Part shown: positions 1 through 55,428 of the stretch, piece after piece | Layout: every line of letters begins with the position of its first letter | Numbering within the stretch: position 1 is the first letter of the stretch | Source of the DNA: an uncultured Pseudomonadales bacterium | GTDB lineage: Bacteria; Patescibacteriota; Microgenomatia; UBA1400; MFAQ01 | Direction of reading: 5' to 3' | DNA length: 55,428 bases | Assembly (NCBI GenBank): GCA_964509695.1 | Contig: CAZDXN010000003.1 | Location: 1-55,428 of the forward strand | Notes under the pieces: generated by a model | The model's database searches: none | The model's input: only the letters and a program-made list of their open reading frames with translations | What the model was told of the DNA's origin: nothing | Made by a program: the position numbers and the translations under genes

Positions 1-60
1 TATTGATCTACCAAGCCTTTTTTAGTCTTCATCAACCGATTTTGATACGCTACTCTACTA

Positions 61-137
61 TGGTGACCCGGGGCAGAGTTGAACTGCCGACCTTCTCGTT
101 AGGAGTGAGATGCTCTATCCAACTGAGCTACCGGGTC
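61..137 (-). tRNA. tRNA-Arg: tRNA-Arg (anticodon CCT)
   Basis: Reverse complement GACCCGGTAGCTCAGTTGGATAGAGCATCTCACTCCTAACGAGAAGGTCGGCAGTTCAACTCTGCCCCGGGTCACCA folds as a cloverleaf; anticodon loop CT-CCT-AA; CCA encoded. Confidence 0.95.
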
Positions 138-155
138 AATAGCTGTATTTTACTC

Positions 156-304
156 TGTCATTCAGAACGAAGTCGAGGAATCTTCATTTGTCATTCCCAC
201 GAAAGTGGGAATCTATTTGAATAGATTCCGGGTCGAGCCCGGAATGACAGACCTCACCCTTACATCCCTCCCCTTGATAAGGGGAGGGAAAAGAGGGAGA
301 GGTG
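156..304. repeat. Cluster of palindromic REP/RPE-like elements (GTCATTCC..GGAATCT / ..GGAATGACA class and CCCTCCCCTT-GATA-AGGGGAGGG class)
   Basis: TGTCATTCCCACGAAAGTGGGAATCT...AGATTCCGGGTCGAGCCCGGAATGACA, followed by CCTCACCCTTACATCCCTCCCCTTGATAAGGGGAGGGAAAAGAGGGAGAGGTG; both classes recur elsewhere in the window. Confidence 0.9.
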
Positions 305-344
305 CCACCCTCTCCGTTGATACTGAGAGGGGAAAACGGAATGT

Positions 345-1652
345 TTATTTGAGGTCGAGGGAGATGAGATTGAAGACGTCGGGTTTTTGGTTGAGATTGG
401 AGAGGATGAGTAGATGACTGCCGTCGGCAGAAGAGGCAGCGAAGTTGCCGTTGATTTTGGCGGAAATGATGGGGGTTAGGTTGTTGTCGTCGTACTCGAC
501 GATGGAGATGCCATCGCCATTGCTAACGACGAGGTGACGGCTGGTGGAGTACCAACTGAGATTTCCGGTGGAATGAGGGTCGGTTTGACCACGAAGAAGG
601 TTGATTTGTTTCAGTATCGATGTTTGGGGAAGGCTACCATTGATGACCAGAGGTTGAGAGATTTTGGGATCAAAGTTGGCTTCTTTGATGAGGTAGTTAC
701 GGTCTTCTTTGAGATCGTAAATATAGGTTTTACCGGCGATCAGTTTTCTGGTTTCGGTGGTTGGATTAGTGCCTTGAATCACCTTGCCGATGAGATTATC
801 GGGGAGAATTTGATCTTCTTTGGCGGTATAGAGGAGCTTTTCACGATCCGGAGAGAAGTAGACGTTGACGGCAGAGGCGGTGGCGATTTTTTCCATCAGT
901 TCAGGAAGGCGAGTCAGGCTATTTTTGTTGACACTGGTCAGCTGCTCCTGCCATTGGGTGAGGATCAGAGTCAGTCTAATCGTCGCGTCTGCCAGAGTTT
1001 TGGTCTGGTTCATGTTTCGGGAGCTGAGGAGATGGGAGAAGGTGACTTTCTTGTCGTCGTGGAGGACGGCGAGGATCTGAGTGCCGTCGGGAGACCAGAT
1101 CAGTTCGGCTTTGGTGTAGTCGTAAACACTCATATCGGTGATCTGGACGATTTGATTGCCAAGAATAGTGTTGTTTCCTAGGGAAAGGACGTAGACGCCG
1201 TTGTCCTGACTGAAAGGTGAATTGGTGAGGACGTAGACGAGACGGTTTCCGTCGGGACTGACGAGCGGCTTACTCACTTGGTAAAAAGTAAGCGGGGTGC
1301 TGCTGGCGATAGCCGGAAAAAGGCGGGCGTCGGTGGAGCTGACAAGTTCGGATTTGATAGGGAAGGTTTTGGTCCAAGGATGAAAACCGGTTTTGATGAT
1401 CTTGATGGCGTAGTCGTCAGGAGAAAGGTAAAGAGTGTCGTCAGTGACGGTGGTGAGCCGGTCATTGATGAAGACCTGAGCGCCTTTGGGATATGAGGTT
1501 GTAGAAAGAAGTCCGGTGCCTTTGAGGGTCATTTTGCTGATATTAGGCCGATAGCCTTTGGCGATTCTGATGGCCAAAACGGTCCCGCCCACGAGAAGAA
1601 GGAAGGCGAAGATGGTGATGAGGAGGCGGTCGCGCTTGATGGACTTGGTCAT
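345..1652 (-). CDS. PEGA-domain membrane-anchored protein with TolB/WD40-like beta-propeller C-terminus
   Basis: N-terminal TM helix; PEGA-like TTSYPKGAQVFIND..YAIKIIKTGFHPW; SPDG repeats; TAAAAT -10 is 7 nt before the ATG. Confidence 0.8.
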   Translation of the reverse strand: MTKSIKRDRLLITIFAFLLLVGGTVLAIRIAKGYRPNISKMTLKGTGLLSTTSYPKGAQVFINDRLTTVTDDTLYLSPDDYAIKIIKTGFHPWTKTFPIKSELVSSTDARLFPAIASSTPLTFYQVSKPLVSPDGNRLVYVLTNSPFSQDNGVYVLSLGNNTILGNQIVQITDMSVYDYTKAELIWSPDGTQILAVLHDDKKVTFSHLLSSRNMNQTKTLADATIRLTLILTQWQEQLTSVNKNSLTRLPELMEKIATASAVNVYFSPDREKLLYTAKEDQILPDNLIGKVIQGTNPTTETRKLIAGKTYIYDLKEDRNYLIKEANFDPKISQPLVINGSLPQTSILKQINLLRGQTDPHSTGNLSWYSTSRHLVVSNGDGISIVEYDDNNLTPIISAKINGNFAASSADGSHLLILSNLNQKPDVFNLISLDLK

Positions 1653-1673
1653 AGGTATGATTTTACATCACTT

Positions 1674-2078
1674 TGTCATCGCGAGGAAATGAAATGACCG
1701 TGGCGATCCATATATAGCTCTCTCAAAACAAAATGTCGGTTTTATATGGTAATTCGCTATGTCATCCTGAACTTGTTTCAGGATCGATGCTGAAATGACC
1801 CTGAAATAAATTCAGGGTGACATTATTCAGCATGACATCTAGTTTTGAGGTTGCTATAGATTGTCATTCCGACCTCCGAGCCGGAATCTATCTGTATCAC
1901 CCCCGATCGAATACGATCTTCCCCCTCTTAAATTAAGAGGGGGTAAGGGGGTGATATGGATCCCGGATCCCCGAGGAAATACTCGGGACAGGCAAGTCCG
2001 GGATGACAGATGAATATACCTCACCCTTACGTCCCTCCCCTTGATAAGGGGAGGGAAAGAGGGAGAGGTGTGAGGGGG
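1674..2078. repeat. Nested palindromic repeat cluster upstream of mreB
   Basis: GTCATCGCGAG..GGCGATCC; GTCATCCTGAACTTGTTTCAGGATC..; 1862-2008 composite (near-identical to 54988-55130); CCCTCCCCTTGATAAGGGGAGGG element at ~2019-2075. Confidence 0.9.
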
Positions 2079-2096
2079 GCGTGTTAAAATGCAGCC

Positions 2097-3113
2097 ATGC
2101 GATTGAGATTGTCAAAAAGAGTGGGAATTGATCTGGGGACGGCCAACTGTCTGGTCTATGTCGTGGGTGAGGGAATTGTGATGGAAGAGCCGACGGTGGT
2201 AGCGGTTTCGCTGACGGACTCGAAGGTTTTGGCGGTGGGCAAGGAAGCGGAGGCGATGCTGGGGAGAACTCCCGGAAATATCAAGGCGAGCAAACCGATG
2301 CGGGATGGTGTGATCGCCGATTATGTCGTGACCGAGGCAATGATGAGGTATTTCCTGCGGAAGGTGGGAGCGGGCAACCAAATCTTCAAACCGGAGGTAA
2401 TGGTGTGCGTGCCGGCCGGTGTGACCCAGGTAGAAAGGCGCGCGGTCCTCTCGGCCACCATGAGTGCCGGGGCGAGGACAGCGTATTTGATTGAAGAACC
2501 CTTGGCGGCGGCGATTGGCGCTGGAGTGCCGATTGCGGAGGCCAGTGGAAATATGATTTTGGATATGGGGGGAGGTGCCAGTGAGGCGGCGGTTATTTCG
2601 CTCGGAGGAGTGGTCGCTTTCAAGAGTGTTAGAGTAGCTGGTAACAAAATAGATGAATCTATATCACGCTATGTCAGAAAGAAACATAATTTGGTGATTG
2701 GGGAGATTACGGCAGAAAGAATCAAAGTAAAAATTGGCAGTGCCACAAAACCGGTGAAGGAGGAGACGCTCGAAGTCACTGGCCGCGATAGCGTGACGGG
2801 ATTGCCCAAGTCAGTTGTGGTGACGTCCACGGACGTCTTTGTGGCGATTAGTGAACCGCTTTCACGGATTATCAATATGGTGAAGTCAGTGTTGGAAGAA
2901 GTGCCTCCAGAACTATCCAGTGACATCATTGATAAGGGGATTGTGATGAGCGGGGGGACGGCGACTTTGCGAAATTTTGACAAGCTTTTGACTGCCGAAA
3001 CAGGAGTTCCGGCCTTTGTGGCGGAGGATCCACTGAGGTGTGTAGTAAAAGGTACTGGGATAGCATTGGAAAATCTGGAGTTATATCGGCGAAGTGTAAC
3101 GGCGAATAAGTAA
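2097..3113 (+). CDS. mreB: Rod shape-determining protein MreB (copy 1)
   Basis: GIDLGTAN, PMRDGVIADY, IEEPLAAAIGAG, DMGGG, GNKID and GGTATLR actin-fold motifs. Confidence 0.97.
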   Translation: MRLRLSKRVGIDLGTANCLVYVVGEGIVMEEPTVVAVSLTDSKVLAVGKEAEAMLGRTPGNIKASKPMRDGVIADYVVTEAMMRYFLRKVGAGNQIFKPEVMVCVPAGVTQVERRAVLSATMSAGARTAYLIEEPLAAAIGAGVPIAEASGNMILDMGGGASEAAVISLGGVVAFKSVRVAGNKIDESISRYVRKKHNLVIGEITAERIKVKIGSATKPVKEETLEVTGRDSVTGLPKSVVVTSTDVFVAISEPLSRIINMVKSVLEEVPPELSSDIIDKGIVMSGGTATLRNFDKLLTAETGVPAFVAEDPLRCVVKGTGIALENLELYRRSVTANK

Positions 3114-3226
3114 GATTTCCTGTATATCAAGTTATTTTATGTCTATTATCAGTTGGTGAATTTGATTGCTATTTTGATAACTAGATTTGAATTTGAATAT
3201 TTACGAATGCGAAATATAGGGTTTAT

Positions 3227-3436
3227 TGGCGATCCATATAGATTGCCACATCGCGTACTCTCCCACGGGGATACGCGGGATCTGCGACTTGCAATGACGA
3301 GGCACCGTCATCGCGAGTGTATTCGCGTGGCGATCCATATAGATTGCTTCTCCCGCTAAGCGGGATCGCAATGACAGACCTCACCCTTACATCCCTCCCC
3401 TTGATAAGGGGAGGGAAAAGAGGGAGAGGTGTGAGA
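3227..3436. repeat. Palindromic repeat cluster (GTCATCGCGAG..GCGATCC/GATTGCTTC..GCAATGAC class plus CCCTCCCCTT class)
   Basis: AGATTGCTTCTCCCGCTAAGCGGGATCGCAATGAC also occurs at ~3762-3796 and 55135-55169; the CCCTCCCCTT element is identical to the one at 252-304. Confidence 0.9.
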
Positions 3437-3642
3437 GCGGTGATATGGGGAGGTACGGGGTTAAATTCAGTAGGAACCCCGTAGTCGATTCCCGCATACC
3501 ACTGGGGGTAGGGTAGGACGGTTTGCGGTAATTAAATTGTTGAGTAGGGGACGTAAGCCTAATTCGTGGCTACGTTGTTCGTGGAGCTTATCTTCGGAGA
3601 TTCTGGCTGTGCGTGGATACCCTTGCGGAGATGGACTTTGAC

Positions 3643-3796
3643 GTCATTGCGCCCGTCCGTCCTCTGGCGGAAGGAGCATTCGACGTGGCAATCTATGCAA
3701 ATAATCCTGGATCGTCACGCTACCGCTCGCGATGACGAGTTGACTCTTCGGAATGACATATAGATTGCTTCTCCCGCTTAGCGGGATCGAATGACA
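3643..3796. repeat. Palindromic repeat cluster (GTCATTGCG..GCAATCT / ..GCGATGAC class)
   Basis: GTCATTGCGCCC..GTGGCAATCTA, GGATCGTCACGCTACCGCTCGCGATGAC, AGATTGCTTCTCCCGCTTAGCGGGATCG. Confidence 0.85.
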
Positions 3797-4357
3797 AGGA
3801 GTGGTATTGGAGTTTTTTGTCATAATCAGAATATATCAGTTATTTGTATTGTATCGGTCTATTTACTTCTGACATTAGTTAAAAATTTATTTTCATAAAT
3901 ATATGTTTTGATAGAGTATATAGTTTCTGTCTAGTGATATTGATCATTGATTGCAGATTTTGTCTCGCGAAGCGAGATTTAGCTTTGATATTTGAGAACT
4001 TATTTTATTCGTAATTTACGATTTGATGCTGGAGAATTTAATTGTAGGAAGGAATATAGTATATTTATCATATTAGGTGACGGCCGTTCTATTAGAGGAT
4101 ATTGTTAAATATCTTATAGTGGTGATGATTTTTGCTTGTTGGTTGAGTAGAGTTGATTTTCGGACAGTTATTTCATGTAAGTGTCAGTAATCAGCGTGTG
4201 AAAACAGCCTAGGGAGTGAGTTTTCGGGATTGATCTATCGCTTAAAATAGGGAATTGGGTTGTTTAGCGGTTAGTGTACTCGAGTGATAGTTTTGAGGCT
4301 AAACGTTGATGGGGATAGGGATTCAAGATTTAGGATTCAGGATTCAGGAATTATGAG

Positions 4358-5224
4358 TTGCGTGTTCCTGATAAGATACTAGCATATATGGTGAAGAAAA
4401 TGGTTTTGGGGACGCGGGTGGATTTGGTCAGTCAGTCAGAGGCGGTGAATATGGTCTCCGGTTGGATTGAAGTCGGAGGCAAGACCAGAGTAGTAGCAAC
4501 GGCATATAGTGAATTCTTTGTGGCTGCGCTAGGCGACAAAGCCTTTAGAATGGCCCTAGAAGGCTCGGATTTGGTCACCCCTGATGGGATAGGGCCGCTG
4601 GCGGCAATCAGATACCAATTGCTCAGTGCTCAGTGCTCATGGACCATTTGTCATTTGTTAACTGGTTTTAGAGTTGGGGTGGATATTTTGAGAGGGCGGG
4701 TGGGTCAGCCGGTATCCGGATATTGGCTGTTTGAGACTTTGGTAGCGAAAGCGGCCAAGGAGGGCTGGTCGGTGTTCTTGCTGGGAGGATTTGGAGAGAC
4801 GGCGGAGAAGCTTGCACAAAAACTCGAAACTGAAAAAACTCGAAAACTCAAAGTAGAATATGAGGGGGGGGCGCGGAATGAGGCGGAGATGACTGGTGAG
4901 GCAAATGAGGTGGTGATTGAGAAGATAAACAAATTCAAGCCGGATCTGTTGTTTGTGGCCTACGGTCCGGTGAAGCAGGAGAAGTGGTTGGCGGAAAATA
5001 AAGGGAAGTTGAGGGTGAAGGTAGCGATGGGAGTAGGTGGGACGTTTGACGAGGCGCTGGGGTTGGTTCGGGAAGCCCCTGTTGCATTCTCCAAATATGG
5101 TCTAAAATGGTTTTGGCGGCTCCTCCAACAGCCGCAGCGATTGCCCCGTATATTCAAAGCTACCTTTGTGTTTGCTTGGTTGGTCTTTGTCGATTCGCTA
5201 AAAAATAAGAATTTACGAAACTAA
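4358..5224 (+). CDS. WecB/TagA/CpsF family glycosyltransferase (start may be ATG 4388)
   Basis: LVTPDGIG, VFLLGG, INKFKPDLLFVAYGPVKQEKW, MGVGGTFD and GLKWFWRLLQQPQR motifs; carries two short tandem-repeat inserts. Confidence 0.92.
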   Translation: MRVPDKILAYMVKKMVLGTRVDLVSQSEAVNMVSGWIEVGGKTRVVATAYSEFFVAALGDKAFRMALEGSDLVTPDGIGPLAAIRYQLLSAQCSWTICHLLTGFRVGVDILRGRVGQPVSGYWLFETLVAKAAKEGWSVFLLGGFGETAEKLAQKLETEKTRKLKVEYEGGARNEAEMTGEANEVVIEKINKFKPDLLFVAYGPVKQEKWLAENKGKLRVKVAMGVGGTFDEALGLVREAPVAFSKYGLKWFWRLLQQPQRLPRIFKATFVFAWLVFVDSLKNKNLRN

Positions 5225-5246
5225 GAAGTTAGGAATCTACGAATTT
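5207..5246. repeat. Degenerate 8-mer tandem array (AAGAATTT ACGAAACT AAGAAGTT AGGAATCT ACGAATTT)
   Basis: Period-8 array between convergent genes; same family as the array at 42397-42428. Confidence 0.75.
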
Positions 5247-5484
5247 ATTTGGAGATGGGGTTTATTCCGAGCATCCACAGGACGCTTTCTTTTTTGTAGC
5301 GACGGTCGCCGCGGGAGTTGATGCGGATGGCGGGGAGCTTGCCACGCTTGCCCCAGCGCTTGATGGTGAGGGTGGAAACGCGCAGAAGAGTGGCGACTTC
5401 GGAGACGGTCAGCAGGTCGGGGAGGTTGGCGAGATTGACTTCTTGCTTGCCAGCAGGCGGGTCTTTTTTTTCGTTATTGTCCAT
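5245..5484 (-). CDS. Helix-turn-helix DNA-binding protein (MerR/excisionase-like HTH_17)
   Basis: LLTVSEVATLLRVSTLTIKRWGKRGKLPAIRINSRGDRRY. Confidence 0.9.
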   Translation of the reverse strand: MDNNEKKDPPAGKQEVNLANLPDLLTVSEVATLLRVSTLTIKRWGKRGKLPAIRINSRGDRRYKKESVLWMLGINPISK

Positions 5485-5508
5485 ATCTGATATACAAGTT
5501 ATCAGATA
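5484..5508. promoter_or_regulatory. Inverted repeat (putative operator) over the HTH gene start
   Basis: TATCTGATA-N7-TATCAGATA perfect 9-bp inverted repeat between divergent genes. Confidence 0.5.
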
Positions 5509-5533
5509 GGTTATAGAGAGTCAATGGGGTAGA

Positions 5534-7642
5534 TTGAAGATGGGAGACATGTGGTTAAATGAGAGTATGTCAGTGGGTGATGAAAGAGATCCGGAAGTTA
5601 TACAGGTTGGTTCTGGTTTGGTGCGAGTTGAAGCGGGTTTGGTGTTTGATAAAGAAGCTGAATTAAGGAAGACGGTTCTGGCTGAATTGTTGCGCTTAAA
5701 AGTAGTCTCAATTGATGAAAGTCGATTACCTGGCGGCATTATCGTTGATAATCTTAATTTCTTTCGGGGTAAATCGATGGCGAAAGACTCGGATTCGGGT
5801 GAAGATTTGACTGTGTTTGAAGTAATGGAACGGGTCCCTGCGCCAATGAAAAACGGATTGGGAGGTCAAGACTCACAGAAAAATTACTATCACGTCTTTC
5901 GGGACCAGATGGTGGCGACGGAGGAGGATCTAAAGAATGGAGTTGGTGCGAGAGAGATGTTTTTTACCTTGAACGACGCTGCGGATTTGAAAAACCCTGG
6001 TCGATTGAGAGACTATAAGGGGAGGTTTTACTTACTTCTGTCAGAGTTGGGAGGAGAATTTGACGTGAGAAATAATTTTCAGCCGACCAAGAATGAGGGT
6101 TTCGATTCTGGAGTGGATTCTTTTGCGGCCAACGTTTTGGCGATGATATATATTTTGGGTGAAGGAGAACGTGATGAAGACGGGGCGCTTTGGGTAAATA
6201 AGACAAGTGGTGATAGTGCGGAAACACAGAAATTGTCCGGCAGCTGGTTGGCAAGAATGGGTTTTAAATCGTATAGTGGTTTGAAGTGGAGGGATCAACC
6301 GAGAGAGTTGATTGCCAGATACGGCAAAAGTATACCTAATGGAATGTTGAGTGCCGAGGATTTTTCCGACAGAACAAGAGAAAAAATGATCGTAGGCACT
6401 AACGGTCAATTGGTGGTTGAGAATACTAGGATATTTTTTGGACGCAATCGCCTGGGTTACCAAGCGGTCAAAATTTCTAGTGACGGAACGTATGTATTAT
6501 TGAGTCCTGCTGATGCAAAAGGCCAGAGGGCGGTTGACGGGGTGTTCAGAGCCGGTCGGGTGGGGGGAATAATAACGCGACCCAATGTGGTCGAGGGGAA
6601 AGTAATCGGTATGAGGGGGGGGAGTTATCAGGAACGAAAATTACAACCTAGGATAGTAATTCGGCGATATGACGGAGAAGGGAAGGTCCATGCTTGGAGG
6701 GTTGACAGTAAGGTTGCCGCTAGCGGACTACTGAAGCTAAGAGAACGTTTGAAGAAAATCGATCCTACGGTATTACCAAAATTGGATTCGTTACCGTATG
6801 AGAGGCAGCTTTTTTTACTTCACGGTTACATGCAGTTGAATGAGGTTGACAGAGGGAAGTTTGAGGGTGGTTTGGTCAGATGGTCCTCTACCCAGATTGA
6901 GGCAAAATCATATTTGGCTCAGTATAGCGGTTTGGCGACAGTGACCGAGGCGGGTCAAGTTGACGCCAGTTATTGTAAAACAGTCGGACTCTTGCGTAAC
7001 TTTCGACATGTGGTTGAGGGCGAGATAGGTGATGACAGCGAGCCACAAAATCGGTCGCTAATTGAGTTTATAGCTAGGATTACCGAGAGTGTGGCATTTC
7101 GGACGGGGACACTCTTAAGTAAGGTAACCGTTGAGAATGAAGAGGTGGTTCGGGCTGAAATGGATAAATTAAATGGTTTGCTATTGGCGATGGAGTCTTC
7201 GGTGGTGGATTTTGACAAAAAGAATGGATTGAGAAAGACAGCCATATTACGGGACGATAAGGGAGTTGTCTCTAGTATCACGGTTCATCAAAAATTTGGA
7301 TCTCAAGCTGGTGCGGATGAATTGTTTATTACATTTCGACCGGAAAGAAATGATGGCTTAGTAACCAAAGGGGGTGGGCATCCCAGAATTGGTATGACGT
7401 TTAGAAATACTACGGGGAGTTTTAATTTGCGAGTTGACCTAGACAAAAATGGTCTTTCGGTGGATGTTGGTAGTCATAGCGGTGAATTTGCCGGACAAAT
7501 GGCTAAGGCTGGCTTGACACACTATACATATGGAATTATTGACCCGGGTTATCAGAGCCTATTTGGTGCCTACGTTAAGAGGCTGGCTCAGATTTGGGGA
7601 GTTTCTGAATCCACGTGGACACGATCTCGCGGTGTTCAGTAG
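5534..7642 (+). CDS. Hypothetical protein (702 aa)
   Basis: Long uninterrupted ORF with normal amino-acid composition; no family recognised. Confidence 0.8.
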   Translation: MKMGDMWLNESMSVGDERDPEVIQVGSGLVRVEAGLVFDKEAELRKTVLAELLRLKVVSIDESRLPGGIIVDNLNFFRGKSMAKDSDSGEDLTVFEVMERVPAPMKNGLGGQDSQKNYYHVFRDQMVATEEDLKNGVGAREMFFTLNDAADLKNPGRLRDYKGRFYLLLSELGGEFDVRNNFQPTKNEGFDSGVDSFAANVLAMIYILGEGERDEDGALWVNKTSGDSAETQKLSGSWLARMGFKSYSGLKWRDQPRELIARYGKSIPNGMLSAEDFSDRTREKMIVGTNGQLVVENTRIFFGRNRLGYQAVKISSDGTYVLLSPADAKGQRAVDGVFRAGRVGGIITRPNVVEGKVIGMRGGSYQERKLQPRIVIRRYDGEGKVHAWRVDSKVAASGLLKLRERLKKIDPTVLPKLDSLPYERQLFLLHGYMQLNEVDRGKFEGGLVRWSSTQIEAKSYLAQYSGLATVTEAGQVDASYCKTVGLLRNFRHVVEGEIGDDSEPQNRSLIEFIARITESVAFRTGTLLSKVTVENEEVVRAEMDKLNGLLLAMESSVVDFDKKNGLRKTAILRDDKGVVSSITVHQKFGSQAGADELFITFRPERNDGLVTKGGGHPRIGMTFRNTTGSFNLRVDLDKNGLSVDVGSHSGEFAGQMAKAGLTHYTYGIIDPGYQSLFGAYVKRLAQIWGVSESTWTRSRGVQ

Positions 7643-8414
7643 CCGTATTTTCCCAGAGAATCTCGAACAGATCGGAAAAGGTGGCACTGATCGGAACACT
7701 GTCGATAATAGTTGAGATAATTTTGCCTTTGAGGGAGGTAATGGCTACTTTTGAGCCATAGACGATAATTTGTGAGGGAAGGAGGTACTTGGGGTTTTGG
7801 GTGATATGTCTTTCGACGAGCCTATCTTGGTCGTGAAATAGGTAGTTATTTTTGGTGTCGTCTTCTAGGGGAGTAATGGTGCGGGTATGGATATCCAACT
7901 TTATTTGAGCTCTTATTTGTTCATTGATGATTGAGTTTAATTCTTGGTTTTTGTCGTCTAAGACTGAACGGAAAAGGAGAAGATTTTTGGCTAATTTGTT
8001 TATGTCCTTGTACGTTTGTTTTATCCCCTCCAGCCCTTCAAATGAGCTAATTATCGGTCTGATTTCGGTCAGACGGTATGCGCTCTGGAGGTCGGGGAGG
8101 ATGTTTTCGAGATTGGTTTTGGCGGCTTTGGCCTGAAGCTGGATTTGCTCGGAGAGGTCGAGGAGGATGTCTGGTGAATTGGGGGTGAAAGTCGAGGCTT
8201 TGCCCGCCTTTGGCGAGGCATCGCCGGCGAGGCTGGATTTGACCAGCCCGAGTTTGGCAAGCTCCTGACTGACGGTGTAGACGTAGGTTCTTTTGACATT
8301 GGTGGACTTGGCTAGCTGGCTGGCAGATTGGGGTCCGTGGCGGAGGAGGGAGAGATAGATACTTGTCTGGTCGGCGCTCAAATTGAGGCTTTGAAGAAGT
8401 TCTTCCGGTTTCAT
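7575..8414 (-). CDS. TrmB family transcriptional regulator
   Basis: N-terminal wHTH (IYLSLLRHGPQSASQLAKSTNVKRTYVY), FEGLEGIKQ and PLD-like QIIVYGSKVAI; TTGACT-17-TATAGT promoter. Confidence 0.88.
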   Translation of the reverse strand: MKPEELLQSLNLSADQTSIYLSLLRHGPQSASQLAKSTNVKRTYVYTVSQELAKLGLVKSSLAGDASPKAGKASTFTPNSPDILLDLSEQIQLQAKAAKTNLENILPDLQSAYRLTEIRPIISSFEGLEGIKQTYKDINKLAKNLLLFRSVLDDKNQELNSIINEQIRAQIKLDIHTRTITPLEDDTKNNYLFHDQDRLVERHITQNPKYLLPSQIIVYGSKVAITSLKGKIISTIIDSVPISATFSDLFEILWENTATEHREIVSTWIQKLPKSEPAS

Positions 8415-8486
8415 CTACTTCTACTATATGTAAATACTTTCTGACAGTCAAGAGGTGGTTGAGGCTATATTTACTGTCAGGGGGAC

Positions 8487-8515
8487 TTGACAAAGCCCAT
8501 AACATATGTTATATT
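8487..8515 (+). promoter_or_regulatory. Sigma70-type promoter with a palindromic operator in the spacer
   Basis: TTGACA (8487-92), 17 bp, TATATT (8510-15); palindrome ATAACATATGTTAT at 8499-8512. Confidence 0.75.
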
Positions 8516-8521
8516 ACCGAT

Positions 8522-8897
8522 TAATTGATGATTTCTGAATCGTCAAAGTACATTTACATTCGAGTCGGACAACTGATCTTTAGCAATAAGGATCAAAAGG
8601 GGAAAGTTCTTAGCCTTGGTAGGTTGAGAGCAAATACCGCGAAAGTTGCTAATTGACCCACGGGTCGAGGTGCGACGATCGAGACTAATTCAACCGGAAG
8701 CCAATCTGCTTCTGACTCGGGGGAACCCGATCATCAGGAAAGAGAAGCCGAAGGTTACCACAGACACAACAATCCCGCCTCATCTTTTCCTGTCCCTATC
8801 CTACCTGTCCATTTCGCGCAAGCGATTTTAGGTGAGAAGAGATTATGGCGAAGATGGTGGGATAAAGAGCATGAGAAATCGTACTTTTTATCCCACG
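8522..8897 (+). ncRNA. Candidate structured ncRNA (~375 nt), family unknown
   Basis: Follows a strong promoter; several hairpins with GNRA/CACG loops; long-range helix 8560-69 with 8711-20; final hairpin 8857-69 with 8884-96; no SD-led ORF. Confidence 0.55.
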
Positions 8898-8929
8898 GTA
8901 TATCCGGCGCGAATGTTTCTCGTTATCCT

Positions 8930-8957
8930 TGTCATTCCGGACTTGATCCGGAATCTA
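8930..8957. repeat. Half palindromic element TGTCATTCCGGACTTGATCCGGAATCTA
   Basis: Same class as 189-214, 1862-1890 and 13173-13201. Confidence 0.85.
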
Positions 8958-9138
8958 TATAAATAATTTCCCAAAAAGATTGGTTGCCCGATTCGAACAG
9001 TACCTTAAAAAGTCAATTTTCTCTTTTCTTCTTTCGGAAGAACCCGGGCCGCGTGTTATCTGCGCGCCCGGGATTCTCCGGAAAAATCGATGTTTTTTAA
9101 TGCCCCAGCTGGGGCGGCCGCTAAGGAGGCGGTTTTTG

Positions 9139-11418
9139 ATGAAAGCATACAATTTTGTTCGCGGCCATTTGACAGATGGCCTCGCATTAACGACCGATGA
9201 AAAACTCGGTCGAATTGTATTTCTCGGCGAGGTCGGCCGGGGCCGACGCTATGAGAAAGTGGCGTTGGACCGGCATAACCCGCCGGCGGTGGTAGATGGA
9301 CGCGTGCTGGATTGCCAGCCGCGTAAAGTCACCCTCCAGCCGAAAGACGGGAAGCCCGAGAAGATTTTTTACGTTCTCGAGCAGTCCCGCGGTGGTTCGG
9401 ACGCAGTTTTGGTCCGAATTTTTACCGAGGGGACGTACACAAAGAACACCCGTGGGCGTTGGCAAACGATTGCGGGGAATCCCGAGACCATCATCTCGGG
9501 GTACGGCGCCTACGGCGACGCCGGCCGAATTGGCAACTGGGATGATGGCCTCGTCCTCATGCGCCCGGGAGACGTAGTGAAAGTCACGTTATCCGGGGGC
9601 TCGAAGTTTGAGCCGTATGCGATTTGGTTCAATGATGGCGCCCCCCAATGCGCCACTTGGAAAGAGTACGAGACCCTGACCGCGGTCACTTCGGCGCAAG
9701 CCGAGGCGTCCGGGTCGGGTCTCAAAATTCTTTTCGGCCAAATGCCAACCTTCACTTGGTCTCACGGCAAAGTTGAGCCGGGGATCAAGTTGGCCAAGGG
9801 CCTGACGGGCCCGATGGTGTCGTTAGGTGAATCCGGCCGGGGGCGCACCTTGACCGAGGTGCCTCTGGTCAACTACCCCGTCGAGGGGAAGTTGATCGAG
9901 GCGGCCGTAGCCGTCCTCAAAGAGGAAACCAAACCTTCCCGTTATCCCGGGGGTGAGCCGGAGACGAAAGTCTCTTACGGCTTGACCCAAGGGGCCGCGA
10001 AGGAAGCTGGTTCTGGTTTCCTAGTCAAAGTCTCGAGCTCGTGGGTTTATACCCGTGGGTCGAGTCCGGAGATCTCTGCCTGGAAAGGTAACTCGACTTT
10101 TCTGGCGGAAGGCCGGGGGGCTGAAGGCGATGCTGGCCGGATTTATGATTGGCCGGAAATCCTCGTTGTCCTCCATGAGGGTGACGTTCTTTTTATCCGT
10201 CCGGAAGGCGGATACAAAGTTCGTTCATACACCCTCTTCGTAAAAAACGGTCAGTTGAAAACTGAGCCGTGGGTGACCTGGAAGGTTGAAGACGCGAAGC
10301 GCGACCCCGAGTTCTATGTCGCTAAGGGAACTGCGCCTTCGGCGGGGCTTGTGCCCGCCGAGTGGATTGGGAGGGTCGTTTCCGTCCAGGTCCTCGAGAA
10401 TAGTCGCGATCAAGGCGATCATCTCGAAGAAAAACAGGTCGGTGAGGTCATTTCCATTTCGCCCTTGGTGTTGAATCTGGGGTGGGACGGTCAGGACCGC
10501 TACGACGTGACGATCAATCAGGCGACCTGGGTCCGCCTCGAGAGGGACAAGAAAGTAGTCCGACTCGGAGGCGAAGCCGCCGAAAAGCGGCAGTCGCTTC
10601 GGGCGAGGTTGGAACAGTTGATGGTCGAGGCTGGACAGGCCTTGGCCAAAAGCTACACCTCTCTGGCCAGCGAGGAACTGCGGAAGGAATTGTACGACGC
10701 TTCCCGCAGTTATTACTGGACGCTCGACACCCTGCCCACCGAGGGATGGGGGAATACGATCAGTGCTTTCGTCGAAAAGGCCGAAGCGACCCTGAAGCAA
10801 TTCCGGGAAGTTGAGGCCGAACTTCAAGCCCGCGAAGCGGCCGGAAAGTCGGGTGAAATGATGCCCGATTACCGCGTCCGCCTTGGTGGGTCGAAAAATG
10901 GCCGAGCCGTGGAAACGGCTTGGGCTATTTTGCCGGATGGTTCGACTGTGACCCCGAAAGGGGATTACGGCGAAGCCATTTTCGGCGATTTGACCCCGAC
11001 GGCGCTCGTAGTGACTCATCTCGAGTCCAACTACGGCTACCGCTACTCGGAGGCCTGGATCGTCGCTCATCTGCCCGCCAAGGTGACCGAGGCCCAGAAG
11101 GCCAAGGTTGTCGAGTTGGGGCAAACCGCCCACAAGTACTTCGTGGGCGGCAAGACCGGCTGGGACCTCGCCGAAAAAGAGGTCTACTTCCAGACCGCCT
11201 ACGACCGGGACTTCCGGACGGAGGAGGAGTTAGCGGCCAATCGCGAGATGACGGCCGCCTTCCCCATTGATTTGGGGATCTGGAAAGTAATGCGTTCCTG
11301 CGAGTCCGGGAAGCGCACGGTCTGGGCAGAACGCCGGACCGAGGGCGATTCGAATCGCCCGAGTGAGGTGATGGCGATGGCCTTCAAAGCGGCCGTGGCC
11401 AAGCGCCTCGATGACTAG
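9139..11418 (+). CDS. Hypothetical protein (759 aa) with a tandem-duplicated ~200-aa domain
   Basis: AAGGAGG SD before ATG 9139 (preferred over the track's GTG 8980); GxGAxGDAGRIxxW motif twice, 204 codons apart. Confidence 0.85.
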   Translation: MKAYNFVRGHLTDGLALTTDEKLGRIVFLGEVGRGRRYEKVALDRHNPPAVVDGRVLDCQPRKVTLQPKDGKPEKIFYVLEQSRGGSDAVLVRIFTEGTYTKNTRGRWQTIAGNPETIISGYGAYGDAGRIGNWDDGLVLMRPGDVVKVTLSGGSKFEPYAIWFNDGAPQCATWKEYETLTAVTSAQAEASGSGLKILFGQMPTFTWSHGKVEPGIKLAKGLTGPMVSLGESGRGRTLTEVPLVNYPVEGKLIEAAVAVLKEETKPSRYPGGEPETKVSYGLTQGAAKEAGSGFLVKVSSSWVYTRGSSPEISAWKGNSTFLAEGRGAEGDAGRIYDWPEILVVLHEGDVLFIRPEGGYKVRSYTLFVKNGQLKTEPWVTWKVEDAKRDPEFYVAKGTAPSAGLVPAEWIGRVVSVQVLENSRDQGDHLEEKQVGEVISISPLVLNLGWDGQDRYDVTINQATWVRLERDKKVVRLGGEAAEKRQSLRARLEQLMVEAGQALAKSYTSLASEELRKELYDASRSYYWTLDTLPTEGWGNTISAFVEKAEATLKQFREVEAELQAREAAGKSGEMMPDYRVRLGGSKNGRAVETAWAILPDGSTVTPKGDYGEAIFGDLTPTALVVTHLESNYGYRYSEAWIVAHLPAKVTEAQKAKVVELGQTAHKYFVGGKTGWDLAEKEVYFQTAYDRDFRTEEELAANREMTAAFPIDLGIWKVMRSCESGKRTVWAERRTEGDSNRPSEVMAMAFKAAVAKRLDD

Positions 11419-11427
11419 TGTCTTTCT

Positions 11428-11468
11428 GGGGTGGCGGGTTTGTAACCCGCCACCCCAATTCTATTTTT
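11428..11468 (+). terminator. Intrinsic terminator-like hairpin
   Basis: GGGGTGGCGGGTT-TGT-AACCCGCCACCCC followed by AATTCTATTTTT. Confidence 0.7.
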
Positions 11469-11537
11469 CTGAAAGAAGAGGAGAGAATGTGTTCGATTGA
11501 AGTAGTTTCGTTTTGCCTGCCTGTGAAGCTTGACCCT

Positions 11538-11576
11538 GGACAGGAATCAGGTGACGCAGGCGGATAAGACGAAATT
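11538..11576 (+). repeat. 39-bp direct repeat, copy 1
   Basis: GGACAGGAATCAGGTGACGCAGGCGGATAAGACGAAATT. Confidence 0.9.
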
Positions 11577-11795
11577 AATGCCCCAGACGTAATAGTACCT
11601 TTCGATTTTATGTTCGAAGGGGATGTTGAGACGCGATAGGGTGAGTCCTGTTGCACTTTGGTAGGTATCAATAAGCCCCCAAACCAGATTGATGGATTCG
11701 ATATAAATGTTGCCCCATTTTATTTGATCGTCTTCGATACCATCGGGGATTGGGAAGACGTCTTGATCAATATCTTGAGATTCTCTTGAGGTCAT
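11547..11795 (-). CDS. Hypothetical protein (82 aa)
   Basis: Overlaps the stop of the upstream ORF (ATGA); its own stop codon is supplied by the 39-bp repeat. Confidence 0.5.
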   Translation of the reverse strand: MTSRESQDIDQDVFPIPDGIEDDQIKWGNIYIESINLVWGLIDTYQSATGLTLSRLNIPFEHKIERYYYVWGINFVLSACVT

Positions 11796-12196
11796 TTCAT
11801 CTCATCTAGGGGGAGATCTATCTCGTCAGCGACCTGCTGGAGTTGATTCCCCGAAAAGATTCGGAAGTGGGGTTGGTCGAGTTGCGATTCTCTCAGTTGT
11901 TGAATGGTTTTTTGCCGTTTTTCGCCTTTGGTTTCAAGTTCTTCAGTAAGCAACCTGTAGGTGACTTCGTCAAAGTCCTTGGTTATTTCTCGAGTTAGCT
12001 CGAGAAATTTCTCCATAAGGGGATAATCTATGACATCAATTTTGGATAAATCAAGACCAGAAACGTTACTTGGAAGTTTTGGGATCTTTTGGTCTTCGAG
12101 CTGTTCTATGACCTTTGATGGTCTAACCGCGGCGGATCGATGGACAGTGGAGATAATGTCACTGATGTCATCAATTGCGTGGTCGGGACGGCTCAT
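11792..12196 (-). CDS. Hypothetical protein (134 aa)
   Basis: TATATT -10 is 6 nt before the ATG; protein-like composition. Confidence 0.7.
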   Translation of the reverse strand: MSRPDHAIDDISDIISTVHRSAAVRPSKVIEQLEDQKIPKLPSNVSGLDLSKIDVIDYPLMEKFLELTREITKDFDEVTYRLLTEELETKGEKRQKTIQQLRESQLDQPHFRIFSGNQLQQVADEIDLPLDEMK

Positions 12197-12231
12197 GGTT
12201 TGAATATAACATCAAATAGGGCCATAATTTC

Positions 12232-12270
12232 GGACAGGAATCGGGTGACGCAGGCAGGTAAGACGAAATT
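12232..12270 (+). repeat. 39-bp direct repeat, copy 2
   Basis: GGACAGGAATCGGGTGACGCAGGCAGGTAAGACGAAATT. Confidence 0.9.
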
Positions 12271-12286
12271 GGGGTATAAAGATAGT

Positions 12287-12790
12287 ATGAGAGAAGCTCA
12301 AGAGAGGATGACGATGAGTCCAAAGGAAAGAATTGATGGTCTGGTTCCGTCTGAGAAGAGGAAGCTAACACATACAATTGTGCATGAAGCGGGGCATGCC
12401 GCAAAGGCAATTTTATTGGGACTAAGAGTTTCCGGATACGTTATTGGAGATTATGGGTGGGGAGACCAGGGTGCTTATAAAAAACCGAAAGGAGTCGTAG
12501 ATGGAAAAGTAATTTTAAACCAAGCTATAGGTGAGACGGACTGGGAAAGGAAATTGAAAATGTCTGCAGCCAGTGGTGCGGCAGCAGAATTGGTGTATTT
12601 TGGATATATTAACTCCACTGCAGGTCAACAAAAGGTTGACCGTTTGACTGGGAATTTTCGTTCCTATAGAGAGATTGATGAAATGGCCAATAAAATTGCT
12701 GATGAACTTGAAGCGAGTGAGATTTTTTATGAGTGTATCCGAAGGATGGCGAGAGGCGAGGCCCTTGATGATTTGAGTGTGAAAACCTGA
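12287..12790 (+). CDS. Stand-alone M41 (FtsH-type) metallopeptidase-like domain protein
   Basis: IVHEAGHA zinc motif and SGAAAELVYFG third-ligand helix; TATAAA is 6 nt before ATG 12287. Confidence 0.75.
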   Translation: MREAQERMTMSPKERIDGLVPSEKRKLTHTIVHEAGHAAKAILLGLRVSGYVIGDYGWGDQGAYKKPKGVVDGKVILNQAIGETDWERKLKMSAASGAAAELVYFGYINSTAGQQKVDRLTGNFRSYREIDEMANKIADELEASEIFYECIRRMARGEALDDLSVKT

Positions 12791-12794
12791 CCTT

Positions 12795-12865
12795 GGACAG
12801 GAATCGGGTGACGCGGGCGGACCTGCTGAAAGCCAAGGCATTCAGGCGGGCGGGTAAGACGAGAT
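12795..12865 (+). repeat. 39-bp direct repeat, copy 3, interrupted by a 33-bp hairpin insertion
   Basis: GGACAGGAATCGGGTGACGCGGGCGG[ACCTGCTGAAAGCCAAGGCATTCAGGCGGGCGG]GTAAGACGAGAT. Confidence 0.88.
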
Positions 12866-12913
12866 GGAGTGGGTTTTTGACAAATGGGATGGGGGTGGCT
12901 ATATTATCGGATA

Positions 12914-13381
12914 ATGAGCGAGAGAATAAGAAGATTTAAGGCGGGGGAAGCGGGGAAAAGTCTGATGTCGTTGATGGCGGGGGAAATTGGTTTTGGGGAA
13001 CCGTTTGAGGATGTCAGTTCTCAGTTGGAGGCGTTGGACGAGATACAAAGGAAGTCCTTGGTCCTACTGGTGGCCTGTGACAGAATTTATGGATTTTTTG
13101 AGAATCGGGTTGGGATGGCCAATGGGCCACGTTTGGTGAAGCTGGTTCGCGACTTGGCCGGTGATCTTCATCTGTCATTCCGGCCCCCGAGCCGGAATCT
13201 AGACGAAATCGATGTCTCCAAAGAAGAGGCGAGAGCGTATTATGATGAGCTCGTGCGAATAGGCGCGATGGAATATATGGGCGAACTTGGTAGAAAGGAT
13301 GTTTTTTGCACGATTTGGGAATGTATCAACAAGATGGTGGGCGAGGAGGAATCAACTTTGGAAGAAGCCTTGCGACCTTAG
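12914..13381 (+). CDS. Hypothetical protein (155 aa) with an in-frame palindromic half-element
   Basis: TTGACA-17-TATATT promoter 8 nt before ATG 12914; TGTCATTCCGGCCCCCGAGCCGGAATCTA at 13173-13201 reads LSFRPPSRNL. Confidence 0.75.
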   Translation: MSERIRRFKAGEAGKSLMSLMAGEIGFGEPFEDVSSQLEALDEIQRKSLVLLVACDRIYGFFENRVGMANGPRLVKLVRDLAGDLHLSFRPPSRNLDEIDVSKEEARAYYDELVRIGAMEYMGELGRKDVFCTIWECINKMVGEEESTLEEALRP

Positions 13382-13387
13382 CCAATA

Positions 13388-13416
13388 AAAAGCCCCCCGC
13401 AGTGCGGGGGGCTTTT
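13388..13416. terminator. Bidirectional terminator
   Basis: AAAAGCCCCCCGC-AGT-GCGGGGGGCTTTT between convergent genes. Confidence 0.85.
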
Positions 13417-13443
13417 CCAAACAATTGTGTGTGGTGTGCCGAG

Positions 13444-14277
13444 TTACTTCGGCGTCGCAGGGGCGGGAGGGGTGGCCTTACGAATGGCCACCATGAGATT
13501 TTGCTGGATCTCATCCCAGTCGGTGCTAAAATCGTCAACTTCATCACTCAAGCGAGTTGTTTCGCTGTCGATCATGCTGACGATGGCGAAGTACTGCTGA
13601 GCCAGTTCGGTTGAACTGAACATGGCGGTCGATAGTTCGAACGAAGCGACCTTACGCTTGATGATCGTCAGGTTTGCCAGCTTGATCAGGTCGATGGCGC
13701 GCGCCAGATTGGCATATTCGCCGATCTTGCCTACCTTGGATACGACACTGGCAGGAGCAGTAGAAGTCCCGCCGGCGCGACGCAGGCATTCGATCGCCTC
13801 GCGGTTCCAGGCGTAGATAGCGTTGGTGTTGAGGCCCATGAACTTCAGGTCGTTGACCATGGAGTTCAAGACGTCGACCGCCTTTTTGGTGACGTAGAGC
13901 CGCTGGATTTCAAGCATAACCTCTTTGTTTGGTTGGAAGCCTTCGGTTTTGACGTTTTCCTCACCGAAGTCTGAGGCAGGAACGGAGAAGAGATTGGTCC
14001 AGTCACGGGCTTCAACGATACATGCGAAGGCGTAGGCCATGTTGGCCACCAGATCCCCATCGTATCCCGGGTAGGGGGTCAGAGTAATGGTGGTTGGGGC
14101 ATCTTCGCGGTACCCGTACCTGGCCACCCCGGGATTTAGGTCATCGTTGACGACTAGGTGCCAGATGGCTGAACGTTTTTCCTTGGTGGTGGTGATACGC
14201 ACCGAGACGATGCGAAGATCTATTTTCACCTCGAGTTCTGCTTTCACAATTGTTGGAATATCAAAGAGCTTGGACAT
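13444..14277 (-). CDS. Hypothetical protein (277 aa) with a helical C-terminal half
   Basis: Strong SD AAGGAGGT before ATG 14277 (preferred over the track's 14547). Confidence 0.75.
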   Translation of the reverse strand: MSKLFDIPTIVKAELEVKIDLRIVSVRITTTKEKRSAIWHLVVNDDLNPGVARYGYREDAPTTITLTPYPGYDGDLVANMAYAFACIVEARDWTNLFSVPASDFGEENVKTEGFQPNKEVMLEIQRLYVTKKAVDVLNSMVNDLKFMGLNTNAIYAWNREAIECLRRAGGTSTAPASVVSKVGKIGEYANLARAIDLIKLANLTIIKRKVASFELSTAMFSSTELAQQYFAIVSMIDSETTRLSDEVDDFSTDWDEIQQNLMVAIRKATPPAPATPK

Positions 14278-14410
14278 GGATACCTCCTTTAGGGGTTGTC
14301 CGGTAGGAAAGGAAGAAAGTACCGCCGCTGTTGACGGATTGGGGAGATGATAGCCTATATATAGTAGATATGCAAACTGGGGGCGGAAAAAGGGGAGAGT
14401 TCTACCTCTT

Positions 14411-14461
14411 GGTAATACTGATTTGACAGGTAGTATTACTTTGGGATACAGTAGTATTACT
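14411..14461 (+). promoter_or_regulatory. TA promoter with repeated operator boxes
   Basis: TTGACA 14423-28 and TACAGT 14447-52; GTAGTATTACT direct repeats at 14430-40 and 14451-61. Confidence 0.65.
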
Positions 14462-14728
14462 ATGGTGGGAACTTCGACAGTTACTTCAAAGGGGCAGGTG
14501 ACGATACCTATGTCTATTCGGGAGTATTTGGACATTAAGGCTGGCAATAAGGTTTATTTTGAAGCTGTATTGAACCCTAGAAGTGTGAAAGTAAGTAAGT
14601 CGTCTGGCAGTACTGTGGATGAGATTGCCGGATCACTTCATTCTGACGTCGGCTATGTGGACTTAAATGTAGTTCGCGAAAAGGTAGCCAAGGACATAGC
14701 TGCATATTATGCCAAAAGGTCGAGATAG
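14462..14728 (+). CDS. AbrB/MazE/SpoVT family antitoxin (VapB-like)
   Basis: STVTSKGQVTIPMSIREYLDIKAGNKVYF. Confidence 0.92.
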   Translation: MVGTSTVTSKGQVTIPMSIREYLDIKAGNKVYFEAVLNPRSVKVSKSSGSTVDEIAGSLHSDVGYVDLNVVREKVAKDIAAYYAKRSR

Positions 14729-15119
14729 AATTGTTTGTGTCGATACAAATGTTGTTTTGAGGCTGATTTTGGCTGATGATGAGGTTTTGCATCGAAGGGC
14801 TAGGGAAATATTTAAAGAAGGTGAGATCGGAAGGGCAAAGATTTACATTGACGAAGTGGTTTTGGCAGAGTGTGTTTGGGTTTTGAAAAGTTTTTATAAG
14901 AAATCCCGGGAGCAGATTTGTGAAGTGCTTTCAAAACTATTATCGCTAAAGTACATGGCTAACCCAAGAGGGAAAATGGCGAGAGAGTCTTTGTTGATTT
15001 ACAAAACAACGAGTCTTAGCCTTGAAGATTGTTGGCTCATGGTATTGTCAAAGAGTCAAAATTACGATTTTCAGACGTTTGACGTCAAGTTACGGAAACG
15101 AGCGGAGAGGGGGAAGTAA
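14709..15119 (+). CDS. PIN-domain toxin (VapC-like)
   Basis: VDTNVVLR, VLAECVWVL, SLEDC and FQTFDVKL PIN acidic residues; overlaps the antitoxin. Confidence 0.92.
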   Translation: MPKGRDRIVCVDTNVVLRLILADDEVLHRRAREIFKEGEIGRAKIYIDEVVLAECVWVLKSFYKKSREQICEVLSKLLSLKYMANPRGKMARESLLIYKTTSLSLEDCWLMVLSKSQNYDFQTFDVKLRKRAERGK

Positions 15120-15123
15120 GGAC

Positions 15124-15177
15124 AAAAAACCCGGGCGAACCCGGGGTTTTTGTTTCGCACCTCCGCCAAAGGCGGAG
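15124..15177. terminator. Bidirectional terminator plus a CTCCGCC-AAA-GGCGGAG palindrome
   Basis: AAAAACCCGGG-CGAA-CCCGGGGTTTTT; second hairpin at 15161-15177. Confidence 0.75.
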
Positions 15178-15192
15178 TTCGCAAAAATTAAA

Positions 15193-15573
15193 TTACTTTA
15201 ATTCAATTTTTGCTCCAGCGGCCTCGAGCTTCGCTTTGGCGGCTTCGGCGTCTTCTTTCTTGGCGTTTTCAAGGAGGACGGCGGGGGTCTTCTCGACTAG
15301 GTTTTTGGCTTCCACCAAACCTAGATCGGTTTTGATCTCGCGAACGGCCTTGATGACACCAATTTTGTTAGCACCGGCATCGGTGATAACAACAGAAAAC
15401 TCAGTCTTCTCTTCGACCGCCGCAGCGGCTACGGGAGCACCTGCCTGCGCTAAAGCTACGGCGGGCGAGGCGGTGACACCGAATTTCTCTTCGAGAGCTT
15501 TGACTAACTCAGCTACTTCCAGAACGGAGAGTTCACTGACTTGGTCAACGATTTTTTGGAGTTTGTCGCTCAT
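15193..15573 (-). CDS. rplL: 50S ribosomal protein L7/L12
   Basis: [37 protein letters not shown] and [11 protein letters not shown]. Confidence 0.98.
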
Positions 15574-15616
15574 GTGTTTGTTTGTTAATTAATAATTACT
15601 GGAACCTGTTTCGAGT

Positions 15617-15735
15617 AATTTTTAATTTTCAGTTTTCAATTTGCAGTGAATTTCCAATTGCCCAATTTATAAATAAGTTTGAAAATTTGGGATTTGAAAA
15701 TTTTTTGGAAATTGTAAATTGATAATTGTAAATTA
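15617..15735. repeat. Two inverted heptamer arrays (TAATTTT/CAATTT.. and AAATTGT..) with no gene inside
   Basis: Left arm TAATTTT TAATTTT CAGTTTT CAATTTG; right arm GAAATTG TAAATTG ATAATTG TAAATT. Confidence 0.7.
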
Positions 15736-16260
15736 TTTTTTGATTCTGATGGCGTCGAGGGCATAGACCAGTAATTGGGCTGGAGTGGCGAGCTGACGAA
15801 CCAAGGCTTGGGCTGGAGCTTGGAGTTGGGCGAGGAGAGAGGCGAGGAGCTGTTCGCGGCTGGCCAACTTGCTGAGGACTTCAATATCCTTGATAGAGAG
15901 AATCTTGTCGTCCATTAGGCCGAGCTTGATTTCGGGGAGATTTTTGTCTTTGTCCTTGATGAATTCAGCTAGGGCTTTGGTGGTGGTGACGGCGTCGGTT
16001 TGGGCAAAGATGACGGCGGTGGGACCATTGAGGACGTCTTCGACGTCTTTGGGGAGAGTGCCGAGCTTTTCGGTGAGGGCGAGCTTTAGGAGGTTGTTCT
16101 TGGCGACCATGAATTCACCACCGGAGGTAGCGATTTTGGAACGGAGCAGGGTTTGCTCGGAGACGGAAAGGCCGGCGTAATTGGCCAGAATGACCGCCTT
16201 GGCGGTTTCTAAGCCGTGTTTGACTTCGGCGAGAGAGTGGACGTTTCTTTGACTAGGCAT
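15733..16260 (-). CDS. rplJ: 50S ribosomal protein L10
   Basis: ANYAGLSVSEQTLLR, VAKNNLLKLA, LNGPTA and LSKLASREQLLASL; directly upstream of rplL. Confidence 0.97.
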   Translation of the reverse strand: MPSQRNVHSLAEVKHGLETAKAVILANYAGLSVSEQTLLRSKIATSGGEFMVAKNNLLKLALTEKLGTLPKDVEDVLNGPTAVIFAQTDAVTTTKALAEFIKDKDKNLPEIKLGLMDDKILSIKDIEVLSKLASREQLLASLLAQLQAPAQALVRQLATPAQLLVYALDAIRIKK

Positions 16261-16261
16261 A

Positions 16262-16300
16262 TTTACCTGCTGAGGATTTATTGATAACCTCAGGTCTTTG
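16262..16300 (-). promoter_or_regulatory. L10-leader-like RNA element
   Basis: AAAGAC-CTGAGG-loop-CCTCAG-CAGGTAA just 5' of rplJ, matching the AAGAC-stem-CGAGG pattern of L10 leaders; TATAAT at 16312-17. Confidence 0.65.
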
Positions 16301-16312
16301 GACTAGGGGAGA

Positions 16313-16699
16313 TTATATCACGTTTTTGGCGAGACTGCTCAAGATTCTAGTTTTGCCGAAGTAGCCCATTTTGAGGAGTTGTTTGTCATGGGTGAGAAAA
16401 TAATCGCAATCGGCCTCGATCGCTGATTGGAGCTGAATGTTGTCCTCCAAATCGTCGGTGGGTCCGACCAAGGATCTTTCTTCCAGCAGAGTTCTGGTCA
16501 AATCTACCATTTCAAATTGAGATATTGTGGCATTAGAATTCGGGTTTGGCACTCTTTTTTTCTCGACGTAGAACAAAATATGTATAGATAGAGGCGAGAT
16601 ATACACATGATGTTGATCCAAGTCTGACGCGAGGATTTTGTTTCCTCTTCCTTCAATAAGATCGATAAAGATATTAGTGTCAAGAAAGACTTTGGCCAT
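16313..16699 (-). CDS. PIN-domain toxin (VapC-like)
   Basis: VFLDTNIFID, DLEDNIQ and YFLTHDKQL. Confidence 0.92.
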   Translation of the reverse strand: MAKVFLDTNIFIDLIEGRGNKILASDLDQHHVYISPLSIHILFYVEKKRVPNPNSNATISQFEMVDLTRTLLEERSLVGPTDDLEDNIQLQSAIEADCDYFLTHDKQLLKMGYFGKTRILSSLAKNVI

Positions 16700-16943
16700 G
16701 TTTTTTCATCATTGCTTCGCGATATCTTCTGTCTCTTTCTTCATAGCTTAGTTTGGGGAGATTCATTTTTGTTACAATTTTTAAGACCCTCTTTGCGTCA
16801 AAGATTTTCCCCTCAGCTTTTTGAGGACTGATTTTGCCGATGATCTTAGAACGGTGAACTAAATGGACAGAGGTTCCGGAAGAGAGTAGGTCAACCAGAT
16901 GAGATGATTTGGTCCGAAGTTCGGTGGTGGTAATTAATTGCAT
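16680..16943 (-). CDS. Phd/YefM-like antitoxin
   Basis: ITTTELRTKSSHLVDLLSSGTSVHLVHRSK; TTGACA-17-TACATT promoter with two AATGTACATT palindromes (16950-59, 16962-71). Confidence 0.8.
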   Translation of the reverse strand: MQLITTTELRTKSSHLVDLLSSGTSVHLVHRSKIIGKISPQKAEGKIFDAKRVLKIVTKMNLPKLSYEERDRRYREAMMKKHGQSLS

Positions 16944-17124
16944 GGTTTAAATGTACATTCTAATGTACATTTTGTCAAGCAAGTTGACAGGTAGTGGTAG
17001 AATTGTGCTTATCTGATCTAGAACTTTATATATTTATATAGATAGTAGGTATCATAAGTTTGGAACAGAGCACTTTAATAATCTGTTCCATAAATAAAAT
17101 CCACACCACAAGGAGAAATAGCTG

Positions 17125-17352
17125 ATGTATTTGATTCCGTTGTATCGATTGCTTGATCGAAACTCGGCCCCACCGCACTCCAAAATTGTGATGGTGAAAC
17201 TTTTGAAATGCACTGGTACTTGTAAAATGAATCTCAGGGCGTTTTTGGCTGATCGTGAAATGCAGGCGCTTGTGACTCTTGATTTGGTCGCTTGGAAAGA
17301 TCGCCGCCTCGTTGTGACTGAAAAGGCCCGTAAATTGGTCGAAGCCGACTAG
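17125..17352 (+). CDS. Small hypothetical protein, possible winged-helix
   Basis: AAGGAGA SD; C-terminal LVTLDLV..LVVTEKARKLV resembles a wHTH wing. Confidence 0.6.
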   Translation: MYLIPLYRLLDRNSAPPHSKIVMVKLLKCTGTCKMNLRAFLADREMQALVTLDLVAWKDRRLVVTEKARKLVEAD

Positions 17353-17438
17353 CCCAAAGCTCATCGGGCAAAAGGTGAGCATTTCAATCAGCCCCCTTCG
17401 GGGCAATATGTCTTACGCCCCTTTGAAAGGAGGGCAAA

Positions 17439-18785
17439 ATGACAAACTTACATCAAAATCGTCCTTTGTCGGTAGTTAGTCCCGGCGAAACTATTGAGGA
17501 GAAACTAGCTCGTCTTCGCAACAAAGCGTACCTCCCTCCTTCCCCCGCTGTTCCTCAGGCCGCACCACAGGAAGAAGTCGAAGAACTTGGCGGTGATGAC
17601 GACGAGGGAGAACCAGATATGTCAGGCGTGATTGAAAAAGACCGGGGGGGGTTCTTGGACGGCATCTTCGATGCCATCGACGAGAACCTGCCGCGGAACG
17701 CTCCCGACTTCGTCAACAGCAAGACGATCGTGTTCGGCGTGCTGGGAATCGCCGTGTTGTTGCTGATCGTTGGCTTGGTGTTCGCCCTCTCGGGCGGCGG
17801 CCCTTCGAACTCAGCGACGGTGTTACCCTCGGCTACGGCCGTTCCGACCATGGCTCCGGCGCCGACGCCGGTCGATCCGCAAGTACTGCTGGAGCCGGCC
17901 AAGGTCGAAATTAACCTTTTGGCTCGGCCGTTCACTTTGCTGGGGTGGGTGGATCGCTTCCCGTGGTTCCTAGTCACGTTTTTGACTGTGGTACCACTGG
18001 CCCTGATCATGCTGATGGTGTCTGATAGACTATCAGCTCAGGAGTTGACGGACCTGCGAGTGATCGGTATTGGCCTGCTGTTATTGCTCGTTGCGATGAC
18101 CGCGGCAGAGGGGTGGACGGCCCTCTTGCAGAATATGAAGGCCCAGCCCCCGCCCGGCTTTTCTCCCAACACTCTGGTTGTCCTCGGATTGTTGGCAAAC
18201 ATCATTGCCTCGGGGATTGCCTCGTATCAGGGGAAAACCGACTGGACAGGACTGGCTGTCTCGGGGTTCTTCATTCCGGGCGTGTTTCTGGCTGGTTGGT
18301 ATAGCCATGACATGGCCTGGTCAGTTACAGGCTGGGTGATGATGGCCTTGGGGTTGGCAATTGAGATTTTGGAAATCAGCCGTCTTCATCGGACCTTGGC
18401 AGCCGTGATCATCGGTATGGTCGCGATGGTCATGTTTTACGTCGGTATCGGCGTAGGGCTACTCGCCGTTTACGGCGTGGACGCGTTGGCGGTGGCAAAC
18501 TCCGCGGCGTTGATGAACAATACTGCCATGAAGGTGGTTGTTCGCGCTATCCACTCGAGCAGGACGTTGATTGCGGCATTTGTGGGAGCGGCAATCGCGG
18601 TATTCGGGTCGCAACCCTTGGCAATGATTTTCGTCAAGGAGACGACTCGGGCCTACACCACCAACCGTGACTTGAACGATCGGGCATCGGAAACCGCCCG
18701 CTGGGATTCGATGGTCATCGGGGTGATGCTGGTCGCTTTGACGGTGGTCCCCTTGACTGGGTTGATTTTGTCGTTTGCCCAGTAG
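17439..18785 (+). CDS. Polytopic membrane protein (448 aa) with an acidic/proline-rich N-terminus
   Basis: AAGGAGG SD; about 9-10 hydrophobic segments; GC-rich codons. Confidence 0.85.
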   Translation: MTNLHQNRPLSVVSPGETIEEKLARLRNKAYLPPSPAVPQAAPQEEVEELGGDDDEGEPDMSGVIEKDRGGFLDGIFDAIDENLPRNAPDFVNSKTIVFGVLGIAVLLLIVGLVFALSGGGPSNSATVLPSATAVPTMAPAPTPVDPQVLLEPAKVEINLLARPFTLLGWVDRFPWFLVTFLTVVPLALIMLMVSDRLSAQELTDLRVIGIGLLLLLVAMTAAEGWTALLQNMKAQPPPGFSPNTLVVLGLLANIIASGIASYQGKTDWTGLAVSGFFIPGVFLAGWYSHDMAWSVTGWVMMALGLAIEILEISRLHRTLAAVIIGMVAMVMFYVGIGVGLLAVYGVDALAVANSAALMNNTAMKVVVRAIHSSRTLIAAFVGAAIAVFGSQPLAMIFVKETTRAYTTNRDLNDRASETARWDSMVIGVMLVALTVVPLTGLILSFAQ

Positions 18786-18802
18786 GAGCATGGAACAGAT
18801 TT

Positions 18803-18832
18803 TCCCGCTCTCGTCGAAAGACGGGGGCGGGA
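18803..18832 (+). terminator. Stable GAAA-loop hairpin after the membrane-protein gene
   Basis: TCCCGCTCTCGTC-GAAA-GACGGGGGCGGGA; no clear U-tract. Confidence 0.5.
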
Positions 18833-18943
18833 GTTCAAATAAGGGAATTTGAAAAAGTCCCTTTATAGAACTTAGTTGACATGGATAGAATATAGCTATA
18901 AGATATGCGCTAGAAATTTATTATTAAGTAAATTTGGTTCAAA

Positions 18944-20359
18944 ATGGCAAGTGAACGTTGGGATGATGCTAAAGAACAGTTAATAACTGGGCTACAAAAG
19001 GTTGATCGAAATATATACAGGACCTTATTTTTGAGAGGACATCTTTCTTTTGAACCTGCTGTGATTCAGGAGGTTGATGGAGTTGAAGGAAGGCCGAGAA
19101 TGAGAAGGGTTTCTTTACCCTTTACGGTTGACAAGGAGGCATATCCGGCCGTAAATAATTCAAAGGTTTCTCGGAAATTTCCAACGTTCCCGAGGGTTAC
19201 ATTGACCTATTTTGATGGTAATCCTACGATGGCCGGTGATGAGGTGGTGGTTGTCCAAACCCACGGAGACTTTGAGGGGATAAATGTTGGAGTGTCGCCG
19301 GTGCTTGAAAAAGGTGTAGTTTGGTCGATATTTCTTCCGGCAAGGGTTGTGGAACAGGTTCAGATAACAGCAGATGCTACATCTTTGGAAGCGGGCGGGT
19401 CGGTGACCGTTGATGCGAAGTCAGGTAGAAGACTGTTGGGACTAAAAGAATTGAATTCTGTTCCTGTCGAAGAAGCCTTGAAAGCTCAAGCGGATGCTAC
19501 AGCTTATGATATTGCGGCTCACTTTGTGGAAGTTTTGGACAGATCTTCAAGTCCGGGAATCAAGGTTTCGATTGAGGACATGGTAACAGCCATTACGTTA
19601 TTGACAGAGGGGAACCCGATTTTAGCAATGCGTTGGGAGACATTACGAGATCGATTGGAGGTAGCTAGATATGCGATGATGTATCCGGATCTGGTGTCTT
19701 TGGTATTTCAGTCACTGGTTGATTTGTCTGGAGGAGAGGACGGAAACAGCGCTTTCGTTAAATTCACCGATGATCTTCGCTATGGGAAGGCACATACCTG
19801 GAGCCAAATAATGCACCGGATTAATTCGATACCTCAGGTAAGAATTCCTCGGGGAGGTTTGGTGGATTTGACCTATAGAGGTTTATTTACTCAACCAACG
19901 ATGAGCCAGCGCGAAACTGATCAAAATGGCTTTACCAACGTTCCTGCAAGCGTTTTATTGGCAGGTCCCGGTTTGAGAGCCATAAGGGGTAGGTTGGAAT
20001 ACTATTTATCAGAAGGTTTTCAACAGGCACTTGATCAAATTAGCAATGCCGCTCAAGATCGTCAAAAAGCTGCCCTTAAGGTTATGTACACTAGAATAAA
20101 GGCTGAGGAGGCAGGACTAAATAAAATAGCGGAGCAGATGGCGGTAGTTCAAAGAAAAGTAAGGCGTCAGGTGGTTGCGGGAATGGAAAATGTGGCTTCT
20201 GCAATGACGTTACAATTATTGGCCGATTTGGTGGGGATGGATGTTCCAGCCGAAGATGTTGAGAAGTTAATTGGTGCCGGGGCAATTCAACAGGCGATGA
20301 GGAAGGCGGACTTAACTGCGGGTGGTACCCCGGCTGCTTTAAAAGCCGCTAGAAGATAA
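18944..20359 (+). CDS. Hypothetical protein (471 aa) with a coiled-coil-like C-terminus
   Basis: Long ORF; upstream TTGACA-17-TAAGAT. Confidence 0.8.
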   Translation: MASERWDDAKEQLITGLQKVDRNIYRTLFLRGHLSFEPAVIQEVDGVEGRPRMRRVSLPFTVDKEAYPAVNNSKVSRKFPTFPRVTLTYFDGNPTMAGDEVVVVQTHGDFEGINVGVSPVLEKGVVWSIFLPARVVEQVQITADATSLEAGGSVTVDAKSGRRLLGLKELNSVPVEEALKAQADATAYDIAAHFVEVLDRSSSPGIKVSIEDMVTAITLLTEGNPILAMRWETLRDRLEVARYAMMYPDLVSLVFQSLVDLSGGEDGNSAFVKFTDDLRYGKAHTWSQIMHRINSIPQVRIPRGGLVDLTYRGLFTQPTMSQRETDQNGFTNVPASVLLAGPGLRAIRGRLEYYLSEGFQQALDQISNAAQDRQKAALKVMYTRIKAEEAGLNKIAEQMAVVQRKVRRQVVAGMENVASAMTLQLLADLVGMDVPAEDVEKLIGAGAIQQAMRKADLTAGGTPAALKAARR

Positions 20360-21947
20360 CCCTCTTATTTTTACGTGATTTTCTAGTCTTTTGGAGTTTG
20401 AGGGCCAATAGAATGCGAAACCTCTCAGTATCTTTTCTTTCTTTTCTGGTTTTATTGAAGGCAAAGGTTAGGGCTGAAACAAGACTGACGAGTCCAAGGG
20501 CTGACGGTATCGGATATTGATTTAATATAATTCTTAAGATATTTATTCGTTCCCGGGCGTTGTTTTGGGTCGCTTCGGCTAATCTAACGATCTCTCGCCA
20601 GTAGGTGCCGTCGAGAATTGGGGGAATTGAATTGCCCTTGGGATTGACAGCGCCGACGGGGGCGGGGGTAATACCATTGAGACCTTTGGTGAAAGCCAGA
20701 ATTTTGGTTGCCTGGTCGTAACCTTTGTCACCTAGGTTCCAGCCTTGTAAAATAAGTTTTCCGTGACCGTCGTTAACAGCGTACTTTCTGGTTTTGTCGT
20801 TGAGGGGCGCGGTTGCGGAGAAGAGCTGTTTGGCCAGTTGTTCATTTCCTGTAGCAAGAGCGTCAAGTACTCCGATTCGTTTCAACATATGATAGGCTTC
20901 TTGAGCCGATTGGTATGGGTCGTAGATACTTTCTTTGGTCAATTCTGGATCATTGGCCATTTGGATGTCCCAGGTTCCTCTCATAAACTGGTGAGTTCCG
21001 ATGGCGCCGACAGAAGAAATACAGAGGTTGTCGGGAAATCCCCCAATGCCATCTTTCGAGTATTTTTGATTCCAGAAACCGTCTTGAGGACAGTAGGTTC
21101 CTCCCGATTCAGAGATGGTGGTGCCATAGACAAAGACGGCATCTTGATCGGTACCGCCGGCATCATGAACGGCGTCCCAGACTGTTTGATACATATTTAG
21201 ATAATGGCCATTTTCGACCGACCACTTGACGAGGTCAAGAACTTGGACGAAATAGACTTTATCAGTACCAAAAATTGCTGGACTAACATCTGTTTCATAG
21301 GATTTTAGGGAGGCTGGGATTCGATTGGGATCTGAAAAAGCGACTCCAAAATGAAGATGGCGGGGGATTTGACTGCCGTTTTTATCACAATCTGCCTCAA
21401 AGCCCGCACAGGAGGCATTGCCAAGTATTTCGCTTCCGGTGACGATGGAGCCTGTTTGTTTGGGGGGAAGTTGGTCGAGATGATAGACGGTTGAGAAGAT
21501 TCCGACACAAGCACCCATACCTTCGATAACTAAGCCATTCTTACCGGTACCGGACGGATCTGAACCAATCCAGCGAACAATTCCGCCCTCAGGAAAGATG
21601 TTTCCGGCGGCCACTACATTGGGAAGATCGACGGAGGGGTATTCTTTGTTGTTTGTATTGGCATGGATGCCATTCGGTTCGTAGTAGTTTGGCCAGGCGG
21701 GGTTGATATAGGGTTCGATTGGCTGGCCGAATTGAGAGACGGGTCCGATGGTGCAGCCGGGAACGGGCATAGAATTTCTGTCCTGCTCGGGGTTACTCGA
21801 TGAGGCTGATATTGGTTTAACTGGACCGAGCATCATCCCAATAACGGAGACGGTTCTGATCCCATTGCGTAGATAATATTCTAGGCTATACCGAGGCATA
21901 AATTTATTGGAGCTATTATACCCTATAAATATTATATTTTCACCCAA
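20349..21947 (-). CDS. Peptidoglycan hydrolase: M23 peptidase-like plus lytic transglycosylase-like domain, C-terminal TM
   Basis: VYHL..GSIVTGSEILG..HLHFGV (M23); ISESGG..GTHQFMRGTW..IYDPYQS (lysozyme-like). The start may be 21899. Confidence 0.75.
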   Translation of the reverse strand: MGENIIFIGYNSSNKFMPRYSLEYYLRNGIRTVSVIGMMLGPVKPISASSSNPEQDRNSMPVPGCTIGPVSQFGQPIEPYINPAWPNYYEPNGIHANTNNKEYPSVDLPNVVAAGNIFPEGGIVRWIGSDPSGTGKNGLVIEGMGACVGIFSTVYHLDQLPPKQTGSIVTGSEILGNASCAGFEADCDKNGSQIPRHLHFGVAFSDPNRIPASLKSYETDVSPAIFGTDKVYFVQVLDLVKWSVENGHYLNMYQTVWDAVHDAGGTDQDAVFVYGTTISESGGTYCPQDGFWNQKYSKDGIGGFPDNLCISSVGAIGTHQFMRGTWDIQMANDPELTKESIYDPYQSAQEAYHMLKRIGVLDALATGNEQLAKQLFSATAPLNDKTRKYAVNDGHGKLILQGWNLGDKGYDQATKILAFTKGLNGITPAPVGAVNPKGNSIPPILDGTYWREIVRLAEATQNNARERINILRIILNQYPIPSALGLVSLVSALTFAFNKTRKERKDTERFRILLALKLQKTRKSRKNKRVIF

Positions 21948-21964
21948 ATGGTAGGAAAAGATTA

Positions 21965-22900
21965 TTAGAGGCTGGAGAGGTCAAGTTTTACGGATGGGGT
22001 TTGGTTGGCGGTAAGATAGGCAGTGGTGATTTTGGTCAAGCCGATTTCTTTGAGAAGTGCGGTGAGATTGCCGGTCAGTTCGTCAACCTTTTGACTGGTT
22101 TTGCCAAGGCTGACGTGGATGATGGGGAACTTCGGCTCGGTTTTGTAGGTAATCGTAGCCCCGGCGGAGAGCTGTTTGGCCCGGCCTTCTGGGTCGGCAG
22201 TGACTGTGCCGCTCTTGGGATTGGGCATCAGGCCTTTGGGGCCTAGAATCTTGGCGTAGCGAGCTAGTTTGGGCATGTCTGCCGGGGTAGCCAGAAGAAC
22301 ATCGAAGTTAAATTCATTGTTGTTTAGGGCGGTGACGGTTTTGTCGGAGAATATTTCGACGCGAACATTCTTGCCGGTAGAGAAGGGGGTTTTAACTTCA
22401 CCGCGAAGACCGGTGTCGATGACGTTTAGATGAAGGTCGATGGTTCTAGTTCCGCCGGCGAGGGAGATTAGCTTTTCGAGAGCGACTTTTGGAGCCAGAA
22501 CTTCATTACTCTTGATTTTTTTAGCGAGGATTTTGTAGCGCTTCGAGCGGCCGTAGATGTGGCTGGGGTACTTGGCGAAGTGGCTGGTGGAGATTACGGG
22601 TGCGTCATCCTCGCGAACGCGGGGATCCATACTATCTGTATAGATTCCCGATCGGGTCGGGAATGACAAAGTAGATTGCTTCGTGGGTACACTCCCTCCA
22701 GAGGCGGGCTTTGGCGCAATGACGGGGGAGTAGGTGACGTGAACTTTTTCCAGATCGGCATCGGAAAGGCCAAGGGCGAGGAGTTCGCCGTCAGTTTTGG
22801 CGGTGAGCTGTTCGGGCTTGACGCGCTTCTCACGAAGAACCTTAGCGATATTTTCCGGCAAATCTTGATATAGTTCTTTCCAATTCGTTCTAGTTGCCAT
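21965..22900 (-). CDS. rplA: 50S ribosomal protein L1 with a ~115-aa N-terminal extension
   Basis: RGEVKTPFSTGK, FDVLLATP, ILGPKGLMPNPKSGTV; directly downstream of rplK. Confidence 0.95.
   Translation of the reverse strand: MATRTNWKELYQDLPENIAKVLREKRVKPEQLTAKTDGELLALGLSDADLEKVHVTYSPVIAPKPASGGSVPTKQSTLSFPTRSGIYTDSMDPRVREDDAPVISTSHFAKYPSHIYGRSKRYKILAKKIKSNEVLAPKVALEKLISLAGGTRTIDLHLNVIDTGLRGEVKTPFSTGKNVRVEIFSDKTVTALNNNEFNFDVLLATPADMPKLARYAKILGPKGLMPNPKSGTVTADPEGRAKQLSAGATITYKTEPKFPIIHVSLGKTSQKVDELTGNLTALLKEIGLTKITTAYLTANQTPSVKLDLSSL
22604..22723. repeat. 120-bp palindromic elements in-frame inside rplA
   Basis: GTCATCCTCGCGAACGCGGGGATCCAT..TAGATTCCCGATCGGGTCGGGAATGACA plus AGATTGCTTCGTG..GCGCAATGAC. 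Confidence 0.85.
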
Positions 22901-22904
22901 ATGT

Positions 22905-23327
22905 TTAGATTATGTCTACTCCCATTGATCTGGCGGTGCCGATAACCATGTTAACAGCCGATTGTAGATTGGTGGTGTTCATATCGCCCATTTTTTTCTT
23001 GGCGATTTCCTCGACTTGGGCTATGGTCATTTTGCCGACCTTGGTCTTGTGGGGTTCTTTCGAGCCGGCCTTCAGATTGATTGCCTGTTTAATGAGAGCA
23101 GAGACGGGAGGAGTCTTCAATACGAAGGTGAAGGTGCGATCTTCATAGATGGTGACGAGAGCGGGAATGGTCTGACCGCGCATTTCTGCCGTCTTATCAT
23201 TATATTGTTTGACAAACTCCATGATGTTGACACCATGTTGACCCAGAGCAGGTCCGGTTGGAGGAGCGGGGGTGGCCGCACCGGCGGAGAGGTTTAATTT
23301 TAGAACTGCCTTGATTTTCTTGGCCAT
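22905..23327 (-). CDS. rplK: 50S ribosomal protein L11
   Basis: AGAATPAPPTGPALGQHGVNIMEFVKQYN and GTARSMGV; start at MAKKIK (23327). Confidence 0.98.
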   Translation of the reverse strand: MAKKIKAVLKLNLSAGAATPAPPTGPALGQHGVNIMEFVKQYNDKTAEMRGQTIPALVTIYEDRTFTFVLKTPPVSALIKQAINLKAGSKEPHKTKVGKMTIAQVEEIAKKKMGDMNTTNLQSAVNMVIGTARSMGVDII

Positions 23328-23423
23328 ATTTGTATCCAGAGAGCGAAAAGGGTGAAAAGAAAAATTCAATTTCGCGACTTTTCGGTCACTGCCTCGCTTG
23401 TTACCGAGGTTGGACTGAGGAGA

Positions 23424-23867
23424 TTATACCACAGCCGAGTAATCTTTTAGGAGTATTGGCAATGGGGAAAAGTTTATTTTGCGAACCAACTTTTCATCTG
23501 AGGTAATTAGACCTATGTTGTTGACGTGGGAGAGGGTGACGTAGGCGCTGTCATAAACCGAGATTTGGAACTTGGTCGCGTTTTGGAGACACTCGGGGAG
23601 AAGATCGTCCATTGGAAAGGTCTCCGGTTTGGATTTTACCAGTAGGTGAAGTAATGATAGTCCCTTGTTTGTGTCGATTCGGTGTCTGGAGATAGCGCTT
23701 TTGATTCCGTTTGCTATTTCATAAGACCAGAGTGATGGCGCTATCAGAACGATTTTCCCAGAAAGATAGTCTTTTTGGAGGCTGAGGGACTGGTTCGAAT
23801 ATATTTCGTCTTCGAAAATCCACTTTAAACAGGTAGAGGCATCAACGACATATGTTGGCTTGGTCAT
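23424..23867 (-). CDS. PIN-domain toxin (VapC-like)
   Basis: YVVDASTCLKW, YEIANG, SVYDSAYV and LITSDEKL. Confidence 0.92.
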   Translation of the reverse strand: MTKPTYVVDASTCLKWIFEDEIYSNQSLSLQKDYLSGKIVLIAPSLWSYEIANGIKSAISRHRIDTNKGLSLLHLLVKSKPETFPMDDLLPECLQNATKFQISVYDSAYVTLSHVNNIGLITSDEKLVRKINFSPLPILLKDYSAVV

Positions 23868-23868
23868 T

Positions 23869-24108
23869 TCAGATTTTTCTGCCTTCGGCGATTAAGTCTG
23901 GGGTAGGAACGTCGATCTTGATTCTGGACTTTACCATGAGACGAAAAAGATCGAGTCGATCCTTGATGGCTGTCGTCTTGGAGAGGCGATATTGGGAAAC
24001 TGCATCTCGGACGATTCGAGCGATACTTCGTTTTTTTAGGAAGGCGAGTTCCCTAAGGGCTTGGTAATCTTCGGGAGAAAAGCGAATGTTTGTGGCAACT
24101 GTTTGCAT
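23869..24108 (-). CDS. CopG/RHH antitoxin
   Basis: ATNIRFSPEDYQALRELAFLKKRSIARIVRDAV; TTGACA-17-TATCAT-6-ATG with TACCATGGTA palindromes. Confidence 0.88.
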   Translation of the reverse strand: MQTVATNIRFSPEDYQALRELAFLKKRSIARIVRDAVSQYRLSKTTAIKDRLDLFRLMVKSRIKIDVPTPDLIAEGRKI

Positions 24109-24153
24109 GGTACCATGATACCATGGTATTGACTTTCTGTCAATTTACGGTGG

Positions 24154-24510
24154 CTAGCGGGTGGCGGGGAGGGTGGCCGCACAAATGCCGGATTTGATAG
24201 GCAGAGCGTTGGCTTTTCTGGCTTCACATTCGGAGGCGTAGGTAATGTCGGTTCTGGTACTGCAGACGGGCTTGTAGAGATCAGGGCAGACTGATTCGGG
24301 AGATTTGGTGGGGAGGGGAACTTTGGTGGGAGTGAGGATGACGGGGGCGGCTTTGCCGCGGATATCGAAGAGGCTGCCTTGGGGGAAGAAAATGACGGCC
24401 CCGACCAATGCTAGCAAAACTAATAGCACCGGCAGAGCCATGATGAGAGTTTCCGAGGGAGAAGAATCCTTCATTGACTCCAATATGGCAGAAAACTGAG
24501 AAAAGGTCAA
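24154..24510 (-). CDS. Membrane-anchored protein with an atypical Kazal-type domain
   Basis: TM helix, Pro/Thr linker, then CPDLYKPVC..TYASEC..GIC. Confidence 0.75.
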   Translation of the reverse strand: MTFSQFSAILESMKDSSPSETLIMALPVLLVLLALVGAVIFFPQGSLFDIRGKAAPVILTPTKVPLPTKSPESVCPDLYKPVCSTRTDITYASECEARKANALPIKSGICAATLPATR

Positions 24511-24521
24511 TAAAAAGTTGG

Positions 24522-24833
24522 TTAGAGAATCCTGACTCCAGTTCGTCTGATTTCGTTGGCGAGATCGTTGTTTGGATCGTTGAATTCTTCGATAGACATG
24601 GGGTGTGGTTCGATATTTTCGTTCATATCACTGGCGATGAGCATGAGTTTGGTCATCTCCGCAATTCGGTCTTTGCCGTAATTGGGTGAAACAATACATA
24701 CATCGTAGTCACTCCATTTGTGACCAGTTCCTTTAGCCCTTGAGCCAAAAAAATAAACTCCGTTTATGTTTGGTTCCGAGTTTTTTAGTCGGCTGAGATA
24801 TCGATTGATGATTTGAGAGTCTTGATTGTTCAT
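24522..24833 (-). CDS. Minimal nucleotidyltransferase (MNT)
   Basis: YFFGSRAKG..WSDYDV and IEPHP. Confidence 0.92.
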   Translation of the reverse strand: MNNQDSQIINRYLSRLKNSEPNINGVYFFGSRAKGTGHKWSDYDVCIVSPNYGKDRIAEMTKLMLIASDMNENIEPHPMSIEEFNDPNNDLANEIRRTGVRIL

Positions 24834-25216
24834 AAAAATGATCTAACCTTGTTGGCCAGATTCTGGCAAGTTCTTGTCCAGACTGAAGCGTATTCCTGAG
24901 TGGCTTTGTAATAGAATGATCGCTTGTAGTCGTCGTACCGCGCACTGATATTGAAGGAGGTAATTTCAATTAGCTGAGTGATTTCTTCTGGGGACAACTC
25001 TAAGTTGGTATTTTTGGAGAGAGTTTTTAGATCGTGAATTGATGGAACTTCTTTGTTATTTTTTGTAATTATCGCTTTAAGGAGTTTTTCAATTACTAGA
25101 TGCCAGAGAAAGAGACACCAGTCATATTTTCCCGAATCAAAAAGTTTTTGGGCTGCCTCTTCGTCGTTTTTTGCGCTATCGATCCAGTATTGTAGCTTTT
25201 CTTCTTGACTGACCAT
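24830..25216 (-). CDS. HEPN domain protein
   Basis: AQKLFDSGKYDWCLFLWHLVIEKLLKA, IHDLKTL and NISARY; paired with the MNT gene. Confidence 0.92.
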   Translation of the reverse strand: MVSQEEKLQYWIDSAKNDEEAAQKLFDSGKYDWCLFLWHLVIEKLLKAIITKNNKEVPSIHDLKTLSKNTNLELSPEEITQLIEITSFNISARYDDYKRSFYYKATQEYASVWTRTCQNLANKVRSFL

Positions 25217-25239
25217 GATTCGATTCTAGCATAGAAGGG

Positions 25240-25812
25240 CTAGATTTTAGAAACTTGCAGGAAGTCGAGCTCTACCGGGGTTTCGCGGCCGAAGATGCTG
25301 ACGAGAACCTCGACCTTGCCTTTGGCCTCGTCGATGGTGCGAACAGTTCCAAGCAAGTCGGTAAATGGTCCTTCGATGATCTTGACGGCTTCACCAAGAG
25401 AGAAGGCGGCTTGGAATTTCGGTGCGGCCTGCAGAGCAAAGGCGAGGATAGCGTCAACTTCTTTTTGAGGGATGGGGGTGGGGTTATTGCCGGTGCCGAC
25501 GAAACCAGTGACTCCTTGGGTGGTGCGGACGGCTAGCCAAGAATTATCGGTGACAATCATCTTCACGAGCATGTAGCCGGGGAAGATCTTCTCTTTGATG
25601 GTGCTTTTCTTGCCTTTGCTGATTTTGATCTTGTCTTGGGTGGGAATGAGAATCTCGTAGACGTAATCGGTCAGACCCATGGACTCGACCTTGGTTTGGA
25701 GGGTATGGGCGGTTCTGGTCTCATGACCGGAGTAGGTGTGAACGACGTACCACTTGGCGCTGGCTGAGTCGTTGGGGTTGACGATGAGATGATTTTGATT
25801 TTCTTCGGCCAT
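25240..25812 (-). CDS. nusG: Transcription termination/antitermination factor NusG
   Basis: WYVVHTYSGHE, FPGYMLV, GVTGFVG, KOW GEAVKIIEGPF and FGRETPVELDF. Confidence 0.98.
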   Translation of the reverse strand: MAEENQNHLIVNPNDSASAKWYVVHTYSGHETRTAHTLQTKVESMGLTDYVYEILIPTQDKIKISKGKKSTIKEKIFPGYMLVKMIVTDNSWLAVRTTQGVTGFVGTGNNPTPIPQKEVDAILAFALQAAPKFQAAFSLGEAVKIIEGPFTDLLGTVRTIDEAKGKVEVLVSIFGRETPVELDFLQVSKI

Positions 25813-25818
25813 TTTGTT

Positions 25819-26025
25819 TTATCGGTTTATGATGCGGCTGACTAGTGATGTAAAAGCTAAATCCAGGCCGCCAATGTAGAGGGCGACAAAGAGACTAACG
25901 AGGATGACGAGGACGGTTAGCCTGATTGTTTCCTGGCGGGTTGGCCATTTTACAGACGCTAATTCTACCAAAACTTCACGTATGAATTCAACTGGTCCGG
26001 TAAATCCGGTCTTTTTGTCAGACAT
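25819..26025 (-). CDS. secE: Preprotein translocase subunit SecE
   Basis: FIREVLVELASVKWPTRQET plus a TM helix; start MSDKK after TAAAAT. Confidence 0.95.
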   Translation of the reverse strand: MSDKKTGFTGPVEFIREVLVELASVKWPTRQETIRLTVLVILVSLFVALYIGGLDLAFTSLVSRIINR

Positions 26026-26087
26026 TGAGGTATATTTTACCACGCTCGGGAGGATAGTGGGGTCTTGCTATTGTCGGTATAATTAAT

Positions 26088-26253
26088 GTAGGCCCTGCCG
26101 AAGGCGCAACAAAAAAACGACTTGGGAGGTTTTTCCTCCACAAGATCTTTTATAGGGAAGCGACGTCCCGAAAGGGTAGCTTACCCGTCCTGATAATTCG
26201 GGGAAAGATCCTAAGTCCATATTTGCGTCAAGGTGGGGCCACCGCGGTTTTTT
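26088..26253 (+). ncRNA. Candidate rod-shaped ncRNA, 6S-RNA-like
   Basis: TATAAT 26078-83 just upstream; closing stem 26088-96 with 26235-42; 18-bp helix 26119-38 with 26200-17; apical CCC-GAAA-GGG; 3' U-tract. Confidence 0.5.
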
Positions 26254-26274
26254 GATTCCTGATAGAATCATCTC

Positions 26275-26793
26275 ATGGCTAGAATTGATGTACTTCTCGA
26301 CCTTGCCCAACGTCCGGGTGTTACAGCTGACGAAGCGTATATGAAGGCAGATGTGACAGAATCGGATGAGACGGGAGAGCGTTCTCTGGTGTTAGTCGAA
26401 AAAATACTAAAGGATCGTCCTGAGGTATTTAAGTCTTTCGAGAGAACTGCTCGAGGAAGCGAACCGGACAGGGAGGGAAGAGATATCAACGTACGTTTGA
26501 AAAGAAAGTGGAGTTTTCGTGGCTTTCGCGAATTTTCAATTGAGGTCAAATCGAGTCCGGGAGGGGTTGACGAATTTCGATATAATTTGAATAACGGAAC
26601 TAAGAGGCGGGTGAGAGGACTTCGCATAAAAGCATTAGGATTAGAAGGAGCGATAGATGAATATCTTCACGATAAGAGAATAATAATTTTGGATGCGAGT
26701 CAGCCTGCTTTAGAGGCCAACTTAATGAGAGAGTTTGGTTTGTTGCGTCAGTATCAGAAAGACCAATCGAGAGAGAATGGCTACAGCCCGTAG
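26275..26793 (+). CDS. Hypothetical protein, PD-(D/E)XK nuclease-like fold
   Basis: GE..LVEKIL, D.EGRD and IEVKSS motif order; TAGAAT is 6 nt before the ATG. Confidence 0.65.
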   Translation: MARIDVLLDLAQRPGVTADEAYMKADVTESDETGERSLVLVEKILKDRPEVFKSFERTARGSEPDREGRDINVRLKRKWSFRGFREFSIEVKSSPGGVDEFRYNLNNGTKRRVRGLRIKALGLEGAIDEYLHDKRIIILDASQPALEANLMREFGLLRQYQKDQSRENGYSP

Positions 26794-26816
26794 GCGCTGA
26801 GGGAGGTGATTCAAAG

Positions 26817-27311
26817 CTATTCGTTGTGATGTTCCGGTATGTCACCGAGCTTTGGAGGGGTTTTGAGACCGTAGGCGTCGTTGGGGTGCCAGGAAATTGG
26901 ACCGAATTGTCCGGCTCTGGACATAGCAGCATAGGCTTCCCAAAGAGTCAGGGTGGGGAATTCCTCGATGGTTGAAGTGTGTGGAGGAAGCTCTTGATCC
27001 AGCCCGACCATTATCTGTTTCATTTTTATTCTGATGGCTAAGAGTGGGTGAAATAGAAAAAAGGAGAGATCGGTGTCATCTTCATAGGTCGTTGTCTCTG
27101 GAAACGGCGGCATTTTGAGTAGGCCGAGCTGAACATCTTGGTCGATTTGATTGACGAGTCTTTGAACCTCGGGGTTTCCGGACATGGCCATTAGCGAAAG
27201 TACCTCCAGAGCAGCCCAAGCATCAGGGTCGCTGGACCTAATGGCCCGATTTAGTTCTTGAGGGGGAGTAGTCGAGGAGAAGGATGGGTGCTCTGGTCCG
27301 TATATTTTCAT
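26817..27311 (-). CDS. Hypothetical protein (164 aa)
   Basis: TAGAAT is 6 nt before the ATG; protein-like composition. Confidence 0.7.
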   Translation of the reverse strand: MKIYGPEHPSFSSTTPPQELNRAIRSSDPDAWAALEVLSLMAMSGNPEVQRLVNQIDQDVQLGLLKMPPFPETTTYEDDTDLSFFLFHPLLAIRIKMKQIMVGLDQELPPHTSTIEEFPTLTLWEAYAAMSRAGQFGPISWHPNDAYGLKTPPKLGDIPEHHNE

Positions 27312-27354
27312 AGGCGAATTCTAGCACTACATTTCCGTGGTGTAAAATACTCGG

Positions 27355-28068
27355 ATGGCGCGAGGAAATGGGAGGGAACACCAACAGAGGAGACCAGAGC
27401 GAGAGAATTACCATGGTGTTTGGCAGGGAGGAGGGGGGACTTATGATGCCGCAAAGATAGAAGAGAGGCGAGCGAGAGCGCGGGTCATGGCGCGAAATAA
27501 TACTCCCGAGACTGAGGCTATAAATGAAGAAAGCACTCGGGCGGTGGTGGAGGTATTGCGCCGGAAGGATCTGTTTCCTTGGATAGAATCGGTGGAGCTG
27601 GAGGAGGATCGATTGGGGGATGATGACTGGGTTAGGAAGACAGATGCCTATGTGAACATTGCTCCGGAATTTGGTAGGTTGGGTTTGCTTGATCAGTATC
27701 GGATTCAGATTAAGTCGGGTTGGAGCGATCTTTCAGGATTGGGAAATAAAAATATCAAAAAATTACTTTCTTTGACTAGCAAAGAATGGCGGGAATTGGG
27801 CTTGGTAATTTTGTTTGGCCAGGCGACCTCGGAGGCCATTGCCGCCAGTTTTTGTGATCAAATGATAAATTACATGGAAATAGCCGGAATTAGAAATGCC
27901 CGACAGGAATTCTTCAGCCAGCAAACGCCAGACCTGCAGAAAATAATGGTTCAATATGAAGCCTTGGATATTGCCGGACGCGATTGGGCGGTGCTTTTGT
28001 CTTGGATTACAGGGAATCCCAGAAGAGTGGAGAGAACCCAAGGGGGCGGTCAGGTCGTCTTTTTGTAA
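27355..28068 (+). CDS. Hypothetical protein, PD-(D/E)XK nuclease-like fold
   Basis: E.STRAVVEVL, DD..RKTD and IQIKS motif order; TAAAAT is 6 nt before the ATG. Confidence 0.65.
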   Translation: MARGNGREHQQRRPERENYHGVWQGGGGTYDAAKIEERRARARVMARNNTPETEAINEESTRAVVEVLRRKDLFPWIESVELEEDRLGDDDWVRKTDAYVNIAPEFGRLGLLDQYRIQIKSGWSDLSGLGNKNIKKLLSLTSKEWRELGLVILFGQATSEAIAASFCDQMINYMEIAGIRNARQEFFSQQTPDLQKIMVQYEALDIAGRDWAVLLSWITGNPRRVERTQGGGQVVFL

Positions 28069-29093
28069 TTGGCAGCTAGTTGGCCGCAGGCGGCGTTGAT
28101 GTCCGTGCCGAAGTCTTGGCGGAGGGTGTGATGGATTTTGTTTTGGGTGAGAACAGCTTGGAATTTCTCAACGACAGAATTAGTTGGCTTTTGGAAGGCG
28201 GTTAAAGTGTTGCCGTTATTGTATCTAATGAGGTTGACGTGGAGGAGGCGACGGCGGTCTGGGGTAGTGCAGACGAGGTTGGCAAGTGCGGTGGCGTGTC
28301 TGACGCTGTCATTGACATCTTTGAGGAGGATGTAGGCGAGGAAGACTTTGCGGTTGGTGACGGCCAGATGCTGGTCGATGGCGGCCATGACCTTCTCGAT
28401 GGGGTAGGCGGTGGTGATGGGCATGAGTTTGGCGCGTTCATCATTGAAGGGGTTGTGGAGGGAGAAGGCGAGATTGACGTTGGGGTAGTCGGCTGTGAGT
28501 CTCTCGATGCCCGGAATGATGCCAACAGTGGAAATGGATAAGTGACGTGGGGAGAGGCCGAGGAGGTCTTTGTTCGTCATCAGGTCGATGGCGGCGAAGG
28601 TATTGGCAGGATTGGAGAAAGGCTCGCCCATGCCCATGAAGATAATTGAGTCGACGGGTAGGCCATTTTTCAGAAAGTAGAGGACTTGGTCGAGAATTTC
28701 GTCGGCGGTGAGGTTTTTCCGAAAGCCGATGGCACCGGTGGCGCAGAAGAGGCAGCCGAGGGCACAGCCGGATTGGGTGGAGATGCAGAGGGAGTGGTGA
28801 ATACCGGATTTGAGTTTGTAGGAGAGTCGGACCGATTCGATTTGGTGATGGTCGGCAGTTTCAAAGAGGACTTTGTGGGCTTGGTCACCGCGGGTTTCGC
28901 GGACCAATTTTAGAGTGAGAATATCATCACCAAGGGTGTTAATTATTTGCTCTTTGAGATCTTTGGGAAGGTTAGATATTTGGCTGTAGCGGCTAATTTT
29001 GGCGGAAAAAATTGCCTCCTTTATTTGTTCGAAACGGAATTTGGGTTGATTGTTTTCGGTGAGAATGGATTGAATGGTGTCAAGTCTGGTCAT
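28050..29093 (-). CDS. rlmN: RlmN/Cfr family radical-SAM 23S rRNA A2503 methyltransferase, Cfr-like
   Basis: CISTQSGCALGCLFCATG, MGMGEP and AACGQL; start MTRLD (29093). Confidence 0.93.
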   Translation of the reverse strand: MTRLDTIQSILTENNQPKFRFEQIKEAIFSAKISRYSQISNLPKDLKEQIINTLGDDILTLKLVRETRGDQAHKVLFETADHHQIESVRLSYKLKSGIHHSLCISTQSGCALGCLFCATGAIGFRKNLTADEILDQVLYFLKNGLPVDSIIFMGMGEPFSNPANTFAAIDLMTNKDLLGLSPRHLSISTVGIIPGIERLTADYPNVNLAFSLHNPFNDERAKLMPITTAYPIEKVMAAIDQHLAVTNRKVFLAYILLKDVNDSVRHATALANLVCTTPDRRRLLHVNLIRYNNGNTLTAFQKPTNSVVEKFQAVLTQNKIHHTLRQDFGTDINAACGQLAANYKKTT

Positions 29094-29116
29094 ATTTATT
29101 TGCGGCTGAATTTGGT

Positions 29117-29150
29117 TCTCAGCCCCGAGCCTTTCGGTTCGGGGCTGAGA
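29117..29150 (-). promoter_or_regulatory. 15-bp hairpin in the lipoprotein to methyltransferase intergenic region
   Basis: TCTCAGCCCCGAACC-GAAA-GGCTCGGGGCTGAGA on the minus strand; no U-tract. Confidence 0.5.
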
Positions 29151-29157
29151 GGTGCTC

Positions 29158-29469
29158 CTATTTTTGGGGAGCTTTTCCCTCATGGAGGTGGAGGTCCATG
29201 TATGAAGCGGGCCTAATTTCCACAAGGTATTCAACCTGGTCTGCGGGCACGTCGTAGTACCAGGTAAAATACGACGCACTTGCGCTAAAATCTCCATCGA
29301 CGGTGCTAACCGTCAGTTCTGCACGGTTCCCTTCGGCGGCCCAGGTCTTGATGACCAACTCCTTGGTCGTCGGGTCTGCCTGGTGAACTATGCTGTTGCT
29401 GCTGGAGCAGGCCGCCGCCAGCAGGGCGCCGATTACAACAACTAACAGAAAACTAATTTTTGTGCGCAT
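29158..29469 (-). CDS. Small lipoprotein
   Basis: AAGGAGG SD; signal peptide ending in a LAAAC lipobox. Confidence 0.8.
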   Translation of the reverse strand: MRTKISFLLVVVIGALLAAACSSSNSIVHQADPTTKELVIKTWAAEGNRAELTVSTVDGDFSASASYFTWYYDVPADQVEYLVEIRPASYMDLHLHEGKAPQK

Positions 29470-29533
29470 TTGCGCCTCCTTTTTAAAGTTCAATCTTGCG
29501 ATTGTAGCCTATATTATACACCAATTGTAAAAT

Positions 29534-29571
29534 AGTGGCCCGGCAGCCACCCGTCTGCCGGGCCACTTTTT
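29534..29571. terminator. Intrinsic terminator
   Basis: AGTGGCCCGGCAG-N8-CTGCCGGGCCACT flanked by A/T tracts. Confidence 0.75.
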
Positions 29572-29573
29572 GG

Positions 29574-29933
29574 CTAAGGTTCGATGAGGTCGTCGTTTAA
29601 CGACGCCATCCATTCGTTGGCCAGACGTTCGGCTTCTTCTCGGCGCAATGCCGCCTGGAGAAGTGTTGTCTGCGCCGATTCGTTGACGACAACTTCTTCG
29701 ATTGGCACATGACAGATGACTTCGAAACCCTCACCGTCGTTGCGGATTCCGGCCAAGGTCGTGCCGTCGTGGCATAGGGCGGAGTAGCCGTCGACGTCGA
29801 TGACAAACAGTGCGCGACTTTTATCGGAAGCTGGGTCGCCGAAGTTGGGGAGGAGACGAATTAGATCTCCGGGCTTCAGGTCTGCGATTTTGGTTGCACC
29901 CGGTCCGGGAGCAAAGTTGTTAAAGCAACACAT
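29574..29933 (-). CDS. Hypothetical protein (119 aa), possible SH3/KOW-like N-terminus
   Basis: IADLKPGDLIRL..ALFVIDVD; SD-like GAGAGG upstream. Confidence 0.65.
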   Translation of the reverse strand: MCCFNNFAPGPGATKIADLKPGDLIRLLPNFGDPASDKSRALFVIDVDGYSALCHDGTTLAGIRNDGEGFEVICHVPIEEVVVNESAQTTLLQAALRREEAERLANEWMASLNDDLIEP

Positions 29934-30086
29934 ATGCTTTTATCCTCTCTTTTCTGTTTGGAAGGTGCGAGTTGGGTGGGTAGGACTTGTATTATATAGG
30001 ATTGGGTAGAAATAGTGTATTAATGAGAGTGGTATTGACTAAAATGGAGTTGACATACATAAAAGTTAATGCTAAAGTATACTTCT

Positions 30087-31259
30087 ATGGCAATTAGACA
30101 TCTTGACGAGGCGGTTATCTCTCATTTCGAGAAATACAAGGAAGTTTTGGTGTTGTTGGGGGCTCGCCAGGTAGGCAAAACGACTTTGGTCAGGAAAATT
30201 TTTCCACGGGCGAATTATTTGATCGTTGATAATGAGCCAATAAAAAGCGCTTTGGAGCGTTATGATCCGGCAGTTTACAAACAACTGCTAGATACCAGCA
30301 ATGATTTTGTGGTGGTGGACGAGATTCACAAGTTGAGCGATCCCGGGCGGGCGGCTAAGATTTTTTTTGATCAGTTGCCCCAATATAAGTTAATTATCAC
30401 GGGGTCTTCGGCCTTTAACATCAAGAACAAAGCTTCGGAAAGTTTGGCGGGGAGGAAAATCGATTATCATCTTTACCAGTTGACTCTTTCCGAGTATCTA
30501 ACTCAAAGCGGATTGGAAAAAGAGTTGTCGTTTGGACAAATGGAGAGGTTGGTTGGCGGACGGAAACCAGAAAAGGTGATTAGGCCATATGACCACAAAG
30601 GGATACTAGATAATATTTTATTGTTCGGCCTTTATCCCGCCATGCTTTCACATTCGCGAGATACAACTTACCTGACCAATTTGATTGATAGTGTGGTGTT
30701 TAATGACTTAGTTGAATTATCACTATTGGAAAATAAAAGCGCCGCTCTTTCACTACTGAAGTTGCTGGCGTATCAGATTGGTTCGTTGGTAAATTATGCC
30801 GAACTGGCGTCCAAATTGGGGATTGGAGCCAAAACAGTGAGGCGGTATATTGAACTTTTTGAGCAGAGTTTCCTTATCTTTACCCTTAGGCCTTATTCAT
30901 CGAGAAAAAGGGATGAGATTACCAAAATGCCGAAGGTATATTTCTATGATTTGGGTTTAAGGAATGCCTTGATAAACAATTTCGAACCCTTGGGCGTTCG
31001 TGGAGACGCAGGGGCGTTGTTTGAGAATTTTGTGGTATCGGAATCATTGAAATACAATTATTATGGTAATTATGGCTATAGCTTTAACTATTGGCGGACG
31101 AAAAGTGGTTCGGAGGTGGACTTGATTTTGAGTAAACCAGGATCAGATTTACTGGCGGTTGAGATAAAAAATCAATCACGACGGGTCAATCAAGCCTTTT
31201 TGAGCCGCTACCCCGGGTCAAAATTGACGGTTATTTCCAAAGAGAATTATTGGGCCTAA
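30087..31259 (+). CDS. AAA_14 ATPase with DUF4143 C-terminal domain
   Basis: GARQVGKTT, VVDEIH, ITGSS, KVYFYDLG, LFENFV, YWRTKSGSEVD and VEIK. Confidence 0.93.
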   Translation: MAIRHLDEAVISHFEKYKEVLVLLGARQVGKTTLVRKIFPRANYLIVDNEPIKSALERYDPAVYKQLLDTSNDFVVVDEIHKLSDPGRAAKIFFDQLPQYKLIITGSSAFNIKNKASESLAGRKIDYHLYQLTLSEYLTQSGLEKELSFGQMERLVGGRKPEKVIRPYDHKGILDNILLFGLYPAMLSHSRDTTYLTNLIDSVVFNDLVELSLLENKSAALSLLKLLAYQIGSLVNYAELASKLGIGAKTVRRYIELFEQSFLIFTLRPYSSRKRDEITKMPKVYFYDLGLRNALINNFEPLGVRGDAGALFENFVVSESLKYNYYGNYGYSFNYWRTKSGSEVDLILSKPGSDLLAVEIKNQSRRVNQAFLSRYPGSKLTVISKENYWA

Positions 31260-33346
31260 AATGATGTGGTGATTCCTAGTGCTTTAGCAGTTGATTTGAC
31301 CGCTTGCATTTTTTCCTCTAAGGTTAATTCTTTTGAATTTGGTCTGTATTTTCCGACGAAAGCATGAATTTTATGGACCCTGACCGTTCCCGCCGCCTCG
31401 TCTATTTTCCGTATGTCTTGCTTGGCTTGAATATTGATGTCTTGTTCGATCGATTTAATTTTCCTGACCGCTTCATTGCTAATTGACCTTGCGAAAGCGA
31501 CGACGTTAGGCCAGCGACGACCCCTGACTACTACGGGGTTGAGAGTGATGACTAAATTTGGGTTCTTATATCTAGCTTGATAGTCTGGCACTATCTCGTC
31601 AATTAAGGCAATCATTCGATTTAATTTCTCTGACGATACATTGTCGTCATAGTCGTCCCTATAAAATAATTTATCTAATCCGACGAACGCAACACCCTCA
31701 TCGAGATCTGCGGCATATTTGGACCAGACAATAGCCATTCTTTTTACTTGGTCGGGTAGGTTGGTTTTACCGATCTCTTCGGGGGTAAATGGAGAGGATC
31801 TATAATCGACAAGATATTCCCCAACGCGTTGATGACACTTGAGGGCCCAAGAAAGATAGCCGACCTGAGTGAGACCAAGTTCAGTCTCAGCCGGAGTTAC
31901 GCACAGAAAACTTTTGCATTCAGTGTAGGTATCGATGCTCCCCGATTGATCACCATATACTTGGAAGGAAAATCCATAATACTCCCTTGATGAACTCGAA
32001 AACATGGAGGTAGCGGACATGGTATTGCCAAGGTACTGGGCGAGAATTAGATGTTTCAGGCCTTTTTTCCCGATGCCGGGATTGAAGTGGAGCGTCATGC
32101 CCTTGTATTTGTAGAAATCGATTAGGCCTAGGTCTTGCATTAGTCTCACGAAGGCAACCATGGTTTCCGGGTGATAGAAGGGGCCGGGGGCGATTTCAGC
32201 GCAGCCGTCCCCGCCACCACCCCAGTGAATTCCTAAGGTTTCGGTCACCACGGCAAAACCTTCCGGAATGGCGGCGGTCATTGTCTCCGGATTGGATGGG
32301 TATTCTATTTCATTGCCTTGGGTAGCAGCGATACCCATGGTGATTATGGGAAGATCGGTGTTTTCATCTTGAGCGATTTTTTTGGCAAGTAATGACTGTT
32401 CTCTAACATCGGACTGAAGTAAATCGCGTTTTGAGAGGGAAATTTCCCTAAGAGCATCGTAGCCCAACCTTTTTCTGATGGCGCCAATGGTAAGGAATTT
32501 TCCCGCAGGATCCCGTTGATTATAGCGGGCCTTAGCTTCTGGCGACATTTGTTTGATCAGTAATTTTGAAAGGGAAGTGGTGTTTAATGGAAGTCCCCCG
32601 ACGGTTAGGCAAAGATTGCGAAAGAGCAGATAACGGTCACCCCAATTTTGGGAAGAGCCTCGGAATGATTCATAAACCTCAACTGCCTCTGGATGTTTTC
32701 CAAAAACGTCCTGGTGACGGAGGATGAGTTTGAGATCTTCGATTGGTAGTTCAAGGAGTGATTTGGCCGACTCTACGGTCCAGGTGGGATTATCAAGGAA
32801 GGCGCGGAAAGAATCGATAGTATTACGAGGGTCGCCGATAAAAGAACCAAATATCTTTTTAATTTTCTCAGCGATGTTGGCTGGATTTCCCCCAAAGATT
32901 GAGTAGAGTCTTTTATCTTTGACGATGACGCCAATAACGTGGACATAGCGGTTAAAGCGATTAGAATATCTCTCTGGATTTTTGCAAATTTTTACAAATT
33001 CTGAGATGGCAAGGTTAATTTGGGTAAGTTGGTCGGTCGAATTTTTTAACAGTTCCCCGAGAGCTCTAGCTGTTTCTACCGCGTCAACGTAACCATAAGC
33101 GGAGCCAAAGAACCATTCTTGTTGTCCTGGGTCGGTAATCATTTTTCCCAGACAAAACAGGTCGTGATTGCTGAGCGTTTCCAGATATGTACTTAGCGTC
33201 AGATCGTTGAACCCTTTTCGAAGGAATATTCCGGCTCTGGCTAGTCTGGTGTTCTGGGCCTCAACCCTCCTGTGTGCACTTTGTTGAAAATCACTACTAA
33301 GTACTTCTCGTGACCAATTCCTGAATCTTTCAAATGAGTCTGGCAT
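31256..33346 (-). CDS. Hypothetical protein (696 aa) with a putative COOH-NH2 ligase (amidoligase/GCS-fold) domain
   Basis: GNEIE, DGCAEIAPGP, TLHFN and YTECKSF in the order expected for the superfamily; by eye only. Confidence 0.6.
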   Translation of the reverse strand: MPDSFERFRNWSREVLSSDFQQSAHRRVEAQNTRLARAGIFLRKGFNDLTLSTYLETLSNHDLFCLGKMITDPGQQEWFFGSAYGYVDAVETARALGELLKNSTDQLTQINLAISEFVKICKNPERYSNRFNRYVHVIGVIVKDKRLYSIFGGNPANIAEKIKKIFGSFIGDPRNTIDSFRAFLDNPTWTVESAKSLLELPIEDLKLILRHQDVFGKHPEAVEVYESFRGSSQNWGDRYLLFRNLCLTVGGLPLNTTSLSKLLIKQMSPEAKARYNQRDPAGKFLTIGAIRKRLGYDALREISLSKRDLLQSDVREQSLLAKKIAQDENTDLPIITMGIAATQGNEIEYPSNPETMTAAIPEGFAVVTETLGIHWGGGGDGCAEIAPGPFYHPETMVAFVRLMQDLGLIDFYKYKGMTLHFNPGIGKKGLKHLILAQYLGNTMSATSMFSSSSREYYGFSFQVYGDQSGSIDTYTECKSFLCVTPAETELGLTQVGYLSWALKCHQRVGEYLVDYRSSPFTPEEIGKTNLPDQVKRMAIVWSKYAADLDEGVAFVGLDKLFYRDDYDDNVSSEKLNRMIALIDEIVPDYQARYKNPNLVITLNPVVVRGRRWPNVVAFARSISNEAVRKIKSIEQDINIQAKQDIRKIDEAAGTVRVHKIHAFVGKYRPNSKELTLEEKMQAVKSTAKALGITTSF

Positions 33347-33368
33347 ATTAAGTTGTTTTCAAATAGAT

Positions 33369-33406
33369 AAAAAAATTGCCGGAAGAGACAGGGCGTCTCT
33401 TCCGGC
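33369..33406 (-). terminator. Intrinsic terminator
   Basis: GCCGGAAGAGAC-N5-GTCTCTTCCGGC followed by AATTTTTTT on the minus strand. Confidence 0.85.
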
Positions 33407-33426
33407 TGGGTCGTGCCGGCGGTGAA

Positions 33427-33519
33427 CTAATCGGGGCCTTCCGGCTGGTCGGCGGTGACGGGTTCAAGGAGTTTTTCCTCTTCCTCCACGTCGACGGCCG
33501 GGGCGCTGGGGTCGGTCAT
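33427..33519 (-). CDS. Unannotated 30-aa acidic peptide MTDPSAPAVDVEEEEKLLEPVTADQPEGPD
   Basis: Strong SD AGGAGGGAGGTGA, upstream TTGACA and a downstream terminator. Confidence 0.65.
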   Translation of the reverse strand: MTDPSAPAVDVEEEEKLLEPVTADQPEGPD

Positions 33520-33594
33520 TTGATTCTTCACCTCCCTCCTGTTTAAGATTACAGCCTGAGTATTGTCTCATATTATTTACTTATGTCAATAGGA

Positions 33595-33855
33595 TTAGGT
33601 CAGGCTAGAGTGGGATTTGAGCCAGGAGGTACGTTTATTTCCATCAGTAAATGAATGATTCATGCACAACGAATGGAGTAGGGCGGCGGCTTTGGAAAAA
33701 ATGGTGGGATACATATCTTTTCCACCATAGGTCGCCTTGGGCCGCTCGACGGCTGAGTGGAGGAGGGAGAAGTCCCGAACTGAGGCAATTGATCCTGCCT
33801 TGAGGATGATCTCTTGGTGAATGGTATAAACGTCGTCAATGTTTAGCCAGTTCAT
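33595..33855 (-). pseudogene. Truncated Fic/Doc (death-on-curing) toxin
   Basis: LLHSAVERP..KAAALL..NHSFTDGNKRT, then a stop 10 codons later; the usual C-terminal helices are missing. Confidence 0.75.
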
Positions 33856-34093
33856 CGAGAATTTCTGAGTCCTCGTCTAATGTTTGGGCGAGCCAATTTT
33901 TGAATTCAGCATCCGAGGCTGTTTTTTTGACGGTTTGGACGGGAATTGATGTTTCGATGATCAGGCGGGCGGCATCCGGGTCTGCCTTGATGACGACTGA
34001 TTGACCGGATTTCAGGTCGAGCTTCCTTAATAGCTCCTTGGGAATGGCGACGACCGAGCTATTGCCGGCTTGAAAAATCTTTTGAGTGTACAT
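33836..34093 (-). CDS. AbrB/MazE family antitoxin
   Basis: QKIFQAGNSSVVAIPKELLRKLDLKSGQSV. Confidence 0.9.
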   Translation of the reverse strand: MYTQKIFQAGNSSVVAIPKELLRKLDLKSGQSVVIKADPDAARLIIETSIPVQTVKKTASDAEFKNWLAQTLDEDSEILDELAKH

Positions 34094-34179
34094 TGAGCCC
34101 TTTATATTTTTAAGCGAAATCCCGAGTACTTTCGAGAGATGTACTTACATGTTATAACATAAGTCTGAGATTGCCAAAC

Positions 34180-34253
34180 TGGCAGGGGTGGAAGGTGTCG
34201 AACCTTCGTCACAGGTTTTGGAGACCCGTATTCTACCGTTGAACTACACCCCT
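34180..34253 (-). tRNA. tRNA-Trp: tRNA-Trp (CCA)
   Basis: AGGGGTGTAGTTCAACGGTAGAATACGGGTCTCCAAAACCTGTGACGAAGGTTCGACACCTTCCACCCCTGCCA. Confidence 0.96.
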
Positions 34254-34364
34254 ATTCTAAACTGTATTTTATCCTATTTTTCAGTTTGGTTTTTGATATG
34301 AAAAAGGCCTCGCTTGAGGCCCAAAAGCTAGGGGATTATACACTTTTGTGATAGGATTGGCCGC

Positions 34365-35144
34365 ATGAGAGAATTAGATGGCCACAACATTGAATCTAGT
34401 GGTGATGCGCGTCTTTTGCTGGAAGCCATTCAACGACAGTACCCATTTCATAGTAAGGCGATTGATTATTTGGCGGTGCAATTAGCGGAGAGTCAGAGTT
34501 CTCCATTGGTATATACGCAGTTATCGACGGTTGGAGCGCTCCTCGAGTATGTAAAAGACAAGCGGGCTTTTTTGGATGGAGATGGAGAACTTATTCGTGG
34601 TCTTTCTCAAGACAACCTACCGGCCTATTTACACCGATATCTTGAGAGAATTAACTCGGGTAGGCTGATGGAAATGGATGTAAGGGCGACTGTGGACAAA
34701 GCCTTTTTCATTCTCGTTCATCCGAAAAGATGGGGAACGAGGTGGGTGAGTTTGGCGCATCATAATTTTACCGAATATCGGGGCGATATGTACGGGCCGG
34801 GGTGGGCAGAGCCGGTGTATTGGATATTTGGTGGAGATCGGCCGCATCGATTTGAAATCGGCTTTGAAGTGGCAACGGGCTATGATGATCCGGCAGTACT
34901 TGAACGTTTCTGCACAGTTATAGGCAGTAGTTCGATGATATCAACCTTGGAGTTGGGACATGACAAGTTTAGTTTTTCTATTGGTAGTGCAGAAAGACGA
35001 GCCGGGTATTATTACAAAACACACGTGCCGATTCGCGAAAAGAAGTGGATGAGTGATGATGTTCTCGACGGAGAGTGGGGGAAAGGTTGGCAGGTGTTTG
35101 GTGTTGCTGGAGGTGGGGCGCGTTTGGAGGAAATAGCTACTTGA
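34365..35144 (+). CDS. Hypothetical protein (259 aa)
   Basis: TAGGAT is 7 nt before the ATG; long ORF. Confidence 0.75.
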   Translation: MRELDGHNIESSGDARLLLEAIQRQYPFHSKAIDYLAVQLAESQSSPLVYTQLSTVGALLEYVKDKRAFLDGDGELIRGLSQDNLPAYLHRYLERINSGRLMEMDVRATVDKAFFILVHPKRWGTRWVSLAHHNFTEYRGDMYGPGWAEPVYWIFGGDRPHRFEIGFEVATGYDDPAVLERFCTVIGSSSMISTLELGHDKFSFSIGSAERRAGYYYKTHVPIREKKWMSDDVLDGEWGKGWQVFGVAGGGARLEEIAT

Positions 35145-35310
35145 GCTTGGAGACCTCTTTATGCAATGTGTGTTTGCGGCAGGTGCGGCAGTGTTTGGTG
35201 AGGTTCAATTTCTCGGGAGTTTCGGTCTTATTCCTCTCGGTGATGTAGTTGAAGTTGCCACAAATGGTGCATTTCAAGCCTAAGTGTTGTCGGGGTCCTT
35301 TTTTTGCCAT
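35137..35310 (-). CDS. rpmG: 50S ribosomal protein L33 (Zn-ribbon type)
   Basis: LKCTICGNFNY..KNKTETPEKLNLTKHCRTCRKHTLHKE. Confidence 0.96.
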   Translation of the reverse strand: MAKKGPRQHLGLKCTICGNFNYITERNKTETPEKLNLTKHCRTCRKHTLHKEVSKLK

Positions 35311-35351
35311 AGGGTATTTTAGCACAACTTTAGGGTAAAATAGGATTGTTT

Positions 35352-35425
35352 GCCACCTTAGCTCAGTTGGTTAGAGCACTTCTTTTGTAAAGAAGGGGTC
35401 CTGAGTTCGAATCTCAGAGGTGGCT
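35352..35425 (+). tRNA. tRNA-Thr: tRNA-Thr (TGT), CCA not encoded
   Basis: GCCACCT acceptor, anticodon arm CTTCT-TTTGTAA-AGAAG, T-loop TTCGAAT. Confidence 0.94.
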
Positions 35426-35427
35426 CT

Positions 35428-36042
35428 ATGGTGGATTTGAGGAAGTTAGATCCAGCGAGGGCGAATCTAGATCACGAGAAATCGAGAATTAGATGGGTGA
35501 ATCTTTCCGACCCTGAGGAGAAGAAGCGTCTCTGGGAGATCGAGACGGATTCTCTGGTGGCCAAATATGTCGAAGACTTGGCCGAAACCGAGGATGAATT
35601 GATTGAGTTTACGACCATGGAAAAAGATTACTTGGTGTTGGCCGTCGAGGGGAAAAGCGGGCACGTAGAGGAATCTGAGGTGGGGAAATTGCAGGGCTGG
35701 GTTACGATTTATCCTGAGGATAAGAGAAGGTTGGCGAGGCTCCAAAAACAAGGTTTGATCGACTTATTCAAAGAAGATTTGAGAATTCTGGAAATAGGAT
35801 TCGCCAAACATCCATTGGCAAAACCGGGGCAGATTGCCAGCGCTATCAGACAGGCGATGGATTTGCTTCGTGAGGCGCACAAGCAGGATGGAGGACAAGC
35901 TCTCGTGATAACGGCCTATGCCGATGAAGCGAACGAAGCGTCAACGAGAGTCCTCTTGGCGGCCGGTTTTTCCCTCAAGGGGAAGGTGAAGTATCACCTA
36001 AAGAATATCAGTCACGACAATTTTTTTATTTTATTTGGCTGA
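35428..36042 (+). CDS. GNAT-family acetyltransferase-like protein
   Basis: LQGWVTIY, EIGFAKH and NEASTRVLLAAGFSLKG (GNAT motif). Confidence 0.75.
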   Translation: MVDLRKLDPARANLDHEKSRIRWVNLSDPEEKKRLWEIETDSLVAKYVEDLAETEDELIEFTTMEKDYLVLAVEGKSGHVEESEVGKLQGWVTIYPEDKRRLARLQKQGLIDLFKEDLRILEIGFAKHPLAKPGQIASAIRQAMDLLREAHKQDGGQALVITAYADEANEASTRVLLAAGFSLKGKVKYHLKNISHDNFFILFG

Positions 36043-36316
36043 CGAAGAGGGTGGTGCCGGAGTACTGGCCGGTGACGGTGACGGTTTTGTCGACGTAGTC
36101 TTTCAGACTGACCTGCCGGCTATCCAGCTCGACGGGAGCTTTCCCAACAACATTTAGAGAAAAAATTGTGCCGGCCTGGATAAGGCTGCCCGTCAGGGTG
36201 ACGTCAGGACTTTCACTGGTCGTATCTGCCGGCTGAGCGACGAAGGCGGAACAGCCGCCGAAGAAGATGGAGGAGGCTAATAGGGAGGAGAGAAGGAGCG
36301 TCTTTCTTTTGGTCAT
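36026..36316 (-). CDS. Small lipoprotein, OB-fold-like
   Basis: FGGC lipobox; VSLKDYVDKTVTVTG. Confidence 0.75.
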   Translation of the reverse strand: MTKRKTLLLSSLLASSIFFGGCSAFVAQPADTTSESPDVTLTGSLIQAGTIFSLNVVGKAPVELDSRQVSLKDYVDKTVTVTGQYSGTTLFVSQIK

Positions 36317-36362
36317 AGTTCCAATGTAAAATATAAGCTGTCCTTTATCAAGGGCGCGATTC

Positions 36363-36438
36363 GCCGAGATAGCTCAGTTGGCAGAGCACGTTCTTGGTAA
36401 GAACGGGGTCCTGGGTTCGATTCCCAGTCTCGGCTCCA
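36363..36438 (+). tRNA. tRNA-Thr: tRNA-Thr (GGT)
   Basis: Cloverleaf; anticodon arm CGTTC-TTGGTAA-GAACG; CCA encoded. Confidence 0.96.
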
Positions 36439-36460
36439 CAAGTTAAAATCAGATTAGATT

Positions 36461-36543
36461 GCTGGGATGGTAGAGCGGTCAAATACGTCAGACTGTAAAT
36501 CTGATGCCTCACGGCTACGCAGGTTCGAATCCTGCTCCCAGCA
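36461..36543 (+). tRNA. tRNA-Tyr: tRNA-Tyr (GTA)
   Basis: Anticodon arm TCAGA-CTGTAAA-TCTGA; long variable arm; T-loop TTCGAAT. Confidence 0.96.
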
Positions 36544-36625
36544 CATAAACGGATTCTCACCTGCGGTTCGAGTTCCCGCGGAATACACGGGACGTCGAGT
36601 ACTCCGCCTTCTCCCAGCACATAAA
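36535..36625 (+). repeat. 15-bp direct repeat of the tRNA-Tyr 3' end
   Basis: CTCCCAGCACATAAA at 36535-49 and 36611-25. Confidence 0.8.
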
Positions 36626-36634
36626 AATGAAAGA

Positions 36635-37594
36635 CTATTGCGTGAAACTGAGAGCCTGTTTGATTAAGCTGCCAATTTCGACGACCAGATTGTATTCTTT
36701 TTGAGGTGCGGTACGGGTGGGGTTACTAAAGCCCTCTCCCGCACTCATCTCGTAGTCGAAATCTGATACTATTCTGCTGATGGTACAACCCTTTCCCAAA
36801 GCAATTTTGACATTCGGTCCTAGGATAATAAGGATCGCGACCTTAAGATCGTCATCTGCGGTCAGAGTCGTATTGGCGCCAACGATTATACGTTCTATTT
36901 GGCAGTTATTCTTCATGGATAGGGTTCCGGCGTTGGGAATGACTATCTTTCCCCAGATTTTCGCACTCGAGCCCAAAATAATTTCTTTGGCAGTAAGACC
37001 CCCGTCCGAATCGAGCATTAACAGATCCAATCCAAAGACTTGAATCTTGTTTTTGGCCACGACAACATTTATCCTTGTTTCTGTACCAAGTTCGACCTGA
37101 TTGCCTGAAATTCTCTTGACTCTAGACTGGTTGCCGATTGTAATCTTCCCGCCGGAGATTCTTTCGGAGTTGGATCCGTTGCCCAGCTTGACATCAGCAC
37201 CACCAAAGGTGGGAATTAGTTCGTCCGGATCGACTTTTGGGGCGTCGCCATTAATTTCGGGTGGAAGGGTATAGTAGGGATTGTCGGTGACGTCGACTTT
37301 GTAGGCTGCGCGGCCTTGATTGCAGGCGCGACAATGAGATTGGGTGGGGCCATCGAATGGGTTGCCACAATTATCACAGGTAGTTGGGATGGCAGACTCG
37401 GGGAGATCGTCAGGGAAGGTACGGTAGGCGCGGTCTGATTGGAGAGCGTATCTTAAGGCTGGAGAAAGATTATCAAGGAGTTTCGACCTATCTTTGATGA
37501 TCGGAGGTATTGAGGTAGTTTCTATCGGCCTCGGTGTTTGCGCAGGTTTTGACGCCTTTTTTTTACGACTAAAAATTTCGGAGAATCTTGGCAT
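36635..37594 (-). CDS. Hypothetical protein: Zn-ribbon plus beta-helix-like repeats
   Basis: CDNC..CRAC; repeated xIxxGxxxxI beta-solenoid pattern. Confidence 0.75.
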   Translation of the reverse strand: MPRFSEIFSRKKKASKPAQTPRPIETTSIPPIIKDRSKLLDNLSPALRYALQSDRAYRTFPDDLPESAIPTTCDNCGNPFDGPTQSHCRACNQGRAAYKVDVTDNPYYTLPPEINGDAPKVDPDELIPTFGGADVKLGNGSNSERISGGKITIGNQSRVKRISGNQVELGTETRINVVVAKNKIQVFGLDLLMLDSDGGLTAKEIILGSSAKIWGKIVIPNAGTLSMKNNCQIERIIVGANTTLTADDDLKVAILIILGPNVKIALGKGCTISRIVSDFDYEMSAGEGFSNPTRTAPQKEYNLVVEIGSLIKQALSFTQ

Positions 37595-37670
37595 GTTGAA
37601 CGAGATTGTATTACGGGATACTCAATCAGTCAATGAGAACGGGACGGGTGTGTTTTTGAATTACTTCCTG

Positions 37671-37781
37671 TGTCATCGCGAGGGAGCGATAGCGACCGTG
37701 GCGATCCATATAGATTGCCGCACGCGTGTACCTGCCCCAATCGCTGCGCTCAAGGCGTTGCAGGCGGGCGCTCGCAATGAC
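37671..37781. repeat. Complete GTCATCGCGAG..GCAATGAC palindromic element with a nested insert
   Basis: TGTCATCGCGAGGGAGCGATAGCGACCGTGGCGATCC..GATTGCC..CTCGCAATGAC. Confidence 0.85.
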
Positions 37782-37786
37782 GGAAA

Positions 37787-38749
37787 CTAGAGGGATTTGT
37801 AGAGGATTTTTTTGGTGGCGGCGTCGATTTGGACGACGAAGGGTTGACTGTTGTCGCCGGATTTGAAGCTGATTTGCCAGAGGGTGGCGCTGGACCTGTC
37901 CTGAGCGGAGCCGAAGGGCTTTATATATTGACCGGAAATAGAGGTGGTGGTGCAGTTGAAGGTTGTAGGGCAGACAGCGGTGGAGATGCTCACGGCCTCA
38001 GGCAGATCGATACCCAGCTGAGAATTGGCAGCAAGCTGGTTAAGTGAAGGGGTGAGGGTGTTTTCGGCGACGGTGACTTGCTGGTCAACGACGACGAGGT
38101 CTTTGTTTGGTTCGGCCATGACGTAAAGATATTTTTTGTCCGTAGGGGTCTGTCTGAACCAGTATTTGATGACGGCGAGGGTTGGATCCTGAAAGTTCTC
38201 GGTTTTGATCATGATGAGTTGAGCGGATGGGTATTGTTTTTGAGCGGTGGCGATGACTGTCTGAATGTCGCCAAAAACTTTTCCGGTGGCACTGGCTGTA
38301 GCGGTTGGAGAAGGAGTGGTAATAGGCGTCTGTGTGATGGTCAGGTTAGGGGCGGGGGTTTGAGTCGGGATAATCTGATTTTCTTTGATTTGCTGCTGTT
38401 GCATGGTTTGGGTGATTTGGGTGAGCTGGGCGTTGAGACTCTTGGTTTGTTGGTAGAAGAAGTAGGTGGCGGCGATGGCGCCAATTGAAATAAGAAGAAG
38501 CAGGGCGGTGACGACGGGGAAGGGTTTTCTGGCCGATGTGGGCATGGTCGCGGGAATCTGAGCCGCTGGTTCCGGGGCTATTACCTCAATGGGTTCTGGG
38601 ACTGAATTGGGAATCTCCTCAATTATGGGCTGTGCCGAAAGATCCGCCGATTTGGCGGACAGGTCAGGAGCGACGGCATCAGTGAGTTGGATTTCGGGGG
38701 TAGTTTGGACAGGCTGAGGGAAAGACCCCGTGGTTGGATCGTTGGGCAT
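37787..38749 (-). CDS. Membrane-anchored hypothetical protein with a PepSY-like C-terminus
   Basis: TM helix, Q/T/P linker, WQISF..VVQIDAATKKIL; two in-frame palindromes at 37895-918 and 38642-60. Confidence 0.8.
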   Translation of the reverse strand: MPNDPTTGSFPQPVQTTPEIQLTDAVAPDLSAKSADLSAQPIIEEIPNSVPEPIEVIAPEPAAQIPATMPTSARKPFPVVTALLLLISIGAIAATYFFYQQTKSLNAQLTQITQTMQQQQIKENQIIPTQTPAPNLTITQTPITTPSPTATASATGKVFGDIQTVIATAQKQYPSAQLIMIKTENFQDPTLAVIKYWFRQTPTDKKYLYVMAEPNKDLVVVDQQVTVAENTLTPSLNQLAANSQLGIDLPEAVSISTAVCPTTFNCTTTSISGQYIKPFGSAQDRSSATLWQISFKSGDNSQPFVVQIDAATKKILYKSL

Positions 38750-38781
38750 TGATTAAGTATCGCAATTAATTTGCGCCAATG

Positions 38782-39396
38782 TCAAGAGAGGTTGAGATAG
38801 AGGTTGTCGCCGATGACGGTGGATTTGATATCGGAGAAGCCAGTTTGTTTGGCTAGATTAGCCAGTTCGTCGGCGGTGAAGGAATAAAAATCGCGGGAGG
38901 GACCGGAGTGGAAGGGAATTGACAGGTGTTTTGAGTTGGTGCGAAAACGGTCGAACTTGGGTTGGTCCAGACGCCAGACAGAAATGAGACAGGAGCCAGT
39001 TGAATTGAGATGCTGCTTTATATTTCGGAGTAGTTTGATGTGGTCGTCTGGGGAGGGGAGATGATGAAAGACGGCGAGAGCGGCGACAAAATCGAATTGC
39101 CCGAGTTCGTCCCAAATGGACTGGTCAAGAATGTCAGCCAGAATGAATTTGCCTACAGGGTCAGACCCCGTAGCTTCTTTGATGAGAACGGCGCTGAAAT
39201 CGAGGCCGGTGTAGGTGACGGTTTTGGGTAGGGCCGTTAGGAGGACGCCATTGCCGCAGCCCAGATCGAGGACGGAGGCGTTTGATTCGAGTTTGGGAAG
39301 CAGAGGAATCACCTCCGGCGACAATTTCTGTCTGGTTGCGCTAAAATTAAGGCCGATTTGGTCGTACGTAGAGGCGATTTTTTGTGAATCAAACAT
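38782..39396 (-). CDS. Class I SAM-dependent methyltransferase
   Basis: VLDLGCGNG, YTGLDFS, FDFVAALAVFHH; TATAAT is 7 nt before ATG 39396. Confidence 0.92.
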   Translation of the reverse strand: MFDSQKIASTYDQIGLNFSATRQKLSPEVIPLLPKLESNASVLDLGCGNGVLLTALPKTVTYTGLDFSAVLIKEATGSDPVGKFILADILDQSIWDELGQFDFVAALAVFHHLPSPDDHIKLLRNIKQHLNSTGSCLISVWRLDQPKFDRFRTNSKHLSIPFHSGPSRDFYSFTADELANLAKQTGFSDIKSTVIGDNLYLNLS

Positions 39397-40861
39397 GAAA
39401 CATATTATAAAGCCAGTGATAAAGCCGGGGCGGTCGATGTCCGGGGTGACGCCGCTGGCGGCGATGATGAAGCCGTTCAATTGTCCGGGGGAGTGTATCT
39501 ACTGCCCGCTGGAGTTAAACATGCCCAAGAGCTACCTTTCGGACGAACCGGCGGCTCAGAGGGCGAAGAAACTGAATTTTGACGCCAGGGCCCAGATCTC
39601 CCAGCGGTTGGAACAACTGAAGATGAACGGCCATCCGACGGACAAGCTGGAGATTATCGTGGTTGGGGGAACGTACTCGGCTTACCCGACCGATTACAAA
39701 ATTTGGTTTATTGGCGAGATTTATCGAGCCGCAAACGAAACAAAAAGACCTCTCCCTCTTCTCCCCCAATTACCTCACCCCACCCCTCCCCTTGATAAGG
39801 GGAGGGAGAAGAGGGAGAGGTGTGAGTGGGAAGAGAAGGTTTTGGCTGAAATAAAAATAAATGAAACTGCCAAACAGAGAATCGTAGCTCTTTCTGTAGA
39901 GACTAGACCTGATTGGGTGACTGAGGCTGAAGTGCGACTACTGCGAAGGCTAGGAGTGACGAAGGTCCAGCTGGGAGTACAGGCGATTGATGAAGAAATC
40001 AGTCGGATCACCAAGCGGGGGCACGGACAAGCCGAAGTGGCCGAGGCGACCAGACTCTTGCGGAATGCGGGGATGAAGATTTGCTATCACATCATGCCGA
40101 ATCTACCCGGAAGTGATCCGAAGAAAGATGTCGAGATGGCAAAACTAATCTATACCGACCCCCGGTTCATGCCAGACTACGTCAAGCTTTATCCCTGTAT
40201 GGTGATCAAGGGAACGGCCTTGTATCGACTGTGGCAGAAGGGGCAATTCAAAACCTATGACGATGAAACCTTGAAGAAGGTCCTCAAGGAAATCAGCGCC
40301 ATTACTCCCGAGTGGGTCAGAGTCGACCGGCTGATACGGGACATCTCAAAAGGTTGGGTGGGGGCAGGAAGCGTCAAAACGAACATGAGACAGGAAGTAG
40401 AACGGGAGTTGATTGCCGAGGGGAGACCTTGTCGGTGTATTAGATGTAGAGAAATTGGAGCAGGAAGTTACGAAGATACGAATTTAGAATTTAAGGCGAT
40501 TGAATTAGCAACAATTGGGGGGAGGGAAGTGTTTTTTAGTTACGAGAATGAACACAAATTGTTTGCACTCCTTCGCCTGCGACTGCCTGACCCTTCAGAG
40601 AAGATGTTGTTTCCGGAATTAAAAGAGGCGGCGATCGTTCGGGAGGTTCATTCTTATGGTCAGGCGGTGCCGCTGTCGACCCGAAGAGAAGGCAAATCTC
40701 AACACCAAGGTTTGGGGCGGCTTTTGATGGAGAAGGCCGAGGAGGAAGCGGTCAAAAACGGGTACAAAAAGTTGGCGGTCATTGCCGCCGTTGGGACGCG
40801 GGAGTACTACAAAAAATTGGGCTATGTCTTGGAAGGCTTATATATGGTGAAGACGTTCTAG
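39395..40861 (+). CDS. elp3: Elp3 family tRNA U34 acetyltransferase (radical SAM plus GNAT)
   Basis: CPGECIYCP, GHPTDKLE, SVETRPDW, VQLGVQ, RVDRLIRD, CRCIRCRE, REVHSYG and QHQGLG; palindromic insert at 39749-39826. Confidence 0.94.
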   Translation: MKHIIKPVIKPGRSMSGVTPLAAMMKPFNCPGECIYCPLELNMPKSYLSDEPAAQRAKKLNFDARAQISQRLEQLKMNGHPTDKLEIIVVGGTYSAYPTDYKIWFIGEIYRAANETKRPLPLLPQLPHPTPPLDKGREKRERCEWEEKVLAEIKINETAKQRIVALSVETRPDWVTEAEVRLLRRLGVTKVQLGVQAIDEEISRITKRGHGQAEVAEATRLLRNAGMKICYHIMPNLPGSDPKKDVEMAKLIYTDPRFMPDYVKLYPCMVIKGTALYRLWQKGQFKTYDDETLKKVLKEISAITPEWVRVDRLIRDISKGWVGAGSVKTNMRQEVERELIAEGRPCRCIRCREIGAGSYEDTNLEFKAIELATIGGREVFFSYENEHKLFALLRLRLPDPSEKMLFPELKEAAIVREVHSYGQAVPLSTRREGKSQHQGLGRLLMEKAEEEAVKNGYKKLAVIAAVGTREYYKKLGYVLEGLYMVKTF

Positions 40862-40892
40862 GGGAAATTAAAAGGTTTGGGAAAAATATAAC

Positions 40893-41651
40893 CTATTGTT
40901 TAAAAAATTGCTCCCTGCGGTAGTCCTCTCGTTTTACTAATAATGCTTTGTGAATTAAGTCAGACCGCTCAAACATTTTTTGACTTTTTCTGTCTCCATA
41001 GCCTTTCAAGGCAAAAGTTGAATGATAGGGAATCATCCCGGCCATCACTCTATTAATATCGCCGATAACTCTAGTTGCCCCTGTATCCATAAAGCTTGCT
41101 ACGGCCTCGATCATACGGGGGTCAACAAAATAGGCATGCTGATAAGTTAGTGCACCAAGTTGGGTTGAAAAAGAACGTATATTTTCTGGACTTTGTTCCG
41201 TGTTTTTTTGCAACTGATACGCGTTTTCAATAAATTCTTTTTGAAGCGCACTTCCACTTTGTTTTATTTGCTGAATGAATTTTTGATCACCAAGCACATT
41301 CTCACAAAACATACGAAAAGCTTCTAGGATCATTTCTGGTCTTTCGAAAATAATATTACAGACCTTGAGGTGTAGTCCATGTCTAGACTCGTGAAGGTAT
41401 GTGTCTGGTCGGTTGCTAAGGCGTGTCATTTGTACCTGTGGTCGCAGAGAACCATTTCTCCCATAACCGGGAGATAAAAACATTGGAGAAATTCCCCCCC
41501 CCGTAAAGTTAATTGAACTTAACAAATCCGATATTTCATCTAAGGTTAATCCAAAGAACTTAGCGGTATTATCATTTTCTAATTTTTCTTTTAGGCTTTG
41601 TAGCCTTTGGCTTGTTTCATTTGTAGTAGTATCTATCTGTCTTTCTGGCAT
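40893..41651 (-). CDS. Hypothetical protein (252 aa) with an HExxH motif
   Basis: YLHESRHGLH; AT-rich relative to its neighbours. Confidence 0.7.
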   Translation of the reverse strand: MPERQIDTTTNETSQRLQSLKEKLENDNTAKFFGLTLDEISDLLSSINFTGGGISPMFLSPGYGRNGSLRPQVQMTRLSNRPDTYLHESRHGLHLKVCNIIFERPEMILEAFRMFCENVLGDQKFIQQIKQSGSALQKEFIENAYQLQKNTEQSPENIRSFSTQLGALTYQHAYFVDPRMIEAVASFMDTGATRVIGDINRVMAGMIPYHSTFALKGYGDRKSQKMFERSDLIHKALLVKREDYRREQFFKQ

Positions 41652-41778
41652 GGTGACCCCTTTCTTGAAACCGTTAAACGACTAACTAAGGTAATTTTAA
41701 CATTTTTCGGAATGCTGCCTGTTATTGTTTTAGACCCATGGTTGATTTTGGGGGAAGAAACAATGATAATATGGTTAT

Positions 41779-42393
41779 ATGAAGAAAATTGTGTTTTCGA
41801 CAGTTTTGGGTTTGGTATTGCTTCTGACCACAGCCAAGGTGGCTGGGGCGAACGAGGGGGTGATTCAGCTAGCTGGTAAAACAGATGCCGATGGGCGGTG
41901 TTTTGCGGTTTCAATCTATGTCGATGGGAACTACAAGCTTCTGATGACCTGCCGGGGCCTCTCGATGGCTCTTGATCCGGTGTTGAACAAGTATATCGTT
42001 TGGGCCAATGTGGGGGAGAATAAGCAGAGGCTGGGTGAGATCGTGAACGGGAAGCTTTCGGCGGTGATTGGGGAGAAATTCGATTCTCTTTTTGTCACTC
42101 TCGAGTCGGATGCTTATTCGAACAAACCTTCGATCAATATGGTTTTGAATGGCAAGGTTGAGCAAATTGATTTTGGAAAAGGAGTCTTTAATTCCAGTTT
42201 GGCGCCTACAGCCATGATAACTCAGGCAGTGAAGCTGGACGATAAGGGCGTGGCTATTGTTCCCACTTCGGCGCCGACAAAGAATCTGACTGGAGCCGTA
42301 GTAGCGATTGGGAAGGCGATTTTGTTTGGATTCATCATCCTGCTGATCATTGTTGGAGTAATGAGCTTTTTGGCGCGAAGGAAGAACCTCTAG
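41779..42393 (+). CDS. Exported protein with a signal peptide and C-terminal TM anchor
   Basis: MKKIVF..AKVAGA signal; C-terminal hydrophobic helix followed by RRK. Confidence 0.85.
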   Translation: MKKIVFSTVLGLVLLLTTAKVAGANEGVIQLAGKTDADGRCFAVSIYVDGNYKLLMTCRGLSMALDPVLNKYIVWANVGENKQRLGEIVNGKLSAVIGEKFDSLFVTLESDAYSNKPSINMVLNGKVEQIDFGKGVFNSSLAPTAMITQAVKLDDKGVAIVPTSAPTKNLTGAVVAIGKAILFGFIILLIIVGVMSFLARRKNL

Positions 42394-42396
42394 AAA

Positions 42397-42428
42397 ACGA
42401 AGGTACGAATATACGAAGTTAGGAATGA
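42397..42428. repeat. 8-mer tandem array, left arm
   Basis: ACGAAGGT ACGAATAT ACGAAGTT AGGAATGA. Confidence 0.85.
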
Positions 42429-42431
42429 AGA

Positions 42432-42806
42432 ATGAGTTACGATAAAATTCAGAGTTTTCGAGATTTGCTTGTTTGGCAACAGGCTCACCAGTTGGTACTA
42501 TCGATATACAAAACAACAAAGACTTTTCCTCGGGAGGAAATGTACTCATTGGTCGATCAGATTAGGAGAGCGGTTGTGTCTGTAACCAGCAACATAGCCG
42601 AGGGTTTTGGCAGGAGGTCTTACAAGGAAAAATTACAGTTTTATAATCTAGCTATGGGTTCGTTGACGGAGGTTGAGAATCAAATTGATATCAGCCACGA
42701 CCTCGGATATATTTCTCGAGCATCATATGACGAATTCGTTGAGAGAATATTGTCGGTGAAAAAGTTACTTAATCGTTTAATGACGGCTACGAAATCTTAT
42801 TCGTAG
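42432..42806 (+). CDS. Four-helix-bundle protein (23S rRNA IVS protein / bAvd-like family)
   Basis: FRDLLVWQQAH..FPREEMYSLVDQIRRAVVSVTSNIAEG..FYNLAMGSLTEV. Confidence 0.95.
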   Translation: MSYDKIQSFRDLLVWQQAHQLVLSIYKTTKTFPREEMYSLVDQIRRAVVSVTSNIAEGFGRRSYKEKLQFYNLAMGSLTEVENQIDISHDLGYISRASYDEFVERILSVKKLLNRLMTATKSYS

Positions 42807-42836
42807 ATTCGTATATTCGTGAATTCGTAACTTCGT
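42797..42836. repeat. 8-mer tandem array, right arm (inverted relative to the left arm)
   Basis: TTATTCGT AGATTCGT ATATTCGT GAATTCGT AACTTCGT. Confidence 0.85.
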
Positions 42837-42842
42837 TGGCTT

Positions 42843-43436
42843 TTAGCCGAGGAGGAGGTGCGAGATAAAGGCAATAGCGGGGGAAATCAGAGAGATCACT
42901 GGAGACGTGCCGAAGAGGGGGAGAATCATGAAGATGAGGATGATGGTGCCGTAGCGGCTCATGACGGCTTGATATTCGTAGGCAAGATCGCGAGGAAGGA
43001 TGGCGGCGAGGATTTTCTCACCATCAAGAGGATAGACGGGGACGAGATTGAAGATGGCCAGGGAGATATTCAAAATAATGACGGCGTAAAAAAAGGGAAA
43101 AAGGTAAATTGGCAGAGGGAATAGTCGAAGGCCAAGACTAAGAAGAATGGCCAGAAGGAGATTACTGGCAGGACCAGCGATGGAAATGATTCCGGCGTCG
43201 CGTCTAGGGTGGGCGAGGTTGTATGGGTCGAAGATAACAGGCTTGCCCCAACCGAAGTGAACCAAGAAAAGCATGAGTGTCCCCAAGGGGTCAAGGTGGG
43301 CGAGAGGATTTAAGGTGAGCCGGCCTTGTGACCGCGGGGTGGGGTCACCCAGCCGATCGGCGGCCAGAGCGTGAGAGAACTCGTGGATGGTGATAGCGAT
43401 GACGAGTCCAAAAACCAGATAAAGTGTTTCAACCAT
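42843..43436 (-). CDS. Site-2 protease family (M50) membrane metalloprotease
   Basis: IHEFSHA, NPLAHLD, AGPASN and FNLVPVYPLDG. Confidence 0.95.
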   Translation of the reverse strand: MVETLYLVFGLVIAITIHEFSHALAADRLGDPTPRSQGRLTLNPLAHLDPLGTLMLFLVHFGWGKPVIFDPYNLAHPRRDAGIISIAGPASNLLLAILLSLGLRLFPLPIYLFPFFYAVIILNISLAIFNLVPVYPLDGEKILAAILPRDLAYEYQAVMSRYGTIILIFMILPLFGTSPVISLISPAIAFISHLLLG

Positions 43437-43473
43437 GGATAAAGTATACAGGAATATGTTAGAATATGTGCCT

Positions 43474-43704
43474 ATGGAGAAGAAGAGATATGCGTGTGAT
43501 TTTTGCGGTAAGGGGGTTCAGAACTCAAATTTGGTCAGTTTTTCGAAGAATCGGGTTCACAAAGTTCGCCGTCCGAATCTGCACGCTCACAAAATGAAGA
43601 TCGAGGGCGAGGCGGTTCATTTGAAGCTTTGTACTTCGTGCAAGAGGACGGTTCGGGCTTCTGAAAAAGTAGTGAAACCGGTGGCGGCGGTAAGTGCTCA
43701 CTGA
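43474..43704 (+). CDS. rpmB: 50S ribosomal protein L28
   Basis: CDFCGKG..NLVSFSKNRVHKVRRPNLH..LCTSCKR; TAGAAT is 8 nt before ATG 43474. Confidence 0.92.
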   Translation: MEKKRYACDFCGKGVQNSNLVSFSKNRVHKVRRPNLHAHKMKIEGEAVHLKLCTSCKRTVRASEKVVKPVAAVSAH

Positions 43705-44461
43705 CGAGACGCTTCCCAGGTTTTTGAGGCGAAATACGACGCTAGACGGCGGGTATCATCGGGAGGGATTTTCATTCGGAGATTTTTGGCCGGTCGGGGA
43801 TTTCTTTCCCGGGATGCATTTTGGTGAGACGACACCAGGAAATGAGGTGACGGTGGTCTGTCGGAGTTTGGGTGAGCCGGTCGGGGCGGTAGTGACGGAT
43901 AAAGAGGTTAGAGTTTGTTGTGACAATCGGGTGATGGCGATTTACGATCGAAGTTCTGGGGCACTGACCAGCGCCAGCTTTAGTTTGGCGCAGGCATTTT
44001 TGGAGATGAGCCGGTATGATGTTCGAGCAAATCAGGAAACAATCAAATTTCTTGCTCAGCTGATTCGAGGTGGGGATGATCTGGCGGTGGTCATAAAATT
44101 TGATAAAGACGGTGAGGCAAGAGGAACGGTGGTTTTGTCCGATCGAGCCGGGGTTTGCCGGCCCTTGGTGGCGGCGAAAATGGTAGATCTGGTATTGGAG
44201 GAGGATGATGAGGGAGATGAGGAGACGGATGAGTTACTGCAGGCATGGCATTGTATCAGTCCTGTAGGAAAGATCGATTTTTGTGTTGGCATCAGAGTTT
44301 TTTCTTTGGACCTGATGATTTTCAACTCAACTTCCGGGGAGGTGACGCTGTTTCATGTTGCTCAGATGCTTGATTTTTCTGTTTTGGACCAAGAGAGAGT
44401 CAGTCCCGGTTTGATGTTGGATTTAGCGACAGATGCGTTTCCGGGAATGGATTGGGTGTAG
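43694..44461 (+). CDS. Hypothetical protein, tandem paralogue 1 (start uncertain)
   Basis: YDRSSGAL and GGDDLAVVIKF motifs shared with the next two ORFs. Confidence 0.75.
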   Translation: MLTDETLPRFLRRNTTLDGGYHREGFSFGDFWPVGDFFPGMHFGETTPGNEVTVVCRSLGEPVGAVVTDKEVRVCCDNRVMAIYDRSSGALTSASFSLAQAFLEMSRYDVRANQETIKFLAQLIRGGDDLAVVIKFDKDGEARGTVVLSDRAGVCRPLVAAKMVDLVLEEDDEGDEETDELLQAWHCISPVGKIDFCVGIRVFSLDLMIFNSTSGEVTLFHVAQMLDFSVLDQERVSPGLMLDLATDAFPGMDWV

Positions 44462-44470
44462 AATCGGGGA

Positions 44471-45202
44471 ATGAAAAAAAATGGTGGGGAGCTTTTGCTT
44501 GTCGATCATCGAAGTTTCTTTATTAGCCTCGACCTTGGGGGAACTTCTATTTGCTTTGAGAGTAGAGTAAGAATGGACGATGGTCGAATTGAGGCCATTG
44601 TAGTTGACGAATATAATCAGCGTTGGACTAAGGTAGAGCAGTTGTCGTGGAGAGCGGGGTTATTTGAGGTGAGCAATCATTATGGAGGAATCGTTAACTA
44701 CGATACTAGGGGGAATTTGCAAAGACTGAGGTTGCCCGTGGTGGAGTTTTTTGGGAGTTTGGATGAGATAGGCAGGCAGAATCTTTTGCCGGAGTTTCTT
44801 TTCGCCATGAATAGTATGTCTGCGGTTGGAGCTGAGATTACGGTGGACGTCGATTTGCGAGAGGGACTTTCCGATGGCAGTGGCACGGGCTGGGTTTATT
44901 TGGTTTGTGATAACCGGACAAGGCAGCTTAATCAAGGGAAGTTGGTGGGGTTTGAAGTTGGACCGAAGGTGGTAATGAAAGAAATCTACGGCATTGGTTT
45001 GTTTGATATAAACAATGATGTAATGGGTGTTTTGGGGGTGCAGGCCCAAGTGAGTGATGGAATGCTTTTTGTGGCCGTCGGCGATGGGAGGAAGATGGCG
45101 TTGACCGGTCGGCGGTTGAAGATTGACCCTGAATTGTTTGAGGACATTGGGACACCAGCGGGAACCCTGTTTCTTCTGAGCACGCTTCGAGCGATAGTGT
45201 AG
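44471..45202 (+). CDS. Hypothetical protein, tandem paralogue 2
   Basis: YDTRGNL and VGAEITVDVDL; TAGAAT-6-ATG. Confidence 0.8.
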   Translation: MKKNGGELLLVDHRSFFISLDLGGTSICFESRVRMDDGRIEAIVVDEYNQRWTKVEQLSWRAGLFEVSNHYGGIVNYDTRGNLQRLRLPVVEFFGSLDEIGRQNLLPEFLFAMNSMSAVGAEITVDVDLREGLSDGSGTGWVYLVCDNRTRQLNQGKLVGFEVGPKVVMKEIYGIGLFDINNDVMGVLGVQAQVSDGMLFVAVGDGRKMALTGRRLKIDPELFEDIGTPAGTLFLLSTLRAIV

Positions 45203-45211
45203 AATCGGCAA

Positions 45212-45958
45212 ATGGCAAGAATGGGTGAGTGTCTCGATCCGTATGGGGGATGTTGTGGAATTTGGAGTCATGAATTGGTTGGGGATTTTCCGGGGTATTT
45301 GCGGGTAGAAGCCTTTGGTGGGGAGTGGTCGGTGACGTATCTTAATGAAGAAGCGGGTTGGATGTCTGGAATAGCCTGGTCGTCCGAAGGCATTGTCATT
45401 GCTTCCGACGATCCTGTGGTGAAGTGTCATTACGATTTGAATGGTGAATTGGTAGCGGTGAAATTGGGACTCACTTCGCTGGTGAATCGTTTTGCGGAGC
45501 AAGGGATGGATCCGCATTTGGTTAATCAAAGTGACTGGAGTAGGCTAATCGATCTCGCCGACGCGGGAGATGAAATAAAGTTGGTTGTATTCTTCGGGGA
45601 TGATGAGTTTTCTCCCTATTGGTGTCTTTTGAGAACAAAGATCGGTCAGGAAAGCGGAGAGGCTTTAGAAGTTCAGGTGATCGATCGGATTTTGATGAAC
45701 CTTAGTGTGGGGAATGATGAACCCCTATTTGTCCGACCTTTGGGAGGATTTGATTTAAAATTTCGGTTGTTGATTGATGAAGGCGAGATGCGTTTTGGAG
45801 TGGTTGGTGAGGAGGACGAAGTTCCGGATCTAGTCATTCGACGGAATGTGGATTTTACCAACCTTAGAAATAGGATTCGATTTGACCGGGAAGCAAAGTG
45901 GCGGGATCTAAATAGCACTCTTGGTCGGGTCAGTTCGGCTTTGAAATTGTTGCCATGA
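45212..45958 (+). CDS. Hypothetical protein, tandem paralogue 3
   Basis: YDLNGEL and AGDEIKLVVFF; TAGAAT-6-ATG. Confidence 0.8.
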   Translation: MARMGECLDPYGGCCGIWSHELVGDFPGYLRVEAFGGEWSVTYLNEEAGWMSGIAWSSEGIVIASDDPVVKCHYDLNGELVAVKLGLTSLVNRFAEQGMDPHLVNQSDWSRLIDLADAGDEIKLVVFFGDDEFSPYWCLLRTKIGQESGEALEVQVIDRILMNLSVGNDEPLFVRPLGGFDLKFRLLIDEGEMRFGVVGEEDEVPDLVIRRNVDFTNLRNRIRFDREAKWRDLNSTLGRVSSALKLLP

Positions 45959-46927
45959 GATGGGGGTTTTGCCGGGAAGTTGAACTAGATCAATTTTCAA
46001 TTTACAATTTTTAATTTTCAAATAATTTTCAAGAGAGGTTCGAATAATTTTCAATTCAAGATTGCCAATTTTCGTCCAGGCGCCGGGATCGGGATTCAGT
46101 GAACGAATCAATGCATGAATTCGTTCACATTTGACATTGCTCATTTGACATTGCTCATTTGACATTTGAGATTTTTCAAGACATGGTTTTATTTCTTCCC
46201 AGGGGATGAAGGCGGATTGGCGGTTTCTGGTTTTGGTGGTAGAGGTGTAGGTGGCGAGGGTTTCGTTTTGGTGGGTTAGAAGAACCTCACCCCGTCCCTC
46301 CCCTTGATAAGGGGAGGGAGAAGAGGGAGAGGTAAGTGAGGATATTTTGGGAAGGTACTCGGCGAGGAGTTTAATGCCGCCTTGGGTAAGTTTGTTCGTC
46401 AGAGTTTCACAATTGTCGTTTATATCAATACTAACTTTTTCTTGGGAAATGATTGGTCCGGTATCCATTCCCTCATCCATAGCCATCAGGGTGACGCCGG
46501 TTTCGGAGTCCTGATTTTTGATCGCCTCGCTGATACACAGGGCGCCGCGGTATTTGGGAAGCAGAGAAAAGTGGAGGTTAAAGGTGCCGATAGTGGAAGC
46601 GGTCAACCAAGGCTTTGGAATGATCTTGCCGTAACTGACGACGAGAAAGAGATCGGGTTTTAGGAGTTTGAGGTGGGCCAGGTTTGCCTCGTCGAGTTTC
46701 TCGGGTTTGAAAACTGGGAGATTGTATTCGGTAGCGAGTTGGGCGACGGGAGACGGAGTCAGGATTTGTTTCCGACCGAGGGGTTTGTCGGGTTGTGTGA
46801 CTACCCCCGCGAGGCAGAAAAGGACCCCCTCTTTATCTCCCCCTTCGCTAGGGGGAGAGTTTTTTATTAGGGATTCGAGGATTTCGGCGGAGAAGGCGGG
46901 AGAGCCGAAGTAGACTAGGTTCGTCAT
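45908..46927 (-). CDS. fmt: Methionyl-tRNA formyltransferase with several repeat-derived inserts
   Basis: VVTQPDKPLGR, VVSYGKII, NLHFSLLPKYRGA, MDEGMDTGPI and IRSLNPDPGAW. Confidence 0.96.
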   Translation of the reverse strand: MTNLVYFGSPAFSAEILESLIKNSPPSEGGDKEGVLFCLAGVVTQPDKPLGRKQILTPSPVAQLATEYNLPVFKPEKLDEANLAHLKLLKPDLFLVVSYGKIIPKPWLTASTIGTFNLHFSLLPKYRGALCISEAIKNQDSETGVTLMAMDEGMDTGPIISQEKVSIDINDNCETLTNKLTQGGIKLLAEYLPKISSLTSPSSPSPYQGEGRGEVLLTHQNETLATYTSTTKTRNRQSAFIPWEEIKPCLEKSQMSNEQCQMSNVKCERIHALIRSLNPDPGAWTKIGNLELKIIRTSLENYLKIKNCKLKIDLVQLPGKTPISWQQFQSRTDPTKSAI

Positions 46928-47490
46928 AGGTTGATTGGCGAGAGGCCGTTTTCAGTTTCGCACAGGATTTGGCCCTTTTGTTCGATAATCCGGTCAGTGA
47001 AGAGGATGCCGTTGAGGTGATCGATTTCGTGCTGGATGTAGGCGGAGGAGACGTCACTGAATTCTTCAGTGACAGTTGACAGTTGACAGTTGACAGTTGA
47101 CAGTATGGGTATTTGGTATTGGAGTTTGATGGAGTAGGGACGGTCGACGAATCCCCAGATCTTGGGGATGGAGAGACAGCCTTCGAGCCAGCGGTCCTTC
47201 TTCTTTTTGTAGACGGAGCTAAGCATTTTCTGACTGATGGTGATGATTTCGGGGTTAATGAAGACCTTGGTGGTTTGTCTTTCCTCATCAAGGAGAATAA
47301 AGAGGCGTTTGTCGAGGCCAACTTGAGTGGCGGCCAGACCAACGCCCTTGGGATTGGTGGTGTGTTTGAGGATTTCTGCCATTTGGGCCACTTCTTTGGC
47401 GGTTTTCTTGTCCCAACCACGAATAGGCTTGGCCTTGTGCTTTAGGAATGAATGGGGTGTAGTCAGAATCTGCATATGGTCAGTTTTCAT
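46924..47490 (-). CDS. def: Peptide deformylase
   Basis: GVGLAATQVG, EGCLSIP and QHEIDHLNG; (GACAGTT)n insert at 47071-47105. Confidence 0.97.
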   Translation of the reverse strand: MKTDHMQILTTPHSFLKHKAKPIRGWDKKTAKEVAQMAEILKHTTNPKGVGLAATQVGLDKRLFILLDEERQTTKVFINPEIITISQKMLSSVYKKKKDRWLEGCLSIPKIWGFVDRPYSIKLQYQIPILSTVNCQLSTVTEEFSDVSSAYIQHEIDHLNGILFTDRIIEQKGQILCETENGLSPINL

Positions 47491-47887
47491 ACTCTTTTGG
47501 TGTTGTAGCTTTGCAGAAATTGTTTTTTAAAAGTTGTTTGTCCCAAGTGATAAGAGTGGCCTTGTTTAATTTGGTTGTGAGGGCAATAATTAGATCTGAA
47601 GTTTTTAGGGAAGACCGATTGGTTTTTAAGAAGGTGGCTAGGTCTTTAATGCTTTCCCTATTTATTTCCGAGAATTTCATCTGTGAAAAAATTTGGAATA
47701 TTTTTTCTAAATTTATAGCGCCATTTTGTCTTAAAATAACGACTACTTCTGCAGCTACTAAAGCTGGTAAAATTATTTGAGTGTTAGTTTGAGATATTTT
47801 TTGGAAAAATGATTTTGATTGGTGGGTGAGACCATCTTTCCCGAAATGAGAGATAAATACACAGGAATCAATGACGATTTTTTTCAC
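47480..47887 (-). CDS. PIN-domain toxin (VapC-like)
   Basis: IVIDSCVF, VAAEVV, KTSDLII and LITWDKQL. Confidence 0.9.
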   Translation of the reverse strand: MKKIVIDSCVFISHFGKDGLTHQSKSFFQKISQTNTQIILPALVAAEVVVILRQNGAINLEKIFQIFSQMKFSEINRESIKDLATFLKTNRSSLKTSDLIIALTTKLNKATLITWDKQLLKNNFCKATTPKEYEN

Positions 47888-48133
47888 CTAGTCTCTTTGT
47901 TTTCTGATTAGATTTATAGCCGAGTCTGACAACTTGACGCGAAGGGATTCTGGGTAGTCGGCTAGCATTTTTAGAGTTTGTCGATGGGGGGACATCCCTT
48001 TCTGCTTTGTTTTAATTACCAAGTCAGCGCCTTTTCTTATCAATTCCGACAAGCTAACGTTTTCGATCTTTGCCAAGTTTATTAGGTTGGCGTGCGTTTC
48101 TTCCGGTAGATATATTTGGGTCCTAGTCATCAT
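47888..48133 (-). CDS. CopG/RHH antitoxin
   Basis: RTQIYLPEE..LAKIENVSLSELIRKG; TTGACA-17-TAATAT-6-ATG. Confidence 0.88.
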   Translation of the reverse strand: MMTRTQIYLPEETHANLINLAKIENVSLSELIRKGADLVIKTKQKGMSPHRQTLKMLADYPESLRVKLSDSAINLIRKQRD

Positions 48134-48211
48134 AAATTAATATTAATGTATACATCACTATTTGTCAATAATCGCACCATTGACTTATAGTACAGGCGAA
48201 CTTAGAATCGG

Positions 48212-48985
48212 ATGATGGAGAAATTGTTGGAGCAAAGATGGGGGAGGGTAATGCGCTCACCCGAAGAGGTGTCAATGATTACCGATTTGGCTTGCGATCT
48301 GTGTGGAGGCGATGAGATGGAGGCGGAGAAACTGATTCATCGGGTATTATTTGAGATGCACAACCGGACTTGGGGTCTCAGCCTTCATGAGGGTGATCAG
48401 GACCAGCCGTTGGTGGAGACCAAGATGGTTTGCGAATATTTGAGGTTGGCGGTTGAGAGTCAGAGACCTAGCGATTTTCGGAAGTTGACCGAGAGGGCGG
48501 TGAATTTGGCGGCCAAGCGGCCTCACCAGATTTTGTTGTATCGATCGATGGTTCATGAGATGGGTGGGGAGAGAGAAGTAAGAGCTTTTGAGAAAGCGTT
48601 GGTTTCGGTGGGAGCGCATCTACCTCCGTTGGATGACGAAGACGTTCAAATTTATCAGAGGTTGGTCGGCAAGTCTTATTGGGAACTGGACTTGGATATG
48701 CTAAGACGGGTCTTTATATCAAATTTTTTGGCTTGGAAAGTTGGTATGCTCAAATTTGAGGAATTGGAAGAAGAGGAGATTCGACAATCGGAATTTCAAG
48801 CGGAAGTTTCGGTTTTTCTGACTGGAGTTCGGGCTGAGTTGAGACGAATAGCTAGGGTGATTGTGGCGAAAAAGGCCGTACCCGAAAGGAAGACGCCGGG
48901 ATTTTTCAGGAAGGAAATAGATGAGGATGATGATTCGACAGACGTAGGGATTGATATGGAGACGGCGCGGTCGTTTCTGGATTAG
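48212..48985 (+). CDS. Hypothetical protein (257 aa)
   Basis: Helical, acidic C-terminus; TAGAAT just upstream. Confidence 0.75.
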   Translation: MMEKLLEQRWGRVMRSPEEVSMITDLACDLCGGDEMEAEKLIHRVLFEMHNRTWGLSLHEGDQDQPLVETKMVCEYLRLAVESQRPSDFRKLTERAVNLAAKRPHQILLYRSMVHEMGGEREVRAFEKALVSVGAHLPPLDDEDVQIYQRLVGKSYWELDLDMLRRVFISNFLAWKVGMLKFEELEEEEIRQSEFQAEVSVFLTGVRAELRRIARVIVAKKAVPERKTPGFFRKEIDEDDDSTDVGIDMETARSFLD

Positions 48986-50916
48986 TTTTTGGTGAGAGTT
49001 TTGAGGGAGGCGCGGGCGGCATCGTAGTCGGGCTTCAAATTGATGGCTTTTTGGAAATATTTTTTGGCGGAATCGTTTTTTCCGGTGCTTTGGTAGAGCA
49101 GGCCGAGGTTGTAGGCGACCTTGGCGTCGGTGGGCGAGAGCTCGAGGAGGTTTGTAAGTGTCTGAATGGCTTCTTGATTATATTTAGGGTCAATAGTACC
49201 AAGATAAAGTTCGACCTTGGTTCGGCTTTTGTAATAATTCCCTTGGTATGGATTCATGGCGATGGCTTTGGTGGAGTTTGTGTCTGCCTGAATAATAAGA
49301 TCATTCATCAGTTGGACTGCTCCCGGTTTGTCAACCTGGCTTTTGATAGATGAAGCGGCCATGGCTTGGGCTTCGGCCAATTGCGCCCAGAAGAGGGGTT
49401 CGTCAGGAGAAATTCGGACGGCTTGTTCGAGATAGTCTAGGCTGGGCTTTAGGAGCTGTTGGTTGAGAGTTTGTTTGCCGCGGTTGTAGGCAAGGTCGGC
49501 CCTCCATTGGTTGACGGGGATTAATAGTAAATAAATGGTAATTAATAGTAATAGGGGGAGAGATAGCCATTGATTGATGTGGAAGTTGATAGATAGATGC
49601 TTTTCGATGGTGTCGCTATTGACTGAGGCGATGGCGGGGAAAAGAAAAAAGAAAAGGGCGACCGGGACGACCGAGAAGCCAAAGTAGTTGGTGATCATGA
49701 TGCCGAGATAACCAAAAAATAGAGGCTCGGGCCAGAGGAGCAAGAGGGAAGCGAGATTTAGAAAGAGATAGGTGGCGAGGCCGAAGAAGCCGGTGTTGGC
49801 TAGAGTATTGAGATATTCGTTGTGGGCTTTGTTGTAGAGGAATTCCCACTCGGAAAGGAGGTTGTGGATGGCGGGGCGGACTGAGAAATAAGAGTAGCCA
49901 AAGGTTTCGACGCCGGAACCAAAAAGAGGATTCCTCTTGGCTAGTTCCCGAGCTCCTTGCCAGACGACCTGACGAATAATCAGGGAGTCGGAGCCGCCGA
50001 TGCGCTGTTTCTTGTCCTGAACGACGAGCTGGTCCAGATTGGGAGGTCCGAGGGGGCTAATTTTTTGGAAGAAAGACCATTTGGAAGCGACCAAGAAAAT
50101 AGCAAGGGTGATGAGGGGAAGTGACATGAGTAACTTTTGGTAATTTGAGGTAATTGGTTGTAATTTTTTGACTAAGAAATAGACCAACATGGCGGCGAGA
50201 ACGACGGCGGTCGCGCCGAGGCCGGATTGGGATTTGGTGAACCAAATGGTGAGGAGGAAGAGAGTTGTCAGTAGGCAGTTGACAGTGATCAGTTTTTTGG
50301 TCTTGGCTTTGACGGCGAGGAAGATGGGGAGGGGGAGGAGAGCGACGAGATAGGCGGAGAGCCAGTTGGGCTGACCAAGGGTGGAAAAGACGCGGTTTTG
50401 GACGTCTTGAACCCAGAGCGACTTGTCGATACCGAAGTGCTCGGCGATTCCGTAGAGCGAGACCAGGGTGGCCGATGAAAGAATTGAAATGAGGACAAAT
50501 TTGATTTTGTAAACCTCTCCCTCGGACTCCCTCCCCTTGGTAAGGGGAGGGATGGGGTGAGGTGACATGTTGGTGACAAAAGCATAATAGAGAACGATGT
50601 AGGAGATGGTAGACATAAGCCCGCCGTGGAAGCGGGAGTAGTAGCCCCAGAGGCTGGTGTGAGTGTCGATGCTGAAAATAGTTGACAGAATCTGAGAAGC
50701 TAAGAAGAGAAGAATGGGAAGATCGAGGGGGGTGCGGCGGATGGTGATTTTCTTTTGGTTGATCCATTTGACTACCCAGGCGGCGGAGATGAGGATAGTT
50801 AGGACGTAGACGAGGAGCATTTTGTTGAACTCAAAGACCTCGGAAGTACCCGGCCAGAGGACGAGGGGGATGAAAAAAAAGAGGGCGTAGAAGAGGGACT
50901 CGATCAGCTTTGACAT
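48982..50916 (-). CDS. O-antigen ligase family polymerase with C-terminal TPRs
   Basis: RVFSTLGQPNWL, TKSQSG, PLFGSGVETF, KAHNEYL and C-terminal TPR helices; palindromic insert at 50513-62. Confidence 0.93.
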   Translation of the reverse strand: MSKLIESLFYALFFFIPLVLWPGTSEVFEFNKMLLVYVLTILISAAWVVKWINQKKITIRRTPLDLPILLFLASQILSTIFSIDTHTSLWGYYSRFHGGLMSTISYIVLYYAFVTNMSPHPIPPLTKGRESEGEVYKIKFVLISILSSATLVSLYGIAEHFGIDKSLWVQDVQNRVFSTLGQPNWLSAYLVALLPLPIFLAVKAKTKKLITVNCLLTTLFLLTIWFTKSQSGLGATAVVLAAMLVYFLVKKLQPITSNYQKLLMSLPLITLAIFLVASKWSFFQKISPLGPPNLDQLVVQDKKQRIGGSDSLIIRQVVWQGARELAKRNPLFGSGVETFGYSYFSVRPAIHNLLSEWEFLYNKAHNEYLNTLANTGFFGLATYLFLNLASLLLLWPEPLFFGYLGIMITNYFGFSVVPVALFFFLFPAIASVNSDTIEKHLSINFHINQWLSLPLLLLITIYLLLIPVNQWRADLAYNRGKQTLNQQLLKPSLDYLEQAVRISPDEPLFWAQLAEAQAMAASSIKSQVDKPGAVQLMNDLIIQADTNSTKAIAMNPYQGNYYKSRTKVELYLGTIDPKYNQEAIQTLTNLLELSPTDAKVAYNLGLLYQSTGKNDSAKKYFQKAINLKPDYDAARASLKTLTKN

Positions 50917-50938
50917 TCTTGCTTGATTATGCTATATT
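50910..50938 (+). promoter_or_regulatory. Sigma70 promoter with no downstream plus-strand ORF
   Basis: TTGACA-17-TATATT, followed by a hairpin at 50953-50994. Confidence 0.6.
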
Positions 50939-50982
50939 TTGATTATCACGATGGAGGGACACACCTAAGGCTCGTCCGAAGG

Positions 50983-51159
50983 TTAATGCCCTCCCCGTTT
51001 GGTTTTAGGGGTTGCTAATTTAATTTTTTGAGTATTCAGGAAGGTGATTTGGGAGACAAATCGGCGCAATAGGGCCGAGTATTTGTATTGATTGGGACCA
51101 AGGTTTAGGTTTTGGGAATCAATGAAGGCGTAAATGGGTTTTTGGCGGCGGGCAACCAT
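50983..51159 (-). pseudogene. Internally deleted NYN/LabA (PIN-like) nuclease remnant, 58 aa
   Basis: IYAFIDSQNLNLG N-terminus fused in-frame to a PNQYKYSALLRR.. C-terminal segment; TAAACT-7-ATG. Confidence 0.55.
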
Positions 51160-51322
51160 GAATTAAAGTTTAGCACGGAGGAGGAGAGAAAAAGAGAGAG
51201 TGAGGGCGTGTGGTTCTGACCGTATTTTAATTTGGTCAAGCACGCCCTCGGAGGAGAGTTAGTTCATTTCATTGGAGAAAATCTTTCTTTGCGCTTTTTT
51301 CGCGGCCCGCGGTGGGCTATTC

Positions 51323-51520
51323 TTAGGCCGGGAGGCCGAGGCGGATTTTGACGCCTTGGCGCACGGCTTGCCGGTTTTCGGAGCGGAGGAGTTTGGTTGC
51401 CGGGTGCTGTTTTTCGGCAGTCTCGGCGGCGACAAGTTCTTCAAAATCCCCGAGCCCATCGACTTGGAAATTACCTTTCCCGTTTGCACAGCGCCGGTCC
51501 GAGGTATTTCTTTGTGCCAT
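51323..51520 (-). CDS. Small hypothetical protein (65 aa)
   Basis: AGGAG SD; TTGACA-17-TATAAA promoter (51578-51606); downstream hairpin at 51202-49. Confidence 0.65.
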   Translation of the reverse strand: MAQRNTSDRRCANGKGNFQVDGLGDFEELVAAETAEKQHPATKLLRSENRQAVRQGVKIRLGLPA

Positions 51521-51652
51521 GATGAATTTTTCTCCTATGTTTAAAATGTGCTACCTACACGTTGTAGGGCTGTGGGTTTTATAGCATAAACGGCCGTGAA
51601 TGTCAAGTTATAGGGCATTTGGATTTTGTGGGGAAAGTGTTAGAATGGCCGT

Positions 51653-52276
51653 ATGGATGAATTATTGATGACCCCTGATGAATCGCGCCGAGGTCGAGCT
51701 GACAGTTTTGCGGCCTTTATTCCTCAGATAAATGGTTTGATTGATGCAAATAATTTAGAGCCGAGAGTGGCAAATGCTAATGTATTGGCTGGCGCGGTGA
51801 GGGTGGCTGACGCGAGATTGAAAGAAGGTGAGGATTACGCTGACTTAATGAAAAGATTCAAGAAATTGGTTGCAAATAAAGATAAAACTGAGTTGGTTGA
51901 CCTGACGATGGGGTCGTTTTTGACCGTAATTCTGACGAATGAGCGTTTGAACGGAGAATTGGTATTGATGTCTTCTGAGCTTGCGGGTTTGATTGTGAAG
52001 TATTATGGAGAGAGATTGGCAGAATTACGTAAAAATCCTAAGGATGAAAAATACCAAAGAATGGCGCATTTAATCGGGCAAACAATTGCTCGGGGTGAGG
52101 TGATGGCCAAGCCGGCAGGTGAGGCTAGTATCGATGATGTGATGGAAACAATTGGAGAGCCTGTTTATACGGACGCGTTGATAAATGGACTGAAGGAAAT
52201 ATTAACTGATGTTGATAAAGAGGCGGCAAATGAAAGCAAAAAGGGTGATCTGGTAAGAGCACAAACTGCTGAATAG
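51653..52276 (+). CDS. Hypothetical helical protein (207 aa)
   Basis: TAGAAT-6-ATG. Confidence 0.78.
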   Translation: MDELLMTPDESRRGRADSFAAFIPQINGLIDANNLEPRVANANVLAGAVRVADARLKEGEDYADLMKRFKKLVANKDKTELVDLTMGSFLTVILTNERLNGELVLMSSELAGLIVKYYGERLAELRKNPKDEKYQRMAHLIGQTIARGEVMAKPAGEASIDDVMETIGEPVYTDALINGLKEILTDVDKEAANESKKGDLVRAQTAE

Positions 52277-52307
52277 GAAAGTATTTTTTTCAACCGAGAG
52301 TGAGATT

Positions 52308-52335
52308 AAGAGGGCGGTCCGTCAACCGCCCTCTT
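52308..52335. terminator. Hairpin between convergent genes
   Basis: AAGAGGGCGGT-N6-ACCGCCCTCTT. Confidence 0.75.
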
Positions 52336-52339
52336 TGGA

Positions 52340-52897
52340 TTAGGGAACCGACGCCTTTTGGAGCGTCGGGATGTTTCCGGGGCAACCGACCCCTGTCGAC
52401 CAGGTTAGGCCCTGCTGGTCGAGTCTCTTTTGATTCGGGCCTTTGAGGAAATTCTCGAAGGTCGTGTCATAAGAGCTCGTCCAGGGAGCCTGGGCTCCCG
52501 GGGTGAAAACCGCCAGGAAACCACCACTGGCACGGACCCCATCGGCGACCCAGAGGATCCAGCGGATTACTCTTCCGCTTGAGTCCACAACGGCACCGCA
52601 CTGGACCCTATTCGGATCCGGGGCCCCGTTGACGGCCAAGGTCACCCAGCTCGCGAGAATGGCGGAGATGTTTGATCTGGCTAGGCTGGTGGCCCGGTTG
52701 GGGTTGTGGTTGGCATCAGTATGCCGACCGTCGGCTACTGCGGCGAACGTATCGCCGATTTCTTCCTTAGCCGTGACGGCGGCTGGAGGAAGACTGATTG
52801 CGGAAGGGGGGACGTGGGGGAGAAGAACGGGGAGGGCGGCCGCGATTAGGAGGGCGGCCAGAACGGGGATGGAAACGAATTTCATCGTGGCGGTCAT
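52340..52897 (-). CDS. Secreted/anchored hypothetical protein (185 aa)
   Basis: AAGGAGG SD; N-terminal signal/TM; two Cys; GC-rich. Confidence 0.8.
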   Translation of the reverse strand: MTATMKFVSIPVLAALLIAAALPVLLPHVPPSAISLPPAAVTAKEEIGDTFAAVADGRHTDANHNPNRATSLARSNISAILASWVTLAVNGAPDPNRVQCGAVVDSSGRVIRWILWVADGVRASGGFLAVFTPGAQAPWTSSYDTTFENFLKGPNQKRLDQQGLTWSTGVGCPGNIPTLQKASVP

Positions 52898-53089
52898 GGG
52901 CTGCCTCCTTTGGCGGCCTTACCTAAATCCCCGTGGGCGGAATTGCCTACGGGGTTGAAAGTTGAAGGCTCGAAAGCTCAAGCGCTCAGTTCAACCTCGT
53001 AAGTTTTTTGTTACTCGACTCTTGGGTTGTTAAGGTACGGGAGCCAGCTACAAAATTAGCACAAATGGCCGTGAATGTCAAGTTATAGG

Positions 53090-53518
53090 CTATCGGTAGT
53101 CTTTGAGATTTACCACCTTTACTCCCGGAAATTTACTTTGGTGTTTGGAATTAGCAGTAACCAGCGTTGCCTCCAGCTTCTCGGCCAAGACAATAAATAC
53201 GGCGTCATAAAAGGTGATTTTGGCCTTTTCGGCAACCTCTTCGGATCGGGTGCCGTCCGGAAAACTCAAGTCGGAATATTTTATTGGCAATTGTTCGAGA
53301 TTATTCCAGCTAGCTACCTTTTCTGGTTCGGTGATTTTTCGAAAACGGATGACATTTCCGATTTCATATTTGGCCAAAATTGGAGCGGCGAGAGAAACGG
53401 CGCCATTCTCGACGTCAGACAGCAGAGCATCGGCTTGATCCAAACCATCTTCGCCTTCGGAAAAGATAAACTTCACTATCACAGAAGAATCCAAAACAAG
53501 TTGTTTCATTTTCATCAA
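53090..53518 (-). CDS. PIN-domain toxin (VapC-like)
   Basis: LVLDSSVIVK, YEIGNV, TFYDAVF and LVTAN. Confidence 0.92.
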   Translation of the reverse strand: MMKMKQLVLDSSVIVKFIFSEGEDGLDQADALLSDVENGAVSLAAPILAKYEIGNVIRFRKITEPEKVASWNNLEQLPIKYSDLSFPDGTRSEEVAEKAKITFYDAVFIVLAEKLEATLVTANSKHQSKFPGVKVVNLKDYR

Positions 53519-53787
53519 TGCCGCTGTCGGTCTTTGATAATGAATTGAGAGGCGGTGAGGTCATCTCTCTTGCCTTTGAAGTTTCGGGTCAGCCTGATTG
53601 TCTGCCAGATTTTCTTCCAGTCGACTTTTTTTTGAGGTTCGGGCTGATAGGGTTTGACGATGAAGGATCTGCCATCGATTGCGAAAATGTGAACTGCTGA
53701 CCCCTCAGTCAGCCAAGGGAGTTCGCTTCTGATTTTGTCGGGAATGGTGATTTGGCCTCTTTGCCTGACCGTGGCGATGTATGTCAT
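53515..53787 (-). CDS. AbrB/MazE family antitoxin
   Basis: ATVRQRGQITIPDKIR; TTGACA-17-TAATCT-6-ATG with a TCAGAAATTCTGA palindrome. Confidence 0.92.
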   Translation of the reverse strand: MTYIATVRQRGQITIPDKIRSELPWLTEGSAVHIFAIDGRSFIVKPYQPEPQKKVDWKKIWQTIRLTRNFKGKRDDLTASQFIIKDRQRH

Positions 53788-53875
53788 GTATTCAGATTAT
53801 CAGAAATTCTGAAAAGTGTCAAGTATAAATTGGGAAGTAAGGTTAAGATAGTTTCTGATATGATTGTGACGCATT

Positions 53876-54940
53876 ATGTTCGAGAAAATTTGGAGATTAG
53901 CGACGCTGGATGTGGGAATTGATTTGGGCACAGCCAATACGATCGTTCATATTCGGGGTAAGGGGGTGGTGATCAGACAGCCTTCGGTGGTGGCCCGTCA
54001 TATCAAGACGAAGGAGATTTTGGCCATTGGTGAGGAAGCGAAGAAAATGCTGGGGAAAAATCCGGCCAATATTGAGGTGGTGCGGCCGTTGCGCGATGGG
54101 GTGATCGCCGATTATGACGCGGCTGAGGCGATGCTCAAGCACTACATTCACGAAGTTCATGATTTGTATCGCGGCTTTGGCTTCAAGATTCCCCGGCCCC
54201 GAGTGGCTCTGGGGATTCCTTCCGGAGTGACCGAGGTCGAACGGCGGGCAGTGCACGAGGCGGCGCTGTCGGCGGGAGCACGGGCGGCGTTTTTGATCGA
54301 GGAGCCGATGGCGGCGGCGATTGGGGCCGGACTGCCGGTGGACAAGGCTCAGGGACAAATGGTAATTGATATTGGTGGCGGAACGAGCGAGATCGGGGTA
54401 ATTTCACTGTCGGGGCTAGTTTTGAACAAAAGTCTGCGGGTCGCCGGGGACGAACTGACTGAGGCGGTGATTAATTTTGCTCGAACTAAATATTCACTGC
54501 TTTTGGGAGAGTCGACGGCGGAGGAGGTGAAGATTGCCGTAGGATCAGCCTACCCGTTAAAACGTGAGAAAGAGGCGACGCCATTGCAGATTGTAGTTCG
54601 GGGCCGGAGTCTGGAAAATGGACTGCCCAAGTCGCTGAAATTGACCAGTGTCGAGATTCGCGAGGCACTAATGCCGGTGATTCAGCAGATTCTATCTGAA
54701 ATTACCTTGATTATTGAGGAGACACCGCCGGAAATAGTTTCTGATATTTTGGAAAAGGGAATCGTCTTAGCTGGGGGCGGGGCTTTGATTCGGGGTTTGG
54801 ACAAGCTGATTTCGGAGGAGACGGGGATGCCCGTTTGGGTGACCGAGAATCCGATGGAGGCGGTCGTTCGCGGCTGTGCCCGGGTACTCGAGGATGATAA
54901 ATTGTTGAAAAAGGTACGAGTGACGGGGGGATTAAGCTAG
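53876..54940 (+). CDS. mreB: Rod shape-determining protein MreB (copy 2)
   Basis: GIDLGTANT, RPLRDGVIADY, IEEPMAAAIGAG, DIGGGTSE and LAGGGALIRGLD. Confidence 0.97.
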   Translation: MFEKIWRLATLDVGIDLGTANTIVHIRGKGVVIRQPSVVARHIKTKEILAIGEEAKKMLGKNPANIEVVRPLRDGVIADYDAAEAMLKHYIHEVHDLYRGFGFKIPRPRVALGIPSGVTEVERRAVHEAALSAGARAAFLIEEPMAAAIGAGLPVDKAQGQMVIDIGGGTSEIGVISLSGLVLNKSLRVAGDELTEAVINFARTKYSLLLGESTAEEVKIAVGSAYPLKREKEATPLQIVVRGRSLENGLPKSLKLTSVEIREALMPVIQQILSEITLIIEETPPEIVSDILEKGIVLAGGGALIRGLDKLISEETGMPVWVTENPMEAVVRGCARVLEDDKLLKKVRVTGGLS

Positions 54941-54947
54941 TTTTTCA

Positions 54948-55170
54948 ATGTCATCGCGAGAAGGTATTCCGACGCGGCGATCCACTCTGTCATTCCGACC
55001 CCCGAGCCGGAATCTATTTGTATCACCCCCGAACTTCGTTCTCCCCCTCTTAAATTAAGAGGGGGTAAGGGGGTGATATGGATCCCGGATTCCCGAGGAA
55101 ATACTCGGGACAGGCAAGTCCGGGATGACAAGATGGATTGCTTCTCCCGCTAAGCGGGATCGCAATGACG
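54948..55170. repeat. Nested palindromic repeat cluster; 54988-55130 is near-identical to 1862-2008
   Basis: Direct sequence comparison. Confidence 0.92.
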
Positions 55171-55189
55171 GTTTGTGTATCATGAGAGT

Positions 55190-55428
55190 ATGGCGAAGGG
55201 GAAGGAGATTATTGTGGGATCGGGAGGGGTGAGAATCGAACAGTTTTGGAAAGACAATGGTAATAAGGTTTTGGCGGTGACGGCGGGGGTGGGGGCTGGG
55301 GCGGCGGCGCTGCTTTTGGTGAAGGCTTTTTTTGATGCCAAACGAAGAAGAAAGATTGAGGTGAGGGCGGCTGCGGTCAACATGGCTCAGTTTGTTGAGG
55401 AGGCGAAGGAACTGGGCGAGGATAACGG
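55190..55428 (+). CDS. Partial hypothetical membrane protein running off the window end
   Basis: TATCAT-6-ATG; MAKGKEIIVG..VLAVTAGVGAGAAALLLVKAFF; open to the end of the window. Confidence 0.65.
   Translation, partial: MAKGKEIIVGSGGVRIEQFWKDNGNKVLAVTAGVGAGAAALLLVKAFFDAKRRRKIEVRAAAVNMAQFVEEAKELGEDN

Follow-up and report, generated by a model that had tools for sequence, protein, structure and literature searches.

A long-range complementarity between the leader and the 3' flank of a conserved hypothetical protein gene in a Patescibacteria chromosome, probably an RNA element

The stretch of DNA analysed here, hereafter called the window, comprises 55,428 nucleotides of a Patescibacteria (CPR) chromosome and carries a highly conserved gene for a hypothetical protein of 759 aa, which is preceded by a long non-coding region and a divergently oriented regulator gene (Table 1). 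Two segments outside its open reading frame, arm A in the leader and the anti-arm A' in the 3' flank, are complementary to each other. The protein is composed of two tandem beta domains, a coiled coil and a variable C-terminal domain, and displays an internal duplication. It has 84 homologues or homologue clusters, the few named ones being from Patescibacteria MAGs. Searches of Pfam, NCBIfam, PHROGs and the PDB sequences returned no match that would indicate a function, and its AF2 model (pLDDT 86) had no Foldseek match against the PDB.

The third-position GC content (GC3) of the gene is 0.70, the highest in the window, and in all ten genomes with flank sequence (out of 11 genomes) the gene is GC-richer than its flanks. 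This excess suggests a strongly expressed gene, and mRNA stabilising elements are common for genes of this type. Horizontal transfer as the source of the high GC was rejected, since the gene is richer than its flanks in every one of these ten genomes and GC3 is high also in L10 and NusG.

The sole strong promoter upstream of the gene is of the sigma-70 type and is divergent to the TrmB-family regulator gene. It is also present in L022, a 75%-identical relative, in which a 36-nt block containing the palindrome ATAACATATGTTAT is 100% identical. The non-coding region that follows, probably the distal 5'UTR, aligns with L022 as conserved blocks split by indels whose lengths are not divisible by 3, and at its end contains a 75-nt insertion (8897-8972) specific to the window. 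No Rfam family was matched in this upstream region, and Rfam searches of the window, the leader and the trailer, with gathering and E-value thresholds, returned only tRNAs and spurious hairpin matches.

Table 1. Features of the locus, with positions in the window.
Feature	Position	Strand	Basis or remark
TrmB-family regulator gene	7575-8414	-	Pfam match
Sigma-70-type promoter TTGACA-N17-TATATT	8487..8515	+	Scan score 11/12, extended TG; perfect palindrome ATAACATATGTTAT inside spacer
Long non-coding upstream region with conserved blocks; hairpin 8857-8896	8520..8972	+	Alignment with L022
Outer helix TCGAACA / TGTTCGA, probably fortuitous	8993..8999 / 11490..11496	+	Sequence pairing
Conserved leader motif GTACCTTAAAAAGTCAA	8996..9018	+	Kept in the window, both L022 leaders and L001
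Arm A (5' arm of the long-range helix)	9019..9042	+	Pyrimidine tract, then palindromic end TTTCGGAAGAA
Long local leader hairpin	9029..9086	+	Inverted repeat; consensus fold of four leaders, inner-stem covariation
Two small conserved hairpins, GCCCC-AGCT-GGGGC and CCGC-loop-GCGG	9102..9132	+	
Gene for the 759-aa conserved hypothetical protein	9139..11418	+	Translation
Hairpin T, GC-rich, 14-bp perfect, then T-rich tail	11427..11457	+	Terminator-like in the window
Arm A' (3' arm, anti-arm)	11464..11487	+	Starts as T-run behind hairpin T, then purine tract
Second large hairpin downstream of A'	11503..11575	+	Conserved in L092

The leader carries a motif whose form common to three species is G(T/A)AC(C/A/T)TT(A/G)AAAA(G/T)T(C/A/T)AA and which is predicted to pair locally with bases 5-10 of arm A. 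An earlier reading, made from the sequence only, had described positions 9000-9018 of this motif (GTACCTTAAAAAGTCAATT) as boxA-like. By eye, about six of 12 positions match the E. coli consensus GCTCTTTAACAA, so that the name is not warranted, although the segment itself is conserved; the window holds no rRNA operon for a boxA comparison. Because the 3' half of arm A is part of the long local leader hairpin, this hairpin and the long-range helix compete; the same hairpin also gives a spurious miRNA-like match. The conserved local leader hairpins can engage arm A fully, and are formed long before A' is made. The Shine-Dalgarno sequence AAGGAGG (9123-9129) is presented by the CCGC-loop-GCGG hairpin, 9 nt before the ATG. 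The only members recovered by a covariance model of the leader were the four sequences on which it had been trained, and it is confined to this clade.

Behind the stop codon, hairpin T looks in sequence like a decent intrinsic terminator, so that co-transcription of A' with the gene depends on transcripts passing T. That the 3' arm lies beyond such a hairpin had been noted before and is correct. The counterparts of T in L001 and L022 are weak or unscored as plus-strand terminators, and A' is therefore plausibly transcribed. The 3' arm of the second large hairpin is part of copy 1 of a thrice-repeated element (GGACAGGAATCRGGTGACGC...TAAGACGAAAT), and the hairpin is followed by TTAATGCCCCAG, which is also found in the leader at 9097-9108. 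A small ORF starting at ATG 11488, behind GAGGAG of the anti-arm, was dropped, as it is conserved in neither L001 nor L022.

Arm A (TTCTCTTTTCTTCTTTCGGAAGAA) pairs with A' (TTTTTCTGAAAGAAGAGGAGAGAA) over 24 consecutive positions on the plus strand, 20 of them Watson-Crick and four G-U, exactly in the sequences and coordinates given by the sequence-only reading. The energy of this duplex is -31.1 kcal/mol, and becomes -37.3 kcal/mol when the outer helix is added; the latter does pair in the window, as had been claimed, but has no counterpart in the arm-bearing relatives L001 and L022 and is probably fortuitous. Arm A ends 97 nt before the ATG and A' starts 46 nt after the stop, both arms thus being outside the ORF. 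Considered as DNA, the arms are inverted repeats flanking the segment with 83% complementarity. When the full-length read-through RNA (8975-11500) is folded, all 24 arm bases pair with the trailer in the MFE structure, with a mean probability of 0.92.

The complementarity is an extreme outlier. It is the longest run of Watson-Crick plus G-U pairs within 5 kb on the plus strand of the window, and among the cognate 5'/3' flank pairs of 57 ORFs the runner-up reaches only -17.1 kcal/mol, so that no other gene of the window has a comparable flank helix and random genes do not pair similarly. Its energy is matched by four of 3192 non-cognate flank pairs, every one of which is a real repeat or an overlapping region. 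The caveat that the arms are low-complexity tracts does not explain the pairing, because shuffles that preserve the pyrimidine and purine tracts reach -31.1 kcal/mol or better with P=0.0008. The check originally proposed, RNAduplex of flanks against shuffled flanks, was uninformative when applied to whole 200-nt flanks, since long gapped duplexes form in any flank pair (z for the window only -1.3); it was replaced by best ungapped helices and non-cognate flank pairs. Because a cross-genome non-cognate null is confounded by GC, the low P values that seem overrepresented among the orthologues were not counted as evidence. The four non-Watson-Crick positions are indeed all G-U, but as an argument for RNA-level selection this is weak: the plus strand is rich in G+T (173 Watson-Crick plus G-U runs of at least 16 nt on it, versus 20 on the minus strand) and the definition of the helix itself allowed G-U.

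Conservation of the pairing was followed in relatives of the window. The orthologue in L001 (64% aa identity) has 23 consecutive pairs (-27.8 kcal/mol) at equivalent relative positions, and a near-consensus promoter directly upstream of its leader places the arm in the 5'UTR. Three double compensatory changes were found in L001, at positions 5 (C-G to U-A), 6 (U-A to A-U) and 10 (C-G to U-A), as the earlier reading had asked of orthologues. The local alternative hairpin for arm positions 5-10 is uncompensated there, whereas the A/A' helix is compensated. The U-G at position 8 and the G-U at position 18 are kept in all three arm-bearing species, which argues against homogenisation of the arms by gene conversion and fits a plus-strand RNA. 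In the alignment, 95.8% of the cells are paired in the proposed register, versus 62-71% in slid registers. Covariation shuffles gave 21/500, a statistic that is weak because all three compensatory changes sit on the L001 branch and the arms occur in three species only. No helix of the A/A' type was found in more distant orthologues.

The arrangement in L022 is different. Here the anti-arm is found upstream of the gene and does not flank the known part of it; an inserted, unrelated gene precedes the anti-arm, and a second copy of the leader is 28 nt away. The anti-arm is predicted to pair with the adjacent arm with a probability of 0.57, versus 0.29 for the distant arm. This placement indicates a movable arm/anti-arm module rather than a fixed bracket of the 759-aa gene. 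L022, the sole extra close relative obtained from metagenome and genome scans, is cut at a contig end. Its inserted gene had no homologues in the search made, and the possibility that it is a decayed copy of the 759-aa gene was rejected by blastn and tblastx. A partial copy of the 3' end of the gene in the same species (L092) lacks A' as an indel of about 40 nt in an otherwise homologous flank. The C-terminal domain, used as a query, matched only a second, truncated copy; the 3' end that the L022 gene lacks did not turn up. Two further assemblies, L002 and L003, are identical to the window and have the same orientation.

The complementarity of A and A' is genuine, unlikely to have arisen by chance and maintained in evolution. 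Taken together, the complementarity, its compensation, the position of both arms outside the ORF and the predicted fold make an RNA-level 5'/3' helix the best single reading. A/A' is thus probably a real RNA element, less likely a DNA element, and elements of this type have already been described for a few bacterial mRNAs. We give an even chance to its more specific form, in which the arms make an intramolecular duplex between 5'UTR and 3' flank (in L022, an intercistronic hairpin) on transcripts that pass T, and this duplex acts as a processing or stability element for an RNase III-class enzyme. On transcripts passing hairpin T the arms would form a duplex of 23-24 bp that closes the mRNA outside its translated region, and a duplex of this length would be a substrate for such an enzyme. 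Upon cleavage, the long distal 5'UTR and the read-through tail would be lost together, leaving a message bounded by the leader hairpin 9043-9072 and by hairpin T, and read-through transcripts would in this way meet a fate different from that of terminated ones, comparable with lambda sib and the rRNA stems. In L022, where the anti-arm lies between two cistrons, two partners are available, the arm preceding the first gene and the arm of the following leader close by. Pairing with the latter would be stronger and would form an intercistronic processing hairpin. The presence of both arms on one transcript, duplex formation in vivo, cleavage by RNase III (or Mini-III) and the sign of the effect on expression are inferred. 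Within the window, no gene for RNase III was seen, which is uninformative on the genome as a whole.

An unlikely alternative is that the arms are inverted repeats that function as DNA, as recombination or protein-binding sites, for example at the termini of a gene module that can be inverted or moved. Complementarity would then be kept since both sites fit one sequence-specific protein, or since recombination exchanges them, and the terminal repeats of mobile elements likewise co-vary at both ends. The repeats flank a whole gene, and in L022 it is an inserted ORFan gene, accompanied by a duplicated leader, that the module encloses, the order A'-spacer-leader-gene being a circular permutation of the order in the window. 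In keeping with a mobile unit are also the 40-nt indel that A' forms relative to L092, the truncated second copy of the variable C-terminal domain in the L022 species, and the fact that three assemblies break at one identical point of the gene. However, neither the neighbours nor the other large window ORFs scanned yielded a recombinase, invertase or transposase, and the 759-aa protein does not resemble such enzymes in sequence or predicted fold. Neither candidate boundary shows target-site duplications or direct repeats, the arm has no other copy in the 55-kb window, and the three independent assemblies (window, L002 and L003) are in one orientation. The gene is syntenic with the TrmB-like regulator across distant relatives, which speaks for vertical inheritance, and the two arm differences kept in three species show that the arms are not being homogenised.

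The same modest weight is given to the possibility that the selected element is the local hairpin A'-spacer-A of L022, an intergenic insulator, processing site or terminator extension, and that the long-range pairing is functionless, the arrangement in the window and L001 being what remained after the loss of neighbouring units. The short distance between A' and the next arm in L022, with the pairing probabilities given above, agrees with this, as does the presence in L005, L009 and L072, which are more distant, of direct repeats of hairpin elements on both sides. The sequence behind A' in the window is also weakly leader-like, with TTAATGCCCCAG, AGTACCTT and a large hairpin at the place of the leader hairpin (P about 0.01-0.03), but this similarity is marginal and is absent in L001 (P=0.9 with its own leader, 0.14 with that of L022). 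Furthermore, the window and L001 have neither a second arm beside A' nor an A' upstream of the leader, and relics should lose complementarity, whereas 23-24 pairs are kept in these two genomes with three positions changed on both sides.

Quite unlikely, in our estimate, is a broader proposal in which the repeats are a portable RNA bracket, by which this Patescibacteria clade would excise cistrons from long transcripts in a manner similar to pre-rRNA. Its targets would be the 759-aa gene in the window and L001 and the inserted ORFan gene in L022, and the ends of an excised mRNA would stay base-paired and thus be exonuclease-resistant. As a variant of this proposal, the repeats could double as DNA sites by which modules are moved or swapped with their leaders beside a variable surface-type protein gene. 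The earlier suggestion of a system serving several mRNAs is not supported: no other gene of the window shows such a helix, the window has no other copy of the arm, and the leader model is confined to this clade. Nor did anything point to the circular RNA that had also been suggested.

Chance complementarity between a leader pyrimidine tract and a purine tract beside the T-run of a terminator is very improbable: the arms are of low complexity, G-U pairs come easily on a G+T-rich strand and the outer helix is unconserved, but the tract-preserving shuffles, the non-cognate pairs, the compensatory changes in L001 and the presence of the arm pair in L022 all stand against it.

The RNA-level 5'/3' helix can be compared with several known systems. 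Its description as an undescribed system was overstated, as pairing between 5'UTR and 3'UTR is known in bacteria for icaR (PMC3868564) and hbs (PMC5737220). In the B. subtilis hbs mRNA, a 14-bp duplex between the two UTRs, located within the terminated transcript, modulates the access of an endonuclease (RNase Y) and thereby stability (Braun, Durand & Condon 2017, PMC5737220). Like it, A/A' would be a long-range duplex outside the ORF of one highly expressed mRNA (for the 759-aa gene, so predicted) with a structured leader and a strong Shine-Dalgarno sequence, but this duplex would have 24 bp and its 3' arm lies behind a terminator-like hairpin. For A/A', a nuclease of the RNase III class is proposed. 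In S. aureus icaR, the 5'UTR and 3'UTR pair via UCCCCUG, which covers the Shine-Dalgarno sequence and blocks initiation (Ruiz de los Mozos et al. 2013, PMC3868564). In contrast, arm A lies 81 nt upstream of the Shine-Dalgarno sequence at 9123-9129, and the A/A' pairing neither overlaps nor contacts it.

The 16S and 23S pre-rRNAs have leader-trailer stems that are cut by RNase III or Mini-III, together with boxA antitermination. As in these stems, a functional RNA of several kb would be enclosed as a whole by a helix of more than 20 bp made from its flanks. The RNA enclosed here is a protein-coding mRNA of 759 codons instead of a structural RNA, no boxA match or Nus-dependent antitermination signal was found, the 3' arm lies beyond a terminator-like hairpin, and only one gene of the window is concerned. 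In phage lambda, int is retroregulated by sib: a structure sensitive to RNase III becomes complete only on transcripts that read through a terminator, read-through being driven by N antitermination. The different fate of terminated and read-through mRNAs would be common to both, but sib extends a local hairpin at the 3' end, whereas A/A' would close the 5' and 3' flanks, and no N-like counterpart was identified. Intercistronic RNase III hairpins are known from the early mRNAs of phage T7 and from rpsO-pnp; the order in L022 (terminator hairpin, A', 28-nt loop, A, next cistron) likewise makes a 24-bp hairpin between co-oriented genes, while in the window and L001 the halves of the hairpin are a 2.3-kb gene apart. 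Invertons and mobile elements share with A/A' the imperfect inverted repeats of about 24 bp around a gene-sized segment and the different placement in a relative; they differ from it in that A/A' is single-copy, in one orientation in all assemblies, with conserved inter-arm differences and without recombinase, transposase or target duplications.

To our knowledge, long-range 5'/3' pairing in bacterial mRNAs is limited to a handful of cases, all from cultivated Firmicutes and mostly with short duplexes. A/A' would differ from these in being a 24-bp bracket with compensatory changes, in having its 3' arm beyond a terminator hairpin, and in enclosing a gene that seems to be among the most highly expressed of an uncultivated CPR bacterium with a reduced genome. 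If confirmed, 5'/3' mRNA pairing would extend to a deep bacterial lineage and would offer a clean case of terminated and read-through transcripts being handled differently; if the repeats act on DNA, they would represent an unrecognised way of moving leader-gene modules. The 759-aa family is worth study in its own right, with its 84 clusters, a confident predicted structure without PDB match, and its constant pairing with a TrmB-like regulator.

The window comes from the chromosome of a Patescibacteria (CPR) bacterium. Its genes include two for MreB and those for ribosomal proteins L10, L1 and L11, for NusG and for PIN-domain proteins, besides five or six tRNA genes; its region of interest is identical on a contig of GCA_016183355.1 and on a Logan contig. 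The plus strand displays a strongly positive GC skew over the whole 55 kb (range +0.03 to +0.41), whatever the gene orientation, so that helix searches tolerating G-U pairs are biased towards this strand; runs of Watson-Crick and G-U pairs of at least 16 nt number 173 on the plus strand versus 20 on the minus strand. A 96-nt tRNA-Leu(aag), called by ARAGORN at 22369-22464 (+) within the ORF of ribosomal protein L1 (21965-22900, -), is probably a false positive, since Rfam has no match there.

The target gene is enclosed by two complementary arms, one in its 5' leader and one (the anti-arm) behind its 3' end, both located outside the ribosome-translated region. This leader-trailer complementarity, put forward by an earlier sequence-only reading with exact arm sequences and coordinates, was confirmed: the arms form 24 pairs in a row (20 Watson-Crick, four G-U) at -31.1 kcal/mol and, delimited with G-U allowed, form the longest such run within 5 kb on the plus strand of the window. 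When, for each of 57 ORFs, the 200 nt upstream were scored against the 150 nt downstream for their best ungapped helix, the target gene reached -31.1 versus -17.1 for the runner-up gene among the cognate pairs, while 4 of 3192 non-cognate pairs attained -31.1, every one of them a genuine repeat or overlapping intergenic regions. The low complexity of the arms, a reservation made in that reading, does not account for the match, since shuffles confined to the pyrimidine tract of the arm and the purine tract of the anti-arm rarely equalled it (P(E<=-31.1) = 0.0008; P(run>=24) = 0.0026). That all four non-Watson-Crick pairs are G-U, formerly taken as a sign of selection on RNA, is a weak argument on so strongly G+T-rich a strand, and a proposed outer helix (TCGAACA/TGTTCGA, 8993-99 with 11490-96) is present in the window and has no counterpart in L001 and L022, the relatives carrying both arms. 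A thermodynamic fold of the full read-through transcript (8975-11500) paired 24 of 24 arm bases with the trailer at a mean probability of 0.92, which, folding being a weak predictor for a 2.5-kb RNA, shows only that no other structure out-competes the helix at equilibrium. The hairpin between stop codon and anti-arm (hairpin T) was also confirmed, with a terminator-like plus-strand score; because the anti-arm starts with the T-run that follows it, only transcripts passing hairpin T carry the anti-arm.

Features of the target locus, its inserted counterpart in L022 and a dispersed repeat family (window coordinates unless stated).
Feature	Coordinates	Strand	Remarks
Promoter TTGACA-N17-TATATT	8487-8515		Nearest strong promoter, near-consensus; perfect 14-nt palindrome ATAACATATGTTAT in spacer
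Distal upstream hairpin	8857-8896		
Arm	9019-9042		5' leader
Target gene	9139-11418	+	759 aa; strong Shine-Dalgarno AAGGAGG 9 nt 5' of ATG
Hairpin T	11427-11457		Perfect 14-bp stem, then ATTCTATTTTT
Anti-arm	11464-11487		Behind 3' end of target gene
208-aa ORFan gene	L022 1642-2268		Inserted between two leader copies; own hairpin and anti-arm behind
Palindromic repeats TCCCTCCCCTT-N3-AAGGGGAGGGA	265-289, 2032-2056, 3392-3416, 39783-39807, 46295-46319, 50528-50552		Six intergenic sites

The interval separating promoter from leader (8520-8972) is non-coding over roughly 400-450 nt; its conserved blocks are set apart by indels whose lengths are not multiples of three, and no Rfam family matched the upstream and leader region. 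This stretch may belong to a long structured 5'UTR, which from the promoter position may thus measure about 620 nt, or represent a separate ncRNA. The spacer palindrome, surrounded by a 36-nt block of 100% identity to L022, is likely an operator, perhaps bound by the TrmB-family regulator encoded divergently 5' of the target gene, as in several distant relatives. The predicted fold of the proximal leader contains conserved local hairpins: the motif earlier called boxA-like (9000-9018) is a potential partner of arm bases 5-10, a long hairpin with a co-varying inner stem (9029-9086) is closed by the 3' half of the arm, and two small hairpins present the Shine-Dalgarno sequence. The arm is thus subject to local competition from structures that form earlier.

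The leader is confined to a narrow clade: a covariance model built from four leaders matched nothing further in 83 loci, and orthologues with at most 55% amino acid identity showed no comparable inverted helix. In L001 (64% amino acid identity) the arm GATTCTTATTTTTTCTTTCGGAA, 93 nt 5' of the ATG, and the anti-arm TTCTGAAAGAAAAGATAAGAATC, 46 nt 3' of the stop, occupy the same relative positions as in the window and form 23 consecutive pairs (-27.8 kcal/mol). Both sides have changed at three pairs (C-G to U-A at 5, U-A to A-U at 6 and C-G to U-A at 10), showing that complementarity is maintained, whereas the local pairing of arm bases 5-10 lacks compensation. The window, L001 and L022 share U-G at position 8 and G-U at position 18, which argues against simple homogenization of the arms by gene conversion. 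Paired cells amounted to 95.8% in the proposed register versus 62-71% in slid registers; all three double changes fall on the L001 branch, and the shuffle control on four sequences (21/500) was low-powered. A near-consensus promoter (TTGATA-N17-TATAAT) directly 5' of the L001 leader places its arm in the 5'UTR, and the 3' hairpin of this locus has no plus-strand terminator score.

The arrangement differs in L022 (75% amino acid identity), where the target gene is cut by the contig end. Its anti-arm TTTTTTCTGAAAGAAGAGCAGAGAA lies upstream of the target gene, separated by 28 nt from the arm of that gene's leader, and directly behind a hairpin following the unrelated ORFan gene, 5' of which is a second full leader copy with its own arm. 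The locus thus runs from the promoter through leader 1 (arm), the inserted gene, a hairpin, the anti-arm and leader 2 (arm) to the target gene. The inserted gene, whose protein found only itself among 5.8 billion clusters, has exactly the bracketing seen for the window's target gene. Arm 2 also forms a local 24-bp hairpin with the anti-arm; in a 1-kb fold the anti-arm paired with arm 2 at a mean probability of 0.57 and with arm 1 at 0.29.

The search for the 3' part that the L022 gene lacks yielded only the contig L092, from the same site series, with a copy of the C-terminal domain that is truncated at its 5' end and has an in-frame stop before it. Over a 152-nt overlap its identity to the L022 contig is only 83%, so it represents a second copy. 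Its 3' flank retains the hairpin and the window's downstream hairpin element and lacks the anti-arm through a clean ~40-nt indel (with respect to 11464-11503), so that the anti-arm is a movable piece rather than a fixed part of the gene's 3' flank. A purine-rich, anti-arm-like stretch, together with the in-frame stop, precedes the truncated copy. Three independent assemblies of the 75%-identical species (L022/L087/L088/L089) break within the gene, in two cases at residues 606-610; these breaks and the L092 copy may reflect strain variation or a silent C-terminal cassette.

The arm pair is a real, conserved feature and probably an RNA element. A cis-acting RNA duplex is the most economical reading over the three species, and we give this RNA-level reading about an even chance. 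Duplexes of 23-24 bp are long enough for an RNase III-class enzyme. The analysis demonstrates that the complementarity exists, is improbable by chance and has been maintained; we infer co-transcription of the arms, a duplex in vivo, its cleavage and the sign of its effect. Such an enzyme would cut the duplex, trimming off the long 5'UTR along with the read-through tail, and the ends of the remaining message would be formed by the leader hairpin and hairpin T; in L022, two cistrons would be separated by this pair.

Inverted repeats acting in DNA, as an invertible or movable module, are an unlikely alternative: the L022 order is a circular permutation of that in the window, the anti-arm behaves as an indel and the truncated L092 copy exists, but no recombinase or transposase was found among the window ORFs scanned, target duplications are absent, the arm is single-copy in the window, the orientation is the same in three assemblies, the gene shows vertical synteny, and the differences between arm and anti-arm are conserved. 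Just as improbable is that the local anti-arm/arm hairpin is the functional unit and the separated arms are relics; weak leader-like similarity 3' of the anti-arm and the hairpin-element repeats on both sides of more distant orthologues would fit this, whereas the compensatory changes between separated arms speak against it. We consider slightly more doubtful still a portable bracket that excises cistrons in the manner of rRNA or doubles as the boundary of a DNA module. Chance complementarity is highly improbable, contradicted by the outlier status among flank pairs, the tract-confined shuffles and the compensation in L001.

[quoted passage not shown] Such pairing probably recurs here in an uncultivated lineage. 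The present helix, in its proposed working most like hbs and rRNA stems, differs from known cases in its 24-bp length, in a 3' arm beyond a terminator-like hairpin, in leaving the Shine-Dalgarno sequence uncontacted and in its modular reuse around another gene in L022. The restriction of the anti-arm to transcripts passing hairpin T can be likened to lambda sib retroregulation. Membership of the rRNA/boxA class was rejected, as the enclosed RNA is an mRNA and 9000-9018 failed the boxA test; on the features examined the locus does not qualify as an inverton or as an IS/MITE element. The general system and the circularisation suggested by the sequence-only reading are not supported.

The 759-aa protein has 84 homologous clusters, the few named ones from Patescibacteria MAGs, and matched nothing in Pfam, NCBIfam, PHROG or PDB sequences. 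Its confident, mainly beta AlphaFold2 model (pLDDT 86) shows a tandem pair of related domains at the N terminus, followed by a coiled coil and a C-terminal domain, and gave no Foldseek hit in the PDB at E<=0.001. Residues 1-606 are conserved in the family and the last ~150 are variable; the N-terminal beta domain, present twice in the long form, also occurs as stand-alone homologues of ~190 aa in many genomes (L014-L021, L035-L072). The target gene exceeds its flanks in GC content in 10 of 10 genomes with comparable flanks (11 examined) and has the GC3 maximum of the window (0.70; L10 0.66, NusG 0.67), suggesting codon usage shaped by strong expression and not a recent transfer.

In L005, direct repeats of one hairpin element, e.g. 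GGGGAACCGGCCGATGTCTTGGCCGGTTCCCC, are placed ~143 nt before the gene and 12-45 nt behind it, and same-hairpin direct repeats flank both sides of the gene in the more distant orthologues L009 (leader and trailer) and L072. Repeated flanking modules seem a recurrent property of this gene family, the cross-genome statistic being confounded by GC content.

Within the window, a ~40-nt element with the pattern GGACAGGAATCRGGTGACGC(R)GGC(R)G..TAAGACGA(A/G)AT and no matching Rfam family occurs in three direct plus-strand copies (11538-11557, 12232-12251, 12795-12814; 0.01 expected by chance). Copy 1 supplies the 3' side of a hairpin of 23 bp at 11503-11575, just behind the anti-arm, and is kept in L092, and copies 2 and 3 lie just 5' of genes of 167 and 155 aa. 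The palindromic repeats listed in the table, often extended by ACCTCACCC...GGGTGAGGT (15 half-site matches versus 2.5 expected), are a REP-like or shared-terminator element. Another repeated palindromic sequence, GGCAATCTATATGGATCGCCA and relatives, is found in distant intergenic regions (~3238-3253, 3681-3696 and 37595-37794).

Follow-up and report, generated by a model that had tools for sequence, protein, structure and literature searches.

The window, a 55-kb stretch of DNA from a groundwater member of the Collierbacteria (CPR), carries a zone of highly variable gene content, whose features are collected in Table 1. The zone was delimited by pairwise blastn of relatives L012, L015, L017, L020, L022, L024 and L025 against the window. 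On the left, homology stops at about position 5536, to the right of the HTH_17 gene, whose product is 100% identical by tblastn in L012 and 87 to 95% identical in L015 and L020. On the right, homology to repeat-free relatives (L012-type contigs and the L012 alignment) resumes at 12875. The gene beyond this point had been read as an orphan in the initial annotation; it proved to be a Collierbacteria gene that is conserved, its 22 relatives showing 50 to 81% identity. Related strains carry AbiE, PIN/AbrB and MNT/HepT toxin-antitoxin (TA) pairs in the zone, along with a methyltransferase-like gene, a DUF4143 ATPase and an IS transposase, and in some strains the flanking genes are joined directly, with no repeat. 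The leader/trailer pair that precedes the repeats brackets different genes in relatives, the trailer motif following a gene of 90 aa in L017 and one of 113 aa in L022. Dispersed palindromic elements of this genome insert even in frame within genes (for example, at 13164 to 13201).

Table 1. Features of the hypervariable zone and its borders in the window
Feature	Position	Strand	Description
HTH_17 gene	5248–5484	−	Excisionase/MerR-like; conserved left border of the hypervariable zone
Hypervariable zone	5537–12874		7.3 kb; content different in each relative examined (pairwise blastn and gene maps)
Inverted repeat I7	11427–11457	+	Terminator-like perfect hairpin 3' of the 812-aa gene; 14-nt arms, 100% complementary
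Inverted repeat I1 (trailer arm)	11464–11487	+	Complementary to the leader at 9019–9042
H	11503–11577	+	Complete 75-nt imperfect hairpin; 5' arm 11503–11537, loop GGAC 11538–11541, remainder 3' arm
R1 (copy 1)	11538–11576	+	Loop and 3' arm of H
Module 1	11547–12196	−	Split 236-aa gene: 82-aa ORF 11547–11795 and 134-aa ORF 11792–12196
R2 (copy 2)	12232–12270	+	H cut exactly at the loop, no 5' arm; fold z −0.75
Module 2	12275–12790	+	−10 box TATAAA 12275–12280, then HExxH metallopeptidase-like orphan ORF 12287–12790
R3 (copy 3, long form)	12778–12866	+	5'-arm remnant ~12778–12794 (TGTGAA..CTGACCTT), then loop and 3' arm 12795–12866
Promoter of the 155-aa gene	12877–12905	+	TTGACA, 17 nt, TATATT; ATG 8 nt beyond
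155-aa gene	12914–13381	+	Conserved; right border of the zone; adjoins rplL in all relatives

Direct repeats and the modules between them

The initial annotation had described three direct repeats starting at 11538, 12232 and 12795, with spacings of 694 and 563 bp, and both coordinates and sequence hold. All three lie on the plus strand within 1.3 kb and share a 20-nt core, GGACAGGAATCRGGTGACGC. No other site in the window matches the core at up to three mismatches (0.01 expected by chance), and three matches were obtained in 0 of 100 shuffles. The full 39-nt unit contains two direct GG(A)CAGG(A/T)AA sub-repeats about 21 nt apart; its ends, GGACAGG... and ...GACGAAATT, are neither complementary nor a match to any core motif. 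The nested 33-bp hairpin and GGCGG duplication reported for copy 3 were likewise confirmed: from 12795 to 12866, R3 is the 39-nt unit with a 33-nt insert (12821 to 12853) between duplicated GGCGG, and most relatives have this 72-nt long form.

The repeats do lie at the joints of discrete small modules, as had been proposed, but the gene identities first assigned were partly wrong. Two supposed orphans of 82 and 134 aa are the halves of a single 236-aa gene, which L019 and L022 have intact. Alignment with the 235/236-aa genes of those relatives showed that the window's gene has lost about 31 codons and has a broken frame. Its native end (GIS*) has given way to R1 sequence, the junction having removed the final codon together with the stop. 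As annotated, the minus-strand ORF at 11547 to 11795 stops inside R1. The family has about four members at E ≤ 1e-10 among 1.8 billion representatives, and in L019 and L022 the 236-aa and 150-aa genes are directly divergent, with no repeat between them. The HExxH ORF had been called an M41-like peptidase. A search for M41 support found none; the protein gave a weak Pfam match to M50B (E 3e-4), no PDB match, a structural model of no use at a pLDDT of 39, and no relative among 5.8 billion proteins. PADLOC returned nothing for the window modules.

A coincidence of repeats with gene ends was also borne out. The TGA of the HExxH ORF sits in the 5'-arm remnant of R3, within the TGACCYT extension that copies 1 and 3 have in common, and the coincidence arises because module ORFs enter the 5'-arm remnant and halt at its TGA codons. 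We also considered whether the repeat is itself coding. One frame (DRNRVTQA...) has no stop through R2 and on into the peptidase, and the 33-nt indel keeps it in register. It is closed at both R1 and R3, however, and when the encoded peptide was used in a profile search only the contig's own spurious ORF was recovered. Nor is the repeat the promoter of the 155-aa gene: a complete TTGACA-17-TATATT promoter lies downstream of R3, and relatives have the same promoter without the repeat.

A 75-nt hairpin and its left-truncated copies

R1 is the right-hand part of a longer imperfect hairpin, H, which in both the window and L017 follows the conserved trailer. Folded as RNA, H has a free energy of −39.3 kcal/mol (z −4.78), equaled by 0 of 200 shuffles, and the minus strand gives a z of only −0.81; in the window the structure is strand specific because of G-U pairs. 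As DNA, H has a z of −2.3. The complete hairpin of L017 folds with a z of −6.5. Covariation was assessed on these two distinct complete hairpins, and in a comparison of their 26 pairs 3 were changed on both sides, 6 on one side and none was broken. The pairing is kept in L017 through compensatory changes. Rfam returned no family for the repeat at the gathering threshold or at E ≤ 10; a mir-214 match (E 1.8) was set aside as a generic hairpin match. H may be a new structured element that accompanies the leader/trailer-bracketed units of these genomes.

R2 and R3, like some 15 copies in related metagenome contigs, are H shortened from the left at varying points. The right end, GAAAT(T), is kept in all of them and is sharply conserved in about 10 different contexts. 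The length of 5' arm that is kept ranges from 37 nt through at least 15 nt (L027 and L034), 8 to 17 nt (R3), 8 to 14 nt (L017, 1560 to 1604) and 8 nt (the L009/L028 type) to 0 nt (R2 and L006). Other copies keep less than the whole 3' arm: partial copies in L006, L009 and L023 consist of the lower 3' arm alone, and the smallest remnant, in L017 (2533 to 2545), is 12 nt long. The left flank of R3 aligns with the 5' arm of H with a score of 11 (shuffle mean −2.7, standard deviation 4.4). That of R2 is not alignable to it, and only a 7-nt AATTTCG matches the base of the arm. R2 and R3 fold no better than shuffles, the hairpin being formed only from R1 and its upstream arm. The three repeats have the look of remnants of a single conserved 75-nt hairpin that was cut back from the left.

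The copies differ in origin as well as in extent. The internal copy of L017 is 92% identical to R1 of the window and 74% identical to L017's own complete hairpin, and the 33-nt insert is present in R3 and in the long repeat of the L006/L009 lineage and absent from R1 and R2. These identities and the mixed insert alleles indicate that the copies are different imported alleles and not local duplications.

The stability of H, its compensatory changes and its strand specificity would also be expected if the repeats were kept as cis elements, such as RNA 3'-end, stability or processing structures, insulators or binding sites of a shared regulator (for instance, the HTH_17 protein), which travel with the modules or are selected between them. 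The repeat is about 91% identical between lineages, on par with rplJ and rplL DNA (89 to 92%) and above the 155-aa gene (80%), and the two direct sub-repeats of the unit point the same way. However, hairpin formation is impossible for the truncated copies (z about 0), and remnants decay to as little as 12 nt. The repeats keep no constant position with respect to genes (some lie 3' of convergent genes, others between divergent promoters or upstream of a complete promoter), and close relatives have the same flanking genes and promoters without the repeat. A search of RNA-seq runs found none that covers the region. We consider a retained cis function quite improbable as an explanation of the repeats.

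A further notion is that the element is a small mobile palindrome (MITE, REP or RPE-like) that has inserted repeatedly, the modules between its copies being incidental. H is palindromic and belongs to an 83-nt block that is absent from L022 by junction comparison, the genome has dispersed palindromic elements such as that at 13164 to 13201, and one metagenome has the long form's 33-nt insert in a different context. The distribution of the repeat does not bear this out. The 55 kb of the window hold three copies, all within 1.3 kb, and most copies are half-elements. In contigs of the source runs, depth is flat at 36x over the repeat versus 212x over a truly dispersed palindrome of 38 nt in the same stretch, a 6-fold excess. 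No further copies or recombined joints were found in the assembled contigs of the source samples, in which only the window's own contig matches. Across metagenome and genome collections, true matches occur at this one syntenic locus only. The scan of the genome contig collection otherwise gave single chance matches in unrelated genes of Bifidobacterium, a planctomycete and a Caldilineaceae genome; two scans of viral contigs gave 0 matches, and blastn against plasmids gave none. REP-like dispersal, which the initial annotation had raised as an objection to its own reading, was therefore not observed, and a mobile palindrome is very hard to credit here.

Reassortment of modules in natural populations

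The content and order of the modules differ among related and co-occurring strains, and invariant gene order, a second objection that had been anticipated, was not found. With the element not dispersed and gene order variable, neither objection applies. An AbiE module bounded by a long and a partial repeat shows 99.7% identity in two backgrounds whose remaining sequence agrees at 95%. Three left and two right contexts were seen for it, in five of the six possible combinations, and the AbiE form occurs in roughly 20 runs. A 725-bp PIN/AbrB segment and a 36-nt segment occupy the same place, and both forms coexist in three runs; presence or absence of PIN/AbrB is a replacement with a single end at the repeat. 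Modules are thus reassorted in natural populations. Many joints of the hotspot have no repeat at all and fall inside promoters, as expected of illegitimate joining. At the HepT-H joint, GTGAA is common to both presumed parents; microhomology was examined at one or two joints and is not clean.

The initial annotation had suggested a cassette array or a series of recombination sites. Module joints and variable content are indeed present, but dedicated recombination sites are not supported, because the copies are unequal remnants of one hairpin and many joints are repeat free. A site-specific system would be integron-like or an accretion of integrase-less mini-islands, in which the repeat or H is the site of an enzyme encoded elsewhere, modules move as circles, and H is an attI-like primary site, possibly a folded single strand. 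Such a system would account for direct repeats that flank several unrelated compact modules, for the sharp right boundary, for ORF stops in the repeat (as in integron cassettes), for TA modules in either orientation (as in chromosomal integrons), and for a module bounded exactly by repeat copies that is nearly identical in diverged backgrounds; H is moreover a bulged imperfect palindrome that folds as DNA too. Against this, left boundaries vary by copy, the full hairpin is present at one of the three window copies, remnants are progressively decayed, the AbiE gene pair has opposite orientations relative to the repeat in L017 and L006, and the PIN/AbrB replacement has only one end at the repeat. 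The 39-nt unit lacks RYYYAAC/GTTRRRY cores and any dyad-symmetric core, in agreement with the earlier statement that there is no attC structure. The statements on CRISPR and on recombinases stand as well: the spacers are 655 and 524 bp long and contain genes, and Pfam detected no integrase, recombinase or transposase domain in the 48 window ORFs. No recombined joints were seen in the assembled contigs. Direct repeats of equal extent at both module ends, expected of att-flanked islands, were not found, since the extents vary by copy. No tRNA or tmRNA fragment resembles the repeat, which speaks against a tRNA-end att duplication, and a dif/Xer-like site was rejected as there are no 11-6-11 dyad arms and the sign of the GC skew is constant across the window. 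Site-specific recombination is accordingly an unlikely origin for the array.

Proposed sequential displacement and its relation to known arrays

The reading that we favor, at somewhat better than even confidence, is sequential displacement, in which each import of a further small gene module at a single hypervariable spot probably stranded a half-hairpin. The conserved H closes the upstream leader/trailer-bracketed unit at its 3' end. DNA of a related strain would recombine homologously on the left, in the core, the trailer or H, and the incoming right end would then join illegitimately inside the recipient's H. The product would be a new complete H, a new module, a left-truncated old H and the older module. 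Repetition of the process would stack truncated copies (R2, R3, the partial repeats and the 12-nt remnant) with the same right end and differing left ends, and ORFs entering a remnant would terminate at 5'-arm TGA codons. Joints may be drawn toward H by the fragility of the palindrome, or H may merely offer tolerated non-coding space. From the sequences compared, we infer this order of events, transformation with RecA-type recombination, and illegitimate or microhomology joining. As expected of a displacement array, one complete copy is contiguous with the anchor, the others are cut on the anchor-proximal side at variable points, and the remnants derive from other alleles, that is, from imports.

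Some observations count against sequential displacement. Modules of many different kinds lie within 0 to 5 nt of the right end of H (GAAATT, GAAATTGGGG), for which selection for an intact H together with deletional streamlining is the sole explanation that we can offer. The 8-nt left boundary CTGACCYT recurs beside three unrelated sequences, a regularity greater than random joining would give. It is conceivable, although we give the idea little credence, that H and its half-copies are sites of an undescribed, non-integron cassette-capture system of CPR bacteria, in which a recombinase or nuclease from elsewhere, or hairpin cleavage itself, would act at the folded 3' base and promoter-to-stop modules would insert beside the complete site. 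If so, it would be an independently evolved functional analogue of attI/attC in Patescibacteria.

Integron cassette arrays have sequence-conserved attC sites, such as the Vibrio cholerae repeats of chromosomal integrons. The locus resembles them in that its cassettes are compact and unrelated, some being TA modules that bring promoters of their own, in the conserved repeat that separates cassettes, in ORF stops within the repeat, in strain-variable content and in one complete bulged imperfect palindrome. Unlike integron arrays, it has no IntI among the 48 window ORFs, no R''/R' core motifs, mostly half-sites with variable left ends, cassettes in either orientation to the repeat and many repeat-free joints. 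Integration hotspots and the minimal mobile elements (MMEs) of Neisseria are exchanged between conserved flanking genes by homologous recombination in naturally transformable bacteria; such hotspots have reportedly been analyzed by Oliveira et al. in 2017. Here, too, conserved flanks (HTH_17 and the 155-aa gene by rplL) enclose strain-specific content without mobility genes, and alternative alleles coexist in one population, but the classical cases are clean allelic replacements with no stacked internal repeats. REP/BIME and Rickettsia-type palindromic elements share with H the form of an imperfect palindrome, an intergenic hairpin that lies downstream of a gene. The present element, in contrast, is not dispersed in the contigs and collections searched but confined to a single locus per genome, and most of its copies are half-palindromes.

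[quoted passage not shown] In those arrays, as here, there is a conserved anchor on one side, newcomers beside the anchor displace older modules downstream, anchor fragments remain before displaced modules, arrays are heterogeneous between close strains and there is no dedicated recombinase. The anchor fragment is a non-coding hairpin here and the 3' part of a toxin gene there, and the modules are unrelated TA/defence pairs and orphans instead of effector-immunity pairs of one system. The host here belongs to the CPR, and our mechanism is drawn from comparative anatomy alone.

CPR bacteria have tiny genomes and few recognizable mobile-element enzymes. On balance, the locus is likely to be a recombination hotspot of Candidatus Collierbacteria where self-contained small modules, for the most part orphans and pairs of toxin-antitoxin or defence type, arrive, are displaced and disappear. 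TA/defence modules at this site next to the rplJL ribosomal operon turn over rapidly, even among strains of one aquifer sample. If sequential displacement is correct, layout alone would not be sufficient to call repeat-delimited cassette arrays "integron-like," the stranded half-hairpins would be a built-in stratigraphy of successive DNA imports, competence and one-sided homologous recombination would suffice to build integron-looking cassette arrays, and the process would help to explain how defence repertoires diversify in episymbiotic CPR lineages.

Repeat copies and hairpin H

The core GGACAGGAATCRGGTGACGC was found three times on the plus strand in a scan of the 55,428-nt window, at 11538 (R1), 12232 (R2) and 12795 (R3), against a chance expectation of 0.01, and no further copy was found elsewhere in the window with up to 3 mismatches allowed. 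Re-examination of the window sequence bore out the coordinates and periods given in the initial annotation, together with its claims of a TGACCYT extension and of stop codons provided by the repeats. The repeats are real. A repeat search returned R1 and R2 as 39-nt units; R3 is divided by a 33-nt insert with a GGCGG duplication on its flanks.

Folding of R1 together with its upstream sequence revealed a 75-nt hairpin (H), whose four-base loop, GGAC, opens the repeat and whose 3' arm is the rest of R1; the shared TGACCYT extension forms the upper end of the 5' arm. As plus-strand RNA, H had a folding energy of -39.3 kcal/mol (z -4.78), which none of 200 shuffles equaled, and the minus strand gave a z of -0.81. 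The orthologous hairpin (H') of a related strain, contig L017, gave a z of -6.48. H and H' have 26 pairs in common, with 3 changed on both sides, 6 changed on one side and none broken. Folded as DNA, H gave a z of -2.3, and H' folded on both strands. R2 and R3 folded alone were no better than shuffles. In both the window and L017, the hairpin is part of an 83-nt block 3' of a conserved trailer motif; L022 is without this block, and its trailer directly meets the intact end of a 236-aa gene. What lies within a conserved, complementary leader/trailer pair differs between strains: the window has a gene of 812 aa there, L017 one of 90 aa and L022 one of 113 aa. In its own right, the bracket acts as a cassette frame would.

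The first module of the window array is a degraded form of the 236-aa gene, whose family has about four members at E <= 1e-10 among 1.8 billion representatives. It is split into ORFs of 134 and 82 aa that overlap by ATGA, with about 31 codons deleted compared with L019 and L022; in L006 it has decayed further, into two fragments. At R1, the gene is without its last codon and stop, and its frame now continues for 10 further codons into the repeat. No relative of the second module, an HExxH (HEAGH) protein, was detectable; its earlier description as an M41-like peptidase found no support from Pfam or PDB, and there was no usable structure model. No recombinase domain was present in the 48 scanned window ORFs of at least 120 aa, several of which are PIN, HEPN or MazE modules, some among ribosomal-protein genes. 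The toxin-antitoxin-type genes are scattered through the window, some of them between ribosomal-protein and nusG genes. A 96-nt tRNA-Leu(aag) called by ARAGORN antisense inside the rplA ORF was below the threshold of the Rfam tRNA model and may be a false call arising from palindromic insertions. In all 1-kb bins across the window (1-55428), GC skew was positive, whatever the gene orientation.

Coordinates of the features and extent of each repeat copy (window positions unless a contig is named)
Feature	Position	Strand	Extent kept
Hairpin H	11503-11577		
R1	11538-11576	+	complete 5' arm
R2	12232-12270	+	0 nt of 5' arm
R3, after peptidase	12795-12820 (5' 26 nt), 12854-12866 (3' 12-13 nt)	+	8-17 nt of 5' arm
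H' of L017			complete 5' arm
L027, L034 copies, after HepT			at least 15 nt of 5' arm (GTGAAGCTTGACCCT)
L017 copy, after 250-aa gene	L017 1560-1604		8-14 nt of 5' arm
L009/L028 type			8 nt of 5' arm
L006 copy			0 nt of 5' arm
Partial copies of L006, L009, L023			lower 3' arm only
L017 copy	L017 2533-2545		12 nt
Split 236-aa gene	11547-12196	-	
HExxH gene	12287-12790	+	
155-aa gene	12914-13381	+	
HTH_17 gene, 79 aa	5248-5484		
38-nt palindrome	13164-13201		
Leader/trailer, window	9019-9042 / 11464-11487		
Leader/trailer, L017	80-190, 665-690		
Leader/trailer, L022	156-200, 675-692		
MazE+PIN pair, three more PIN, one HEPN	14423-15119, 16313-16699, 23424-23867, 24830-25216, 47480-47887		
tRNA-Leu(aag) call	22369-22464		
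rplA ORF	21965-22900		
439-444-aa gene	L028 1637-2956, L029 1596-2930		

A single hypervariable locus

Two runs contain the window, one at 36x and one at 17x; in them, R1 to R3 were covered as deeply as their flanks, and R3 alone as a query returned only the window's own contig and one weak 44-nt match. A 38-nt palindrome in the same stretch reached 212x contig depth against 36x in its flanks, which identifies it as a dispersed element and indicates that the depth method can detect dispersed short repeats. This palindrome (TTCCGGC..GCCGGAA) lies in frame within the 155-aa gene, where it encodes LSFRPPSRNL; the homologues in L006 and L009 lack it, and a 100% identical copy occurs at a different place in L012. 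Across 596 Gb of genomes and the JGI metagenome collection, scans turned up only chance single matches and two true ones, L006 and L009, both at the syntenic locus. Additional copies were found only in same-locus contigs (L017/L018, L023 and L026-L035). On the sequences searched, the repeat is evidently specific to this locus; its copy number contradicts a dispersed mobile palindrome, which is highly improbable.

Seven relatives share homology with the window up to about 5536 and again from 12872-12935, so the three repeats occupy the right end of a hypervariable zone of 7.3 kb. On the left side lies the HTH_17 gene, 100% identical to the L012 copy. On the right is the 155-aa gene, whose protein has relatives annotated as Candidatus Collierbacteria and whose family (the 150-aa gene) adjoins rplL and rplJ in every relative examined. 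An L012-type strain is present at half depth in the same samples as the window, and a contig end before 12875 is L012 sequence. The zone holds one 397-aa gene in L012-L014, an 88-aa gene in L015, an 88-aa gene with PIN/AbrB in L020, a methyltransferase-like 250-aa gene with AbiEi/Eii and MNT/HepT in L017, a DUF4143 ATPase in L024, an IS-type transposase with AbiE in L028 and L029, and the 236-aa gene only, divergent from the 150-aa gene, in L019 and L022. In L027, two PIN/AbrB modules lie one on either side of a block of MNT/HepT, R-long (the repeat with the 33-nt insert), AbiE and R-partial (a copy with the lower 3' arm only). Transposase-type HTH_29/HTH_32/HTH_28 domains at the N terminus and an SPQAKGRVER motif point to an IS481-like DDE enzyme for the 439- to 444-aa protein of L028 and L029; in some strains only, its gene lies between the HTH_17 gene and R-long. 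Cassettes turn over fast at this locus, which is a genuine hotspot for them.

Module exchange and truncated copies

Over 1,034 nt, the AbiE modules of L006 and L009 are 99.7% identical, and this stretch begins exactly where R-long begins and stops exactly where R-partial stops. Identity is 94.9% in the 150-aa gene beside them, and their left flanks bear no relation to each other. The identical AbiE toxin is encoded in ten further contigs. To its left they have one of three contexts (the 236-aa remnant, the core-gene promoter, which may or may not be accompanied by the IS, or MNT/HepT) and to its right one of two (PIN/AbrB or the promoter of the 150-aa gene); of the six combinations, five occur. 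Three runs contain both a PIN/AbrB form (725 nt) and one in which 36 nt replace it, with one breakpoint exactly at the right end of R-partial and the other within the 150-aa promoter. The AbiE pairs of L017 and L006 are 75% identical and lie in opposite orientation relative to the adjacent repeat. Repeat-free joints (AbrB to 150-aa promoter, HepT to 150-aa promoter, and AbrB to MNT) were observed between -35 and -10 elements. All modules at the locus are trimmed from promoter to stop.

The right end, ...GACGAAAT(T), is common to all copies, and the extent of the left side varies (see the table). The 5' arm of H contains TGA codons in two frames, and the peptidase gene, the 250-aa gene and HepT each stop at one of them. 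The internal copy of L017 matches window R1 at 36 of 39 positions, versus 29 of 39 for L017's own complete hairpin, and the 33-nt insert is found in R3 and in R-long of the L006/L009 lineage, with none in R1 or R2. The copies are different alleles. A contig of about 15x in run X10 matches only 35 nt (L006 5907-5941, corresponding to the window insert, 12821-12853), with unrelated flanks on both sides; the insert is thus perhaps a separate element and may be a small palindromic insertion of its own.

The initial annotation had proposed a cassette array or recombination-site series. A hotspot of variable modules stands, but a reading of the repeats as sites is not supported: their left ends vary, half-sites occur and the remnants are decayed. 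These same features, with the orientation flip of the AbiE pair relative to the repeat and the replacement-type polymorphism, count against a site-specific system whose enzyme acts in trans; such a system would account for the sharp right boundary, and we consider it unlikely. Somewhat more doubtful is a cis-functional role for the truncated copies, as their placement is inconsistent and some relatives have none.

Origin of the repeats

On the best reading, the repeats are not recombination sites but halves of a conserved hairpin that were left stranded. Sequential displacement by homology-facilitated illegitimate recombination was put forward for type VI secretion orphan-immunity arrays and Rhs/CDI tips (PMC5361080). 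The constant right end, the variable left truncations and the lone complete copy at a conserved left anchor fit such displacement, as do the heterologous remnant alleles and the nearby repeat-free joints. Incoming DNA from a relative would pair on the left side, its right end would join within the recipient's hairpin, and the old half-hairpin would be shoved rightward with the older module. On this reading, no fewer than two layers are recorded in the window: H(R1)-[236-aa gene]-R2-[HExxH gene]-R3-[155-aa gene]. The displacement model is weak on two points: many different modules lie within a few bases of the right end of H, and an 8-nt left boundary recurs. The first presumably reflects strong deletional streamlining together with selection to keep the hairpin intact.

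An independent hairpin-based cassette-capture system is also rather improbable; if true, it would be far more interesting. Under the displacement reading, the locus offers a clear comparative view of how cassettes are stacked without an integrase in CPR bacteria, and a small conserved hairpin element comes to light.

Follow-up and report, generated by a model that had tools for sequence, protein, structure and literature searches.

A gene for a small acidic peptide and a gene for a putative carboxylate-amine ligase make up a two-part module that is conserved in Patescibacteria (CPR). The module probably serves as a new system for peptide modification or peptide tagging. It was examined in a 55,428-nt stretch of DNA (the window), where it lies entirely on the minus strand. 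The order is promoter, SD, 30-codon open reading frame (ORF), hairpin with T-run and gene for a 696-aa protein:

33562..33589, minus strand: promoter; TTGACA (33589-33584), 16-nt spacer, GACAAT (33567-33562), TG-extended
33529..33554, minus strand: 5' UTR stem-loop; CTGT (33554-33551) / ACAG (33542-33539), abutting the SD
33540-33529, minus strand: strong SD AGGAGGGAGGTG, read from the sequence
33427..33519, minus strand: small ORF; ATG at 33519, stop at 33429-33427; 30 aa plus stop, MTDPSAPAVDVEEEEKLLEPVTADQPEGPD
33368..33406, minus strand: intrinsic terminator/attenuator; 13-bp stem GCCGGAAGAGACG/TGTCTCTTCCGGC (33406-33378), then AATTTTTTTA
31256..33346, minus strand: large gene, putative ATP-dependent carboxylate-amine ligase; 696 aa; ATG at 33346; no promoter of its own and no evident SD
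32357..33346, minus strand: N-terminal all-alpha domain; approximately residues 1-330; helices H18-H327, pLDDT mostly >85
31814..32344, minus strand: predicted catalytic core; approximately residues 335-511; six beta strands with G344-x-E346-x-E348, D380-G-C-x-E384, H420-x-N422 and E476-x-K478
31256..31813, minus strand: C-terminal helical region; residues 512-696 plus stop; VPDY..R and WPN.VAFAR motifs; N614 at least 90% conserved

Gene order and conservation of the pair

The earlier note had set against its own proposal the case that no small acidic ORF ever lies beside homologous ligases. This was not what we observed: small acidic ORF, hairpin and large gene followed one another at 12 of 13 assessable homologous loci. 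All nine close loci (the window, L001-L007 and L009) carried the three elements. The same order was seen at three of the four distant loci (L014, L016 and L038), where the enzymes are ~20% identical; at the fourth, L015, no small ORF was found directly upstream of the large gene. The remaining neighbour genes varied among loci and only the peptide-ligase pair was constant. The pair is conserved in groundwater Patescibacteria.

The module promoter is strong: it matches the consensus at 10 of 12 positions and has the joint best score within the 3.4 kb scanned, where no other site has an upstream TG. The arrangement TTGACA...TATGnGACAAT was also present at L001, L003-L006 and L012, and TTGACA promoters were present at L014 and L016. 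A promoter was found solely upstream of the peptide gene, and no promoter-like site was seen in the 22 nt between the T-run and the ATG of the large gene. Together with the terminator between the two genes, the short gap and the covariation of the hairpin, this supports a single transcription unit with an intervening terminator.

A boxA-like leader, as first proposed, was not supported: the boxA-resembling loop sequence differs among loci. The conserved part is a short stem-loop next to the SD. Its position is kept across homologous loci with compensatory changes (CTGT/ACAG versus CAGTA/TACTG); variants were CTGTAAA/TTTACAG in L002 and L003, CAGTA/TACTG in L001 and CTCAG/CTGAG in L016. The stem-loop may serve as an mRNA stabiliser.

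The peptide could also be a partner that is not a substrate: an antitoxin-like inhibitor, an activator or an excess small subunit of an enzyme with some other substrate. Strict co-occurrence and the predicted peptide excess would also fit this. Antitoxins are typically encoded by small acidic upstream genes, and the window module adjoins a PhD/Doc pair and a DUF4143 ATPase gene. However, four divergent loci have the module in a conserved housekeeping neighbourhood (tRNA-Trp, rpmG, secE-nusG-rplKA) rather than a mobile context, and PADLOC gave no hits. At some loci three tandem paralogues follow one peptide gene and all three retain the active-site residues, unlike a toxin-antitoxin pair. Toxin-antitoxin genes are also normally translationally coupled, whereas here a terminator splits the two. 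We consider a non-substrate partner decidedly unlikely.

Family and predicted fold of the large protein

Close homologues of the 696-aa protein numbered nine among 5.8 × 10^9 proteins, and 77 relatives were found among 1.8 × 10^9 cluster representatives. The protein had no sequence match in Pfam, NCBIfam, PADLOC, PHROG or the PDB. The data support its placement as the founder of a new, previously unclassified family.

An AF2 model built on 71 sequences had a pLDDT of 92.7 and placed the core strands at residues 343-350, 373-376, 382-387, 417-423, 463-467 and 474-482. The four motifs reported earlier were confirmed: GNEIE (344-348), DGCAEIAPGP (380-389), TLHFN (418-422) and YTECKSF (474-480). 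G344, E346, E348, G372, E384 and H420 were invariant in the 71 sequences; N422, E476, K478 and PGPF (387-390) were at least 90% conserved. Outside the core, the sequence of the N-terminal domain is variable in the wider family, the most distant hits aligning only from approximately residue 320. For this domain the structure searches gave nothing informative, only helical repeats and tape-measure proteins. The C-terminal region is conserved along with the core, and alignments in the wider family reach approximately profile position 660.

Foldseek against the PDB ranked two YbdK carboxylate-amine ligases first (1tt4 and 1r8g, probabilities 0.89 and 0.51). Against BFVD, eight phage 'amidoligase' entries were among the top 30 (probabilities 0.12-0.90, six of them at least 0.5). 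E-values in these searches were weak (0.035-0.65), with the whole 696-aa model as query and much of the alignments helical noise. Neither GCS2 nor phage Amidoligase_2 was matched significantly in HMM or HMM-HMM comparisons (hhalign E 0.052 and 0.012, short local matches only). In a permissive hhalign run the core motifs were in register with phage Amidoligase_2. Membership of Amidoligase_2 or GCS2 at the sequence-profile level was rejected because hmmsearch scores were no higher than those of shuffled decoys.

The core most likely has a glutamine-synthetase (GS)/GCS-type carboxylate-amine ligase fold with metal/ATP-binding ExE, E, HxN and ExK residues. The assignment in the earlier note to a GS/GCS-fold amidoligase thus holds for the leading structural matches and for residues that are invariant or nearly so, but not for HMM membership of either family. 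A pair of unrelated neighbouring genes, with a large protein that is no ligase, is very improbable. Such a reading would account for profile searches that yield no family and for structural matches that are individually non-significant. It would leave unexplained why invariant acidic and His residues fall in GS/GCS order on predicted strands, why two independent structure libraries point to one enzyme class, and why the pair persists at nearly all loci while all else changes.

The Amidoligase_2 (PF12224) 'COOH-NH2 ligases' of phages and conjugative elements gave the best BFVD structural matches. They share with the ligase here the motif order H...GxExE, W..DG[SC]..E..P, HxH/N, ExR/K in a compact core of ~170 aa. 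The ligase here differs in having no HMM match to them, in lacking the phage R....FC and Y...N motifs, in carrying Asn for the second His and Lys for the Arg, and in the large helical domains on either side of its core. The phage genes neighbour GATase, ATP-grasp and gamma-glutamyl-cyclotransferase genes, with no peptide gene. As reported in PMC3511204, a role of Amidoligase_2 in peptide synthesis or modification has been predicted, not proven (Iyer et al. 2009, Mol Biosyst 5:1636).

YbdK/GCS2 (1r8g, 1tt4) supplied the top two PDB matches and has the ExE...E...HxH...ExR logic in common with the ligase here. However, the structural E-values were no better than 0.06-0.13, a GCS2 profile of 11 sequences gave no significant hhalign match, and motif spacing is far shorter in the ligase here. 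The substrates of YbdK are free amino acids, and it has no partner peptide.

The acidic peptide gene and its hairpin

Translation of the unannotated 30-codon ORF gave a peptide identical to that reported earlier; 10 of its residues are acidic, 1 is basic and 5 are Pro. Its GC3 is 0.77 versus a locus GC of 0.48, and it matched no family in Rfam. There is one small ORF per locus, encoding 27-32 aa. The close homologues (9 loci) have the common motif V[DE]xEEE...PE[PG]PD, and a P-E dipeptide 5-9 residues before the C-terminus is kept even in the most distant relatives. The C-termini differ (PD, PDA, PDD, RDRA, PEPR, LGE) and have no fixed last residue; the distant peptides end in ...PRPEPRDRA (L014), ...AAEPEETLGE (L016) and ...APRPEPR (L038).

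Indels between copies of the peptide gene were all in frame. The L001 and L005 peptides are identical at 27/27 residues, and their genes differ at 6 nucleotides, each in a third codon position; L004 and L005 differ by 4 synonymous changes and 1 non-synonymous change. Judging from the in-frame indels and the synonymous third-position changes, the small ORF is a genuine gene, conserved, translated and under selection. Purifying selection extends to PG[D], V[DE] and EEE, distant from the C-terminus. The Pro-rich, very acidic peptide is probably disordered.

A strong hairpin lies 3' of the small ORF in every locus. In the window, 8 of the 13 stem base pairs are GC, the folding energy of the hairpin taken alone is -22.7 kcal/mol and the T-run after the stem is AATTTTTTT. 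Compensatory changes were seen among loci (CCGG/CCGG to CCAG/CTGG; GAGAC/GTCTC to GAGGC/GCCTC; GAAGAG/CTCTTC to GATGAG/CTCATC). L003 lacks the T-run, and those of L014 and L016 are weak, so in some lineages the 'leaky terminator' may serve only to stabilise or process the transcript. If the ligase is made only by read-through, the module would yield much peptide and little enzyme.

The layout is attenuator-like, with a short ORF, a strong terminator and a promoterless gene. Translation of the small ORF might accordingly control the terminator and read-through into the ligase gene, for example if ribosomes paused at the run of Glu or at PEPPD, the Pro-rich end; the peptide itself would be functionless. 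A run of Glu codons does precede an enzyme whose fold typically uses glutamate, PPD is an EF-P-dependent pause motif, and the hairpin begins only 10-14 nt past the stop codon in L002 and L003. However, the stop-to-hairpin distance across loci is ~10 to 23 nt, mostly beyond a terminating ribosome, and the window peptide has GPD instead of PPD. No conserved antiterminator was found: without the 3' arm, the 5' arm was unpaired in L002 and had 3-4 nt paired in L001, L004 and L005. L003 lacks the T-run yet has an intact peptide. Selection acts far from the C-terminus and the peptide motif is kept at ~20% enzyme identity; we know of no classical leader peptides with such distal selection or motif persistence. 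A cis-regulatory leader peptide therefore appears unlikely.

Proposed function and known systems

We give about an even chance to the peptide being the carboxylate substrate of the ligase, whether RiPP-, scaffold- or tag-like. The ligase would bind the peptide and spend ATP to turn a peptide carboxylate into an acyl-phosphate, the candidates being the invariant Glu of the P-E motif and a near-terminal Asp. The variable C-terminus means that no single reactive group can be named. The activated carboxylate would then be joined to an amine of an amino acid, a polyamine or a protein lysine. An internal cross-link would need a conserved Lys, Ser or Thr, which the peptides lack, so the amine would have to come from outside. 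The triple-paralogue loci suggest several successive additions or a ligase/de-ligase set. GS, GCL and PafA turn a Glu carboxylate into an acyl-phosphate, and PafA does so on the disordered peptide Pup (PMC3511204).

Actinobacterial Pup/PafA/Dop resembles the module in pairing a short, acidic, disordered ribosomal peptide with a GS-superfamily carboxylate-amine ligase, and in having paralogous enzymes within one locus. In corynebacteria pup lies directly 5' of pafA (PMC3511204), the gene order seen here. A true Pup-like tag, linked by the ligase through its carboxylate to lysines of target proteins, would be a special case of the substrate reading. The extra paralogues at some loci could mirror PafA/Dop, and peptides that lack an internal nucleophile would take their amine from outside. 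Such a tag is nevertheless improbable, and the specific parallel drawn in the earlier note was not borne out. The peptides, half the length of Pup (~64 residues), have no GG[QE] and a variable C-terminal residue. The ligase has no sequence or Pfam relation to PafA/Dop, with no Pup_ligase or other Pfam signature. PafA has its GS-like domain first, followed by a 70-aa C-domain, whereas a 330-aa helical N-domain precedes the core here. No proteasome or Mpa-like ATPase genes were conserved near the examined loci, and the hosts are Patescibacteria. Identity with Pup/PafA was rejected on the C-terminus, signature and proteasome context.

The substrate reading can also be set beside RiPP and scaffold-peptide pathways. 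The enzyme here is GS-like, not ATP-grasp/LanB-like, the peptide has no Cys/Ser/Thr-rich core, and no protease, exporter or RRE domain was consistently present across loci. The likeness lies in a short precursor gene that would be expressed far above the adjacent ATP-dependent enzyme by means of an intergenic hairpin. Lanthipeptide operons have such a hairpin between precursor and enzyme genes. ATP-driven acyl-phosphate activation of a peptide carboxylate, as proposed here, would be a second common feature. In a PEARL-dependent pathway, a scaffold peptide is extended at its C-terminus (bioRxiv 10.1101/2024.03.12.584671).

Organisation and conservation of the peptide and putative ligase genes

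On the minus strand of the window, a small ORF preceded the gene for a 696-aa large protein, the putative ligase P0001:

33589-33562, minus strand: promoter TTGACA-16-(TG)n-GACAAT, from a consensus scan
33540-33529, minus strand: SD AGGAGGGAGGTG, immediately 3' of a small stem, CTGT/ACAG
ATG 33519, stop 33429-33427, minus strand: small ORF, encoding MTDPSAPAVDVEEEEKLLEPVTADQPEGPD
33406-33378, minus strand: terminator, a 13-bp stem with 8 GC pairs, then AATTTTTTT
ATG 33346, end 31256, minus strand: large gene, 696 codons, its ATG 22 nt past the T-run

The translation of the small ORF in the earlier note was an exact match, and the strong SD, the terminator and the 22-nt gap with little room for a promoter that it had described were all located. 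Over the 3.4 kb scanned, the promoter tied for the highest consensus score, and no other site had an upstream TG. Folded alone, the terminator hairpin had an energy of -22.7 kcal/mol. The 22 nt between T-run and large-gene ATG contained no promoter-like site and no evident SD, suggesting that the large gene is transcribed only via read-through. As in RiPP clusters, a precursor-type short gene adjoins and shares a transcription unit with a putative modifying enzyme, which would modify the adjacent peptide.

Only nine close homologues of the large protein were found among 5.8 billion proteins, and the flanking DNA of all nine was examined. A small acidic ORF was present at the same position in every close locus with enough upstream sequence.

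Peptides encoded upstream of the large protein, its close homologues and its distant relatives (L014, L015, L016, L038)
Window: MTDPSAPAVDVEEEEKLLEPVTADQPEGPD
L001: MAHNPGDEPKVDLEEEVPTTASQPEPPDA
L002 / L011: MKMGPSDGAEVEELEEELVEPIEAETPEPPDD
L003: MKMAPGATAEVEIEEEELLDEPIDAETPEPPD
L004: MAHNPGDEPKVDPEEEKEPTTASQPEPPD
L005: MAHNPGDEPKVDLEEEPTTASQPEPPD
L006: MKMDPGDEPKVEEVEETVPTQAPTPEPPDA
L007 / L008: ...DRPEPPDD (start lost at contig end)
L009 / L012: MTILAPGDEAEVEIEEEEPLEPEDAEPPEPPD
L014 (relative P0012): 61 aa, ending ...TPRPEPRDRA
L016 (relative P0040): MFNPDEMEMDDELEAEDPQVDEAAEPEETLGE
L038 (relative P0024): 45 aa, ending ...VAPRPEPR
L015 (relative P0016): no small ORF directly upstream; a divergent rpmG gene sits there

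Indels among the small-ORF copies were in frame throughout. The L001 and L005 ORFs encoded 27/27 identical residues with six nucleotide differences, all at third codon positions, and those of L004 and L005 differed by four synonymous changes and one non-synonymous change. Small-ORF GC3 was 0.62-0.77, compared to a locus GC of 43-53%. There was one copy of the peptide gene per locus, with no second copy in the window or any homologous locus. Judged by its sequence, the small ORF is a real gene under selection. We rejected a non-coding RNA in this GC-rich region: no Rfam family matched at its gathering score, and the sole sub-threshold match was a meaningless miRNA (E 0.054). All peptides were acidic overall and had a 'P-E' dipeptide 5-9 residues short of the C-terminus, and they had no further residues in common. 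The last residue was not fixed, the C-termini being ...EGPD, ...PPD, ...PPDA, ...PPDD, ...PRDRA, ...PEPR and ...TLGE.

Searching 1.84 billion cluster representatives with a profile returned 77 relatives of the large protein, most of them ~20% identical and aligned over the C-terminal 350 residues only. Four distant loci were inspected. L014, L016 and L038 each showed a TTGACA promoter, a strong SD and a hairpin after the small ORF, the computed stem being much weaker in L038 (-3.7 kcal/mol). The pairing noticed in the window extended to these relatives: with L015 the lone locus lacking an upstream small ORF, similar small ORFs lay beside the ligase gene in 12 of 13 assessable loci. At L015 (4452-5000), rpmG on the other strand filled the small-ORF site, and an 85-aa acidic ORF (4452-4709) was seen further upstream. 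Its N-terminus faintly resembles that of the L014 peptide (ILEELAGG against ILELVGG), but BLASTP (E = 12) did not support reading it as that peptide's homologue in a shifted position.

Other neighbours varied by locus (LemA/M48/ClpB, SecE-NusG, an RRM protein, PolX, an M3 peptidase, FtsJ and others); only the peptide gene and the ligase gene or genes form a conserved unit. It is very improbable, in our judgement, that the two are unrelated neighbours. Three tandem paralogous ligases followed a single peptide gene in L001 (526-6667), L004 (868-6143) and L006 (about 920-7048). The paralogues, of ~682, 659 and 695 aa, all kept the catalytic residues.

The large protein and its predicted fold

The peptide-ligase pair is conserved even at ~20% identity, but searches of Pfam, NCBIfam, PADLOC, PHROGs and PDB sequences do not reveal it. 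The first four gave no match classifying the large protein, and no Pfam family was significant for P0001 or any of 71 relatives. When Pfam was searched at E up to 10 for all 71 members, PF12224 (Amidoligase_2) matched none of them, and a lone GCS match (E 0.018) was treated as noise; PF04107 (GCS2/YbdK) gave no significant family-profile match. The PDB sequence searches (phmmer, hmmsearch) returned no ligase, only designed helical repeats matching the N-domain, and tblastn of the catalytic core against phages and plasmids returned nothing.

A first AF2 model, from nine sequences, was discarded: its catalytic core was unfolded (pLDDT below 50), and fold searches with the model returned nothing useful. 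The AlphaFold model from the 71-sequence alignment had a mean pLDDT of 92.7 and fell into an N-domain of helices only (about 1-330), a core of six strands (343-482) and a C-region that is again helical. G344, E346, E348, G372, E384 and H420 were invariant in the 71 sequences, and N422, E476, K478, PGPF387-390 and N614 were at least 90% conserved. In the predicted model, acidic and His residues were placed on successive strands (343-350, 382-387, 417-423 and 474-482).

The earlier note had read four ligase motifs, which were found at residues 344-348, 380-389, 418-422 and 474-480, and had placed the protein among the amidoligases. The motif order of that class was upheld: the putative metal/ATP ligands followed ExE...E...HxH...ExR, with the variants HxN for HxH and ExK for ExR. 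Membership in the Amidoligase_2 or GCS profiles was not upheld. Against self-built profiles, hhalign gave E 0.052 over 18 irrelevant columns for GCS2 (11 proteins) and E 0.012, confident over the H..GxExE stretch only, for phage Amidoligase_2 (10 proteins); neither was significant. In hmmsearch with these profiles, family members scored no better than shuffled decoys. A permissive alignment with phage Amidoligase_2 placed four motifs in register, with GxExE on GxExE, HFN on HvH, ECK on EFR, and HWGGGGDGCAEIAPGP on W....DGSLR.G.E.....P of the phage family.

Foldseek searches used the whole 696-aa model as query. The best two PDB matches were of YbdK type, with weak E-values (1tt4, E 0.06, probability 0.89; 1r8g, E 0.13, probability 0.51). 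Eight 'amidoligase' entries were among the BFVD top 30, also at weak E-values (0.035-0.65), with probabilities of 0.12-0.90, six of them at or above 0.5; the other BFVD matches were mostly tape-measure and other long helical proteins, aligned on the helical domains. Both searches pointed in the same direction, to carboxylate-amine ligases, with weak E-values. The predicted model suggests that the large protein is probably a new family of GS/GCS-fold carboxylate-amine ligases, nearest to Amidoligase_2. In sequence comparisons it is outside the PF12224, PF04107 and PafA/Dop families.

The hairpin and expression of the two genes

In nearly every locus the peptide stop codon was followed, at a distance of 10-23 nt, by a strong hairpin of about -20 to -25 kcal/mol. 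Its arms covaried, CCGG/CCGG changing to CCAG/CTGG, GAGAC/GTCTC to GAGGC/GCCTC, and GAAGAG/CTCTTC to GATGAG/CTCATC. The T-run past the hairpin comprised 6-8 T in most loci, was missing in L003 and was weak in L014 and L016, suggesting that the hairpin is general and that efficient termination may not be. The letters of a boxA-like leader proposed earlier belonged to the loop of a 5' stem; the stem covaried, the loop letters varied and were not conserved, and we no longer recognise that element.

A small ORF ahead of a terminator might act as a leader-peptide attenuator. Such a device would need an antiterminator pairing that competes with the terminator, and no conserved pairing of this kind was found across the loci. 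When the 3' arm was left out of the folding, the 5' arm was unpaired in L002, paired across no more than 3-4 nt in L001, L004 and L005, and had inconsistent partners in the remaining loci. The lack of a conserved antiterminator rules against classical attenuation, and we regard an attenuator as unlikely.

As a peptide-ligase pair, the two genes look strongly expressed. A ligase-gene SD was not recognisable in the window (33347-33368, minus strand) or L002 (589-663), and GAGGA/AAGGA was present in L001, L004 and L006. From the missing SD and the terminator, very low enzyme synthesis relative to peptide is predicted. The locus was found in no RNA-seq data (a search of sequencing runs returned no RNA runs and four groundwater DNA runs only), and a high peptide:enzyme ratio is therefore something we infer from the gene architecture. 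The motif ATCTAT(TT) was observed right after the terminator T-run in the window (33361-33368, minus strand) and also in L001, L002, L004-L007 and the distant L014 (CAATCTATTTAC). It was retained in most loci and may serve as a site of processing or of protein binding, or belong to the translation initiation region of the ligase gene.

Candidate chemistry and genomic setting

In GS and glutamate-cysteine ligase, ATP phosphorylates a Glu carboxylate and the acyl group is then passed to an amine. PafA performs the same Glu-carboxylate chemistry on the disordered peptide Pup, and pup precedes pafA in corynebacteria (PMC3511204). By analogy, the acidic peptide would be the carboxylate substrate of the ligase, a proposal to which we give about an even chance; a small share of that chance goes to its use as a protein tag. 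The universal P-E motif offers its Glu as a candidate reactive group, a near-terminal Asp being the alternative. A strict C-terminal alpha-carboxylate mechanism is unlikely because the last residue varies (D, DA, DD, RA, R, E). The peptides have no conserved Lys, Ser or Thr, so an external amine would be required and internal cyclisation is unlikely; an amino acid, a polyamine or a protein lysine might serve as donor. Extra paralogues could catalyse successive additions or form a ligase/de-ligase pair, as in PafA/Dop. That the peptide is a non-substrate partner or an inhibitor of the ligase seems to us quite unlikely.

The specific parallel with Pup and PafA drawn in the earlier note was not supported. 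Pup ends in Gly-Gly-Gln/Glu, and its ligation site is the C-terminal Glu side chain (PMC3511204), whereas the peptides here have no GG motif and no fixed last residue. P0001 and its 71 relatives had no Pup_ligase (PafA/Dop) Pfam match, and the PDB sequence searches returned neither PafA nor Dop. In contrast to pupylation, neither a proteasome nor an Mpa/ARC ATPase was found in the window flanks or 13 related loci. A ClpB-like ATPase was present in L001 only, three genes away, and was not conserved. Compared to RiPP clusters, the enzyme had no PqqD-like RRE or other Pfam domain and the module no conserved protease or ABC exporter. Peptidase_C39_2 genes were seen within 3 kb in three independent loci only (L003 4549-5100, L015 3645-4313, L038 1-320). 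C39 peptidases process bacteriocin leaders; the adjacency, absent next to the window module, may be coincidence in CPR genomes. The module would work like known peptide-plus-ligase systems and belongs to none of them, and literature searches found nothing on it.

It is also unlikely, in our view, that Patescibacteria have here a ubiquitin/Pup-like system of their own for tagging proteins, with an evolutionary origin separate from pupylation. If they do, a carboxylate of the peptide's conserved P-E...D tail would be ligated to target-protein lysines by the new GS-fold ligases, with the extra paralogues as further ligases or de-ligases. As the module is often beside rpmG or secE-nusG-rplKA, tag targets could include the translation apparatus.

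CPR/Patescibacteria have tiny genomes rich in genes of unknown function. If the substrate link holds, the large protein would be a new family among the few ATP-dependent ligases acting on ribosomal peptides (PafA, ATP-grasp graspetide ligases, PEARLs and lasso cyclases), and the module the first such system assigned to CPR bacteria. The outcome would be either new RiPP/scaffold-peptide chemistry or a third independent invention of protein tagging by peptide. With two genes, a 30-residue peptide and defined catalytic residues, the system is easily tested.

In the window, tRNA-Trp (34180-34253) and the NusG-L11-L1 genes (25812-21965) flank the module, with a PhD/Doc pair and a DUF4143 ATPase inserted around it. 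The L002 module abuts SecE-NusG-L11-L1 (2610-5850), and rpmG abuts the module in L015 (4712-4912) and L038 (2462-2647). Recurrence of this tRNA-Trp/rpmG/secE-nusG-rplK-rplA setting in very divergent members suggests old vertical inheritance, not a mobile element, and may reflect an ancient place on the chromosome or some connection with the translation apparatus. Homologue sources with a description (ENA, JGI, sequencing runs) were groundwater metagenomes, the Hainich site being named on several contigs; the remaining loci came from Logan or NCBI records without habitat. One homologous contig was labelled 'Patescibacteria group bacterium'. A MAG labelled 'uncultured Pseudomonadales' contained, on a contig of 5.5 kb (L010, CAYGRQ010000044.1), a fragment 74% identical to the ligase; as all other sources indicate Patescibacteria or groundwater, this is probably an error of binning.

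In the window, a PhD/MazE-type antitoxin gene (33836-34093, minus strand) overlaps a short Doc/Fic toxin gene (33595-33855, minus strand, 86 aa). These two genes stop a short way upstream of the peptide promoter and look like a toxin-antitoxin insertion between tRNA-Trp and the module. A 96-nt tRNA-Leu(aag) called by ARAGORN (22369-22464, plus strand) inside the ribosomal protein L1 gene (21965-22900, minus strand) had no Rfam match and was therefore probably a false positive. The window also contained an Elp3-like protein (39215-40861, plus strand; radical SAM, Radical_SAM_C, GNAT) and, on the strand of the ligase and two genes further downstream, a second radical-SAM protein (28050-29297, minus strand); beside the module in other loci, neither was conserved.

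Follow-up and report, generated by a model that had tools for sequence, protein, structure and literature searches.

Intervening sequences (IVSs) of 23S rRNA in Leptospira and Coxiella burnetii carry an S23p (PF05635) open reading frame in a loop closed by terminal inverted repeats of about 28 bp; these elements are about 430-450 nt long, are regarded as selfish inserts, and are cut by RNase III in the stem (PMC4990558). Independently, tandem heptanucleotide repeats have been catalogued for decades without an accepted role. Cyanobacterial STRRs are described as 7-bp repeats able to form hairpins, with a function "still not known" (PMC2670836), and Rehm et al. 2015 described GGGAATC repeats in Xanthomonas, with 186 sites in Xcc, mostly of four units, including 70 inverted pairs (PMC4692102). 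Other systems bearing on the present locus include the accessory variability determinant (Avd/bAvd) of diversity-generating retroelements (DGRs), whose homology to this protein family is noted in PMC10053308; REP/REPIN-RAYT systems, in which a small gene is flanked by inverted copies of a short repeat that is also scattered through intergenic regions as hairpins; hok mRNA, in which long-range pairing of the mRNA ends (fbi) silences translation; and the H. influenzae hmw1A 7-nt SSR, whose effect depends on a 5'-UTR RNA element targeted by RNase III (PMC12721329).

Here we show that a 124-residue four-helix-bundle gene lies within a 453-nt insertion whose two ends are mirror-image arrays of 8-nt units, and that the same layout, usually with 7-nt units, surrounds relatives of this gene in five bacterial phyla. 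The stretch analysed (hereafter the window) comprises 55,428 nt from a Patescibacteria MAG (GCA_016183355.1). The original prediction, made from sequence alone, described an IVS/bAvd-like gene enclosed by inverted 8-mer arrays, between ordinary genes without a reverse transcriptase, as a candidate minimal mobile or excisable unit, and proposed that its protein binds or propagates the arrays. Its observation is confirmed, with two corrections given below, whereas its interpretation is supported only in part. Full-text literature searches returned no paper linking this protein family to flanking arrays, although absence from the library searched does not prove that none has been published.

Anatomy of the cassette

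The ORF at 42432-42806 (+) encodes 124 aa and matches PF05635 (23S_rRNA_IVP) at E 8.6e-39 (132.5 bits, cutoff 33.8; residues 10-114 on profile positions 1-105 of 106) and TIGR02436 (four helix bundle protein) at E 4e-36 (123.5 bits, cutoff 24). Matches to bAvd (PF22296, 31.2 bits) and DGR Avd (NF033474, 31.3 bits) fall below the curated cutoffs of 40 and 80, respectively, and no RVT family is found among the genes called within 10 kb on either side. The closest solved structure is 2GSC (Xanthomonas XCC0516, five chains in the entry; E 3.6e-20). PADLOC defence models gave no hit, and a tblastn search against phage genomes gave no match.

The whole insertion unit (42394-42846, +; 453 nt) consists of a spacer, the left array, the ORF, the right array, a spacer, and a second TAG. 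The first TAG (42391-42393) is the stop codon of the co-oriented upstream gene, which encodes a 204-aa membrane protein. Three bases after it, a purine-rich 8-mer array begins with the units ACGAAGGT, ACGAATAT, ACGAAGTT and AGGAAT (42397-42426), ending 5 nt before the ATG. The right array (42798-42837) consists of five NNNTTCGT units (TRF period 8, 4.8 copies), which are the reverse complement of the left arm; it starts in the last codons of the ORF, and its first two units span the ORF's stop codon (42804-42806). The second TAG lies at 42844-42846, and TTA at 42843-42845 is the stop codon of a convergent M50 peptidase gene. The arms 42396-42426 and 42807-42837 are 31 nt long and 81% complementary, and also pair in several registers shifted by 8 nt. 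When 42390-42848 was folded as RNA, this stem enclosed the whole ORF in both the MFE and the centroid structure (z = -3.0; 0 of 100 shuffles as stable). A promoter scan found no promoter-like site in the 38-nt spacer, a terminator scan found none nearby, and Rfam gave no match in 41000-44000 at E <= 1. The two corrections are that the 8-nt period is atypical, the family norm being 7 nt, and that the arms overlap the ORF, with the ATG region just after the left array and the stop codon inside the right array.

The remaining arrays listed in the original prediction also exist (4319-4349, 5202-5247, 15617-15734, and arrays inside CDSs). A solo 8-mer array of the same ACGAAnnT/AGGAAnnT family (5202-5247, +) fills the gap between a wecG-like gene (4358-5224), whose last codons are array-encoded, and a convergent excisionase-like HTH gene (5245-5484); it may be a footprint of a lost cassette or a seed, although a relationship to the cassette is unproven. 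At 15617-15734, a gene-less hairpin of inverted heptamer arrays (AATTTTC... / ...GAAAATT, TTGTAAA) lies between two minus-strand genes, with its pyrimidine arm first; this polarity is opposite to that of the gene cassette, and the hairpin is therefore not a simple gene-deletion derivative. Heptamer arrays also lie in-frame inside essential genes: (TGACAGT)5 in def (47070-47104) encodes LSTVNCQLSTV, and arrays in the 3' part of fmt (45990-46174) encode QMSNEQCQMSNVKC and LKIKNCKLKIDL. In addition, a palindromic element of about 45 nt (CCTCACC..CCCTCCCCTTGATAAGGGGAGGG..GGGAGAGGTG) occurs at least 6 times in the window (266, 2033, 3393, 39784, 46296 and 50529), with two copies in-frame inside coding sequences, in the Elp3-like radical SAM gene and in fmt, which recalls Rickettsia palindromic elements.

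Flanking arrays across the gene family

To test whether homologues generally carry flanking inverted short-period arrays, as the original prediction required, homologous loci from 80 other Patescibacteria species were retrieved (individual loci are designated by L numbers). Nearly every one has a purine-rich short-period array running into the ATG and its reverse complement starting in the last codons. The best complementary segment between the 5' and 3' flanks has a median score of 15.5 in 81 homologues, compared to 6.0 in 820 same-spacing control pairs from the same loci, and exceeds the control 99th percentile in 84% of genes; chance therefore does not explain it. Using gene boundaries as the control, a score of 12 or more is reached by 86% of 73 PF05635 genes but only 6.4% of 343 other ORFs in the same loci, and 4 of these "other" positives are divergent PF05635 genes. 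The period is 7 in 48 of 75 upstream and 54 of 75 downstream arrays. Arm length is tightly set (median 4.1 and 4.3 units, IQR 3.6-4.9; arms about 26 nt), and the arrays are in register with the start codon, the consensus A-T-G-A-A-T-T recurring at 0, -7, -14 and -21. The upstream arm is G-rich and C-poor (G 433, C 104) and the downstream arm is its mirror image. While unit sequences differ widely between loci, the two arms of a locus match each other, with a median duplex energy of -27 kcal/mol compared to -13.7 for shuffled arms.

It should be noted, however, that heptamer arrays are also common away from these genes. Tandem repeats were called with TRF, as a more stringent detector missed most arrays; in 384 kb of these genomes, period 7 (and 14) dominates all tandem repeats, and of 307 arrays, 141 lie near the genes and 166 away from them, including gene-less hairpins of either polarity. 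The protein is therefore not needed locally for an array to exist. Other small genes are also bracketed by inverted arrays or inverted repeats (L012:146-535, L052:3943-4320, L066:4648-4938(-), L037:950-1414, L120, L119), namely PDDEXK_3/"GxxExxY" nucleases, a 96-aa GIY-YIG nuclease and a DUF5680 protein, which suggests a guild of small genes living in stem-loop cassettes.

The layout crosses phyla with very different G+C content. Plasmid-borne homologues in Cyanobacteriota show the same arrangement, with units such as GGGAAAA/TTTTCCC, CAGGTGA/TCACCTG and CAGGAGT/ACTCCTG, as do a Riemerella homologue (Bacteroidota) and one in GC-rich Gemmatirosa (Gemmatimonadota; CAGGAGG/CCTCCTG). One exception, on a Pseudanabaena plasmid (L083), has long arrays in direct rather than inverted orientation, (AAAAGCT)n upstream and (AAAAGCC)n downstream. 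In Xanthomonas, Stenotrophomonas and Dyella (L122-L130), the orthologue of the crystallised protein sits between accB and accC; (GGGAATC)n runs into its start codon, CCCATTC/CCTATTC units end in accC's ATG, which is the last triplet of the right array, and there is no obvious Shine-Dalgarno sequence. The Xanthomonas arrays are the GGGAATC repeats of Rehm et al. (PMC4692102), in whose text the words "four helix", "S23" and "intervening" do not occur.

The layout recurs inside essential or tight operons without disrupting them, and insertion sites recur: accB-X-accC across Xanthomonadales, porD-X-porA in three species (L035, L043, L067), cas6-X-cas4 and cas10-X-cmr3 in cyanobacteria (L083, L085, L090), and, in six species (L020, L044, L047, L055, L071, L074), directly upstream of one conserved gene whose product begins MRFQVPQFIEVEDK. 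The upstream neighbour is co-oriented in 65 of 71 loci (92%) against a 74% baseline (p = 2e-4), with a median gap of 37 nt, while the downstream neighbour shows no bias.

Gain and loss of the array-gene-array unit

Nineteen metagenomic loci orthologous to the upstream gene show four states at this site. L106 (flanking proteins 97% and 98.5% identical) and the more distant L092 are empty, with neither gene nor arrays, and the two convergent stop codons overlap as TTAG; these loci read CTTTAG followed directly by CCGAG, where the window reads CTCTAG, then 453 nt ending in CTTTTAG, then CCGAGG. The window and L093 are occupied. L108 retains only a 16-nt footprint, ATTCTTAGATTCCTAT, which resembles the first two right-arm units. 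Other relatives carry unrelated inserts (a PIN toxin-antitoxin pair and others), none with arrays. Because the empty state is shared by a near and a far relative, the insertion is the derived state. With flanking arrays general among homologues and empty sites lacking both gene and arrays, calling the element a minimal insertable unit is justified, as is the analogy to rRNA IVS stem-loops that carry the same protein family. TAG (perhaps TTTAG/TCTAG) is repeated at both junctions of this one site with an empty allele, but it could be selected, because both neighbours need a stop codon, rather than being a mechanistic target duplication. In L108, the M50 and L28 genes are 99.5-100% identical to the window while the upstream gene is only 75% identical, with the switch falling exactly at the footprint, reflecting either a recombination breakpoint or a chimeric contig. 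The GenBank assembly of the same population (L001) lacks 105 nt (window 42828-42932), comprising the end of the right arm and the 3' end of the M50 peptidase gene, which is either an array-associated deletion or an assembly difference.

The close relatives L093 and L002 carry three more left-arm units than the window, although their ORFs are 98-99% identical to the window's, with four synonymous changes and one non-synonymous change (against L093). The arrays therefore change much faster than the protein, which is under purifying selection. For two pairs of homologues with 74% aa identity in unrelated genomic contexts (L062/L074 and L019/L031), 70-80% DNA identity spans array, ORF and array and collapses at the outer array edges, and arm similarity rises with protein identity. 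Recent mobility is not shown: there is one copy in the window, no near-identical copies in different sites were found, and the next relative after 98% identity is 65% identical.

Interpretation and comparison with described systems

We favour, at about even confidence, an IVS-type stem-loop cassette that lives in operons instead of rRNA. In this view, the cassette has no room for its own promoter and would be transcribed by read-through from the co-oriented upstream gene. In that transcript the 5' array, which ends 5 nt before the start codon here and includes it in most relatives, would pair with the 3' array containing the stop codon, giving a closing stem of about 26-31 bp with the whole ORF in the loop. 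Such a stem would hide the initiation region, limiting translation to the time before the 3' arm is made, as in the fold-back of hok mRNA, and would offer a double-stranded site of the size that RNase III cuts in rRNA IVSs, so that the insert could be cut away from its host's cistrons. In phyla that use Shine-Dalgarno sequences, the left units look like SD motifs (AGGAG) and the right units like the anti-SD (CCTCC), which fits sequestration of the initiation region. Because the arms are tandem arrays able to pair in many registers, frequent unit gains and losses by slippage would not destroy the stem. The cassette itself would be gained and lost as a unit at gene boundaries. Our analysis establishes the anatomy, its generality, the co-variation of the arms, the insertion polymorphism, the cassette-limited similarity and the upstream co-orientation; pairing in vivo, RNase III cleavage or any other RNA-level excision, translational control, what the protein does (including any activity on the arrays) and the enzyme that moves the cassette are inferred. 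Arm mismatches carry no RNA signature (G.U 58, A.C 62, other 199), and sense and antisense duplex energies do not differ (p = 0.11), such that the sequence alone does not distinguish action as RNA from action as DNA, and complementarity could be kept by a DNA-level process or simply be young. Furthermore, the stem is imperfect, made of 5-bp cores interrupted by mismatches, and may be a poor RNase III substrate; the model does not explain why the period is 7; and part of the pattern may be a general property of the genome.

Three alternatives are considered less likely. The arrays could be terminal inverted repeats, or hairpins on single-stranded DNA, used by a recombinase acting in trans, such as a Y1/HUH transposase of the RAYT type or with the four-helix-bundle protein as an accessory factor, in which case RNA pairing would be incidental. 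The clean 453-nt indel with its repeated TAG, the footprint in L108, the cassette-limited similarity, the lack of G.U bias, the gene-less hairpins resembling non-autonomous derivatives, the IS200-like Y1 genes flanked by inverted REP-like repeats in the same genomes (L017, L036), and the spread of one Xanthomonas unit over about 186 sites are consistent with this possibility. However, in Patescibacteria the unit differs from locus to locus, leaving no common recognition site, no multi-copy near-identical family was seen, and the cassette contains no transposase; the arms coincide exactly with the start and stop codons in register with the ATG, which a transposase end does not require, co-orientation with the upstream gene only points to dependence on transcription, and orthologous sites such as accB-accC are kept over order-level divergence. 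More doubtful is that the pentameric protein binds its own 4-5 tandem units, as RNA or DNA, one unit per subunit, autoregulating the gene or packaging the transcript in the way that ring proteins read spaced repeats (TRAP; HutP, whose UAG triplets recur every 7 nt), with arm complementarity being secondary. The narrow copy number (which also fits a minimal RNase III substrate), the predominance of four units in Xanthomonas arrays, the five chains of 2GSC, the co-divergence of arms and protein, and a Nostoc study postulating an unidentified protein that binds heptamer repeats (bioRxiv 10.1101/2022.06.06.494920) favour it, and the homologue Avd is a nucleic-acid-binding pentamer. Conversely, units range from ATGAATT to GGGAATC to CAGGAGG while the protein keeps 25 invariant columns, such that specific recognition would need rapid co-evolution at a few positions; the model also leaves the complementarity of the two arms unexplained, and arrays are abundant away from the gene.

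Least likely is that the arrays are a functionless by-product of high heptamer slippage, with any short inverted repeat or intergenic spacer next to a small inserted gene drifting into arrays. The dominance of period 7 (and 14) in 384 kb of these genomes, the location of more than half of the arrays away from PF05635 genes, the in-frame arrays in def and fmt, the copy-number differences between 98-99% identical relatives, and the attribution of heptamer excess to polymerase slippage (PMC4692102) agree with this, but the specificity of 86% against 6% within the same loci, arm complementarity, which tandem arrays alone need not have, register with the ATG, tight length distribution, recurrence in five phyla, and the absence of arrays from other inserts at the same site argue against it. 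G-quadruplex formation cannot be the general explanation, because most Patescibacteria units (for example ATGAATT) have no G tracts, and promoter-spacing phase variation is unlikely, because the spacer holds no promoter-like site. A more speculative possibility, which we consider improbable on present evidence, is that the four-helix-bundle proteins are the long-sought partners of bacterial heptamer repeats, each pentamer reading about five tandem units of its own arms, and that gene plus arrays form a previously unrecognised class of mobile cassette that seeds and spreads STRR/GGGAATC-type arrays, including gene-less hairpins and in-frame arrays in genes, through genomes of at least five phyla.

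PF05635 is a very large family of unknown function, with 24,744 clusters at 50% identity having E <= 1e-3. If the family and the heptanucleotide repeats belong to one unit, the rRNA IVS would be one special habitat of a much more widespread stem-loop cassette, reported associations of this protein with CRISPR adaptation modules (PMC10910872) may simply reflect cassettes inserted in cas operons, and the question becomes testable in a tractable organism with a solved structure, at the Xanthomonas accB-X-accC locus. The finding also warns annotators that start codons, stop codons and the ends of neighbouring genes lie inside fast-changing arrays.

With respect to described systems, the protein is a clear member of PF05635/TIGR02436, and its fold is homologous to that of Avd, but the sub-threshold scores and the absence of a reverse transcriptase among the neighbouring genes indicate that it is not a DGR component. 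The element is not a classical insertion sequence, MITE or REPIN. It has the terminal inverted repeats of an insertion sequence or MITE but neither multiple near-identical copies nor an encoded transposase, its only ORF being the four-helix bundle. It differs from REPIN-RAYT systems in that the enclosed gene is not a Y1 transposase, the repeats are tandem arrays rather than single palindromes, and, in Patescibacteria, the unit is locus-specific. The hok and hmw1A elements are functional analogies only, involving unrelated genes and no inverted arrays. The arrays belong to the same sequence class as cyanobacterial STRRs and Xanthomonas GGGAATC repeats, being intergenic tandem 7-mers (8-mers in the window), usually of about four units and often in inverted pairs; the papers describing those repeats treat them on their own, as G-quadruplexes or regulators, and in the full texts searched do not mention the four-helix-bundle gene between paired arrays. 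Finally, the cassette shares with the rRNA IVS its protein family, its size and a predicted stem of about 20-30 bp that encloses the ORF. Its arms are tandem arrays of 7-8-nt units that overlap the start and stop codons, and it lies between protein-coding genes rather than in helix 9, 25 or 45 of 23S rRNA, the defining location of an IVS.
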